In this document: positions 1-41,255 of the stretch, in pieces
Layout of the letters: each line of letters starts with the position of its first letter
How positions within the stretch are numbered: the stretch's first letter is position 1
Virus record (IMG/VR): IMGVR_UViG_3300008255_000048
Length of the DNA: 41,255 bases
Strand: one strand, 5' to 3'
From: a virus
Notes under the pieces: model-generated
Databases searched by the model: none
What the model saw: only the letters and a program-made list of their open reading frames with translations
Told to the model about the DNA's origin: nothing
Program-made: the position numbers and the translations under genes

Positions 1-123
1 CTCATCCCGTGAGTTAGGGATATCCCGCCAAGCCATAAGGAGCAGACGCGCCCGCCTGATTGCGCGGGGCGTGGACCTGCCCAAGCCTGTCAATAAATTA
101 CTTGGCGAGTTCGAGCCGGACAG
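1..123. repeat. Direct terminal repeat, copy 1 (identical to 41133..41255); likely a circular or circularly permuted genome linearised by assembly
   Basis: Bases 1-123 (ctcatcccgtgagttaggg...ttcgagccggacag) recur exactly at 41133-41255. A coding frame continues across the junction. Confidence 0.9.
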
Positions 124-235
124 AAAGCAGACTGGCACCACGTCTACGGTGCGATGCTGGCCGAAGTCGATAGCTGTGGAGACTGGTTTGTCCGGCCTCT
201 CGTGGCCGATGATGCGGGCAACATTCAAGACCTGA
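2..235 (+). CDS. 3' portion of the junction-spanning HTH DNA-binding protein (5' part at 41050..41255; about 105 aa when circularised)
   Basis: Frame 2 reads SSRELGISRQAIRSRRARLIARGVDLPKPV... to TGA at 233-235. It continues the ORF that starts at ATG 41050. The NVSASSRELGISRQAI segment looks like a Fis/resolvase-type helix-turn-helix. Confidence 0.6.
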   Translation, partial: SSRELGISRQAIRSRRARLIARGVDLPKPVNKLLGEFEPDRKQTGTTSTVRCWPKSIAVETGLSGLSWPMMRATFKT

Positions 236-1044
236 TCCTGCAAGTTCGTGACGGCAAGGTCACAGATGGTCATAGCGTCCTGTCTCTCACGCCCGGCGAT
301 ATTCATGTCGACACAATCGAGCCGGAGATGGAATCCGCACTTGTCGACATGCTCGACATATTGAAACCTGCCGAGTTGCACCTGCACGATGTTCACGATC
401 ATCGGTCCCGCTCGCACCATGATCGGCGCGATCCCTTCCGGCAATTCCAGCTGCACAATGAGGAAGCCGATGATGTTCTGGCAGAGGTCCGCGATGACGC
501 AGCATTCCTGACCCGCATTGCCCGGCCTGAAACCCACGCTATCGTGATAGCATCAAACCATGATGATCATTTACGTAAGTGGCTGGCGGAATCTGATTGG
601 CGGCAGGACCCTAAGAATGCCCGGTTTTATCTGCAAGCTGCTGATGCTACGCTGGCCGCTATCGAGGAGGGCCGGGGCTTCCTGCTGCTGGAATGGGCTT
701 GCAGGCGCGAGGGCTGTCCTGGTGATGTGACGTTCCTGCGGCCTGATCAATCGCACAAGGTGGCGGATATCGAGTGCGGCCTGCACGGGGACAAGGGCGC
801 GAACGGCTCACGCGGATCGCTTGCCAGCCTGTCCCGCATCGGTGCGAAGGTGAATATCGGACATGCACATATTGCCGGGATCAAAGACGGTGCATGGCAA
901 GCCGGGCTGCACGGCGGAAACCGGGATGTGACGATGGAATATGCAACCGGCCCGTCTAGCTGGTCACGGTCCTTGATTATCATTTATCCCCACGGCAAGA
1001 GGTCGATGGTCACAATGCGTGGCGAGAAGTGGCGTGCTGAATGA
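154..1044 (+). CDS. Calcineurin-like metallophosphoesterase family protein
   Basis: 296-aa ORF with an ordered metallophosphoesterase motif set: PGDIHVD, LHDVHDHRS, ASNHDDH, GLHGDKG, GHAH. ATG 154 is the only canonical start after the frame-1 stop at 94-96. It overlaps the upstream HTH ORF by 82 nt. Confidence 0.7.
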   Translation: MLAEVDSCGDWFVRPLVADDAGNIQDLILQVRDGKVTDGHSVLSLTPGDIHVDTIEPEMESALVDMLDILKPAELHLHDVHDHRSRSHHDRRDPFRQFQLHNEEADDVLAEVRDDAAFLTRIARPETHAIVIASNHDDHLRKWLAESDWRQDPKNARFYLQAADATLAAIEEGRGFLLLEWACRREGCPGDVTFLRPDQSHKVADIECGLHGDKGANGSRGSLASLSRIGAKVNIGHAHIAGIKDGAWQAGLHGGNRDVTMEYATGPSSWSRSLIIIYPHGKRSMVTMRGEKWRAE

Positions 1045-1249
1045 TGTAGCGGGTCACGGGATTTATCAGACGCCCGCACGCCTTTAATGCCGAAGCAAAG
1101 AATGGGTCACGCCCAAACTCGATAAGACCCTGACCGCTGATCGGGCGGCTTTAGTATTGGCGCCCCCCGGCCCCTGTTCCACATCGCAAGGGATGCTGCG
1201 GCCTTCAGGCAGCTTGGGGATACTCCGGAGCCTGCCGCCAATATCGTTA

Positions 1250-1977
1250 GGGGCTGACATAGATAGCTGAGAAGGGTTATTTATGTCAGATGGTTAGCGT
1301 TCGGCGTCGGAGCAGGCTTCCCGTAAGTATTCAGAATGAGCTTCTGAAGTACTTCTGTGCAGGGGTGACAGCGCGGTCTGCGGCAGAGCTGACGGGGGTG
1401 AACCGCAATACGGCGATCCTGTTTTTCCACAAGCTCAGGGAAGTGATTTTCGAGGAGCTGGCGGCTTTTGATCCCGGCCTGATGAGCGGCGGGATCGAGG
1501 TGGACGAGAGCTATTTCGGCGGGCGCAGAAAGGGCAAGCGGGGCCGTGGCGCGGCGGGAAAAATTCCCGTCTTCGGGTTATTGAAACGCGGCGGAAAGGT
1601 TCATGCCGTCATCATCCCGAATGCCCGTTCAGACACGCTTATTCCAATCATCCGTGAGAAGATCAGGCCGGACAGTATTGTCTATACCGATGCTTTCGGC
1701 AGCTATGATGTTCTGGATGTCTCGGAGTTCCGCCACATGCGCATCAACCACTCCAGGCTGTTCGCCGATCAGCACAATCATATCAACGGAATCGAGAATT
1801 TCTGGAACCAGGCCAAGCGTCATCTGCGAAGCTATAACGGCATCCCGCGGCAGCATTTCCACCTGTTCATCAAGGAGTGCGAATGGCGATTCAACTACCG
1901 CCCCGTTGCCAATCTCGCTCATGTCCTGCAACAATGGTGGTTCAAGTAAAGGCAGGCACACTATCTATGTCAGCCCC
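1250..1977 (+). mobile_element. IS1595-family insertion sequence (IS1016/ISXO2-like size class, 728 bp) with terminal inverted repeats and 8-bp target-site duplication
   Basis: A perfect 17-bp IR is present: ggggctgacatagatag at 1250-1266 and its reverse complement at 1961-1977. It is flanked by direct repeats tatcgtta at 1242-1249 and 1978-1985. A single DDE transposase ORF fills the element. Confidence 0.9.
1290..1949 (+). CDS. IS1595-family (ISXO2-like) DDE transposase
   Basis: 219 aa. The N-terminal HTH (LLKYFCAGVTARSAAELTGVNRNTAILFFHKLR) and the core (EVDESYFGG...GKIPVFGLLKRGGKV...VYTDAFGSYD...HMRINH...NGIENFWNQAKRHL) match the ISXO2/IS1016 transposase pattern. Confidence 0.9.
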   Translation: MVSVRRRSRLPVSIQNELLKYFCAGVTARSAAELTGVNRNTAILFFHKLREVIFEELAAFDPGLMSGGIEVDESYFGGRRKGKRGRGAAGKIPVFGLLKRGGKVHAVIIPNARSDTLIPIIREKIRPDSIVYTDAFGSYDVLDVSEFRHMRINHSRLFADQHNHINGIENFWNQAKRHLRSYNGIPRQHFHLFIKECEWRFNYRPVANLAHVLQQWWFK

Positions 1978-2050
1978 TATCGTTAATAACGCACAGGCAT
2001 TGATCGCTGTCAAGTTCCAGAATTGCCCTTGCCATCCGGGATTGGGCAGG

Positions 2051-2440
2051 TCATTGAACCGGTCCTTCCGGCACGTCCACGTCTTGTAGGAACAAAGCAA
2101 TAGCCCTCGTCATTCTCTGTTGATCGCGCGAAATCATCGCAGAAAGCACATAGGCTACGGCCTCGGTGTATATCTCGTCAGGAATCATCGAGCAGGCCGC
2201 GGAAACGAAATTGGACATAGCCATCACCACGGCATCGGCGGGGCCATTTCCGTCTTCATCCGCCAGTTCTTGCAGGGTATTTTGCCATCCGGACATCGTG
2301 CAAAAGTAAACCGTGTGTTCTGGTTTCACATCGTGACGCCGGTCGGCGTCACAAAAGCGTCTGATCGCTTTCTCCAATTCGTTCATACGCGGCATCATTT
2401 CTTTGGGTAAACGAACGGTATGTGAATTTCCTTCATTCAT
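2051..2440 (-). CDS. Hypothetical protein (last gene of the leftward early operon)
   Basis: ORF of about 129 aa. ATG at 2440 overlaps the upstream TGA (TGATG). A strong SD (ggaggtgaa) lies 5-8 nt upstream. The track start at 2443 is a GTG. Confidence 0.6.
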   Translation of the reverse strand: MNEGNSHTVRLPKEMMPRMNELEKAIRRFCDADRRHDVKPEHTVYFCTMSGWQNTLQELADEDGNGPADAVVMAMSNFVSAACSMIPDEIYTEAVAYVLSAMISRDQQRMTRAIALFLQDVDVPEGPVQ

Positions 2441-2802
2441 CACTTCACCTCCAGGTTGGCGAGTTCAAGCAAAACATCTGCATGGCACGGGGCATCGAGC
2501 GGACACCAGCAGGCCAGATTCTTGCCGCGAAGTTCGGCAATGTCGTCAAAGCAGCCCAGACGTGGGCCGTCCGTCCGGTATAAGTGAACAGCCTCAACCG
2601 GTGAGAGTTCGCCGGTTTCCCCGATACAAACCTCACAAAGATCATCGTCATATATCTGATAGACTTCGCCGACCTTGAAAGGATTCCCCCACGGGCTAGG
2701 ACGTGCCACATTGACGGCAGGCAGTCCGTTGATAGCCTCGCTCTCAGCTTGCAGGTTAAACCCCTTCTTACGGGACAGGCGTATGCGGGCTGGGCGGGTC
2801 AT
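2440..2802 (-). CDS. DUF4326 domain protein
   Basis: 120 aa carrying RPSPWGNPF ... GKNLACWCPLDAPCHADVLLELAN, the signature of DUF4326. It has an ATGA overlap with the upstream gene. Confidence 0.75.
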   Translation of the reverse strand: MTRPARIRLSRKKGFNLQAESEAINGLPAVNVARPSPWGNPFKVGEVYQIYDDDLCEVCIGETGELSPVEAVHLYRTDGPRLGCFDDIAELRGKNLACWCPLDAPCHADVLLELANLEVK

Positions 2803-3200
2803 GCTTCAGCCTCCTTAAACGTCACGCCATTGCGTGAGCCATATTCATAAATGATCTCGATCATGTCTGTCATCTGCTCCTTTGATAGCCTGCTGGACGA
2901 GCGAAGCGACAGGAAGCCGTTGTTCTCCCAGTTCGGGACAGCACGGGTTTCCACTTTTAGAGCGTCCAGAAAAACCAGCTTCCAGTCTTCTTTTGGAAGC
3001 TTCATCCCATACCATGTCGTCTGCTTGGCGATCTCGCCCAGACAAGACCACATGAGTGCATTCTGCGCAAGCGTCCTCTTGCGGGTGGCGATCAAGGTCC
3101 ACCCCTGCCCCAAGCGATTGCCAAGCCATGCAATCATCCGGCCCGCCTTTTCATAATCGGCTGGCCTGTGCAGGGATATGGAGTAATGATCGTCTGCCAT
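2799..3200 (-). CDS. ninB: NinB/Orf-family recombination mediator
   Basis: 133 aa. RTLAQNALMWSCLGEIAKQTTWYGMKLPKEDWK matches the NinB pattern. It has a TAATG overlap with the upstream gene. Confidence 0.7.
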   Translation of the reverse strand: MADDHYSISLHRPADYEKAGRMIAWLGNRLGQGWTLIATRKRTLAQNALMWSCLGEIAKQTTWYGMKLPKEDWKLVFLDALKVETRAVPNWENNGFLSLRSSSRLSKEQMTDMIEIIYEYGSRNGVTFKEAEA

Positions 3201-3499
3201 TAGAAAGGAATCTCGTCGTCCATATCATCGGCCTGCTGCTGGTCGTCTTGCCGGGCAGGTTCGGCCTCACGATACCCGCCGCCGCCTTGCTCCGGCTTCA
3301 CCTTCAGGCCGACATTATAAAACGGATTGCCGTCCTTGTCCTTGCGAAGTTCGTTCGTCTCACGGTCTGTCGCGGCATAGAGATTGATCCAGCAATCGGT
3401 CCCGTCCGGCAGCTTGATGGTGCCGCCGTAAGAGTGGGGTTTTGACTTGTCCGTGTTTTTGAAAACGGAGCCCTTCCCGGGGTTGTGTTCGTAAGCCAT
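3200..3499 (-). CDS. Small ssDNA-binding-like protein with an SSB-type acidic C-terminal tip
   Basis: 99 aa ending QQQADDMDDEIPF (SSB-Ct-like D-D-E-I-P-F). It is preceded by a Gly-rich linker and sits between the Rad52-like and NinB genes. Confidence 0.5.
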   Translation of the reverse strand: MAYEHNPGKGSVFKNTDKSKPHSYGGTIKLPDGTDCWINLYAATDRETNELRKDKDGNPFYNVGLKVKPEQGGGGYREAEPARQDDQQQADDMDDEIPF

Positions 3500-4215
3500 T
3501 ATACTTCACCTTTCTCTTTGATGCGCGTCATGGATTTCCAGATTTCGGATTTTTGCGCCTTGGTCATTTTCTCAAGCGTCCCGCGATTTTGCTCGATAAA
3601 CTCGTCAACATCGGCGGGCGTGTGGCAGAAGTGGTTAATAGTCTGCACAACCATTCCTGCCATTGTGCGCTCGCCTCGCGTTGCCATTCCAATCGTGTCG
3701 CTGTCTTGAACGGATTGCAACGCCGCGTTTAGTTTGGATTGCGCGTTCTCGTAATCAATCATCCAGCTATTGCCCCGTTTCTTGACGGGCGCGTAAGTGT
3801 TGCCAAGGTTGTAGAGATAGCGACCAATGCCCCACGCCACGGCGGCGCGCTTCAGTGCGTCGGAATAGTCGCCCTTGTTGGCGTCCTGCTCTGACAGACC
3901 AGCCGACGCCTGTCTAGCGCCTGCACCGTCCGACTTCCACACCCACTCGCCATTCAGCAAGATGCCGATAGAACACGTCAAGCGACCGTCTCCACCGTCC
4001 TCGTGCCGACATTGCCAGCCCGCAACACCGCACACATCATCAAGCCGGTCCTGAACGGCGCGGGCGTCCATATAGGCCAGAACAAGCGCGTTGGCTTTCC
4101 CGTCCTTTTCAAAGACCTGCTTGATCCTCCAGTCAATCTCACTTGGCGCAAACGGCGCAGCAAGGTCTGACTGAATTACCCGAAGCATCGGGTCTTCAAA
4201 GCTATCGTCCATCAT
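3499..4215 (-). CDS. Rad52/Rad22-family single-strand annealing protein
   Basis: 238 aa. LAYMDARAVQDRLDDVCGVAGWQ ... KGDYSDALKRAAVAWGIGRYLYN is a typical Rad52-type SSAP core. Confidence 0.8.
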   Translation of the reverse strand: MMDDSFEDPMLRVIQSDLAAPFAPSEIDWRIKQVFEKDGKANALVLAYMDARAVQDRLDDVCGVAGWQCRHEDGGDGRLTCSIGILLNGEWVWKSDGAGARQASAGLSEQDANKGDYSDALKRAAVAWGIGRYLYNLGNTYAPVKKRGNSWMIDYENAQSKLNAALQSVQDSDTIGMATRGERTMAGMVVQTINHFCHTPADVDEFIEQNRGTLEKMTKAQKSEIWKSMTRIKEKGEV

Positions 4216-4414
4216 CTTCCCATCCCTTCAATACAGTCAGCCGCTCGATCAGATTGCCCAGCCGTTGACGCTGGGCTTTGGATAACCCTGCAACGCGGGC
4301 GATGCTTTCCACGGCTTCTGTCTGGCGCTCAAGTTCTGCGATGTGATGGCGAGCCCACTTGAATCGCCATGTGTCAAACCGGCCAGCGTCCACCGTTTCA
4401 GCTTGTGCGGTCAT
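4202..4414 (-). CDS. Hypothetical protein (70 aa)
   Basis: ORF in the operon chain. Its ATG overlaps the upstream stop (ATGA at 4411-4414). Confidence 0.5.
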   Translation of the reverse strand: MTAQAETVDAGRFDTWRFKWARHHIAELERQTEAVESIARVAGLSKAQRQRLGNLIERLTVLKGWEDDGR

Positions 4415-4536
4415 CCTTCAGTCCTTTCGATGTAAATGCTTCCACGCGGTTCCGTCACCATCGCCACGCCTGCGAGAATAATAAGCAGCGATCCGAATAC
4501 CAGGAACCCGGTCAGTATGTCCTTGATCGTTTTCAT
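4411..4536 (-). CDS. Small membrane protein (41 aa), below the ORF-track cutoff
   Basis: Hand translation gives MKTIKDILTGFLVFGSLLIILAGVAMVTEPRGSIYIERTEG. It has one hydrophobic helix and ATGA overlaps at both ends (4533-4536 and 4411-4414). Confidence 0.55.
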   Translation of the reverse strand: MKTIKDILTGFLVFGSLLIILAGVAMVTEPRGSIYIERTEG

Positions 4537-5198
4537 GCCGCGCGCCCTTCAATCACATCAAGCCGCCGGAAGTTATCCCCACGCTTAGGCCCGCCGGGCT
4601 TAGCTTCGATCAGCGAACGGATTTGCTTTTGCATGTCCTGCAATTCATCAGCGATGGCAGACATGCGATCAAGCGCTTCATTGCATTCGCGGTCAAGATC
4701 GGACGTCATAATCCCCCCCTTGATATTATCCTCGCCAAGCAGTTGCCTGGCGCGTTCCAGATCGGCGCGGGTCATGGTGACTGTCACGGTGTCAGGTTTG
4801 ATGGGCGGAAGTATGAGGTCAAAATCAGACTTAAGGCCGCTCAGATACGCTCCATCAAGATTGAGAGATTGGGTCGATCCATTATCTTGTCTTGTGATCA
4901 AACCATACCCGATAACCTCGGCCTCGCCCCCTCCCCGCGTCGAATATGTCTCCCCAACTTTGAACGGGCTGTTAATAAAGACAGGCTCGCCGGGTAGCAC
5001 TTCGACAATGCCGAGGGTTGAATCAGAATCGTCATAAAATTTACCACATGAGTTCCATACGATGCCATAGTCATTGCCGCTTAGACACCAAGGCCGCAAA
5101 CTTTCATTTCTATAGACCAACGGGCCAACGATAGCCCCATTGCGCAGGCAGCCATAGCAGCCTTCGGTGATATTCAGATCAGTCATTTTCATCTCCAT
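4533..5198 (-). CDS. Hypothetical protein (about 217-221 aa)
   Basis: Long ORF in the operon chain. ggaga precedes the third in-frame ATG (5186), so the true start may be 5186. Confidence 0.6.
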   Translation of the reverse strand: MEMKMTDLNITEGCYGCLRNGAIVGPLVYRNESLRPWCLSGNDYGIVWNSCGKFYDDSDSTLGIVEVLPGEPVFINSPFKVGETYSTRGGGEAEVIGYGLITRQDNGSTQSLNLDGAYLSGLKSDFDLILPPIKPDTVTVTMTRADLERARQLLGEDNIKGGIMTSDLDRECNEALDRMSAIADELQDMQKQIRSLIEAKPGGPKRGDNFRRLDVIEGRAA

Positions 5199-5215
5199 AT
5201 TTGATGCGTGTGATT

Positions 5216-5638
5216 TCAGGAAGGGTTACAGACCTGCTCAACGTCATTTCCGGAGCCAAACTTCGGATGCAGGTTCGCCATATGAGCCGCAAGATTCGAA
5301 AACGTCCGGTTACAGCACGGGCAGACGCCGTTTTTGATGCGATTGCGCGTTCGTGTCGCTACACCTTTGTAAGCCGCTTTTGAGGCCGCTTCACGGTTCG
5401 CGCGTTCACGCTCAGCCTTGGCCTCGTCCATCCACATCGCAAGCCTCTGCCGAGCCTGCGAAAGTTCTTCTTGAAGCCGCTGCTCTTTGGTGGGGCCTTT
5501 GATAAAAGCACGGGGATGTCCGTTCGGGCAATAAAACGTAAAATCCTCCCCCCTTGCCTTGGCTACGTTATAAAGATCGCGCGGCATTCCAAATGTTATG
5601 CCGCAGCACCCAGCGTGGACTAACTCGAAGTCAGACAT
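5216..5638 (-). CDS. Zinc-finger protein (Cys clusters plus a C2H2-like CPCCNRTFSNLAAHMANLHP motif)
   Basis: The ATG at 5638 overlaps the upstream TGA (TGATG), so it is preferred over the track start at 5686. Residues GCCG...YCPNGH and CPCC...H....H suggest metal binding. Confidence 0.6.
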   Translation of the reverse strand: MSDFELVHAGCCGITFGMPRDLYNVAKARGEDFTFYCPNGHPRAFIKGPTKEQRLQEELSQARQRLAMWMDEAKAERERANREAASKAAYKGVATRTRNRIKNGVCPCCNRTFSNLAAHMANLHPKFGSGNDVEQVCNPS

Positions 5639-5856
5639 CACAGACCTCCGTTTGCAGCGTTGATAAACAGCGCCAGAGCTGTCCATAGCCCGGCGAAAAT
5701 CAGCAGGACCGCCACACCCTTGGCCATGTCGGCCAGAAAGTGCAGGGCACGGGGTGCCGGGCGAATCCGTGCCGGTGCAGGCGGTGGCGTCCAGCCCGGC
5801 AATTCATCCTGTGTAAAATTATCACGAGCGGGGGTGAAGGTGTCACGGGTTGCCAT
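5638..5856 (-). CDS. Small membrane protein (72 aa)
   Basis: Hydrophobic C-terminal segment VAVLLIFAGLWTALALFI. An aggag SD lies 9 nt upstream. It is coupled to neighbours at both ends. Confidence 0.55.
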   Translation of the reverse strand: MATRDTFTPARDNFTQDELPGWTPPPAPARIRPAPRALHFLADMAKGVAVLLIFAGLWTALALFINAANGGL

Positions 5857-5960
5857 TACGTGTTCTCCTGTTGATCTGTGGCATAAGCGATAAACTCACG
5901 CATGACGCGGGGGTTTACGGCATCAACGGAAGGCCAGCCGTTTTCTTCTCTAATGGACAT
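5856..5960 (-). CDS. Small hypothetical protein (34 aa), below the ORF-track cutoff
   Basis: Hand translation gives MSIREENGWPSVDAVNPRVMREFIAYATDQQENT. An aaggaga SD lies 8 nt upstream, and there are TAATG overlaps at both ends. Confidence 0.5.
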   Translation of the reverse strand: MSIREENGWPSVDAVNPRVMREFIAYATDQQENT

Positions 5961-6148
5961 TATGGAGTCTCCTTCGGTGTGTCGAGTTGATCTGCGATAG
6001 CAGATGCGGTGATCGGGCCAAGCCATTCCATAAGCTCATATCGGTCAACGATCTGGCCCTCGCCCTCATAGTGGAAGCCCGTCAAGGAGATCAGGAACGT
6101 CTCGGGGTCAACGCTGTCGCGCTGAACGGTGAGGGTGGCAGTGCTCAT
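5960..6148 (-). CDS. Hypothetical protein (62 aa)
   Basis: ORF in the coupled operon chain, overlapping the upstream stop. Confidence 0.5.
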   Translation of the reverse strand: MSTATLTVQRDSVDPETFLISLTGFHYEGEGQIVDRYELMEWLGPITASAIADQLDTPKETP

Positions 6149-6450
6149 ACCTGCTTCCCCTTCGTCATAAACTCGAAAGCATCTATCAGCCCGATGGCGA
6201 AGAAGCGCCCCGGCCTCTGGTCCGGATCGACGTGCATCCAGTCCTGATTGATCAGTTCCGCGCCCTCATCGCCAAGCCGTTCGGCCAGATGTTCCGCCAG
6301 TTCAGACCCGATGGAATTGACGGACGCGGCGAGAGCTTCACCCACCTTGCGGCCCGCGATGCGAACCGCCTCTGCCTCGCTGATGGCGTGTTCTTTAATC
6401 GCCTCGACATGGCGATTGGGAAGATCGTGTCTTTCGTTCGGATGGCTCAT
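6145..6450 (-). CDS. Hypothetical protein (101 aa)
   Basis: The ORF has a gaggag SD upstream of ATG 6450. Confidence 0.55.
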   Translation of the reverse strand: MSHPNERHDLPNRHVEAIKEHAISEAEAVRIAGRKVGEALAASVNSIGSELAEHLAERLGDEGAELINQDWMHVDPDQRPGRFFAIGLIDAFEFMTKGKQV

Positions 6451-6454
6451 TGCG

Positions 6455-7231
6455 TTACTCCTCTACTGCTGCGATCGCCCGGAAATAGGCAATGATAGCT
6501 TCTGTCTCGGACCTCTTTTGTCCGGGCTCATACTCAGCAGCGTGGGCCTCAAAGGCATCAAGCGTCATTGCACGACAACCAAATCTGCCGAAAGGCTGAC
6601 CATCTTCGGTCAAAAACAGGAGCCCCTCGTAACCATCATAAATTCGCGTGGCGCGCGCAAGCAGGCGCTCAATCTTGACGCCTTCGGCAATGACGGCATT
6701 GCGCAGGTCGGTATTGCGCAGGTCGGCACCGCGCAGGTCGGCATTGCGCAGGTCGGCACCGCGCAGGTTGGCACCGCGCAGGTCGGCATTGCGCAGGTTG
6801 GCACCGCGCAGGTTGGCACCGCGCAGGTCGGCACCGCGCAGGTCGGCATTGCGCAGGTTGGCACCGCGCAGGTCGGCATAGCACAGGTCGGCATCGCGCA
6901 GGTTGGCACCGCGCAGGTCGGCATAGCACAGGTCGGCATCGCTCAGGTCGGCATCGCTCAGGTTGGCACCGCGCAGGTCGGCACCGCGCAGGTCGGCATT
7001 GCGCAGGTTGGCATTGCGCAGGTTGGCACCGCGCAGGTTGGCACCGCGCAGGTCGGCACCGCGCAGGTCGGCATAGCGCAGGTCGGCATAGCACAGGTTG
7101 GCACCGTTAGCGACGGCCCATTTGACCGCCAATCCCATTTTTACGGAAGCGGGTGCATCGTCGGCACAGTCAATTTGTGCCGTAAATTGAACAGCCCCAC
7201 TAAAACCGTTCAGGACATTAAACTTGATCAT
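6455..7231 (-). CDS. Pentapeptide-repeat protein (about 27 A(D/N)LXX repeats), first gene of the leftward early operon
   Basis: Reads ANLCYADLRYADLRGADLRGANLRGANLRNANLRN... The start is set at ATG 7231 (MIKFNVLNGFSG...) because aaggagga lies 6-8 nt upstream. The track start at 7393 would run through the promoter region. The C-terminal domain contains YDGY...GRFGCRAMTLDAFEAH. Confidence 0.85.
   Translation of the reverse strand: MIKFNVLNGFSGAVQFTAQIDCADDAPASVKMGLAVKWAVANGANLCYADLRYADLRGADLRGANLRGANLRNANLRNADLRGADLRGANLSDADLSDADLCYADLRGANLRDADLCYADLRGANLRNADLRGADLRGANLRGANLRNADLRGANLRGADLRNADLRGADLRNTDLRNAVIAEGVKIERLLARATRIYDGYEGLLFLTEDGQPFGRFGCRAMTLDAFEAHAAEYEPGQKRSETEAIIAYFRAIAAVEE
6701..7105. 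repeat. Tandem array of 27 near-identical 15-bp units (gcgcaggt[c/t]ggca[c/t/a][c/t/a]) encoding the pentapeptide repeats
   Basis: Strict 15-nt periodicity over 405 bp. Variation is confined to about 3-4 positions per unit. Nearly all six frames are open across it. Confidence 0.95.
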
Positions 7232-7367
7232 TGTGTCCTCCTTTTCGATGCGTGGACCATGCCCTATAGTTTTCGGGCAGTCAATAAAATAATTCGCGCA
7301 TCTGCAAAAATATGTATTGCCGCTCATTATTTCTGTCGTTATAAAGCTGGCAGGATAAACAGCGGGT
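7232..7367. promoter_or_regulatory. Divergent early control region between the leftward and rightward operons
   Basis: AT-rich 136-bp gap between divergent genes. A rightward sigma70-like element is present: TTGCCG (7317-7322), 17 nt, TATAAA (7340-7345). The leftward promoter was not confidently placed. Confidence 0.5.
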
Positions 7368-7601
7368 ATGGCCATGACAGTTGCAGAAATCATTCAGGCG
7401 TTTCAGCCGATCCCTTTTATGTCGCGGGAAGCGATGGCCCGGCATATGGGCATAAGGTCCGGCGGGCAGGTGATCAGCGCGTGGATAAAGCACGACCGCA
7501 TCCCCGGTAAATACTGGGCGGAAATTGTATCGCTGGCAGAAAAGCACGGCGTTGAGGGTATCACCCTTGAGGCCTTAGCCAAGCATCACGGGGGGAAGTG
7601 A
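7368..7601 (+). CDS. Cro/YdaS-like HTH DNA-binding protein
   Basis: 77 aa. REAMARHMGIRSGGQVISAWIKHDRIPGKYW resembles the Cro/YdaS HTH pattern. It is the first gene of the rightward operon. Confidence 0.6.
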   Translation: MAMTVAEIIQAFQPIPFMSREAMARHMGIRSGGQVISAWIKHDRIPGKYWAEIVSLAEKHGVEGITLEALAKHHGGK

Positions 7602-7885
7602 TGGCCGATATAGATTTGCAAGCCCTGATCGCCGCGCCTTACGGTGTTGCCGAACGAGAATTGAAAGCCGCCGGGTATTGGGATGGAGGAGAGTCCGAGG
7701 GCGACACGACTTATACGGTCAATGCCGAATGGTCTGTCGGCTACCGTGGCGAGATTGAGGTCGAGGCATATACCGAAGCCCAGGCGCTCGAAAAAGCGCG
7801 CGAAATGATCAAGTCGTGGCCGGATGAAAACGGGAGCGTCAAGTGCGTCGAGATTTATGATCTATCTATCGAGGGTGCGTCATGA
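7601..7885 (+). CDS. Hypothetical acidic protein (94 aa)
   Basis: ATG 7601 overlaps the upstream TGA (gtgatgg). The track start at 7598 is a GTG. Confidence 0.55.
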   Translation: MADIDLQALIAAPYGVAERELKAAGYWDGGESEGDTTYTVNAEWSVGYRGEIEVEAYTEAQALEKAREMIKSWPDENGSVKCVEIYDLSIEGAS

Positions 7886-8124
7886 CGCCCCAGCCCGACT
7901 CTTCTGGCATCGTAGAGGTCTGCCGCTGGCCGCTCGGTGACCCGGCGAAAGAAGATTTCCGTTTCTGCGGGCGTCAAACGCGGCAGATCGCTGACGGGGG
8001 CAGCCGGGTCTATTGCGACAAGCACCATGAGATCGCGCACACAAAGCCGAGGCCGAAGCGGGATCGCTCCGGCACTCTTGAAGGCTTCCTCGACTACATA
8101 TCTTCAAAGCGGCGGGTGGCGTGA
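7882..8124 (+). CDS. GcrA C-terminal-domain-only protein
   Basis: 80 aa. CRWPLGDPAKEDFRFCGRQT...RVYCDKHHEIAH matches the GcrA C-terminal (CxWPxGDP...FxFCG...YCxxH) region. No N-terminal DNA-binding domain is present. Confidence 0.75.
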   Translation: MTPQPDSSGIVEVCRWPLGDPAKEDFRFCGRQTRQIADGGSRVYCDKHHEIAHTKPRPKRDRSGTLEGFLDYISSKRRVA

Positions 8125-8318
8125 TGAGCGTTCGGATCATCGTCGATGACGTTATCAACGGGCTGTCAAGGCTGGACGCGGACAGCGCCGATTGCGTTGT
8201 CACTTCGCCGCCCTACTGGGGGCTGCGCGACTATGGCGTCGAGGGACAAATTGGGCTTGAGCCGACGCTCGCGCCGCTGGAAGCCAGGATCAAAGTCAAT
8301 CCGGGTGACATTAGCTAA
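8124..8318 (+). pseudogene. N-terminal remnant of an N6-adenine/N4-cytosine DNA methyltransferase (N6_N4_Mtase type)
   Basis: Only about 64 codons remain: SADCVVTSPPYWGLRDYGVEGQIGLEPT (the catalytic SPPY motif region). The similarity then ends and a stop follows at 8316-8318. No SAM-binding (DPFxGSGTT-like) motif occurs downstream in any frame. Confidence 0.7.
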
Positions 8319-8352
8319 TTCACCCGTAACTGGTTTAACAAGGAGAGTGAAT

Positions 8353-8562
8353 ATGACGAAGCGCAGAAATGAAAAGCTGGAATTGAAAGTTGGCAAGACG
8401 TATGAGACGGCGACGGGTTCGCGGTGGAAGTGTGTGAGAAAGACTGGCCTTGTTAGCTACCCGTTCTTGTGTGAATCTGACCGTATGCCTGCGGACATAC
8501 GCGGCATGTTCCCGATTGAGTGCCTGAATACGGCATCGGAATATGACCACTTCTTCGCCTAA
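8353..8562 (+). CDS. Hypothetical protein (69 aa) in a visibly AT-richer segment
   Basis: ATG 8353 is preceded by caaggagag. Composition differs from the flanking sequence and there is no recognisable motif. Confidence 0.45.
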   Translation: MTKRRNEKLELKVGKTYETATGSRWKCVRKTGLVSYPFLCESDRMPADIRGMFPIECLNTASEYDHFFA

Positions 8563-8707
8563 TGCCTGCGTGATGAATCTGATCGCGACCGCAAGCACAC
8601 GCCAGACAGGGACCGGAAGCCCAAAACAAAAACCCGTATTCGTAAGATGCAATCCCAAAAGTTTGACAAGCGATACACAAGGAAGATGTCAGGGGAGGTG
8701 ATGCGCT

Positions 8708-9082
8708 GTGAGTAAGCTAAAAATTCAACTTCTATATCCGCCTGCAACCCTTAATCCGAATGGCCGGAACCACTGGGCTGCGGTGGCAAGAGTAAGGTGC
8801 CTCTATCGTGCAACGTGCCGGGTAATGACTGCTGGTGAGAAGAACCGCTTAGGCTATAAATCGGCATCACGGCCTCACGTCATCATCACATTCCATCCGC
8901 CGGACAAGCGCAAGCGCGATATGGATAATATGATTGCGGCTTTCAAAGCCGGGCAAGATGGGGTCGCTGACGCAATAGGCGTTGACGATTCAAAGTGGGT
9001 ATCATCATATCGCATTGGCCAGCCGGTTAAAGGTGGTTTGGTCATTGTTGAGATAGGAGGGAATCAAGATGAAGTGGACTGA
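8708..9082 (+). CDS. rusA: RusA-family Holliday junction resolvase
   Basis: 124 aa. GTG start at 8708 with a ggggaggtg SD. NPNGRNHWAAVAR...PDKRKRDMDNMIAAFKAGQDGVADAIGVDD matches the RusA pattern. Confidence 0.75.
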   Translation: MSKLKIQLLYPPATLNPNGRNHWAAVARVRCLYRATCRVMTAGEKNRLGYKSASRPHVIITFHPPDKRKRDMDNMIAAFKAGQDGVADAIGVDDSKWVSSYRIGQPVKGGLVIVEIGGNQDEVD

Positions 9083-9758
9083 ATCCGAGGAGGACACGCT
9101 TATAAAGCTATGGAATGAAGGGGTGCTTTTAAAGCATATCAGCGCACGGCTAGGCCGCAATGTGCTTGCAATTCAATATAAGCGGCACTTGCTTGCCCTT
9201 CCCGGACGCAAGCGCGGGACGCAAGGCGAAGCATGGAAGCCGGAGGTGATTGAAACGCTATCTCGCATGTGGTCGCAAGGGTATTCTGCTAGCCAGATTG
9301 CCAATGAATTACCCGATGGCATCAGCCGCAACGCTGTGACCGGCAAGGTGCATCGGCTCGGGATTGCCGAACGTAGCGTAATAGCGAAACCCGGCGAGAA
9401 GAAGGCGAAAAAAGTATCAGCCTCATCGGCTAAAAGCAAGCGTGCCGCGGCTAGGCCTAAAGCCAAGGCGCGTGTTTCTGCACCTTCCGTCAGTGAGCCG
9501 GAGGCTATCCCTGCGACGGGTATAACCATTGATGAAATACCGATGCGTGGCCGGTGCCGATGTCCGCACGGCGACCCGTCACAGGACAGCTTCCGCTATT
9601 GCGGACACAAGACGGGGTTTACCAGTGAGGGGACGAATCGTGTTTATTGCGATACGCATCATGCCGTTGCTCATATCCCGGACAAGCCGAAAAGAAAGCG
9701 CAGTGCATCTATGGAGAGGTTCCTTGATTGCCTGACGTCCAAGCGGGTTCGTGCATGA
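9069..9758 (+). CDS. gcrA: GcrA-like cell-cycle-type transcription factor with an extra degenerate N-terminal copy
   Basis: 229 aa. WKPEVIETLSRMWSQGYSASQIANELPDGISRNAVTGKVHRLGI matches the GcrA N-domain. It is preceded by a weaker copy (WTESEEDTLIKLWNEGVLLKHISARLGRN). The C-terminal RCRCPHGDPSQDSFRYCGHKT...RVYCDTHHAVAH matches the GcrA C-domain. Confidence 0.85.
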   Translation: MKWTESEEDTLIKLWNEGVLLKHISARLGRNVLAIQYKRHLLALPGRKRGTQGEAWKPEVIETLSRMWSQGYSASQIANELPDGISRNAVTGKVHRLGIAERSVIAKPGEKKAKKVSASSAKSKRAAARPKAKARVSAPSVSEPEAIPATGITIDEIPMRGRCRCPHGDPSQDSFRYCGHKTGFTSEGTNRVYCDTHHAVAHIPDKPKRKRSASMERFLDCLTSKRVRA

Positions 9759-10120
9759 CAGACCGCGACAGGATTGAGGAGCTGGAAGCCGAAATTGCCA
9801 ACCTGCGGGCCACAATAGCGGAACTGACCGGAGATGGGCGATATGCCTTCCCGGATGAGTGGAAGCTGCGACCTACCGAAGCGCGGATATTATCCGTTAT
9901 CGCGGATAGGGGCATGGCAACGCATGAGGGTCTGTATCTTTACCTTTATTCCGACAGGCTCGATCCGCCTGGGTCAAACAGCGTTGCCGTGATGGTCAGT
10001 AATATTCGCCGGAACGCCCCTGTCAAGATCATCTGCAAGCGGGGGATAGGCTATAGCACCAGCCAAGCGGATCACAGGATGCTGGCGAGATACAAGGTAG
10101 GTTCTGGCAATGGGAGATGA
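9755..10120 (+). CDS. Coiled-coil plus winged-helix (OmpR/PhoB-like C-terminal) DNA-binding protein
   Basis: ATG 9755 overlaps the gcrA-like stop (ATGA). LRPTEARILSVIADRG...VAVMVSNIRRNAPVKIICKRGIGYS resembles a Trans_reg_C effector domain. Confidence 0.55.
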   Translation: MTDRDRIEELEAEIANLRATIAELTGDGRYAFPDEWKLRPTEARILSVIADRGMATHEGLYLYLYSDRLDPPGSNSVAVMVSNIRRNAPVKIICKRGIGYSTSQADHRMLARYKVGSGNGR

Positions 10121-11459
10121 ACCGGACACACGGCCTCATAATATCGAAGCGGAACAGGCGCTGTTGGGCGCGATCCTGTATGATAATTCGCTCATAGAAG
10201 ATATAGGATGGCTGCATCCGGATCACTTTTATGATCCCGTCCATAAGCGAATATATGATTGGTGCTTGTCTGTTATTAACAGGGGCAGGCTGGCGGACGC
10301 TTTAACCCTACGTGAGGCGGCACAGAACGACGCTGGGCTCGCGGATATAGGCGGGGCGTCCTATTTGGCCGTTTTGCTTGAAACGGCGGCTGACGGGGCA
10401 TCTGCAACCGAATACGCCCGGATGATCGAGGACTTTTCAAAGCGCCGGACTCTTGTCGGTCTGGTGCAGGATGCAATGGCCGATGCGGTGACGGCGGAAA
10501 GCGCCGATCAAAGTATTGAGGCGCTTGAAGTCAAGCTGTCGGAATTATCCGGCACAACGCAAGACATAAATTCGATAAGTGTAGGTGATGCACTGCGAAA
10601 GGCGCTGGATCAGCCGGTGGCGGCGTTGCCGACAGGGCTCAAGGACCTTGACGACATGAATGTTATAGCCCCTTCGCTGATTATTGTTGGCGGGCGCAGC
10701 TCTATGGGAAAATCGGCATTTACGCTAGATATGGCCCGCCGCACTGCCGAACGTGGAATGGCTAGCCTCATCCTGTCAAATGAGATGACGGATCGGCAGA
10801 TAGCGGCCCGTCTGGCATCGCCGTATTGCCATGTTCCTTACACCGACATCATTCACGGGAAGGCGTATGGCGAGGATCGTGGAAGGGTTGTCGACACTTT
10901 GGAAAACCTGGACGCTTTACCGCTTACGATCATCTGCGTCCCTGGCGCGGGCGTAGGGGCAATTCAGGCTATTGTCCGCCGTTGGAAGCGGGAGCAGGAA
11001 AAGGCCGGGCGTGAGTTAGGGATTATCGCACTGGATTATATCCAGAACGTCAAGGGCGAAGGCAAGTCTCTTTATGAAAGCATGTCCGGAATCGCCACAG
11101 GATTGCAGACGATGCAATTGAAGCTGGATGTTACGCTGATCGCGGCTTGCCAGATCAATCGCGCGAATGAGGGGCAGAAGGATCGCAGTCCGACGCTGGC
11201 CCAGCTCAGGGATTCCGGCAAGATTGAAGAGGTCGCGGATAGCGTAATCTTGCTGCATCGTGAAGGTTATTATGCCGAACGGGAAAAGCCAAAATCTGAT
11301 CCGTTTGAAGAAAACGAACGCCGGTCGCGGGCAACATCTCGCGAGGTTCAGGTTGACATAGCGAAAAACCGTCACGGTGCTATCGGGAAAATCAGCCTTT
11401 GGGCGGACCTTCGATTGAATTTATTTGACAACTGGGCGCGTGATGGCTATGGTTCCTGA
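10110..11459 (+). CDS. dnaB: DnaB-type replicative DNA helicase
   Basis: 449 aa. The N-terminus has HNIEAEQALLGAILYDN. Walker A is GGRSSMGKSAF. It also carries LRDSGKIEEVADSVILLHRE. Confidence 0.9.
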   Translation: MGDEPDTRPHNIEAEQALLGAILYDNSLIEDIGWLHPDHFYDPVHKRIYDWCLSVINRGRLADALTLREAAQNDAGLADIGGASYLAVLLETAADGASATEYARMIEDFSKRRTLVGLVQDAMADAVTAESADQSIEALEVKLSELSGTTQDINSISVGDALRKALDQPVAALPTGLKDLDDMNVIAPSLIIVGGRSSMGKSAFTLDMARRTAERGMASLILSNEMTDRQIAARLASPYCHVPYTDIIHGKAYGEDRGRVVDTLENLDALPLTIICVPGAGVGAIQAIVRRWKREQEKAGRELGIIALDYIQNVKGEGKSLYESMSGIATGLQTMQLKLDVTLIAACQINRANEGQKDRSPTLAQLRDSGKIEEVADSVILLHREGYYAEREKPKSDPFEENERRSRATSREVQVDIAKNRHGAIGKISLWADLRLNLFDNWARDGYGS

Positions 11460-11488
11460 TTGGTGTGAGAAGCCTGACTAAACGGCCT

Positions 11489-11577
11489 CCTAGCGCTCCA
11501 GTGTGTCGCTCGGTGGCTTTAAGCCCGCCGTCCGCCGTTACGGTGTTCTCAACCGAGCGGCACTCTAGAGTGCTAGG
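11489..11577 (+). promoter_or_regulatory. Long imperfect inverted repeat (26-nt arms) overlapping the RBS of the downstream replication gene
   Basis: Arm cctagcgctccagtgtgtcgctcggt (11489-11514) pairs with accgagcggcactctagagtgctagg (11552-11577): 22 Watson-Crick pairs, 2 G-U and 2 mismatches. The right arm includes part of the aggaga SD (11575-11580). Confidence 0.5.
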
Positions 11578-11585
11578 AGATTGAA

Positions 11586-12368
11586 ATGTCAGTTCAAGCT
11601 ATAACATGGGCGATGTCCCAGATAGTTGATTCCTCATCACAGAAATTGGTTTTGATTTGCCTTGCGAATTACGTTGATCAAGATGGCATATGCTGGCCGG
11701 GGCAGAAGCGGTTAGGGCAAGATGCCTCCATGACTGACAGATCAGTCAGAACGGCGCTGAACGGATTAGAGGGTGCTGGCTTCATTATCAGAAAGCGCAG
11801 GAAGCGCGAAGATGGCACCCGGACGAGTGACGAATATCAGCTTATGATCAACCGGAAAAATCTTCCGCTAGATGGGGGGGCTACCGGAAAAATTTGCACA
11901 CCCTACCGGAAAAATCTTCCGGGCAATGAACCTGTAAGAGAACCATCAGTAGAAGGTATGTCGCACAAGCGCGACGTGTCCGCCCGTTTAGTTCGTGATG
12001 AGATATGGGAATTATGGCCTATCAAGGGACGTAGGAGATCAAGTCAGAAGAAAACGCTAACGGCTCTGGCGAGCCTTTTGAAAAGCCATGATCCGCAAGC
12101 GATTGTCAGAGGCGTGAAGTCGTATCTTGCGAGCGATGACGCCAAGGATGGCGAAGGCCAGTATGTTCCGGGTCTGGATAGGTGGCTCCGGGATGAGAAG
12201 TTCGAGGAATGGGCGCGGGCCGGAACGCCCGGCGGCACAAACTGGAGGGGCGAGATTATGCTGTTCATGGAACACGGCTGCTGGAGGCCTGATGGCCCTG
12301 AACCTGGAAAGCCGGGTTGCAAAGCCCCGGCGGATATTTTGGCAGAATGTGGATTTGGCGATGACTGA
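11586..12368 (+). CDS. Replication organiser/initiator-like HTH protein
   Basis: 260 aa. AITWAMSQ...SQKLVLICLANYVDQDGICWPGQKRLGQDASMTDRSVRTALNGLEGAGFI is the winged-helix/HTH_36 pattern common in phage replication proteins. It is adjacent to dnaB. Confidence 0.6.
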   Translation: MSVQAITWAMSQIVDSSSQKLVLICLANYVDQDGICWPGQKRLGQDASMTDRSVRTALNGLEGAGFIIRKRRKREDGTRTSDEYQLMINRKNLPLDGGATGKICTPYRKNLPGNEPVREPSVEGMSHKRDVSARLVRDEIWELWPIKGRRRSSQKKTLTALASLLKSHDPQAIVRGVKSYLASDDAKDGEGQYVPGLDRWLRDEKFEEWARAGTPGGTNWRGEIMLFMEHGCWRPDGPEPGKPGCKAPADILAECGFGDD

Positions 12369-12585
12369 CCGACCTATTGTAACAAATTACGCGGACTACA
12401 TGTCGGTATGCCTTGCCGATGGCGTATCCCCGGCGGAGGCGTATCGGTCCTACCGCCACGCCTATCGGTGTGCATTGTCAGGCCGGTCATGGGATTATGA
12501 GTATCGAATCCGCTCCAAGGGCATCAAGGGAGCCAAGCGCGATTACAGTGACGCATCATACGCTAACGAGGAGATGGCGACGTGA
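12361..12585 (+). CDS. Hypothetical protein (74 aa)
   Basis: ATG 12361 overlaps the upstream stop (atgactga). The track ORF 12127.. is an upstream extension in the same frame. Confidence 0.45.
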   Translation: MTDRPIVTNYADYMSVCLADGVSPAEAYRSYRHAYRCALSGRSWDYEYRIRSKGIKGAKRDYSDASYANEEMAT

Positions 12586-12637
12586 CCACATTCAAGGCCC
12601 GAATTAATGCCTGGTTGCGGGGCATGGGAGGTCAGGG

Positions 12638-14479
12638 ATGAGCGGGTTGCGTTATGGGTCTGTCTGCTCTGGCATTGAAGCTGCAACGGTTGCGTGGTAT
12701 CCGCTTGGATGGCGGCCAGCGTTTTTCAGCGAGATTGAAAAGTTTCCATGCGCTGTGCTGGCGCATCATTACCCGTCTGTCCCGAATTATGGCGACATGA
12801 CCAGATTTCAGGAGTGGCCCGATGTCTCAATTGACCTTCTTGTCGGAGGCACCCCCTGCCAATCGTTTTCCGTCGCCGGGCTGCGAAAGGGACTGGCTGA
12901 CCCGCGCGGAAACCTCGCGCTCACCTATCTTGCCATTGCTGCACGCTATCGCCCCCGCTGGCTGGTTTGGGAGAACGTGCCCGGCGTCCTGTCCAGCCGA
13001 TCAGGACGGGACTTTGGTGCCTTCCTCGGGGGTTTGGGCCAACTCGGGTATGGGTTCGCCTGGAGAGTGCTTGACGCACAATTCGTGCGAACATGCGGCC
13101 AGCCCTTCGCTGTCCCGCAGCGCCGGCGTCGTGTGTTCCTTGTCGGACATCTTGGAGACTGGCGGCGTGCCGCGGCGGTTCTTTTTGACCGCGAAAGCCT
13201 GTCGGGGAATCCTCCGCCGCGCCGCGAAGCGGGGGAAGGAATTGCCCCCACAATTAGCGCGCGCCCTACAGGCGGTCACGGCCTCGGAACCGGCTTCGAC
13301 TGCGACGGGGGATTGATCGCCAGCACAGGCAATGTGGCACATTGCCTGAATGCGGGCGGCATGGGACGGCAGGACTATGAATCTGAAACCATGATCGCCC
13401 ACAGCCTGCGCGGCGAGGGATTCGACGCCAGCGAGGATGGCACGGGCAGGGGCTGGCAGGAAGATCACGCCTATACGCTCGAAGCTCGAAACAAAGTGCA
13501 GGCGGTGGCGTCTGACACAACGCAAATCACATCTCCGGGCAATTATTCGAATCCGCAACCCGGCGACGCCTGTCACCCCTTGGTGAGCGGTGCTCATGCG
13601 CCAGCTATTGCCACGCCGTGGGCCGTCCGCCGCCTGACCCCAACCGAATGCGAGCGCCTGCAAGGATTTTCTGCAATTCATCAACGGGTTAGAATTGTTT
13701 CATGGCCAGCCACCAAATGTCTGCCGAATGCAAATGTGGAAAACCGATGCACTATCGAGCCAAACAATGCCTCGAATGCAGACGCCGCCGCGTGGTGGCA
13801 TCATGCGGACATTGCGGAAGCGCTTTCGAGCATGCGCCATCAAGGCCTAGGCGGGCGTGCAGTCCTGCATGTGCGCATAGCCTTAGATCAAGCGGGTCGT
13901 CTCGGTCTCAGTGTCGCAAGGTATGGCTCGAATGCCAGCATTGCGGCGGTGGAAAGCGTGTCTCTCCCGCCTACGCTGATCGACGATATTGCTCAAGCGA
14001 TTGCGCTTATAAGGCCAATTGCGGAAGCGCGAACATCAACTGGAAGGGTGGCATCACGCCCGACCGGCCCAAAGACATCGCAAGTCCCGAATGGAGGTCT
14101 GCTCGCTCATCTATCTGGGCTCGGGATCAGCGGACATGCCAACGGTGTGGAGATGTGCACCGACACGGAGAAAGTGCTTTCCACGTTCATCACATCAAGC
14201 CATGGGCGCAAGATAAGCGCCTCCGATATGCCATGGACAATCTGGTGCTCCTTTGTGCGGGGTGCCATCGCTGGGTGCATTCCCGGCGGAATACCCAACG
14301 ACAGTTTCTTTGTCGTTGATGTCGAAGCGCTGACCGATTTCACCAATATCCCATGGCGCGGGAAACCCGCAGATCAATGCCCGGATGGGCCGCGATACAA
14401 AGCGCTGGGAAACTCGATGGCCGTCAATGTGATGGAGTGGATCGGCGAAAGAATACAAATGGCGGAGGCACTGACATGA
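12638..14479 (+). CDS. dcm: DNA (cytosine-5)-methyltransferase carrying an insertion of about 222 codons between motifs IX and X
   Basis: Motifs appear in order: CSGIEAA (I), GGTPCQSFS (IV), ENVPG (VI), QRRRRVF (VIII), TPTECERLQGF (IX). About 222 unrelated codons (13670-14335) follow, then DFTNIPWRGKPA..GPRYKALGNSMAVNVMEWIG (X). The frame is open throughout. Confidence 0.85.
   Translation: MSGLRYGSVCSGIEAATVAWYPLGWRPAFFSEIEKFPCAVLAHHYPSVPNYGDMTRFQEWPDVSIDLLVGGTPCQSFSVAGLRKGLADPRGNLALTYLAIAARYRPRWLVWENVPGVLSSRSGRDFGAFLGGLGQLGYGFAWRVLDAQFVRTCGQPFAVPQRRRRVFLVGHLGDWRRAAAVLFDRESLSGNPPPRREAGEGIAPTISARPTGGHGLGTGFDCDGGLIASTGNVAHCLNAGGMGRQDYESETMIAHSLRGEGFDASEDGTGRGWQEDHAYTLEARNKVQAVASDTTQITSPGNYSNPQPGDACHPLVSGAHAPAIATPWAVRRLTPTECERLQGFSAIHQRVRIVSWPATKCLPNANVENRCTIEPNNASNADAAAWWHHADIAEALSSMRHQGLGGRAVLHVRIALDQAGRLGLSVARYGSNASIAAVESVSLPPTLIDDIAQAIALIRPIAEARTSTGRVASRPTGPKTSQVPNGGLLAHLSGLGISGHANGVEMCTDTEKVLSTFITSSHGRKISASDMPWTIWCSFVRGAIAGCIPGGIPNDSFFVVDVEALTDFTNIPWRGKPADQCPDGPRYKALGNSMAVNVMEWIGERIQMAEALT
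13702..14319 (+). CDS. HNH homing-type endonuclease, nested in a different frame inside the dcm gene
   Basis: 205 aa with several CxxC zinc-ribbon pairs, RYCSSDC, NWKGG, and an HNH core (WARDQRTCQRCG...FHVHHIKPW...DNLVLLCAGCHRWVH). Its frame is offset by one nt from dcm. A stop at 13690-13692 precedes its ATG. Confidence 0.85.
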   Translation: MASHQMSAECKCGKPMHYRAKQCLECRRRRVVASCGHCGSAFEHAPSRPRRACSPACAHSLRSSGSSRSQCRKVWLECQHCGGGKRVSPAYADRRYCSSDCAYKANCGSANINWKGGITPDRPKDIASPEWRSARSSIWARDQRTCQRCGDVHRHGESAFHVHHIKPWAQDKRLRYAMDNLVLLCAGCHRWVHSRRNTQRQFLCR

Positions 14480-15018
14480 CCACATATCGCGCCCGTGTGA
14501 ATGAGACGGAATCAGACCCGCGTGATCGCATGGGATCAGACAAGTGGGGGGTATTCGTCCCCGACACACCGATTGACCATGCTTATTGCCGGTTCGTGTC
14601 TCGCGGCTCATGCTGGTTAGGGCAGGATGAAGTGGAAGTGCTGCGCAGATACCGTGCTGGCCGGTTATGGTTTCGGGTTTGGAATATCGCTCAAGGGCTG
14701 TCATATGACGCCACGCTTCGGGAGTCCGTTGATGGATCGGGATATGCGCAGGTCGGCGCGAACGCCCGATTGCAGGCCAGCACTGACCGGATGCGGATAT
14801 TCCGCGATGAGCCACGTATGACAAAGCTGCGGTTCGGTGATCTTGACGCGGTGTGCGGTGTAGGCCGAAGCCCCGGCCAGCATGGCAAGGCTTTCGGGAG
14901 GTCGTCCATCACGGTAAAAGAATCCGTCATTGCCGGGCTGGATGTAATCAACGGCTATTCGCCGTGGCAGCGGCGGCTTGAGAGTGAGCCCGTGCTTGCG
15001 ATCCGGATGGTTGGATGA
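14476..15018 (+). CDS. Hypothetical protein (180 aa)
   Basis: ATG 14476 overlaps the dcm stop (ATGA). The track ORF from 14353 is an upstream extension in the same frame. Confidence 0.55.
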   Translation: MTTYRARVNETESDPRDRMGSDKWGVFVPDTPIDHAYCRFVSRGSCWLGQDEVEVLRRYRAGRLWFRVWNIAQGLSYDATLRESVDGSGYAQVGANARLQASTDRMRIFRDEPRMTKLRFGDLDAVCGVGRSPGQHGKAFGRSSITVKESVIAGLDVINGYSPWQRRLESEPVLAIRMVG

Positions 15019-15067
15019 ATGACGCGCGGGCTGCGCTTGCAGAAGCATCCGGAATGAAATAAAATAC

Positions 15068-15096
15068 TTGACGGCTAGAATTTTATGCGGCTTATT
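15068..15096 (+). promoter_or_regulatory. Candidate sigma70-type promoter
   Basis: TTGACG (15068-15073), 17-nt spacer, CTTATT (15091-15096). The predicted start lies just upstream of the SD and ATG 15121. Confidence 0.35.
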
Positions 15097-15120
15097 GTGG
15101 CGGAGATAGAGGTTCAAAAC

Positions 15121-15438
15121 ATGTCATATTCATACATTCATAAAGCCATAAAGGCGATCATCATGGATTACGCGGATGATCTGTATGGCCATGTGGGTGA
15201 TCCTGACCCGGATATGGCTGCGGACCGCATCATGGCGATGTTGCCGCAGGCCGGACCGGGCGATGAAATCCGCAAGATTGAGTCTGGCGAGGGAGGCTTG
15301 GCTTCTATACGGGAGGCGGTTCGGGTTGAGGTCGCCACGTGCAAGGAGGGGTTTATTGATTGCGATGAGGCTAAAGACCGAATTATGGCGATTTTCTTGC
15401 AGCCTGAAACCGCTGAAACGGCTTTCGATGTCCGATGA
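15121..15438 (+). CDS. Hypothetical acidic protein (105 aa)
   Basis: ATG 15121 follows agagg. The alternative ATG 15085 would lie inside the putative promoter. Confidence 0.5.
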   Translation: MSYSYIHKAIKAIIMDYADDLYGHVGDPDPDMAADRIMAMLPQAGPGDEIRKIESGEGGLASIREAVRVEVATCKEGFIDCDEAKDRIMAIFLQPETAETAFDVR

Positions 15439-15840
15439 TGCGCTTGCCGAAATCGCGTTTCTGAATGCTGAGATTGACCGGCTTCGGAAACATCTGGCGC
15501 TGGCATCTGATTGACACAGTTCCTGCATTGTGTTTATGTGGCTCACCCCTTGCTTGATGAACGATCCCCAGGGAGCCTCCTGCCGGATAGTCAAGATTGC
15601 GGGGTGTGTGCCGACAGCTTAATAAGCAAGCGCACTTTTTTATGATCGCACTGCTTATTTTCTTGACATCACCCACACTTTCTGGCAGGTTTCTAACCAC
15701 GCTAGGGCGTTGTGTCGGTGACGCGGCTCTGGCGTTCCCTCTCTCAACTTAGCCCGGTCCTTTGTGGCCGGGCTAAACTGCACACAGCTTGCAACGTCCA
15801 CGACCTCAGCCCGCCAGGCTCTGATACTGGAACGCGATTT

Positions 15841-15996
15841 GTGACGATCAAGGCGAGCGTGGATATGTATGTGGAATATGGCGGTTCGGATGTTGTGGCG
15901 GCAACGACTGGGTTTCTGCTATCTGCCGGAGAATCGTTTTCGTTTGCTGTCGATCTCGGTGCCGGAAACTATGTCGCTGCTAAGGATGTGGCTTAG
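15841..15996 (+). CDS. Possible small protein (about 43-51 aa); start uncertain (GTG 15841 or ATG 15865)
   Basis: The C-terminal part of track ORF 15712..15996 (MYVEYGGSDVVAATTGFLLSAGESFSFAVDLGAGNYVAAKDVA) looks protein-like. The SD is weak. Its stop overlaps the stop of the convergent XRE gene. Confidence 0.3.
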   Translation: MTIKASVDMYVEYGGSDVVAATTGFLLSAGESFSFAVDLGAGNYVAAKDVA

Positions 15997-16178
15997 CGAT
16001 AGGGTGGCAGGTCGTATTGCACGGCGGCGATTGCCAGTGCGAGGGTTAAGGGGATAGGTCGTGTCCCGGCTTCATAGGCGCGCCATGAGTTGACGGAACC
16101 TATGCCGGTAAGGCGGCAAGCCGCAGCTTTTGACAAGCCCCGGCTCACGCGCCATTTGGTAAGGCGATCTGGTGTCAT
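15993..16178 (-). CDS. XRE/Cro-family HTH protein (61 aa)
   Basis: LTKWRVSRGLSKAAACRLTGIGSVNSWRAYEAGTRPIP matches the XRE HTH pattern. Its ATG overlaps the upstream stop (TGATG at 16176-16180). Confidence 0.75.
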   Translation of the reverse strand: MTPDRLTKWRVSRGLSKAAACRLTGIGSVNSWRAYEAGTRPIPLTLALAIAAVQYDLPPYR

Positions 16179-16360
16179 CAGTAGTTGGCCTCGTGTCGAA
16201 TGATTCCTTCGGTGCGCATGTCCGTCATAGTTATGTCGATATAGCGCCCAGCGGCTAGTTCTTCGAAGTATTCGATGGCTTCTTTGAGGTTTTCGAACAC
16301 ATCATCGACGCTGGTGTTGGATTTAGCTGAATTCGCGGATACGTGATAGCGGTATGTCAT
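16178..16360 (-). CDS. Small hypothetical protein (60 aa), first gene of the reverse-oriented bicistron
   Basis: ATG 16360 (MTYRYHVSANSAK...) is preceded by aagagggagac. The track start at 16597 is an unsupported upstream extension. Confidence 0.55.
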   Translation of the reverse strand: MTYRYHVSANSAKSNTSVDDVFENLKEAIEYFEELAAGRYIDITMTDMRTEGIIRHEANY

Positions 16361-16384
16361 TGGTGTCTCCCTCTTTGATGGCCC

Positions 16385-16413
16385 TTTATCGCACATCATT
16401 GCGCGACCGTCAA
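16385..16413 (-). promoter_or_regulatory. Candidate promoter for the reverse-oriented bicistron, with a near-palindrome in the spacer
   Basis: The minus strand reads TTGACG (16413..16408), a 17-nt spacer gtcgcgcaatgatgtgc, then GATAAA (16390..16385). The spacer contains tcgcgca/tgtgcga half-sites. Confidence 0.45.
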
Positions 16414-16456
16414 GGGGTAAATGCGCAAAAATGACAGAAAAGGCAGGAACCCCGCA

Positions 16457-16669
16457 ATGACCCGCGATGAATGGACAGACGAGGCAGCCCGCATGACGCC
16501 ACGCCAGAAAGAGGCAATGGCATATTATGGCCGGGCCTGTTGCCATACGCTCGACCCGTCCGACGAGCTGAATCACGCTCTCGAGGAGGGCCTTCATGCT
16601 GGCGACCGTTCGCCTGCTGCGCTGCTGAACCGCGTTTATTCCGGCGCAATACCAGATCAGTGGGGGTGA
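16457..16669 (+). CDS. Hypothetical protein (70 aa), first gene of the late/packaging operon
   Basis: ATG 16457 ([21 protein letters not shown]...). The gene ends 2 nt before the terS ATG. Confidence 0.45.
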
Positions 16670-16671
16670 GT

Positions 16672-17157
16672 ATGACAGATGCTAAGGACGAGGAGACCGG
16701 GAGATTCTTGCCGGGAAACAAATTCTGGCTGGCCCGCAGCTCGCACGGGGTTAAGCCGAAGTTTGAAAGTGCGGATGAACTTCGTGACTCCTGCCACCAG
16801 TATTTCCAGTGGGTAGAAGATAACCCGCTATATGAGGCCAAGGCATTCGCATTTCAGGGTGTAGTTAAGGTTGAGAACCTTCCCAAGATGCGCGCTATGA
16901 CTTTGCGGGGTCTTTGTCTGTTCATCGATGTGACTCGTGAGACATGGGGGGAATGGAAGAAGTCTCGGCCCGATTTATCTGACGTCCAGCGCGAAGCCGA
17001 AGAGATTATCTACTCTCAGAAGTTTGCCGGCGCTGCTGCTGACCTACTGAACGCCAGTATCATTGCGAGGGATTTGGGTCTTGCTGAGAAGAGCGAGCAT
17101 GGAGGTCCGGACGGCGGACCTATGGTGGTTGAGATTGTCCGATTCACGAAGGATTAG
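16672..17157 (+). CDS. terS: Terminase small subunit (gp3-like DNA-packaging protein)
   Basis: ATG 16672 ([19 protein letters not shown]...). [13 protein letters not shown]...[24 protein letters not shown] matches the phage gp3-type small terminase pattern. It lies directly upstream of terL. Confidence 0.65.
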
Positions 17158-18520
17158 ACTGCCTGCGAACGGTTGGAAGCCACGCGTCTATCAGACTCCG
17201 TGCTGGGAGGCGCTAGAAGCGGGCATAAGGCGGGCATTGCTGGTTTGGCCACGCAGGCATGGCAAGGATGATGTTGCACTTCACTGGACGGCTTGTTCTA
17301 CGCAGCGAGAGTCAGGCACGTATTGGCATATGCTTCCGCAGGCCACGCAGGCTCGCAAGGCGATTTGGGACGCTGTGAATCCGCACACGGGGTTGCGGCG
17401 CATCGATGAGGTCTTTCCGAAGGATTTAAGGTCGAACACGCGCGAGGATATGATGCTGATCCGTTTCAGGAACGGCTCAACATGGCAGGTTCTTGGCTCT
17501 GACAATTACGATAGCTTTGTCGGCTCTCCGCCGCGAGGGATTGTGTTTTCGGAATGGGCGTTGTGCAAACCTCAGGCGTGGTCTTATGCGCGACCTATTT
17601 TGCTGGAGAATAATGGCTGGGCTCTGTTTAACGGGACGCCGCGCGGCATGAACCACCATTATGAGATGTATAATTCGTATATGTCTGATGATGACTGGTT
17701 TGTGGAGAGGCTGACTGCGGCGGAGAGTGGGCTCTTTAGCCAGGAGCAACTTGATAAAGAGCTGGCTGAGTACATCAATGAGAATGGTAAGGAGATTGGT
17801 GAGGCGCTGTTCCGTCAGGAGTATATGACGGACTTTACGGCGATATCGACTGACGATCTGCTGATCACGTCTGAGATGGTTGACGCGGCGAAGGGCAAGC
17901 ATTTACGCGAGCCGGACTATGCGCACTCGCCCCGGATCATCGGGGTTGATGTGGCGCGCTATGGCCGTGACCGCAGTGTGATTCAGAAGCGCCAAGGTCT
18001 TTACGTTCATGAGCCCATTGTTTTGGACAATGTTGACAACATGGCGTTGGCCTCGCGTGTCGCTCACGAAATCTGTGAGTGGAAGGCTGACGCGATTTTC
18101 ATTGATGCTGGCCGTGGTGAGGGTGTGATTGACCGGCTGCGCCAGCTTGGGTTCAGCGTTTCCGAAATCAATTTCGGTGGCAAGCCTATTAATCCGCGCT
18201 ATGCCAACAAGGTTACAGAGATGTGGGCTCTTGTCGGGCAGGAGCTTGATCGCGGCATGGCGCTGCCTGACCACCGTGAACTCGCCGCTGAATTGACTGG
18301 ACGTTCGTACATGTTTGACAGTGCTGGCCGGATGATTCTTGAGAGTAAGGAGAAGATGCGCCGCGAGGCGATGGAGGGCAGGCGCTCTATCCGCTCACCT
18401 GACCATGCCGACGCGCTCGCGCTTACCTTTGCCCAGCCTGTTGCGCCGAAAACCACGGTGGTTGATGAAGCGCCGCACACCGCATCGGCGGTGCATGAGT
18501 ATGATCCGTTTGCTTATTGA
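17099..18520 (+). CDS. terL: Terminase large subunit (start uncertain, between 17099 and 17160)
   Basis: [16 protein letters not shown]...[12 protein letters not shown] (Walker A-like). A C-terminal nuclease-like region ([14 protein letters not shown] ... [10 protein letters not shown]) is present. Size and position are typical. Confidence 0.85.
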
Positions 18521-18533
18521 GAAGGAAAAGCCA

Positions 18534-18740
18534 ATGTGTATTGGAAGTAGACCCAAGATTCCGCCACCTCCTGCGCCACCTACGCCTGTCGAGACGCCGA
18601 AGGCTGCGGGTGACGACACGCAACGTGCTGGCAATCGTACGCGGGATAGGCTGCGGGCTATGGCTGGCCGTCAATCGACTATTCTGACGCAATCGGGCGG
18701 ATCAGCCAATACGGCTCAACGCTCGCTTCTCGGCGGCTGA
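18534..18740 (+). CDS. Small proline-rich protein (68 aa)
   Basis: ATG 18534 follows gaaggaaaag. It reads MCIGSRPKIPPPPAPPTPVETPK...GRQSTILTQSGG. Confidence 0.5.
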   Translation: MCIGSRPKIPPPPAPPTPVETPKAAGDDTQRAGNRTRDRLRAMAGRQSTILTQSGGSANTAQRSLLGG

Positions 18741-18741
18741 T

Positions 18742-19140
18742 ATGTGTTTCAACAGCCGGGCGGGGGGAATTCAGCAAGCGCAGAGGGCGGGATCGCGTTC
18801 ACCTGATTCTGGCCGCAATCCTGTCGATCCTGTCAATCCTAACCGTTCGGCCACGCTATTGACTCGGGACACGCGGGAGATTGGCGATCCGTTGAATTAT
18901 GGTTTGTCATTGCTCGGAGGATTTGGTGACGGCGTTGGCCCGGGTGGAATGGCTTTGGGCTCGGGTGCTGTCAATCTTCCGATAGGCCGGAGAGGTCAGC
19001 CCGGATCGCGCGGGGGGACTGGAGGTGGCTCTGGAGGCGGCTCTGGCGGTAGCACTGGCGGTAGCACTGGCGGCGGCGGTGGTGGTTCTGTTGGCGGCGG
19101 CGGCGGTCGCGGTGGTGGTTCGAATCTGGTTTTAAAGTAA
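18742..19140 (+). CDS. Glycine-rich low-complexity protein (132 aa)
   Basis: MCFNSRAGG... ending GTGGGSGGGSGGSTGGSTGGGGGGSVGGGGGRGGGSNLVLK. It contains a 12-bp tandem duplication (ggcggtagcact, two copies). Confidence 0.45.
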   Translation: MCFNSRAGGIQQAQRAGSRSPDSGRNPVDPVNPNRSATLLTRDTREIGDPLNYGLSLLGGFGDGVGPGGMALGSGAVNLPIGRRGQPGSRGGTGGGSGGGSGGSTGGSTGGGGGGSVGGGGGRGGGSNLVLK

Positions 19141-19152
19141 GGTGAAATATTC

Positions 19153-20802
19153 ATGACTGACACCAGGACGCCATATCATCGCCGACATGCGAGGATGAAG
19201 ACCGTACGTTCGGGTTTTGAACCGCAGTGGCGGGAAATTCGTGACTATCTCGCGCCGAAGCGATTTCGTGAGCACAAGAGCGACAATAATGATGGTCGCA
19301 AGGCTCACACCAAGATTGTTGACGAGACAGCGTTGCGCGCCCGGCGTGTGTTTGTTTCCGGCTTTGTTGCGGGCATGACGAGCCCGGCGCGTCCATGGTT
19401 CAAGCTGGTGACTCCGGATGCGGAGTTGATGGAGAGCCATAGCGTCAAGGTGTGGCTTGAAGAGGTAGAGCGCCGGATCAGGCTGGTGTTCCAGCGTTCA
19501 AACTTCTATCAGGCCATTCCTGCGATCTATGATGATCTGGGGACGTTTGGCACTTGCGCGATGAGTGTGCTGGAGAACTTCGATACGGTGGCGTGGTTTT
19601 ATCCGCATGTTGTCGGCGAGTATTATGTTTCTGCGAATGACATGGGGTTGGTGGATACGGTTTATCGGGAAACGGCCAAGACGACTCGCCAGCTTGTCGA
19701 GATGTTCGGGATTGATGCTGTCTCCAATACGGTAAAGAACCTTTACAATAACGACCAGACAGAAGCGCAGATTGAGTGCGTTCAGGCCATAGAGCCGAAT
19801 GATGATCGCATTGATGGGCGGCAGGACTTCCAGAATATGCCGACGCGCTCGGTGTGGTTTGAGAAGGGTGGTCCGGCAGATAGGTTCCTTGGCAAGCGCG
19901 GCTTCACTGAGTTTCCGACAATGGTGGGCCGCTGGTATGCGTCCATGTCTGATGATTACGGGGTTGACTGCCCTGGCATGACGGCGCTGGGCGGTGTGAA
20001 GCAGCTTCAACATGAGCAACAGCGCAAGGCGCAGGCCATTGACAAGATGGTGAATCCGCCGGTTCAAGCTCCGTCCAGCTTGCTGCGCGCGCCACTTAGC
20101 CTGTTGCCGGGTGGCGTCACCTATTATGATGAGGCGAATGCTGGGGCTGGCATCCGTCCGTTGTATGAGATGAATCCGCGCATTAACGAACTGATGCTCG
20201 ACATTCAGGAGGTTCAGCAGCGCATTAACGAGACGTTTTTCGTTGATATGTTCCTGATGATTTCACAACAGGACGATGTGCGCACGGCCACTGAGATTGC
20301 GCTACGAAATGAAGAGAAGTTACTTGTGCTCGGGCCTGCATTGCAGCGCGTCCAGACCGAGATACTGGACCCGTGCATAGATCGTGTCTTCAACATCATG
20401 GCGCGAACCGATCAGTTGCCTGATATCCCTGACGATCTTGAGGGTGTGAATCTTCGTGTCGAGTATATCTCGATGTTGGCGCAGGCGCAGCAGAGCGTCG
20501 GTTCATCCAGTATTGAGCGCTTCCTCGCTGCAACGGGTAACATGGCCGCTGTGAGTCCTGAAGTTCTTGACAAGGTAAATTATGACGAGGTGATTGATGA
20601 ATATGCCAATGTTCTTGGCGTGTCCCGCCGGATACTCCGTGCTGATGATGAGGTGGCTGCACTACGACAGGCGCGTGCTCAACAGCAGGCGGCGATGCAG
20701 GCGGCGCAAATGAGTGAGACACTGGCGAAGTCTGCGAAAACGGCGAGTGAGATCAATATAGGACAGGACAGCGCAATTCAGCGGCTGACGAGCGGCGTAT
20801 GA
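19153..20802 (+). CDS. Portal (podovirus-type head-to-tail connector)
   Basis: 549 aa. The N-terminus RSGFEPQWREIRDYLAPKRFR, the size, and the position after terL fit the podoviral connector family. Confidence 0.85.
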   Translation: MTDTRTPYHRRHARMKTVRSGFEPQWREIRDYLAPKRFREHKSDNNDGRKAHTKIVDETALRARRVFVSGFVAGMTSPARPWFKLVTPDAELMESHSVKVWLEEVERRIRLVFQRSNFYQAIPAIYDDLGTFGTCAMSVLENFDTVAWFYPHVVGEYYVSANDMGLVDTVYRETAKTTRQLVEMFGIDAVSNTVKNLYNNDQTEAQIECVQAIEPNDDRIDGRQDFQNMPTRSVWFEKGGPADRFLGKRGFTEFPTMVGRWYASMSDDYGVDCPGMTALGGVKQLQHEQQRKAQAIDKMVNPPVQAPSSLLRAPLSLLPGGVTYYDEANAGAGIRPLYEMNPRINELMLDIQEVQQRINETFFVDMFLMISQQDDVRTATEIALRNEEKLLVLGPALQRVQTEILDPCIDRVFNIMARTDQLPDIPDDLEGVNLRVEYISMLAQAQQSVGSSSIERFLAATGNMAAVSPEVLDKVNYDEVIDEYANVLGVSRRILRADDEVAALRQARAQQQAAMQAAQMSETLAKSAKTASEINIGQDSAIQRLTSGV

Positions 20803-21116
20803 CCAGCGAGCGCCTTGAGGCTGACCAGTATGCAGAAGACATCAAGTGGCTTTTGTCTTCCAAGCAAGGACGGCGGATCGTGTGGCGGTTATTGGCTGCG
20901 ACTGGCATTCATCGCAATTCGTTCACGGGTAACTCGACTACGTTTTTCCGCGAGGGGGAGCGGAATGTCGGGTTGCGATTTACTCGGGACTTCATGGCTG
21001 CGGCAGCAGAGGAATACCGGATCATGTGGACAGAGAACGCGCGCACAGAGGACTTTGATGTGCGTGACGCTAACGGGCGGGCTGAAGAAAGCCCGCCGTG
21101 GGTTTTTGACGAATAA
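20799..21116 (+). CDS. Bbp19-like small protein
   Basis: 105 aa lying between portal and scaffold. GRRIVWRLLAATGIHRNSFTGNSTTFFREGERNVGL resembles the Bbp19 family of BPP-1-like phages (from memory). Confidence 0.5.
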   Translation: MTSERLEADQYAEDIKWLLSSKQGRRIVWRLLAATGIHRNSFTGNSTTFFREGERNVGLRFTRDFMAAAAEEYRIMWTENARTEDFDVRDANGRAEESPPWVFDE

Positions 21117-21127
21117 GGAGATATGTC

Positions 21128-21769
21128 ATGGCTGAAGAAGCTGTAGTTGAAGAATCCGAAGGGACGGTACTGACCGCTCAAGAAAACACCGACGCGGCAG
21201 AAGAATCCCCGGACCAGGCCAAAGCGGACCAATCCGCAGAGGCCGCGCCAGAAGGCGAAGATGAGGCAAAGGCCGAATCCAAACCTGATGGTGATGACGC
21301 GGAGCCTATAGAGTATGGCGACTTTGCCATGCCTGAGGGTTTCGAGTTGGATGAGGCGGCGATGGAAAGCGCGCTGCCTATTTTCAAGGAACTGAGGCTC
21401 GATCAGGAACAGGCGCAAAAGTTGGTTGACATGCACGTAGCCAATGAGCAGCGCAAAGCTGAGAGCTTTGGGGCGCAATACAAAGAGCTTACGGATAAAT
21501 GGGTCTCTGGCATTCATGAAATGTGGGGACCGGCAGATAGTCCGAAGTTCAAGGAAAACATGACCGTTGCGGCGAAAGCCGTGGAGTTTGGCGGTCCTGA
21601 ATTCCGTGATGCGCTCAACGAAACCGGAGCGGGCAATCATCCCGCAATGGCTGAGTTCCTACACCGCGTCGGAAAGGCGCTATCCGAGGACGTGATGGGC
21701 GGCAAGCCCTCACAGGGTCAAAAGACCCCTCTCGAACAGCGTCTATATCCTAGCATGTATCAGACCTAA
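21128..21769 (+). CDS. Scaffolding protein
   Basis: 213 aa, highly acidic and helical (AEESPDQAKADQSAEAAPEGEDEAKAES...). It lies immediately upstream of the capsid gene and has an aaggag SD. Confidence 0.65.
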   Translation: MAEEAVVEESEGTVLTAQENTDAAEESPDQAKADQSAEAAPEGEDEAKAESKPDGDDAEPIEYGDFAMPEGFELDEAAMESALPIFKELRLDQEQAQKLVDMHVANEQRKAESFGAQYKELTDKWVSGIHEMWGPADSPKFKENMTVAAKAVEFGGPEFRDALNETGAGNHPAMAEFLHRVGKALSEDVMGGKPSQGQKTPLEQRLYPSMYQT

Positions 21770-21819
21770 GCCAGCCTCGCTTGTGAGGTTCTGGCCTTAC
21801 CCTTAATGGAGAAAGTATC

Positions 21820-22827
21820 ATGGCTGAATTGAACGCCAAAAATCCCACGCTCCTCGATCTTGCCCGTCTGAAAGACCCGGACGGCACGGTTGCGGACATT
21901 GTTGAAATCATGAACGAGACTAACGAGGTGATGCAAGACATCTCGTTCCGTGAGGGCAATCTCACGACCGGTCATCGTTCCACGATCCGTGCTGGTATTC
22001 CGGCACCGACCTACACAAGGCTCTATGGCGGCGTTCAGCCGACCAAGGGCACGACTGTGCAGGTTGAAGATACCTGTGCTATTCTTGAAGCATATTCGGA
22101 AATCGACAAGCGGCTTGCTGATCTGGAAAACAATCAGGCGGCTTATCGCATGAGCGAGGACCGTGTGCATATCGAGGGTTTCGCACAGGAAGTTGCCAAC
22201 GGCATCTTCTACAATGACGAAGATGTGTCGCCTGAGAAGTTCACTGGCCTTGCTCCGCGCTACAATTCGCTCAGCGCGGACAATGCGGAGAACATCGTTG
22301 TCGGTGGCGGGCTCGGTTCGGATAACGCTTCGATCTGGCTGGTTGTCTGGGGTCCTCAGACCTGCATGGGTATCATCCCTAAAGGTTCTGTTGCCGGTAT
22401 GCAGGTGCGCGATCTTGGCGAAGATACCAAGGTAAACCCTGATGGCTCGATGTATCAGGTTTACCGCACTCACTACCGGTTTGATGTTGGCCTGACGCTG
22501 AAGGACTGGCGCTATGTGGTTCGCATCCCGAACATTGATCGTTCCTCCCTGTCCACTACCTGGACATCAGGTGCGTTCTCGGGTGGTGCCGATCTGTCGG
22601 ACTTGATGCATCAGGCAATCACACAGGTTCCCAACCTGAATGCGGGTCGTGCGACCTTCTACTGTGACCGCTCGATTCTCGGGACGCTGCGCCGTCAGGT
22701 CAGCGCAAAGACCAATGAGTCCACACTGCAAGCCGAGAATGTTGGCGGCACCTTGCAGACCTCGTTCATGGGCATTCCACTGCGCCGCTGTGATGCTCTG
22801 TCTGGCAACGAAGCCGCCGTATCTTAA
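21820..22827 (+). CDS. Major capsid protein (epsilon15/BPP-1-like HK97-fold type)
   Basis: 335 aa. NPTLLDLARLKDPDGTVADIVEIMNETNEVMQD...GLAPRYNSL. Position and size are typical. Confidence 0.8.
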   Translation: MAELNAKNPTLLDLARLKDPDGTVADIVEIMNETNEVMQDISFREGNLTTGHRSTIRAGIPAPTYTRLYGGVQPTKGTTVQVEDTCAILEAYSEIDKRLADLENNQAAYRMSEDRVHIEGFAQEVANGIFYNDEDVSPEKFTGLAPRYNSLSADNAENIVVGGGLGSDNASIWLVVWGPQTCMGIIPKGSVAGMQVRDLGEDTKVNPDGSMYQVYRTHYRFDVGLTLKDWRYVVRIPNIDRSSLSTTWTSGAFSGGADLSDLMHQAITQVPNLNAGRATFYCDRSILGTLRRQVSAKTNESTLQAENVGGTLQTSFMGIPLRRCDALSGNEAAVS

Positions 22828-22851
22828 CGGTCAAAGAAAGGAAACTGACCA

Positions 22852-23325
22852 ATGGCTATTCTTGATGAACGCCTTGAGTTCGCTGATGGCGTGAGTGTTG
22901 CTGCTGCTGCAGGAACCGCTCTCATCGGTGATGTTATCAATCTTGATGTCGCTCGTGATATCGGGGTGGGCAAACCGCTTTACCTTGTGCTTCGCTGCGC
23001 GACTTCCATCATCACTGGCGGGCTTGCCGGGACTATCAAGTTCCAGCTTGTCTCTGATGCACAGGCCGCGGTTGCGGTTGATGGATCGGCAACGGTGCAT
23101 TACGACACCGGCACATTTGTGACCGATGGAGACGACGCCAATGAGTTAGATGCTGGAGCCTTGATTGCGGTTATTGCTCTGCCTCGTGAGGGCAATGCGT
23201 ATGAGCAATATCTTGGCATTCTTGCAACTGTCGCTACTACCACAGTGACGGATGGGGCGATTGATGCCTTCATCACTGAAAACCCGCCGGGCGGCTGGAA
23301 AGCCTATCCCGACGCATCCAACTAA
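22852..23325 (+). CDS. Bbp16-like capsid cement/decoration protein
   Basis: 157 aa directly after the capsid gene. LIGDVINLDVARDIGVGKPLYLVLRC pattern. Confidence 0.5.
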   Translation: MAILDERLEFADGVSVAAAAGTALIGDVINLDVARDIGVGKPLYLVLRCATSIITGGLAGTIKFQLVSDAQAAVAVDGSATVHYDTGTFVTDGDDANELDAGALIAVIALPREGNAYEQYLGILATVATTTVTDGAIDAFITENPPGGWKAYPDASN

Positions 23326-23337
23326 GGAGGTACCTTG

Positions 23338-23586
23338 ATGGCTAAAGTTCTTTTTAAGAAACGCTTTTTCATTGAGGGCTACCAGTTCGCAAAGGGGGTG
23401 GGAGAGGTTCCAGACCGGTTCCTCGACCGCCTCCCTTTGGGCTCGGAAGTTCTTGACGAGAAAAAGGCGAAGGAATTGGAAAAGGCAAAAGCCGACACTG
23501 GCCAGCCTGAACCGATGACGCTTTCTCAGCACCGGAGGGGGGCAAAGAACGCCCGCCCGCTTGGTAAGCAAGAAGCGCCTAAATGA
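23338..23586 (+). CDS. Hypothetical protein (82 aa)
   Basis: ATG 23338 lies 7 nt after aaggagg. The track start at 23335 is a TTG. Confidence 0.55.
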   Translation: MAKVLFKKRFFIEGYQFAKGVGEVPDRFLDRLPLGSEVLDEKKAKELEKAKADTGQPEPMTLSQHRRGAKNARPLGKQEAPK

Positions 23587-23777
23587 TCCAGGTGCAGGTA
23601 TTCTGGCGCGATCTTGGTGGGTCGCCTGAAATCTCCTGTCTGTCGTGTGGTGAGACGGTTTTGCTCAAGACGGGTGAAACCGTCTCCCATTGCGGCATAG
23701 ATTACGTGTTGCGCTCTGAATTGGAGCGTGGCGGCAAGGTGCGCATGAATGTGAGGGTTAAAGATGGCGGTCAGTAG
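23583..23777 (+). CDS. Hypothetical protein (64 aa)
   Basis: It has an ATGA overlap with the upstream gene and contains a CxxC...HC cluster. Confidence 0.45.
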   Translation: MIQVQVFWRDLGGSPEISCLSCGETVLLKTGETVSHCGIDYVLRSELERGGKVRMNVRVKDGGQ

Positions 23778-24366
23778 CGAAGTTCAAATCTGCAATCTTG
23801 CTCTTTCACGGATTGGGGACGGAACCACGATTCAGTCACGTACCGAGGAATCCGCACAGGCCATTGCCTGCAATCTCGTTTATGACAAGGCGCGTGATAG
23901 CCTGTTGCGCGATATTGATCCCGGCTTTGCGCGGCGTGTGACCACGTTGGCTCTGACTGGTACGGCACCAGATTACTGGACATATTCCTATGCCATGCCG
24001 ACTGATGCGTTAGCAATCCGCTTTATTTACTCCGAGGCATATCAGCGGTTTTCCCGAGATGAGCAGGCGTATGAAGTGGCGTCAAATGCGTCCGGGCAGC
24101 TGATCTGGACGGATATTCAATTTGCCCGCGCTGCTTATACCGCTTCAATCAGCGACACCATTTTTTTTGATGAGGCGTTTACTGACGCGCTGATCCTGCG
24201 CGTTGCTGCCGACATTGCCATGCCCATCACATCTGATCAGCCGACGCGGGACAATGTGGTGAGGGAATACTTGGCCGCGGTGAGTCGTGCAAAGGCGCAA
24301 AACATGCGGGAGAGTTACGAGGATTATACCAGATGGACGGCTTCGCAGATTGAGGCTCGTTCCTAG
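23764..24366 (+). CDS. Tail tubular protein A / adaptor (T7 gp11-like)
   Basis: 200 aa. EVQICNLALSRIGDGTTIQS...YDKARDSLL. Size and order relative to the 767-aa gene match gp11/gp12. Confidence 0.6.
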   Translation: MAVSSEVQICNLALSRIGDGTTIQSRTEESAQAIACNLVYDKARDSLLRDIDPGFARRVTTLALTGTAPDYWTYSYAMPTDALAIRFIYSEAYQRFSRDEQAYEVASNASGQLIWTDIQFARAAYTASISDTIFFDEAFTDALILRVAADIAMPITSDQPTRDNVVREYLAAVSRAKAQNMRESYEDYTRWTASQIEARS

Positions 24367-26670
24367 ATGGCTCTGCGATCAGCCCTTCAACAGGCCTCTT
24401 TTACTGGTGGCGAGGTTAGTCCGTCGCTCTATGGCCGTGTTGATCTGTCGCGCTACACGACAAGTTTGCGTACCTGCCTTAACTGGTTTGTGAAGCCGGA
24501 GGGCGGCGTTTCCAAGCGGTCTGGAACGCGCTTTATCTGCGAGGTCAAGAATCATGCTGCCGAAACGCGCATAGTCCCCTTCCAGTTTTCGACAACAGCA
24601 ACCTATGTGCTGGAATTTGGCGATCAGTATATGCGTGTTATCAAGGACGGCGGGCAGGTTCTGGAGTCAGCAAAGAACATAACCGGCATCACGCAAGCAA
24701 ATCCTGCTGTTGTGACTAGCGCCAGTCATGGCTATTCTAATGGAGATCACGTTTTTATCCAAGGCGTATCCGGCATGGCGCAGGTCAATCAGCGCACGTT
24801 TGTTGTGCGGAACAAAACCGCAAACACATATGAGCTTGAAACGGTTGCGGGTGGTGCCGTCGATTCCACAGGATACGATGCCTATACGTCAGGCGGTACG
24901 TGCTCAAAGGTCTATGAGATTGCCACGCCATATAGCGCGGCGGCTGCTGGCGAGATGAAATATGCACAGAGCGCGGATGTTTTGTATATCGCGCACCCCT
25001 CGTATGCGCCGCGCAAGCTATCACGCACAGGTGATGCGGCATGGACGTTAGAGGTTATGGACTTTGGGACAGACCTTGTTCCTCCGTCCGGGTTTACAGG
25101 GTCATGGTCAAGCACGTATCCGGATGGTTCGACCTCTGAAAAATACATCATCACCTCGTTTGATAGCGCAACCGGCGAGGAAAGTATTGCATCTGATCCG
25201 CCGATCATTGTGGCGCGTAACAAGGTTTGGACAGCCGGAGTAACGATTGGCCTTTCATGGTCGGCGGCAATTGGCGCAACCGATTACAACATTTACAAGG
25301 CGCAGTCCGGCGTATTTGGATATGTTGGCACGGCAAGCACAACCAGTTTCAGCGATAACAATATCGTTCCGGACACGACAGACACGGCACCTGAAGCGTT
25401 CAACCCGTTTGCGGATGACAACCACCCTTCAACGGTAACATTTTTCGAGGACCGGCTTTACTGGGCGGCATCGAATACGCTTCCGCAGACTGCATGGGGA
25501 AGCCAGCCCGGCAATTACACCAATCACGACCGATCTAGCCCTCCGAATGATGGCGATGGCGTGGAGTTCACTATCAATGCGCGCCAGGTGAACAAGATAG
25601 AACATATGGTTCCTCTTGATGATCTTATTCTTCTGACGAGCGGCGCGGTCTGGGCGGCGTCCGGACAGGGTGAGAACGAGCCGCTCACGCCAAACTCGAT
25701 CCGTGTGCGGGTGCAGTCCTATTCCGGTGCAGAAAGCGTTGAACCTGTTTTGATCTCAGACACGGTTCTTTATGTTGAGGACAAGGCGCAGAGCGTGCGC
25801 GATCTTTACTATCAGTTTGCATCCGACGCCTACACCGGATCGGACCTCACCATCATGTCGCGCCATTTGTTTACCGGAAAGACAATTGTGGACTGGGCTT
25901 TCTCCAAGGTTCCACATTCTATCGTATGGGCCTGCCGTTCGGACGGCGCACTGCTTGGCCTGACCTATGTGCGTGAGCATGAGGTGTGGGGATGGCATCG
26001 CCATGACACCGCCGCAAGCGGAAAATTTGAGCACGTCGCTGTGGTTTCTGAAGGTGACGAAGATGCGGTATATTTTGTGGTTAAGCGGACTATTGGGGGA
26101 GAAACACACCGGTTTATCGAGCGCCTGCAAAGCCGTGTTTTCTCGGATCAAACCGACGCCTATTTTGTAGACTGCGGCCTGAAGTATGACGGCGCGGAAA
26201 CTTCGTCGCTTACCGGGCTTTGGCATCTTGAAGGAGAAGACGTTGCCATTCTGGCTGATGCCGAAGTGGAGCCCGCCCAGACAGTAACAAACGGAACAGT
26301 CACGCTACAAAACCCTGCGACAAAGGCGAGCGTGGGCTTGCCCTACACTGCTGATGTTGAAACGCTGGACCTGAATGCTCCTATTGAGGGCGGGGCGCTG
26401 GCATCTAAGAATCGCAAGGTGTCAAAGATTCACCTTCGCATTAACGAGGCACGAGGTCTTTTTGCGGCTGAAACGGGCTCAGGCGTTTTGAATGAGCTGA
26501 AACAGCGCACAACCGAGGCTTATGGTGATCCCATTGCGCTTCAATCTGGCATCGTTGAAATCGTAGTCAATTCGACATGGGGCAAGCGGGGCCGTGCCTT
26601 CATCCGTTCAAGTGATCCGCTTCCGGCTGAAATACAGTCTATCATTCCAGAGTTTGCGGTCGGTGGATGA
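24367..26670 (+). CDS. Tail tubular protein B / nozzle (T7 gp12-like)
   Basis: 767 aa. The N-terminus reads FTGGEVSPSLYGRVDLSRYTTSLRTCLNWFVKPEGGVSKRSGTRF. Confidence 0.65.
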   Translation: MALRSALQQASFTGGEVSPSLYGRVDLSRYTTSLRTCLNWFVKPEGGVSKRSGTRFICEVKNHAAETRIVPFQFSTTATYVLEFGDQYMRVIKDGGQVLESAKNITGITQANPAVVTSASHGYSNGDHVFIQGVSGMAQVNQRTFVVRNKTANTYELETVAGGAVDSTGYDAYTSGGTCSKVYEIATPYSAAAAGEMKYAQSADVLYIAHPSYAPRKLSRTGDAAWTLEVMDFGTDLVPPSGFTGSWSSTYPDGSTSEKYIITSFDSATGEESIASDPPIIVARNKVWTAGVTIGLSWSAAIGATDYNIYKAQSGVFGYVGTASTTSFSDNNIVPDTTDTAPEAFNPFADDNHPSTVTFFEDRLYWAASNTLPQTAWGSQPGNYTNHDRSSPPNDGDGVEFTINARQVNKIEHMVPLDDLILLTSGAVWAASGQGENEPLTPNSIRVRVQSYSGAESVEPVLISDTVLYVEDKAQSVRDLYYQFASDAYTGSDLTIMSRHLFTGKTIVDWAFSKVPHSIVWACRSDGALLGLTYVREHEVWGWHRHDTAASGKFEHVAVVSEGDEDAVYFVVKRTIGGETHRFIERLQSRVFSDQTDAYFVDCGLKYDGAETSSLTGLWHLEGEDVAILADAEVEPAQTVTNGTVTLQNPATKASVGLPYTADVETLDLNAPIEGGALASKNRKVSKIHLRINEARGLFAAETGSGVLNELKQRTTEAYGDPIALQSGIVEIVVNSTWGKRGRAFIRSSDPLPAEIQSIIPEFAVGG

Positions 26671-27119
26671 TTGAGATCGTTCCGGCAGATACCGGGCATG
26701 TGCGCGCGATTGTTCCGAACCTTCGTGACGCGGACAAAATCGAAGTTTACGCGCAGTCTGGACAGTCTGCGGGAATTGCGCTTCTTGCTTCTGTGTCTGT
26801 TGGGAAGTCTGAAACAGCTTTGATGGATGGTGAGCCTGTCGCGATGTTCGGTGTCTCTCCTTTGAGCGTTGTAACACGTTCCGGGGTTCCGTGGCTTGTT
26901 GGAACCGGCAAATTGCTTGATATTCCGGCGACGTTCGCGCGCGTGAGCCGTGCCGAAGTCAATGGCTGGATGGAAAAATATGACTATCTTATGAACCATG
27001 TCGATGCACGTAATTCGGTATCTATCCGCTGGCTGCAATGGCTTGGCTTTACGATACACGACGCAGAGCCACATGGACCGTTTGGCGTGGCGTTTCACAA
27101 GTTTGACTGGAGCCGATAA
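26667..27119 (+). CDS. Internal virion protein A-like (DUF2833/GNAT-like fold)
   Basis: 150 aa. LRDADKIEV...GEPVAMFGVSPL...GVPWLVGT pattern. It occupies the T7 gp13 position. Confidence 0.5.
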   Translation: MIEIVPADTGHVRAIVPNLRDADKIEVYAQSGQSAGIALLASVSVGKSETALMDGEPVAMFGVSPLSVVTRSGVPWLVGTGKLLDIPATFARVSRAEVNGWMEKYDYLMNHVDARNSVSIRWLQWLGFTIHDAEPHGPFGVAFHKFDWSR

Positions 27120-27631
27120 TGTGTGGACCTGCACTTCCTGCAGTAATGGTAGCCGCCTCGACCGCCGTAACTGCCTTTGGGCAGGTGCAGGCTGGACGGG
27201 CCGCTCAAGCCTCGGCGAATTATAACGCAGAGGTTCAACGCAATAACGCTATCATTGCGCGCAATCAGGCTGGACAAGAAGAAGAAAGAGCCCGGCTTGA
27301 CATTACCCGGCGTCAGCGTGAGCAGGCTCAGATTCAAGGCCGTCAGCGCGCGTTGGCCGGGGCCTCTGGCGTTGAGATAGCATCCGGATCGCCGCTTGCG
27401 GTACTGGTTGGAACCGCAGAGCAGGGCGCTCTTGATGTCGCAATCATCCGCTCCAATGCGGATCAACGCATTCAGGACCTTCGCTTTCAGGGTGCAAATC
27501 TTGATGCGCAATCGGTCCTAACGCGCTCAGATGGTCGAAGCGCACGTAGCCAAAGTTTGCTTCAGGCAGGTGGCACTCTTCTTTCCGGTGCGTCTCGGGC
27601 ATCTGGCTTGTGGCAGAACAGGGGAAATTAG
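27119..27631 (+). CDS. Internal virion/ejection protein (gp14 position)
   Basis: 170 aa with a hydrophobic N-terminus (MCGPALPAVMVAASTAVTAFG) followed by a coiled coil. Confidence 0.5.
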   Translation: MCGPALPAVMVAASTAVTAFGQVQAGRAAQASANYNAEVQRNNAIIARNQAGQEEERARLDITRRQREQAQIQGRQRALAGASGVEIASGSPLAVLVGTAEQGALDVAIIRSNADQRIQDLRFQGANLDAQSVLTRSDGRSARSQSLLQAGGTLLSGASRASGLWQNRGN

Positions 27632-29311
27632 ATGCCGCAGGTTCCTCTTTCTACCGTTCAGGTTCAAACGACTCAGGCCAGCCAACAGGTGCAGGCATCA
27701 CCCGATGCGTTCGGTGCCGGGGTTGGGCGTGGCCTGCAATCCGTTGGTCAGGGTCTTGACGCTCTTGCACAGCGCGCCCAACAAATACAGGAAGAAAACG
27801 ACGCAGCGAGTGCTATGGAGGCCTATACGCGCGCTTCTGACGCTGCGCGCGAGTTTCTGCGCGGAGAACAGGGGTTTCTCACCCGAGAGGGACGCGAGGC
27901 TTTTGAAGGATATGACGACGCGCAGGCTAGGTTTGATGAGCTGTCGCAGGAATATCGTCCCGAAAGTCAAGGAGCCCGAGAGGCGTTTGAACAGCTTTGG
28001 CGCAGCCGCCGTGAAGGCGCGCTCAACACTATCGCCACACATGCGGCCAATCAGCGCCGAGCGTATTTTGAGAACTCCCGCACGGCTTTTCAGCAAGAAC
28101 AGCTTAATACGGCTATTGAGAATTATTCCAACCCGGAGATTTTTGACGAGAGCATTGCGCGCGGTGTTGCTGCAATCCGGGCGTCTGGTGCAAACGGAAG
28201 GCGTCCGGCTGATGAAATCAATCTGGAAGTCGCTGAATATCAGTCTCAAGCGGTGCGGACTGGAATAGCCGCAGCACTGGATTCGGGCAATTTTGCACAG
28301 GCCGAGGCGCTGCGTGATCGCCATGGTGATCGCCTGATTGGTGAAGACAGAGCAACGGTTGATGCGCTGATAGAGCGCGGCGCTCTGACTGTGCGCCGTC
28401 AGGAAGCCACTGACGAGATATTCTCCCGCTTTGGAACGGATGAGCGTTCGGCCCGCCGTCATATCCGCGAAAACTATGAGGGCGATCTGGAGGACTCCAT
28501 CATACAGGACTATAACCGCCGTGTGGGTGAGGTCCAGATCAGCCAGACTGAGCGGCGTGAATATGTGATGCAACAGGCGGTTGCCGCTGTCGAGGCTGGA
28601 ATGCCGGTCGATGAGTTGCCGCCGTCTCAATTCCTTGCCCTGAATGAGGGGGAGAGAGAATGGTTGCGCCGTCGCCAATCCGGTCTCCCCATGTCAACGG
28701 ATTTTGAGGCCTATACCAATTATGCGAACATGGATGAGGCCAGCTTGCGCACGGTAGATTTGACTGAGGCGCGCCGCAATCTGGATGACGAAGATTATAA
28801 CCGCGTCGTAGGGTGGGTTCGCCGCGCTCGTGATGGCGAGTTTGATCCGGATGCGCTTGACGGGGTGCGCAGTGAGTTGGCTGTTGTAAATGAAACGCTT
28901 ATCGGTATGGGCATAGATCGCGGTGCGGATGAGTGGAATCGTTTTCATCAAAATGTCGAGCGCAACCGGCGCGCGCTGGCGCGGCGCGAGGGCCGCGAGC
29001 CGAACGCTGATGAGACGCAGGCGATTGTCGATAGTCTTGCCCGTGAAGTTGTGTTTGAGCGCCCCGGCCTGTTCAATGATGTGAGAGGCCGAATTGGAAC
29101 AACCGGGTTCGGTGACGCCATTCCGCCTGAACATCAGGCGGCTGTGCTGGCTGCGTTCCCTGAAACCCGCATTCCTCAATCCGCTGCGGTAGGTCTGTAT
29201 AACAGGGCAATTGAATCCTACCGTGAGCGCGGGGTTCTTGACCCGTCTCCGGACGAAATTCAGGAAGCCGTTGCATGGCTGCGTGAGCAAGGGCGTGAAA
29301 ATGACCGCTGA
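27632..29311 (+). CDS. Internal virion/ejection protein (gp15 position)
   Basis: 559 aa, helical and charged, located between the gp14-position and gp16-position genes. Confidence 0.5.
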   Translation: MPQVPLSTVQVQTTQASQQVQASPDAFGAGVGRGLQSVGQGLDALAQRAQQIQEENDAASAMEAYTRASDAAREFLRGEQGFLTREGREAFEGYDDAQARFDELSQEYRPESQGAREAFEQLWRSRREGALNTIATHAANQRRAYFENSRTAFQQEQLNTAIENYSNPEIFDESIARGVAAIRASGANGRRPADEINLEVAEYQSQAVRTGIAAALDSGNFAQAEALRDRHGDRLIGEDRATVDALIERGALTVRRQEATDEIFSRFGTDERSARRHIRENYEGDLEDSIIQDYNRRVGEVQISQTERREYVMQQAVAAVEAGMPVDELPPSQFLALNEGEREWLRRRQSGLPMSTDFEAYTNYANMDEASLRTVDLTEARRNLDDEDYNRVVGWVRRARDGEFDPDALDGVRSELAVVNETLIGMGIDRGADEWNRFHQNVERNRRALARREGREPNADETQAIVDSLAREVVFERPGLFNDVRGRIGTTGFGDAIPPEHQAAVLAAFPETRIPQSAAVGLYNRAIESYRERGVLDPSPDEIQEAVAWLREQGRENDR

Positions 29312-32300
29312 TCCATTTGAAACGGCTGCCAGCCGCAGAAGTGCCGAGACGTTATCCGATCCTTTTGAGGCTGCACGTCAGCGCCGCGCTCAACGAGCGG
29401 AAGCCACTCATCGCTATGTGCGTGACACTAACCCGGACGAGGCCGCAGAGGCGTTAAGCCTGTCTGATGCGCTTCAAGTCCCGTTTACCTTTGCCATGCG
29501 CAACCGTGCCGCCATGGTTCAGGCGGTAGATGACCGCGACATCCAGACCTATTTGCGCAACTCTCCATTGACATCTGCGTTCATGAGTCAGCCTGAACAG
29601 GCGGCGGTAACGAGCGATTCCGTGCGCGAACTGGCCGAGATAGAACGTCTTATCGCCGAGCGTAATGCGCCCCGGCGCTCAATAGCGCGTCAGGTTGTTG
29701 AGGTTCCTCGCACCGCAGCTGCTGGCGCGCTATCGCTGGGTGGTGGTCTGGCGGGTCTCGCTGATTTATATGAGGCCTCCTATGTCATCCCGGTCAGCCG
29801 GTTCTTGAACGAACGCACGGGCGGCGGGCTGGATGCCTTCAATCAAGTGGGTCCTGATGTGATTAACCGCGTCGCTGAAGCCGTCACACCGACGACATTG
29901 CTCCGCAATGCCGGTGAGGGGTTTGAGAATCTGGCAGATGCTGTTCGGCCAGATGATCCGGGGTTTGTGGATCAGATTGGCGAAGCGTTGGGGCAAATTG
30001 CTGGTGCAGTGGGTTTGTCTCTTGGCACGTCGAATCCGGCTCCTGTCGTGGGCTTGTTTTCAGGTCTTGGGGCTCGCCAGCAATCAGAGCGGATGCGCTC
30101 GCTGGGTATTGACCCAAACGAAAACCCGGATGCGCTGATTCAGGGCGCGACCGTGACAGGCGCAACCGAGGCGCTCCGTCTGGGCAGTATCATGCGTGTG
30201 CTTCCGGCATCTGTGCGTAGCCGTGTGGCTTCGAGCGTCTTTGCCCGTATTGCAGGGCAGGCGGGAGAGGAGGCGGCACAAGAGGCTGTAGAGAATATTG
30301 GGCAAAATCTGATTGCTCAGGGCTATGATGCCGAGGCGCGCCTGTTTGAAGGTGTGGCGCAAGAGGCAACAACGGCTGGAACGGCTTCAGCGATATTTCA
30401 GGGTCTTGTGGAGGTTGCCTTACCAGGGCGAGCGCGTCAGGCGCGGGCTCGGCAAGAGGCCGAAACGATGACGCAACTGCGCGAAGCGGTTGAACAGGTA
30501 CCGGCATTCCAACGCAGCCGCGAGGCTATTGAGAGTTTTCTCAATAACGCAACCGAGGCGCAAACCGTGTTTCTCGACGATGAAGGCGTAACGGCTCTTT
30601 ATCAAACGGAAGGCTTTGATGTGTTGCGCTCTCTTGGTGTAACCGAGGATCAGGTGTCAGCGGCCTTTGCCGGAAATGATGTGGAAATATCTGCCTCCCG
30701 TCTTCTGACCGTGCAGGACCGCGCTCAATATGATAGGCTGGTAGAAATCACCCGTATTGATCCCGATGCGGACACTCTGGCCGAGGCAGCAAACGCGGCA
30801 TTCAACGCGGCGCGCGAGATTGATTATTCCGAGGCACTGGCCCGGCTGCGTGACGAGGAACAATCGCTTGAGGGCTTTGAGATTGTTCAAGAGAATGTGA
30901 CGCAACAGCTTCAGAACGCGGGCCGCTCGCTGGAGGAATCGCAGACTGCTGGCGTGTTGTGGGGTGCTATCTTCCGCACAATTGAGGAACGCTTTGGGGT
31001 CGATTCTGCTCGGACATTTGAACGCCTTGGCTTGAATATCCAGCGGGCTGATGCGCAACAGCGCCGCGCCGATTTGACTGACTTGCTTATTGAAGACTTG
31101 CGCCGCGATGCCATACCGAGTGAGGCTGAGGCTTTTGGTCCGACGCTTCAAGACTATGCCCGCGATGAAGGTTTGATTGCCCGGCGTGGTGAACTTGAAC
31201 TTGACGATGCGGCGCTGGATGCTTTTGGCGAGCGCGCAACAGAGTTGGGTTTCTTTCCGGAGCGTCCGTCTGCAAATGATATCCGGCAGGCGCTTGAGGG
31301 TGGCCCGGTCTATCTGGAAAGCAACCGTAACGAGCCGGTGGCGCAACGTCGTGAGGCACTTTTGAGCCTGCAAGAGCAGGTGCGCGGATCGGGGATTGAT
31401 CTTGCCGATGCAAGTAACGATGCGGTGCGCTCCGCTCTGGGTGATGTGCTGAATCAAGAAGGCAAGGGCGATGCGCGCGCACAAGTCCTCATTCCCGGCG
31501 GTGGTGTTCTTTCTGATCAGGACACCATTGTCAGGCTATCGCAGGCGGCGGACAAAACCTCATTCCTGCATGAAACTGCACACATTTATCTTGAATTGCT
31601 TGCCGAGATGGAAAGCGAGAATGATGCGGTTGCCGCTGATATGGCGACGATCCGTGAATGGCTGGGCTCTGAACCGGGCGCAAAGTTGACCCGCGAACAG
31701 CATGAGACGTTTGCGGAATCTTTTGAGGTCTATCTGATGGAGGGCAAAGCGCCGTCAACAGAGATGAAGGGCGTGTTTCGTAAATTCCGTGCGTGGTTCC
31801 TTCAGGTTTACCGCAATCTGCGCGGTCAGTTGCCTGCGCTGAACGATGAAGCCCGTGAAATCTTTGACCGGATGCTGGCAACCGATGATGAAATCACGGC
31901 TGCGCGCAATGGTTATGCGCTCACTCTGTCCTCCGTTATGGAGGGGCTGATGGACTCTGATGAGGTTGGGAGATACCGCGAGGACGCGCGGCGCGCCGGA
32001 GATGTGGCGTTTGACCGCCTGCTGCGCAAGCACATTGCGCAAATCCAGCGCCGGGAAACGAGACGTTACAAGGACGGGTTGCGGGAGGTCGAGCAACAGG
32101 TTCGCAGCGAAATCATGGCTATGCCGGTGTATCGCGCCTTTGCCGATCTAACGCGCCCTGACGGGCCAAAACTGGACAAGGCAGCCATTATCGAAATGCG
32201 GGGCGCAAGCGCGCCAGCGGCCATTCCACGGTCAAGCAGGGCGGTGTATGCGGCCAAGGGCGGCGTTCATCCGGACGTGGTGGCAAATGATTACGGGTTT

Positions 32301-35135
32301 ACGTCCGGCGATGAAATGCTTGTTGCCCTGATCGGGGCGCGCAAACCAAAGGATGCCATTCAGGCCGAGGTGGACCGCCTGATGCGGGAGCGGTTTGGCG
32401 ACATTCGCACTGATGGCACTGTGGAGCGTGAGGCGCTTCAAGCCGTCCATAATGAGCCGCAGATCAGAGCCATGAGTGCAGAGGCTGATGTGCTGGCTAA
32501 GCGCGCTGGCAGACAGCCAATTCCACTGAATGCAATCAAGGCTTGGGCAGATAACGAAATAAATACGCGTCCGATCCGGGACGTAATTCAACCTGGCCGG
32601 TATGCCATTAAAGCGCGCGACCTTCATAAGAGGGCGATCCGCGCCGCAGCGCGTGAGCAGTGGATGGACGCGATGCGCTACACGCATCAGGCGATGGCGC
32701 AACATGAACTGGCGAGGCGCGCGTTCAAGGCGCGCGAGGAAATCGAGAAGATCAATCGCCGCGTTTCGACTAGCAGGAATCGCAGCGTAAAAACAGCGTC
32801 GAAAACGATGGACCCGCAGTTTCTGCGCGCCGCAAAGAATTTGATCGCGCTCTATGATGGCCGCGCCGAGGACGCTAAGGTCGCGCGTAACGATCTGATC
32901 AAGTGGGCTGATGAGATCAATGCAGGGGATTATCCCGGTGAGATTGGTTTGCCGACATCTCTGCTGGAAAATGACGTGCGCGCAATGCGTGAAATGTCGT
33001 TTGAGCAATTGCGTGATTTTGACCGATCGGTTCGCAATATCGAGTATGTCGGGCGTCGTAACAGTGAGGCTGAACTGGCTGCGTTCAAAGAAGAAAATGC
33101 CCGCTTTGCCGAGGGCATTCTTGAAAACGCACGACGCAAAAAACCACGCGCCCGCGATCCTACCGGTGTGCTCAATGCCGTCCAGCGGTTTGGCGAAACG
33201 GCGGACGCCCAAATCACGCGATGGTCATTTATCCTTGAAGCGCTGGACGGGTTTGATCCTGACGGGCCTATGCAGCGGGAGTTTGATGGTGAACTGCGCG
33301 CCGCAAGTTCTGATGAATTAAACCGAAACGATGCCGACGCGAAGAAATTGCGCGATATTCTCAATGAGTTTGGCATAACGCAGGGCGACATGAACCGCCG
33401 TGTCCATGTACCACAGCTGGACCCGAATAATCCGGTTCGCATGGAGACGCTGATTTCACTCGCTTTGAACATGGGTAATGATGGGAATATCAGCCGTGTG
33501 CTCAATGACCCTACGATTTTGGCTGAGGACCCGGAAGCGATTGTTTCCATGCTGGATCAGCATCTTGAAAAGCGCCATTGGGACGGTGTGCAGGCGGTAT
33601 GGGATTATATTGACACCAAATGGCCCGAGCTGTCAGCGCTTGAGCAGCGGGTCAAGGGCGTTGCTCCTGCCAAGGTGGAGGCGTCTCCCATCACAACCCG
33701 TCACGGCACTTATGCGGGCGGATATTATCCGATTGCCTACGACCGAACGAGCGTTCAAAATCAGGACATTGCCGAGGGCACCGATCAGGAGCGCTATGAT
33801 AGCTGGAAGGATGGCGGCTCTGTCCGGGCCTCAACGCGGCAGGGACATGCCGAAGCCCGTCTGAAAAATGCCGGGAGCCGTCCGCTTGATCTTAGCCTGT
33901 CGGTGGCGCTGCAACATCTTCAGCAGGTCAATAAAGATATTGCCATGCGCGAGACAGTGACGCGGCTTGACCGCCGCCTGCGCGCGCCGGAAGTCAGAGA
34001 GGCCATTTTCGCCACGCAGGGCCGGGAAATTTATCAAGCAATGCAAACCATTCTTCGCCGAACGGTGGCTGGTTTGGAGCGCCCGGCGACTATTCCTGAA
34101 AAGCTGATCCGCCGCGCCCGCGTGAATTGGGCTGTGTCCATTCTCGGCCTGTCGGTGCGAACGGTTTTGCTTCAGCCTACCTCGCTCATTCAGACAGTCG
34201 TTCCGAAATACGGACTGAAAACAGTTCGCCGTGGTTATGCAGAATTCTGGCTCGGCAATGGCGTTACAGGACCTGCTAAGAGCCTGTCATTTATTACTGA
34301 GCGGTCATCGTTCATGCGTGAGCGCGTCACAACGGCAACACGAGAACTATACGACAACATCAAGGCGCAGAAAATTCACGCCCGATGGGGCCGCATTCAG
34401 GCGATGAGTTTGAAGCCGATGGTTATGATGGAGATCATGGCCGTGGGTGGTCCAATCTGGATGGGTGTTTATCGTGCCCAAATTGAGGCTGGCGCAAGCG
34501 AGCGTGATGCTATTTCTGCGGGCGACCGCGCTGTTGCGACGACACAGGGCTCTGGCCTGCCGATGGATCAAAGTGTGCTCCAGGGCGGCAATGAGATTGC
34601 CAGGGCCTTCACGTTTATGTGGGGCTATATGTCGGGCGTTTATGGTCTGACGCGATCAAAGATAGGTGATTTCAAAAGCACACGGGAAGTGTTTCCGCTC
34701 GTTTCGGCAATGGCCCTCATGTATGTCGTTCCGGGCTTTATCGAGGCTCTTCTGGACGCGCCGGATGATGACGATGAGACTTATCTTGACCGTGTTTTGA
34801 AGCGTCAGCTTTCGACGGTGACGGGCGCGGTTCCGGGTCTTTCTCTGGTTTCGGGGGTGTGGGCATATGGATCAGACTCTTTTGCTCTCGACCGCACATT
34901 CAAGGACACAGGCCGTGCGTGGGAGTCCTATCAGACTATTGGTCAGGATTTGTGGGAAGATGGCCATACCGATGGTGAGGCTGTTCGTGCCGCGCTTCTG
35001 CGCACCGGGGACGCGCTGACCACTATCATAGGCATTCCCGGCTGGGCTCAGTTCAAGCGGACATACCGTACGCTTACTGAAGATGATGATCCGACGCTGT
35101 ATGAGGCGCTTGTGAGCGGGCCGGATCGGAAATGA
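29301..35135 (+). CDS. Giant internal virion/ejection protein (1944 aa) with an HExxH zincin-like motif; polyvalent-protein-like
   Basis: ATG 29301 overlaps the upstream gene by 11 nt. HETAH lies at 31569-31583 in the context SFLHETAHIYLELL...HETFAESFEVYLMEGKAPS...FRKFRAWFLQVYR. The C-terminal third has several hydrophobic segments. Confidence 0.7.
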   Translation: MTADPFETAASRRSAETLSDPFEAARQRRAQRAEATHRYVRDTNPDEAAEALSLSDALQVPFTFAMRNRAAMVQAVDDRDIQTYLRNSPLTSAFMSQPEQAAVTSDSVRELAEIERLIAERNAPRRSIARQVVEVPRTAAAGALSLGGGLAGLADLYEASYVIPVSRFLNERTGGGLDAFNQVGPDVINRVAEAVTPTTLLRNAGEGFENLADAVRPDDPGFVDQIGEALGQIAGAVGLSLGTSNPAPVVGLFSGLGARQQSERMRSLGIDPNENPDALIQGATVTGATEALRLGSIMRVLPASVRSRVASSVFARIAGQAGEEAAQEAVENIGQNLIAQGYDAEARLFEGVAQEATTAGTASAIFQGLVEVALPGRARQARARQEAETMTQLREAVEQVPAFQRSREAIESFLNNATEAQTVFLDDEGVTALYQTEGFDVLRSLGVTEDQVSAAFAGNDVEISASRLLTVQDRAQYDRLVEITRIDPDADTLAEAANAAFNAAREIDYSEALARLRDEEQSLEGFEIVQENVTQQLQNAGRSLEESQTAGVLWGAIFRTIEERFGVDSARTFERLGLNIQRADAQQRRADLTDLLIEDLRRDAIPSEAEAFGPTLQDYARDEGLIARRGELELDDAALDAFGERATELGFFPERPSANDIRQALEGGPVYLESNRNEPVAQRREALLSLQEQVRGSGIDLADASNDAVRSALGDVLNQEGKGDARAQVLIPGGGVLSDQDTIVRLSQAADKTSFLHETAHIYLELLAEMESENDAVAADMATIREWLGSEPGAKLTREQHETFAESFEVYLMEGKAPSTEMKGVFRKFRAWFLQVYRNLRGQLPALNDEAREIFDRMLATDDEITAARNGYALTLSSVMEGLMDSDEVGRYREDARRAGDVAFDRLLRKHIAQIQRRETRRYKDGLREVEQQVRSEIMAMPVYRAFADLTRPDGPKLDKAAIIEMRGASAPAAIPRSSRAVYAAKGGVHPDVVANDYGFTSGDEMLVALIGARKPKDAIQAEVDRLMRERFGDIRTDGTVEREALQAVHNEPQIRAMSAEADVLAKRAGRQPIPLNAIKAWADNEINTRPIRDVIQPGRYAIKARDLHKRAIRAAAREQWMDAMRYTHQAMAQHELARRAFKAREEIEKINRRVSTSRNRSVKTASKTMDPQFLRAAKNLIALYDGRAEDAKVARNDLIKWADEINAGDYPGEIGLPTSLLENDVRAMREMSFEQLRDFDRSVRNIEYVGRRNSEAELAAFKEENARFAEGILENARRKKPRARDPTGVLNAVQRFGETADAQITRWSFILEALDGFDPDGPMQREFDGELRAASSDELNRNDADAKKLRDILNEFGITQGDMNRRVHVPQLDPNNPVRMETLISLALNMGNDGNISRVLNDPTILAEDPEAIVSMLDQHLEKRHWDGVQAVWDYIDTKWPELSALEQRVKGVAPAKVEASPITTRHGTYAGGYYPIAYDRTSVQNQDIAEGTDQERYDSWKDGGSVRASTRQGHAEARLKNAGSRPLDLSLSVALQHLQQVNKDIAMRETVTRLDRRLRAPEVREAIFATQGREIYQAMQTILRRTVAGLERPATIPEKLIRRARVNWAVSILGLSVRTVLLQPTSLIQTVVPKYGLKTVRRGYAEFWLGNGVTGPAKSLSFITERSSFMRERVTTATRELYDNIKAQKIHARWGRIQAMSLKPMVMMEIMAVGGPIWMGVYRAQIEAGASERDAISAGDRAVATTQGSGLPMDQSVLQGGNEIARAFTFMWGYMSGVYGLTRSKIGDFKSTREVFPLVSAMALMYVVPGFIEALLDAPDDDDETYLDRVLKRQLSTVTGAVPGLSLVSGVWAYGSDSFALDRTFKDTGRAWESYQTIGQDLWEDGHTDGEAVRAALLRTGDALTTIIGIPGWAQFKRTYRTLTEDDDPTLYEALVSGPDRK

Positions 35136-35169
35136 TCAATTTAACTGAAACACCTACTGGAGTAATGCC

Positions 35170-38100
35170 ATGACCGTTTCCTCAGAAACCTCCAAAGTCG
35201 TTTTGTCCGGAGACGGCGCAAACAAGAGCTTTCCGTTTGGCTTCAAGATTTTTCTGTCCGATGACCTTGAAGTGCGAAAAACAGATAGTGTTGGCGTGGA
35301 GACGGTTGTTTCCTCGTCTAACTACTCGGTGACGATCAACGGGGAGAGTGGCGGAACCGTTACATATCCGACGAGCGGAGCGGCATTGGCTGCAAACGAA
35401 AAGCTGACGCTTGCCCGCAAGCCTGCAATGACACAGACATTTGACTTCACGAATCAGGGCGCATTCCTAGCCCAGAACCATGAAGATGCCTTTGACAAGG
35501 TGGTGATGATGGCTCTGGAGCTTAAGGAGGAAAGCGACCGCTCCTTCAAGAAGCAGATTTCAGACGAAAGCGGTGCCTCTCTGGTCTTGCCGGACCTGAC
35601 CAGCCGGGCAAACAAGACGTTCAACTTTGATGCCAACGGCGATCTGCAATTGACCGAGTTGGGCTCGATTGAGGCCGTATCTGGCAGCATCTCCTCAATC
35701 AATACTGTGGCCGCAGATTTGAACGGTGGCAACACTATTGGAGCGGTTGCGGCAAACCTTTCAGGAAGCGATACTGTCGGGGCGGCGGCTACGCTGGTAA
35801 ATGCAGGATCGCCGGGCTTTCCGTCAATCGCATCAGCAGGGACGGTTAATGTTCGCTCGATTACGGCTGGTACTGGTATTGGCGTCAGCAATGGCAATGG
35901 TGTCAGCGCGAACCCGGCTATATCCCTGTCGCATCTTGGGCTGGAAAGCCTGACTGATCCGGGCGCTGACCGTATCTTGTTCTGGGACGACAGCGCGAAT
36001 GTGAGCGCGTGGGGGGTGGTCGGCAATGGCCTTTCTCTGACTGGCACGACGCTGGCGACTAACGATTCAGCAATTGACCATGATGTGCTGGCCAACTTTG
36101 TCGCTGATGAGCATGTGGCGCACTCCGGCGTGTCGATTATTGCAGGCGCTGGCCTGACTGGTGGTGGCACGATTGAAACGACACGTACGCTCAATGTCGG
36201 TGCCGGGACGGGTATTGTAGTGGCTGCAGATGCGATCAGCCTTTCTCACCTTGGTCTGGAAGGCTTGACGGGACAGGTGGCGGATCGTGTTGCGTTCTGG
36301 GACGCTAGCGCATCGGCTTTTGGGTGGCTGACGATGGGCTCCGGTCTTACGCTGACTGGAACGACGCTGACCTCTGATGTGCAGAGTGTTTCTGGAAAAA
36401 CCGGCGCAGTTGTTCTTGGTACAGATGACGTGGCTGAAGCATCAAATCTTTACTTTACGAACGCGCGCGCCGATGCCCGCGTTTCCAATGCGGTGGGATT
36501 AACGGTTCAGGCGTGGGACACTGATCTTGATACCTACGCGGCCAATCCATTGACAGCGGCGGAGTTGGGTCAGCTTCAAAATATCGGTGCAACGACTATC
36601 AGCGCAGGTCAATGGGGGTATCTTGGCGGGGCGGGAGCTTATGCCTCAACTCTTCTTGCTCCAATAAATGAGGCAGCGTTCAAGGCGGCAATCAATGCCG
36701 AGGCTGGTGTGGACTTTCTCGCCTACGATGCCAACCTACAGGGCTTTGTCGCTGCGCACACTCTTCCGACTTCTGGCGGCACGAGCGGGCAGGTATTGGC
36801 AACAGACGGTGCGGGGGCGGTTACGTGGAAATCCGTTGTCGCGACCGGCACTATTGCCACTCAGGATGCAAATAGCGTTTCTATTACCGGTGGGTCAATT
36901 ACCGGCATCAATAGCCTGGGTGTTTCTGGCGATCTGGATATCGGAGGCAAGTTTACCATTCTCCAGCCCGGTGCGACGGCGGCTGATACTCTAACGGCAA
37001 TCCACGCCGCCCGCGATGCACTCAGCACAGGCGGAACAATCATGCTTGCGCCGGGCAAGACGTTTACAATCAACGGTGACATCAACATGTCCGTTGACGG
37101 GCAGACGCTTCACATTCCTGACGAAACAACGCTAGTCTCTGACGGATCAACGCGCCGCGCTATCCGGGTGACGGGAGAGGATTGCACTGTTTGCGGAAAC
37201 GGCGAGCTTGATAAGGTTTCGGTGAACATAGGTAGCTATTCAATCGTAGGAGAGGGACTGGGCGCGCGCGTTCTGGGCAATTTGAAATTCGTTGATACTA
37301 CGTCGCGGGCGATTGACGTAGCGGATGCCTACAGCGCTACAAAGCCAATTCTTATTGAGGGTGCCTATGTCTATTGGACGGCCTCTGGTGTGGCGGCAGC
37401 AAAAACAGTTTTGCCGCTTAACATCAACATAAATACGTTTGCTGCGGCGGCTACAGGCCAGAATGTTCATGTGCGTAACTGTGTGGTGGATTACAGCGCA
37501 TGGTCGGAAAAGGACTTGGCCGAGCTGCAATATCCATCTTCTAACAATCCGAACGCTATTGGCATCCGCATTCGAGCCAATAACGAAAGTGTGTTCAAAA
37601 ACTGGACCGTTGACGGCTGCCGGGTTATCATGCCCATTCCTACAGCTACAAATTCTTGGGACCCCACCACCTACGGAAATGCCGCAGATGGGGCCGGTGG
37701 GCGTCGTCCTACCTGTTTTGAAATCACAGCCATTCGGGCAACTATAAATTACACGTCAAAATCGGGGACGTTCAGCTCGGGTGAGACAGTTACAGGCGGA
37801 ACGTCTGGCGCGACCTGCATTGTGGATACGGATAGCACGACGAGCTTCACATCATATAACGAATTTGGCTGCTTTAAAGATGGCGAGACTCTGACGGGCG
37901 GAACATCTGGCGCAACTGCGATATTTGCCAGCCGCGTTGGCCACCTTCAAAACGGAAAGTTTTCAAATAACACGGCTATTGGCGGAGATTTGCAATTCAG
38001 TTTTGGCAAGGGCCACGACATTTCTTTCGACGGCAACCGCGCGACTGGAGATTGCACATCATATTGCGTTGAATATGCTGGCGGGGAATTGATTTATGGT

Positions 38101-39273
38101 AGTGGCAATTTATTTGATTCACGTCTAGCAGGGAAGGCAGTAAGTTGCACAAATACTCGCAATGTTGTCTTGCCGGGTTCATATATTCGTGCAGGGAAAA
38201 ACACGACCGGAGTCTTCTCGACATCTAACACCGGAATTAGCTGCGAAGGTATAAACCGGATTGACCTGTCCGGCTCTACAATTGTTGCAGGGGCTGACGG
38301 CATAGACCTTATGCGCATCCGAACCACGTCTATGGAAACGGTTATCAACCTGACCGGAACGACATGGGCGGGGACGGGCTATAGCACGATCAATGGAGTC
38401 CGGTTTGATCAGGGCGTTGCTCATACGATCAATCTGACTGGCGCGAATTTCTATGATATTGATACTAACTCCATTCTTATCGACAGCGGGCAAACGCTTG
38501 ATCAGCTTATCACAATTGGGTGCGCAGGGTTCAATGCAGGCGCTTACACCAACAACGGCACTGTCACCACGCATGTGGACGGGTTCAATGTTGGTATTTC
38601 CGGGCTTTCTGCCGGGGCGTCAGGCGCTCTTCTGGCTGCAAACAATCTGTCTGACTTGGCCAGCGCTTCAACCGCCCGCACGAACCTCGGTCTGGGGACG
38701 ATTGCGACACAGGCGGCTACGTCTGTTAATATCGACGGTGGTGCTATTGACGGAACGGCTATTGGCGCAACCAGCCGTGCCGCTGGTTATTTCAGCGTTG
38801 CGGCGGTTGGAACCAGTAGCACGTCTGATACTTTTGAGGTTAAAAGCGCCGGCAACACTACGTCAAGAATATCCTCAACCTTTAGCAACTCAACAGCAAC
38901 GGGGCTAATTATTGACACGACTGGAGATGGCAGTACTGGCCGGATAGTCTTTAGTAAGGCTGGAACAAGCAGGGGTATATTTAAATATGCTCACAGCGCC
39001 TCTGGCGTCGGCGAAATTTTTAGCGTCAATGTGGCGGGCGGAACTGACGAGCTTCAAATCCGGGGAGACAGCCGCGCCACGCTCTTCGCAACAGGTGCGT
39101 TTGATTACAATGGTCTTTATGTAGGCGGGGTGCTTGCCATTGCGCCGGGAACGTCTGTCACGCCTCAGAATAATGGAGACGTGGTAATTGAGGCAACAAA
39201 TAACACGACACTTACGTTCAAACTGAAGGGGAGTGACGGCACTGTCCGTTCTGGCACTCTTGCGCTTTCTTGA
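35170..39273 (+). CDS. Tail fibre/tailspike (1367 aa) with internal duplications and a probable beta-helix central region
   Basis: The segment ISLSHLGLE(S/G)LT...FWD.SA...G.GL(S/T)LTGTTL occurs twice. NLSDLASASTARTNLGLGTIATQ-type fibre motifs are present. It lies after the ejection proteins and before the lysis genes. Confidence 0.75.
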   Translation: MTVSSETSKVVLSGDGANKSFPFGFKIFLSDDLEVRKTDSVGVETVVSSSNYSVTINGESGGTVTYPTSGAALAANEKLTLARKPAMTQTFDFTNQGAFLAQNHEDAFDKVVMMALELKEESDRSFKKQISDESGASLVLPDLTSRANKTFNFDANGDLQLTELGSIEAVSGSISSINTVAADLNGGNTIGAVAANLSGSDTVGAAATLVNAGSPGFPSIASAGTVNVRSITAGTGIGVSNGNGVSANPAISLSHLGLESLTDPGADRILFWDDSANVSAWGVVGNGLSLTGTTLATNDSAIDHDVLANFVADEHVAHSGVSIIAGAGLTGGGTIETTRTLNVGAGTGIVVAADAISLSHLGLEGLTGQVADRVAFWDASASAFGWLTMGSGLTLTGTTLTSDVQSVSGKTGAVVLGTDDVAEASNLYFTNARADARVSNAVGLTVQAWDTDLDTYAANPLTAAELGQLQNIGATTISAGQWGYLGGAGAYASTLLAPINEAAFKAAINAEAGVDFLAYDANLQGFVAAHTLPTSGGTSGQVLATDGAGAVTWKSVVATGTIATQDANSVSITGGSITGINSLGVSGDLDIGGKFTILQPGATAADTLTAIHAARDALSTGGTIMLAPGKTFTINGDINMSVDGQTLHIPDETTLVSDGSTRRAIRVTGEDCTVCGNGELDKVSVNIGSYSIVGEGLGARVLGNLKFVDTTSRAIDVADAYSATKPILIEGAYVYWTASGVAAAKTVLPLNININTFAAAATGQNVHVRNCVVDYSAWSEKDLAELQYPSSNNPNAIGIRIRANNESVFKNWTVDGCRVIMPIPTATNSWDPTTYGNAADGAGGRRPTCFEITAIRATINYTSKSGTFSSGETVTGGTSGATCIVDTDSTTSFTSYNEFGCFKDGETLTGGTSGATAIFASRVGHLQNGKFSNNTAIGGDLQFSFGKGHDISFDGNRATGDCTSYCVEYAGGELIYGSGNLFDSRLAGKAVSCTNTRNVVLPGSYIRAGKNTTGVFSTSNTGISCEGINRIDLSGSTIVAGADGIDLMRIRTTSMETVINLTGTTWAGTGYSTINGVRFDQGVAHTINLTGANFYDIDTNSILIDSGQTLDQLITIGCAGFNAGAYTNNGTVTTHVDGFNVGISGLSAGASGALLAANNLSDLASASTARTNLGLGTIATQAATSVNIDGGAIDGTAIGATSRAAGYFSVAAVGTSSTSDTFEVKSAGNTTSRISSTFSNSTATGLIIDTTGDGSTGRIVFSKAGTSRGIFKYAHSASGVGEIFSVNVAGGTDELQIRGDSRATLFATGAFDYNGLYVGGVLAIAPGTSVTPQNNGDVVIEATNNTTLTFKLKGSDGTVRSGTLALS

Positions 39274-39302
39274 TGCCACCCGGCGAAACAGGGGAAATTG
39301 AA

Positions 39303-39548
39303 ATGACGGCAAATGAGCTAAGCCCTTTGACGGGGTGGCACCTTGATAAAAAAGTGCCACTAGCACTGATTTCGGCACTTGTGATGCAAACCGCAGTCTT
39401 CGGTATGTGGGTTGGCTCGATCAATACCCGCGTAGAGGCTCTGGAGAACCGGCAGGTCGCGCTTGAAGAATTGCGGGACAAGATGATCAGGGTGGAGGTC
39501 TTGCTGGAAACCTTGGCGCAAAGACTTGACCGCGAGAGAATGGAGTAG
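39303..39548 (+). CDS. Single-TM coiled-coil protein, holin/lysis-regulator candidate (alternative start ATG 39273)
   Basis: aggggaaattgaa precedes ATG 39303. It has one TM (VPLALISALVMQTAVFGMWVG) followed by a coiled coil, and is the first gene of the lysis cassette. Confidence 0.5.
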   Translation: MTANELSPLTGWHLDKKVPLALISALVMQTAVFGMWVGSINTRVEALENRQVALEELRDKMIRVEVLLETLAQRLDRERME

Positions 39549-39551
39549 ATT

Positions 39552-39740
39552 ATGACCTTTGATCTTGAATCAGCAAGGCGCTGGCCTAGACCTTTGATGG
39601 GATGGATATGCTTGCCATTGATACCGATTGCTGTTTTATTCCCGGCGGTAGGCTCTGAAAAGCTAATCCCTCTTTTGGGGTTTGCCGCTGCACTTTATGG
39701 GATAAGAGCTTGGGAGCGCCGAAATGAATCTGACACCTAA
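39552..39740 (+). CDS. Two-TM small membrane protein, holin candidate
   Basis: 62 aa. GWICLPLIPIAVLFPAV and LIPLLGFAAALYGI are hydrophobic segments. It overlaps the endolysin start. Confidence 0.55.
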   Translation: MTFDLESARRWPRPLMGWICLPLIPIAVLFPAVGSEKLIPLLGFAAALYGIRAWERRNESDT

Positions 39741-40167
39741 TTTCAAACTGTCGGAATTTACCAGGTCCGACAAGGCGGCTGAATTGAACCTCGATAACAC
39801 GCCGGGGCCGGAGCATCTCTGCAATTTGGAGGTCGCGGCGCTAGGGCTGGAAATGGTGCGGGCGCTATTCGGTGGCAAGCCGGTGACAATCACGTCCGGC
39901 TATCGCAATCCGCGCGTCAATGCGGCGGTCGGCGGTGTGGTCAATTCAGACCATGCACTCGGCTATGCGGCGGACATCTCGATTGCGGACGTGCATCCCT
40001 ATGATGTAGCTGCGACGATTGCCGAAAGCGATATTGTCTTTGATCAACTGATTTATGAAAAGCGCAGGCGCATCACGCATATCAGCTTTAACCCCCGCCT
40101 TCGCGGCCAGACCTTATCGCAGCATGAAGGCCCGCGAGGGGGATCCATGCAGGGGATTGTGCCGTGA
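39724..40167 (+). CDS. Endolysin, peptidase M15 (D-Ala-D-Ala carboxypeptidase/L-Ala-D-Glu peptidase-like)
   Basis: 147 aa. NFKLSEFTRSD...PVTITSGYRNPRVNAAVGGVVNSDHALGYAADI matches the Peptidase_M15 zinc-ligand pattern. Confidence 0.8.
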   Translation: MNLTPNFKLSEFTRSDKAAELNLDNTPGPEHLCNLEVAALGLEMVRALFGGKPVTITSGYRNPRVNAAVGGVVNSDHALGYAADISIADVHPYDVAATIAESDIVFDQLIYEKRRRITHISFNPRLRGQTLSQHEGPRGGSMQGIVP

Positions 40168-40607
40168 TCGGCCTTTCCGACATCGCCTCCCGGCTTCCGC
40201 TCACAGCATGGACGGCTATCGGCGCGGTGCTGATCATGTCCGTTCCGCTCGGCGTTCAGACCGTCCGGCTGGGCATGGTCACGGACAGCCGCGATGAATG
40301 GAAAGCGCAGGTCATGGACCCGGAGACCGGCTATCTCGCCCGGCTTACCACGTGCCGTGGAAGTGTGCTGACACTGACAGACGCGATTGAAGATAGCAAC
40401 GAGGCCGTGACCGCACTGGAAGCCGACAGTGCGGCGCGTATTGCTGCCGCCGAACTTGAGGCTAAGGCTGCCCGGCAAGAAGTGGCCGATGCACTGGCAC
40501 GTGCCGAACGTATTATCGCCCGCCCGATTTCAGGATCAAATATGTGCGAGCGTGTCGAGGACGTTCACAGCGCCTTCATGGCCGAGCTGGAAGGGGACAC
40601 GCAATGA
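40164..40607 (+). CDS. i-spanin (Rz-like)
   Basis: GTG start overlaps the endolysin stop. It has an N-terminal TM (LTAWTAIGAVLIMSVPLGV) and a coiled-coil periplasmic part. Confidence 0.65.
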   Translation: MIGLSDIASRLPLTAWTAIGAVLIMSVPLGVQTVRLGMVTDSRDEWKAQVMDPETGYLARLTTCRGSVLTLTDAIEDSNEAVTALEADSAARIAAAELEAKAARQEVADALARAERIIARPISGSNMCERVEDVHSAFMAELEGDTQ

Positions 40608-40882
40608 AATGGATATTGATTGCCCTCGCGCTTGCCTTGCCCGCCTGCACCACCACAGCGCCGCCAGAGCCCGTTGTGCGGACAATCGAGGTTCGGGTGC
40701 CGGTTGCTGTCCCGTGCGTCCCTGACGGCGTATCAGAGCCGCCGGAATACGTTGACAGCCGCGAAGCCCTGCTTGCCTCCCGTGATGACCCCGCTCTGGC
40801 CTATGCGCTGGTGCAGGCCGGACGCGATCAGCGCGATGCCCGGCTGGCCTTGCTGGAGCCCGTTGTGCGGGGATGCCGATAG
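40604..40882 (+). CDS. o-spanin (Rz1-like outer-membrane lipoprotein)
   Basis: ATG 40604 overlaps the i-spanin stop (ATGA). It has a signal peptide with a lipobox (MKWILIALALALPAC). Confidence 0.7.
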   Translation: MKWILIALALALPACTTTAPPEPVVRTIEVRVPVAVPCVPDGVSEPPEYVDSREALLASRDDPALAYALVQAGRDQRDARLALLEPVVRGCR

Positions 40883-40898
40883 GATTAAGAGCTGCATG

Positions 40899-40942
40899 AA
40901 AAAGCCGCCGCTAGGTCCCCTGGTAAGGTTTAGCGACGGCTT
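40899..40942. terminator. Hairpin downstream of the late operon; its intrinsic-terminator geometry is better on the minus strand
   Basis: gccgccgcta (40904-40913) pairs with tagcgacggc (40931-40940), with one mismatch and a 17-nt loop. An A5 run precedes it (a U5 run on the minus strand). It lies 17 nt after the o-spanin stop. Confidence 0.45.
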
Positions 40943-40987
40943 GTGGTCGGCACACCAAGCTGGCTGCCTCAATGCATTATGTATATA

Positions 40988-41003
40988 TTGACGCTGCCGT
41001 CAA
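40988..41003. promoter_or_regulatory. Perfect palindrome TTGACGctgcCGTCAA upstream of the junction-spanning HTH gene; doubles as two opposed -35-like boxes
   Basis: Read directly from the sequence. On the minus strand TTGACG is followed 16 nt later by CATAAT (40981..40976). Confidence 0.4.
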
Positions 41004-41049
41004 GAAGCGAATGAGCCGAAGCCGTGTCTGACTTGTAAAAGGGATAACG

Positions 41050-41255
41050 ATGCCCCCCGGAGATAACACCCGCAAGACAACAGACGAGCAGATCATTGAT
41101 TCGCTCCGGCGTCATAACGGCAATGTTTCCGCCTCATCCCGTGAGTTAGGGATATCCCGCCAAGCCATAAGGAGCAGACGCGCCCGCCTGATTGCGCGGG
41201 GCGTGGACCTGCCCAAGCCTGTCAATAAATTACTTGGCGAGTTCGAGCCGGACAG
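41050..41255 (+). CDS. 5' portion of the junction-spanning HTH DNA-binding protein (continues at 124..235 after circularisation)
   Basis: ATG 41050 follows aaggga. It reads MPPGDNTRKTTDEQIIDSLRRHNGNVSASSRELGISRQAIRSRRARL..., and the frame runs off the window end into the terminal repeat. Confidence 0.6.
   Translation, partial: MPPGDNTRKTTDEQIIDSLRRHNGNVSASSRELGISRQAIRSRRARLIARGVDLPKPVNKLLGEFEPD
41133..41255. repeat. Direct terminal repeat, copy 2 (identical to 1..123)
   Basis: Exact 123-nt identity with the window start. Confidence 0.9.

Follow-up and report, generated by a model that had tools for sequence, protein, structure and literature searches.

Free-standing homing endonuclease genes, such as mobE in nrdA of Aeromonas phage Aeh1, can be inserted into coding sequence without an intron or intein; the host gene then becomes two ORFs, whose products reassemble. 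Another arrangement is that of the "ShiLan domain", an out-of-frame HNH element located in the N6/N4 methylases of mycobacteriophages (PMC9957025; Arsenault, Gosselin & Gogarten 2025, PMC11855218). The published copies of this element are nearly identical, and selection on the read-through frame is therefore not testable in mycobacteriophages.

Here, we describe a C5 cytosine methyltransferase gene with a comparable interruption, identified in a viral DNA of 41,255 nucleotides (IMG/VR record IMGVR_UViG_3300008255_000048), which we call the window. The arrangement has a precedent in the N6/N4 methylases of mycobacteriophages, where elements of this kind were first reported in 2025 (PMC11855218), and the C5-methylase family represents a new, distinct and widespread family of the same kind. 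Its members have diverged down to ~45% protein identity, with GC contents of 32–61%, and this divergence makes a statistical test of stop avoidance possible.

Anatomy of the interrupted methyltransferase gene

The methylase is encoded by a single open frame of 613 aa at positions 12638–14479 (this and all other features are on the + strand). Motifs I, IV (PCQ), VI (ENV), VIII (QRR), IX and X (GNS) are present in order in one polypeptide, which identifies it as a C5 methyltransferase, and Pfam DNA_methylase PF00145 matches residues 7–344 (E 1e-40). The 5' part of the gene (12638–13669) carries motifs I–IX and ends in ...TPTECERLQGF. It is followed by an inserted element of 666 nt, or 222 stop-free host-frame codons (13670–14335), found at the same site and in the same phase in 55 further loci. 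The 3' part (14336–14479; DFTNIPWRGKPA...GPRYKALGNSMAV) is in the frame of the 5' part and carries motif X, so that the insert lies between motifs IX and X. The host-frame loop encoded by the insert includes the peptide ...AVLHVRIALDQAGR....

These limits come from the ORF listing and from an alignment to insert-free homologues, which the earlier note had proposed as a check and which set the boundaries, gave the net length of the insertion and revealed its patchy presence. The insert-free homologues from Roseobacter phage CRP-821 and Pseudanabaena phage Pan4 read RLQGFPD-[D/N]-[Y/F]-T at this site, and the motif IX DNA of such an allele is GAGTGCGARCGNCTGCAGGGNTTYCCNGAY.... On the basis of these homologues, the net insertion relative to GFPD|[DNG][FY]T alleles is 660 nt (220 codons); the PD codons of insert-free alleles are replaced in this window. 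The insert is present in only 8 of the 120 best methylase matches. In addition, ~28 further representative clusters in a library of 1.8 billion proteins bear the read-through peptide.

Within the insert lies a 205-aa ORF (13702–14319) that carries zinc ribbons, NWKGG and HH...N...CxxCH, in frame +2 with respect to the methylase (13702-12638 = 1064 = 2 mod 3), and that leaves 32 nt of the insert before it and 16 nt after it. This ORF matches Pfam HNH PF01844 (E 1e-11) and phrog_1271, and its AlphaFold model has a mean pLDDT of 88. It possesses the beta-beta-alpha-metal core of HNH enzymes with the catalytic His, Asn and His and the CxxC...CxxC zinc ligands, and H163, H164, N180, H189 and C146/C149/C185/C188 are invariant across relatives. 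The best PDB match is 5H0M, the HNH enzyme of phage GVE2 (hmmsearch E 2.6e-11; Foldseek rank 1, TM 0.66 on target), and McrA-like enzymes are also among the matches.

The ORF listing, together with the PF00145 and PF01844 matches, bears out the earlier description of a 205-aa HNH ORF out of frame in a C5-methyltransferase gene, with a host frame that is stop-free over 13670–14335 and flanks of 32 and 16 nt. The term "overprinted" used for it was wrong, since the imported, mobile gene is the HNH, and what stays stop-free is the host frame running through the insert. A frameshift fusion of methylase and HNH was considered and rejected: HNH-frame stops upstream of the ATG are common, at positions that are not conserved, and in the window a TAG is found in this frame 12 nt upstream of the HNH ATG. 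In annotation, gene callers fuse the insert into one long "methylase", and the endonuclease is never reported. Three related loci form an exception, in that gene callers did name the HNH separately.

Stop avoidance and selection along the element

The earlier note had counted by hand 10 NTG codons and 1 NTA codon in the HNH frame, none of them before a base that would create a host-frame stop, and CTG as 1 of 8 Leu codons. These counts were exact, and the associated chance estimate of ~5% was too low. Permutation of synonymous codons within the window HNH ORF gives a probability of 0.29 for the absence of host-frame stops, and codons drawn from the window's own usage give 0.18, with 1.57 stops expected. 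A mononucleotide shuffle of the window yields 5e-5, but it is inappropriate as a null, since HNH coding is not taken into account. Taken alone, the open host frame of this window is thus compatible with chance (P = 0.18–0.29), and the significance of stop avoidance comes from relatives only.

Relatives were collected by DNA-level searches keyed on the HNH protein alignment, and these searches were blind to the host frame because of the nature of the query. They yielded 45 loci (15 viral, 3 genome and 27 metagenome), and a protein search added 3. All 48 HNH-ascertained loci, and all 56 loci examined when the window is included, have an open host frame and share the insertion site, as anticipated by the earlier suggestion of a conserved, homing-type site. 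In frame +1 with respect to the HNH, the number of stops is 0 in every HNH-ascertained locus, versus 2–28 in the third frame, and there are no host-frame stops even in elements of 32–39% GC. The insert is likewise open in the three loci where the HNH is annotated as a separate gene, and the open frame runs on into the C5 methylase wherever the contig permits.

By codon permutation, an element should contain 1.45 host-frame stops on average, and multiplying P(0) across 42 non-redundant elements gives 1e-36. A conservative version, in which the largest P is taken from each of 10 clusters (60% identity), gives a combined P <= 1e-9.8. This comparative evidence argues decisively that the host frame is kept stop-free by selection. 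The family offers direct evolutionary proof of the stop-free host frame, as well as a map of selection in each frame.

In the body of the insert, nucleotide identity is 0.51/0.57/0.38 by HNH codon position. Host-frame amino-acid identity (0.237) is near that of the non-coding third frame (0.221), the host-frame reading matches no Pfam or PHROG family, and its AlphaFold model reaches a pLDDT of 27–50, versus 88 for the HNH frame. Amino-acid selection along the whole host-frame loop was rejected for the body and kept for the two ends only. Most of the host-frame loop is a passenger that is simply stop-free, and codon periodicity follows the HNH frame.

At the 5' end, comparison of 34 elements showed that host codons 3, 7, 9 and 11 after GF are of the hydrophobic form nTn, with T at position 2 of codon 9 in 34/34. 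The C-terminal end carries the pattern [FY]-x-[LVI]-x-[LVI], in which an (almost) invariant T at host codon position 2 falls on the HNH wobble position while its neighbours vary. These periodic nTn codons coincide with two strands predicted by AlphaFold: residues 347–355 (HQRVRIVSW; 13676–13702), upstream of the HNH ATG, with a pLDDT of ~66–77, and residues 558–566 (FFVVDVEAL; 14309–14335), which overlap the last HNH codons and the 16-nt tail, with a pLDDT of ~62–79. Both insert ends are under host-frame selection for amphipathic beta-strands.

In the motif X exon of distant insert-bearing alleles, nucleotide identity is 0.57/0.61/0.35 at host codon positions 1/2/3, a periodicity that shows host-frame purifying selection. 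Invariant GPRYKALGNS-type residues are kept in this exon by highly diverged insert-bearing alleles, and AlphaFold retains motifs IX and X in the confident methylase core; the target-recognition region is modelled with low confidence. The purifying selection seen in the motif X exon, and likewise at both loop ends, suggests that methylase activity is retained despite the insert. An active enzyme would mean that C5 methyltransferases have, just behind motif IX, a natural position that tolerates large insertions. The earlier proposal of one 613-aa methylase with a loop encoded in an alternative frame thus gains support from the comparative data, with amino-acid selection confined to the ends of the loop.

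It could also be argued that the insert inactivates the methylase and that the open frame serves other ends, such as avoidance of Rho-dependent polarity or mRNA decay. Either would hit downstream phage genes, or the HNH gene itself, through premature termination that uncouples translation from transcription. Phage orphan methylases are often dispensable, and in two related loci (L060 and L061) frameshifts lie upstream in the methylase with the insert still open, so that some copies may sit in pseudogenes; the lack of amino-acid-level selection over most of the loop would also fit. We consider this explanation improbable, given the purifying-selection periodicity and conserved residues of the motif X exon in highly diverged alleles and the place of motifs IX and X in the modelled core, and because selection for nTn codons at HNH wobble positions makes sense only for a read-through protein whose fold is important.

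Mobility, expression and possible removal of the element

The element is always positioned directly after ...ECERLQGFP in the C5 methylase, and the HNH ATG lies exactly 32 nt past the GF codon in 30/34 elements. This site is common to methylases of only 32–40% identity from different phyla, and the carriers include phages as well as MAGs labelled Saccharibacteria, Clostridia and Bacteroidetes. The window enzyme is more similar to insert-free methylases (up to ~80% identity) than to insert-bearing ones (49–59%, whole protein). HNH and methylase pairwise identities are weakly correlated (r = 0.45), as illustrated by the L032/L034 pair, with 0.61 for the HNH and 0.38 for the methylase. A homing function of the HNH is indirectly supported by the use of the same site in methylases of 32–80% identity, by the patchy distribution and by the discordant divergence of element and host.

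In a tblastn search of 50,697 cultured-phage records, the HNH found only distant matches of <=35% identity (haloviruses, Brucella phages); among the matches listed, no isolated phage of this collection carries the element. Mycobacteriophages were absent from the 40 best rows and the 10 named organism groups of this output.

The HNH could instead be a domesticated or partner nuclease, with a restriction-like or packaging role, nested in the methylase to couple expression of the two. Phage HNH enzymes have many roles, and the GVE2 HNH as nearest solved relative and the McrA-like matches could be read in this sense. Such a role accounts poorly for one precise site in methylases of different phyla, for patchy presence among close relatives and for discordant divergence; moreover, the insert splits its own presumptive target, and the overall pattern is that of a site-specific mobile element. 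We thus regard a non-homing role as quite unlikely.

Upstream of the HNH ATG, a -10-like hexamer, TAGAAT (13690–13695), occupies positions -12 to -7 from the A of the ATG. In the 34-element comparison, T-12 is found in 28/34, A-11 in 31/34, A-9 in 23/34 and T-7 in 34/34, with T-12 and A-9 falling on host wobble positions. TATAAT is matched at >=4/6 positions in 28/34 elements, compared to 1% per position elsewhere. The hexamer may be a candidate promoter for a leaderless HNH mRNA, or part of an AU-rich initiation region. This motif is confounded with the hydrophobic codon pattern, because T-7 doubles as the central T of an nTn codon. At the -35 position the window reads TTTTCT, a 3/6 match, and a scan of 13400–14600 for strict, two-hexamer sigma-70 promoters and for terminators found nothing. 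Upstream of the ShiLan GTG, the corresponding hexamer is TATGAA, which matches only poorly, so the promoter idea gains no support from the ShiLan family.

HNH genes within phage genes are classically intron-borne, and the conserved insertion site is itself intron-like. One could therefore imagine that a compact or unknown self-splicing or host-assisted splicing reaction takes the insert out of the mRNA, leaving a mature methylase without the loop. Rfam searches of 13300–14700 gave no Intron_gpI or other hit at E up to 10, and 20 related loci screened at gathering thresholds showed no intron or ribozyme; the earlier observation that there is no group I ribozyme thus holds in the window and in these relatives. 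Rfam can detect described families only. Other evidence speaks against splicing in more general terms, since non-ORF sequence amounts to just ~30 nt plus 0–25 nt (<= ~50 nt) and no RNA pairing is seen between the two ends of the insert (mean z 0.02). HNH wobble positions vary in the ordinary way, without excess synonymous constraint (synonymous-codon identity in the insert body of 0.383 vs 0.372 expected), and a conserved ribozyme core could not be accommodated there. Introns, in addition, need neither a stop-free host frame nor host-frame strand codons, both universally conserved here. In consequence, removal at the RNA level strikes us as very unlikely.

Least plausible of all, and in our opinion hardly credible, is post-translational excision of the loop through a novel mechanism, either intein-like or based on proteolysis and ligation: an insert that is in frame, free of stops and at a conserved site does behave like an intein, and the strand-like termini faintly recall intein terminal blocks, but the first residue is not a conserved Cys/Ser/Thr (the insert starts with P-E/Q/D in relatives and S-A in the window), a terminal His-Asn is missing ([FWY]T is preceded by G, D, S or P), Pfam finds no HINT match, and the middle of the loop combines the evolutionary pattern of a non-coding frame with predicted disorder.

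Proposed mechanism and comparison with known systems

We consider it likely that the locus combines a mobile HNH cassette, a read-through methylase and a selected stop-free frame. A compact cassette of ~660 bp, made up of a leader of 27–32 nt, the 205-aa ORF and a tail of 0–25 nt, would have entered the motif IX DNA (...ECERLQGFP|D...) of a phage C5 methyltransferase, with the HNH in host frame +2. The cassette would not be removed by known RNA or protein splicing, and ribosomes translating the methylase would read through it, producing a 613-aa enzyme in which a loop of ~220 residues parts motifs IX and X. Selection holds the loop frame stop-free and gives the first ~10 and the last ~8 residues of the loop the form of two amphipathic beta-strands. 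We infer that these pair as a stalk, which would join the two ends of the loop and hold them clear of the catalytic fold, while the ~200 middle residues would be an unselected passenger, probably disordered. Translation of the HNH would start independently at the fixed ATG, 32 nt inside the element, on a leaderless transcript driven by the -10-like element or else through internal initiation where the RNA is AU-rich and unstructured. The enzyme would presumably cut insert-free motif IX alleles, and repair would copy the element in. The two terminal strands, the fixed ATG and the -10-like hexamer supply testable features.

A broader reading, which we put forward tentatively and with slightly less than even confidence, is that such elements represent a third general way for homing endonuclease genes to reside in essential-site coding DNA, besides introns and inteins. 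It would comprise a one-base phase shift, dual-coding ends that form a beta-hairpin "clasp" and allow a junk loop of ~220 residues to be tolerated, perhaps a -10 element of its own for a leaderless mRNA, and an ancient, cross-phylum C5-methylase lineage distantly related to ShiLan. Within this reading, NTA|R and NTG|A are the only dicodons that can create host-frame stops in the phase used, which makes stop-free read-through cheap.

Comparison with described systems sets the element apart from introns, inteins and split genes. Like the HNH genes of group I introns (I-HmuI; cyanophage I-PfoP3I, PMC3428280), it occupies a conserved phage coding site and is presumed to home; unlike them, it lacks a ribozyme core (P3–P9) and shows a conserved host-frame openness that introns do not need. 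As with inteins, translation would pass through the insert in the host frame, and non-canonical inteins even encode their endonuclease out of frame, in "frame 3"; the C5-methylase insert differs by having no HINT domain and no junction nucleophiles (its junctions are GFP-E/Q... and ...G/D-[FWY]-T, with no conserved Asn), and the loop is presumably retained. In contrast to mobE-type insertions, the host ORF is single and continuous. The methylase is not split into two ORFs and intein features are absent, in agreement with what had been noted earlier from the sequence. The GVE2 HNH (PDB 5H0M) is the closest solved structure and sequence for the beta-beta-alpha-metal catalytic core, but it is a 130-aa stand-alone, terminase-associated nicking enzyme that is not nested and lacks the two N-terminal zinc ribbons.

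The closest parallels are out-of-frame ORFs in other methylases. Pacc40 gp60 (PMC11855218, section 3.6) has an endonuclease-like ORF out of frame in a methylase whose host-frame reading is uninterpretable; by description, it belongs to a helicase-methylase fusion family and its ORF is of 160 aa and AP2/PacI-like. The window shares with ShiLan elements the interruption of a methylase at a conserved site, a stop-free host frame, the absence of intron and intein signatures, and the phase, the HNH being in host frame +2 in both cases (8516-6786 = 1730 = 2 mod 3 for ShiLan). In both, the HNH ORF fills nearly the whole insert, the distribution is patchy and homing-like, and the host-frame reading is of low AlphaFold confidence with the suggestion of a hairpin-like stalk; both HNH proteins match phrog_1271 and share a Zn-ribbon and NW[KR]GG module.

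The element is nevertheless distinct from the ShiLan domain proper, which is defined by an N6/N4 host and close insert similarity. The ShiLan host, gp65, is an N6/N4 methylase (PF01555), whereas the window host is a C5 methylase (PF00145), and the insertion sites differ. The two HNH proteins are 30% identical over 119 aa, and the ShiLan catalytic core is unlike the PF01844 CxxC...CxxCH type of the window. The ShiLan HNH starts at a GTG 18 nt into the element, compared to an ATG 32 nt in for the C5-methylase element. Finally, ShiLan elements are known only as near-identical copies in Mycobacterium phages, whereas the C5-methylase family extends over phages and MAGs of several phyla.

Methylase gene and insert

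The window, which is an entire JGI contig of 41,255 bp, looks like a podovirus-type phage genome, with a DnaB-like helicase (10110-11459), an HTH_36 protein (11586-12368), a T7-type portal (19153-20802; PF12236), the major capsid protein GP7 (21820-22827), a nozzle-like protein (24367-26670) and very large ORFs at 29211-35135 and 35170-39273. On the plus strand, a single open frame of 613 aa (12638-14479) encodes a C5 cytosine methylase (PF00145 at residues 7-344, E = 1e-40). A 205-aa HNH ORF (13702-14319, plus strand; PF01844, E = 1e-11) lies within it at phase +2 relative to the methylase (host) frame, with an in-frame TAG 12 nt 5' of its ATG. An out-of-frame HNH ORF in a stop-free methylase frame, as described in the earlier note, is thus borne out.

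The alignment to insert-free homologues that the note had called for was performed with the enzymes of Roseobacter phage CRP-821 and Pseudanabaena phage Pan4, which read ...ECERLQGFPD-[D/N]-[Y/F]-T-x-I-x-Y-R. Against 3 codons in these, the window carries 223, so that the net insertion after ...ECERLQGFP is 660 nt. Insert sequence outside the HNH ORF amounts to 32 nt before and 16 nt after it, as little as previously stated, and the earlier hand counts of codons were exact on recount.

Selection on the two reading frames

Taken alone, the open host frame of the window does not prove selection. At this phase, a host-frame stop requires an HNH codon NTA followed by A or G, or NTG followed by A, and the stop-free frame is unremarkable because the Cys/Arg/Ser-rich HNH protein has few such contexts. 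Indeed, the host frame was stop-free in 29% of trials when synonymous codons were permuted within the window's HNH ORF, and in 18% (1.57 stops expected) when codons were redrawn from the window's own usage. At the other phase, about 10 stops would be expected. The chance of about 5% estimated in the earlier note was too low, and the single-sequence argument, which its author held would suffer if stop-free shuffles were common, is weakened, whereas selection itself is upheld by the relatives.

A protein search with the 613-aa product gave 7 other long methylases (578-705 aa) aligned across the insert, and in their DNA the HNH ORF is 49-60% identical to that of the window, with its phase unchanged. 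Since such a sample is biased to open frames, DNA collections were searched with the HNH alignment only, yielding 15 viral, 3 genome and 27 metagenome loci. Not one of these loci has a stop in the frame +1 relative to the HNH, and the third frame has 2-28 per locus (20-28 in elements of 32-39% GC). Wherever the contig permits, the open frame spans from ...RRLTPxECERLQGFP (5') to ...GPRYKALGNSxAV (3'), and it is likewise open across the insert at the 3 loci where the HNH had been called as its own gene. In two of these 3, L060 (1480-3200) and L061 (723-2900), a frameshift separates the N-terminal methylase half from the motif IX/insert/motif X part, reflecting either assembly error or a pseudogene; the host frame is still open across the HNH, which gene callers list separately. 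Permutation of synonymous codons, the conservative null, predicts 1.45 host-frame stops per element; P(0) multiplied over 42 non-redundant elements comes to 1e-36, and with the largest P from each of 10 clusters (60% identity) it is still 1e-9.8. Selection therefore keeps the host frame open, as had been proposed. When the host-frame loop was run as a phmmer query against the whole library, about 28 further representative proteins with the read-through peptide were found.

At L024:2202-2934 (IMGVR_UViG_3300026315_000001), the element is reduced to its 3' half (HNH residues 113-204), which together with the motif X exon is fused in a stop-free host frame to an unrelated N-terminal sequence, apparently as the remnant of a rearrangement. 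At L022:1176-3738 (IMGVR_UViG_3300000228_000002), a low-GC (39%) element lies in a methylase whose ORF runs past motif X into a second C5-methylase domain (FSGIGG...PCQ...ENV); two methylase copies are fused there, and the first bears the insert.

Between pairs with <55% HNH identity, nucleotide identity in the insert at HNH codon positions 1/2/3 is 0.51/0.57/0.38, matching the profile that ordinary methylase exons show in their own frame (0.53/0.60/0.37). Host-frame amino-acid identity is 0.237, near that of the non-coding third frame (0.221). AlphaFold gives a confident fold for the HNH frame (mean pLDDT 88), but pLDDT is 27-50 when the same DNA is read in the host frame, and no Pfam or PHROG match was obtained for the resulting peptide. 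The loop body is therefore a passenger, constrained only to avoid stops.

The loop ends, unlike the body, are under protein-level selection in the host frame. Before the ATG, host codons 3, 7, 9 and 11 after GF are nTn (hydrophobic), with an invariant T at position 2 of codon 9. The 3' end reads [FY]-x-[LVI]-x-[LVI]; T occurs in 34/34 at host codon position 2, an HNH wobble position, and is nearly invariant in the neighbouring column, while both positions flanking the invariant T are freely variable and the C-terminal tail of the HNH lacks conservation. Dual coding, as previously claimed, thus holds for host-frame amino acids at the two ends and fails for the merely stop-free body, and "overprinted" is a misnomer for the HNH within the methylase. 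AlphaFold strands 347-355 and 558-566 (pLDDT about 62-79), the only moderately confident loop parts, coincide with the patterned ends. These strands would form a two-stranded stalk, keeping the loop ends together beside motifs IX and X; on these models, we lean towards such a beta-clasp of paired end strands.

Alternative explanations and HNH expression

The host frame could also be open, with a dead methylase, through avoidance of polarity. We disfavour this possibility, as the motif X exon is under purifying selection in the host frame (0.57/0.61/0.35) and the loop ends are selected as protein. Bearing on it, downstream ORFs are listed at 14353-15018 and 14476-15015, and the overlap with the methylase stop (ATGA, 14476-14479) suggests that the 3' gene may be translationally coupled to the methylase; the 180-aa product of 14476-15015 has no Pfam match. 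An open host frame would be superfluous if the insert were removed from RNA as a compact intron. Moreover, no Rfam family was detected in the window at E up to 10, nor in 20 related loci at gathering thresholds, too little sequence lies outside the ORF for a ribozyme, the insert ends do not pair, and codon identity at identical amino acids (0.383 versus 0.372 predicted by codon usage) reveals no excess synonymous constraint. Characteristic intein features are absent, and one continuous ORF excludes a split gene; the earlier dismissal of all three stands. We consider a read-through, unspliced, mobile HNH cassette likely, and the methylase probably, if less surely, retains activity. The overall interpretation in the earlier note is supported, with corrections on the statistic, the term "overprinted", dual selection and prior art.

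In 30/34 elements, the distance from the GF codon to the HNH ATG is exactly 32 nt. Relative to the A of this ATG (+1), T-12 is found in 28/34, A-11 in 31/34, A-9 in 23/34 and T-7 in 34/34, and 28/34 elements agree with TATAAT in at least 4 of 6 bases exactly at -12..-7, versus 1% per position elsewhere; the window has TAGAAT (13690-13695, plus strand). T-12 and A-9 are host wobble positions, and the rare ATA and AGR codons there argue for nucleotide-level constraint. The -35 position, 17 bp upstream, coincides with the exon's TTYCCN. Such a -10 element would drive a leaderless mRNA starting at the HNH AUG. We rate this candidate promoter as about as likely as not. The hydrophobic codon pattern also accounts for T-7, the base bias would equally follow from an AU-rich unstructured initiation region, and a strict two-hexamer promoter scan of the window was negative.

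Mobility and relation to known elements

The insertion site is identical in methylases sharing as little as 32-40% identity, in support of the homing-type site at conserved motif IX noted earlier, and MAG hosts of the element are labelled Saccharibacteria, Clostridia and Bacteroidetes. Insert-free enzymes are nearer to the window's methylase than insert-bearing ones, and HNH and methylase pairwise identities correlate weakly (r = 0.45), with outliers including the loci L032/L034 (0.61 for HNH versus 0.38 for methylase). Shared site, mixed hosts, patchy insert and discordant divergence fit a putative site-specific homing into motif IX DNA. P0089 (590 aa), a close homologue among the C5 methylases, has a different HNH, of the HNH_3 type (PF13392, residues 290-334). 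Its insertion is in frame, occupies about residues 200-355 and separates motif VIII from the target-recognition region, with 'VAP' on both flanks; at least two unrelated HNH insertions, each at its own site, are therefore found in this methylase clade.

The arrangement has prior art in the ShiLan domain of mycobacteriophage methylase gp65, an element type published in 2025 (PMC11855218), where the HNH is out of frame (frame 3), the host frame is free of stops, intron/intein signatures are absent and the distribution is homing-like (PMC11855218, PMC9957025). No description of such an element in C5 methylases was found in the literature, no mycobacteriophages are among the matches listed for the window's HNH, and none of the isolated phages in 50,697 records matches it closely. 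ShiLan (NC_041988) gp65 is an N6/N4 methylase (PF01555), whereas the window's host is a C5 methylase (PF00145); the two HNH proteins share 30% identity over 119 aa, the zinc-ribbon/NW[KR]GG module and phrog_1271. Differing from ShiLan in host superfamily and site, and far more widespread and diverged, the window's element is, by sequence comparison, a new family distantly related to the published kind. Endonuclease VII-like genes have also been reported inside actinophage inteins (bioRxiv 10.1101/2025.01.02.630785), and in these, in ShiLan and in the C5-methylase family the endonuclease is at host frame +2. This recurrent phase may be explained by its low stop cost, about 1.5 host-frame stops per 200 codons in shuffles versus about 11 for the other phase.
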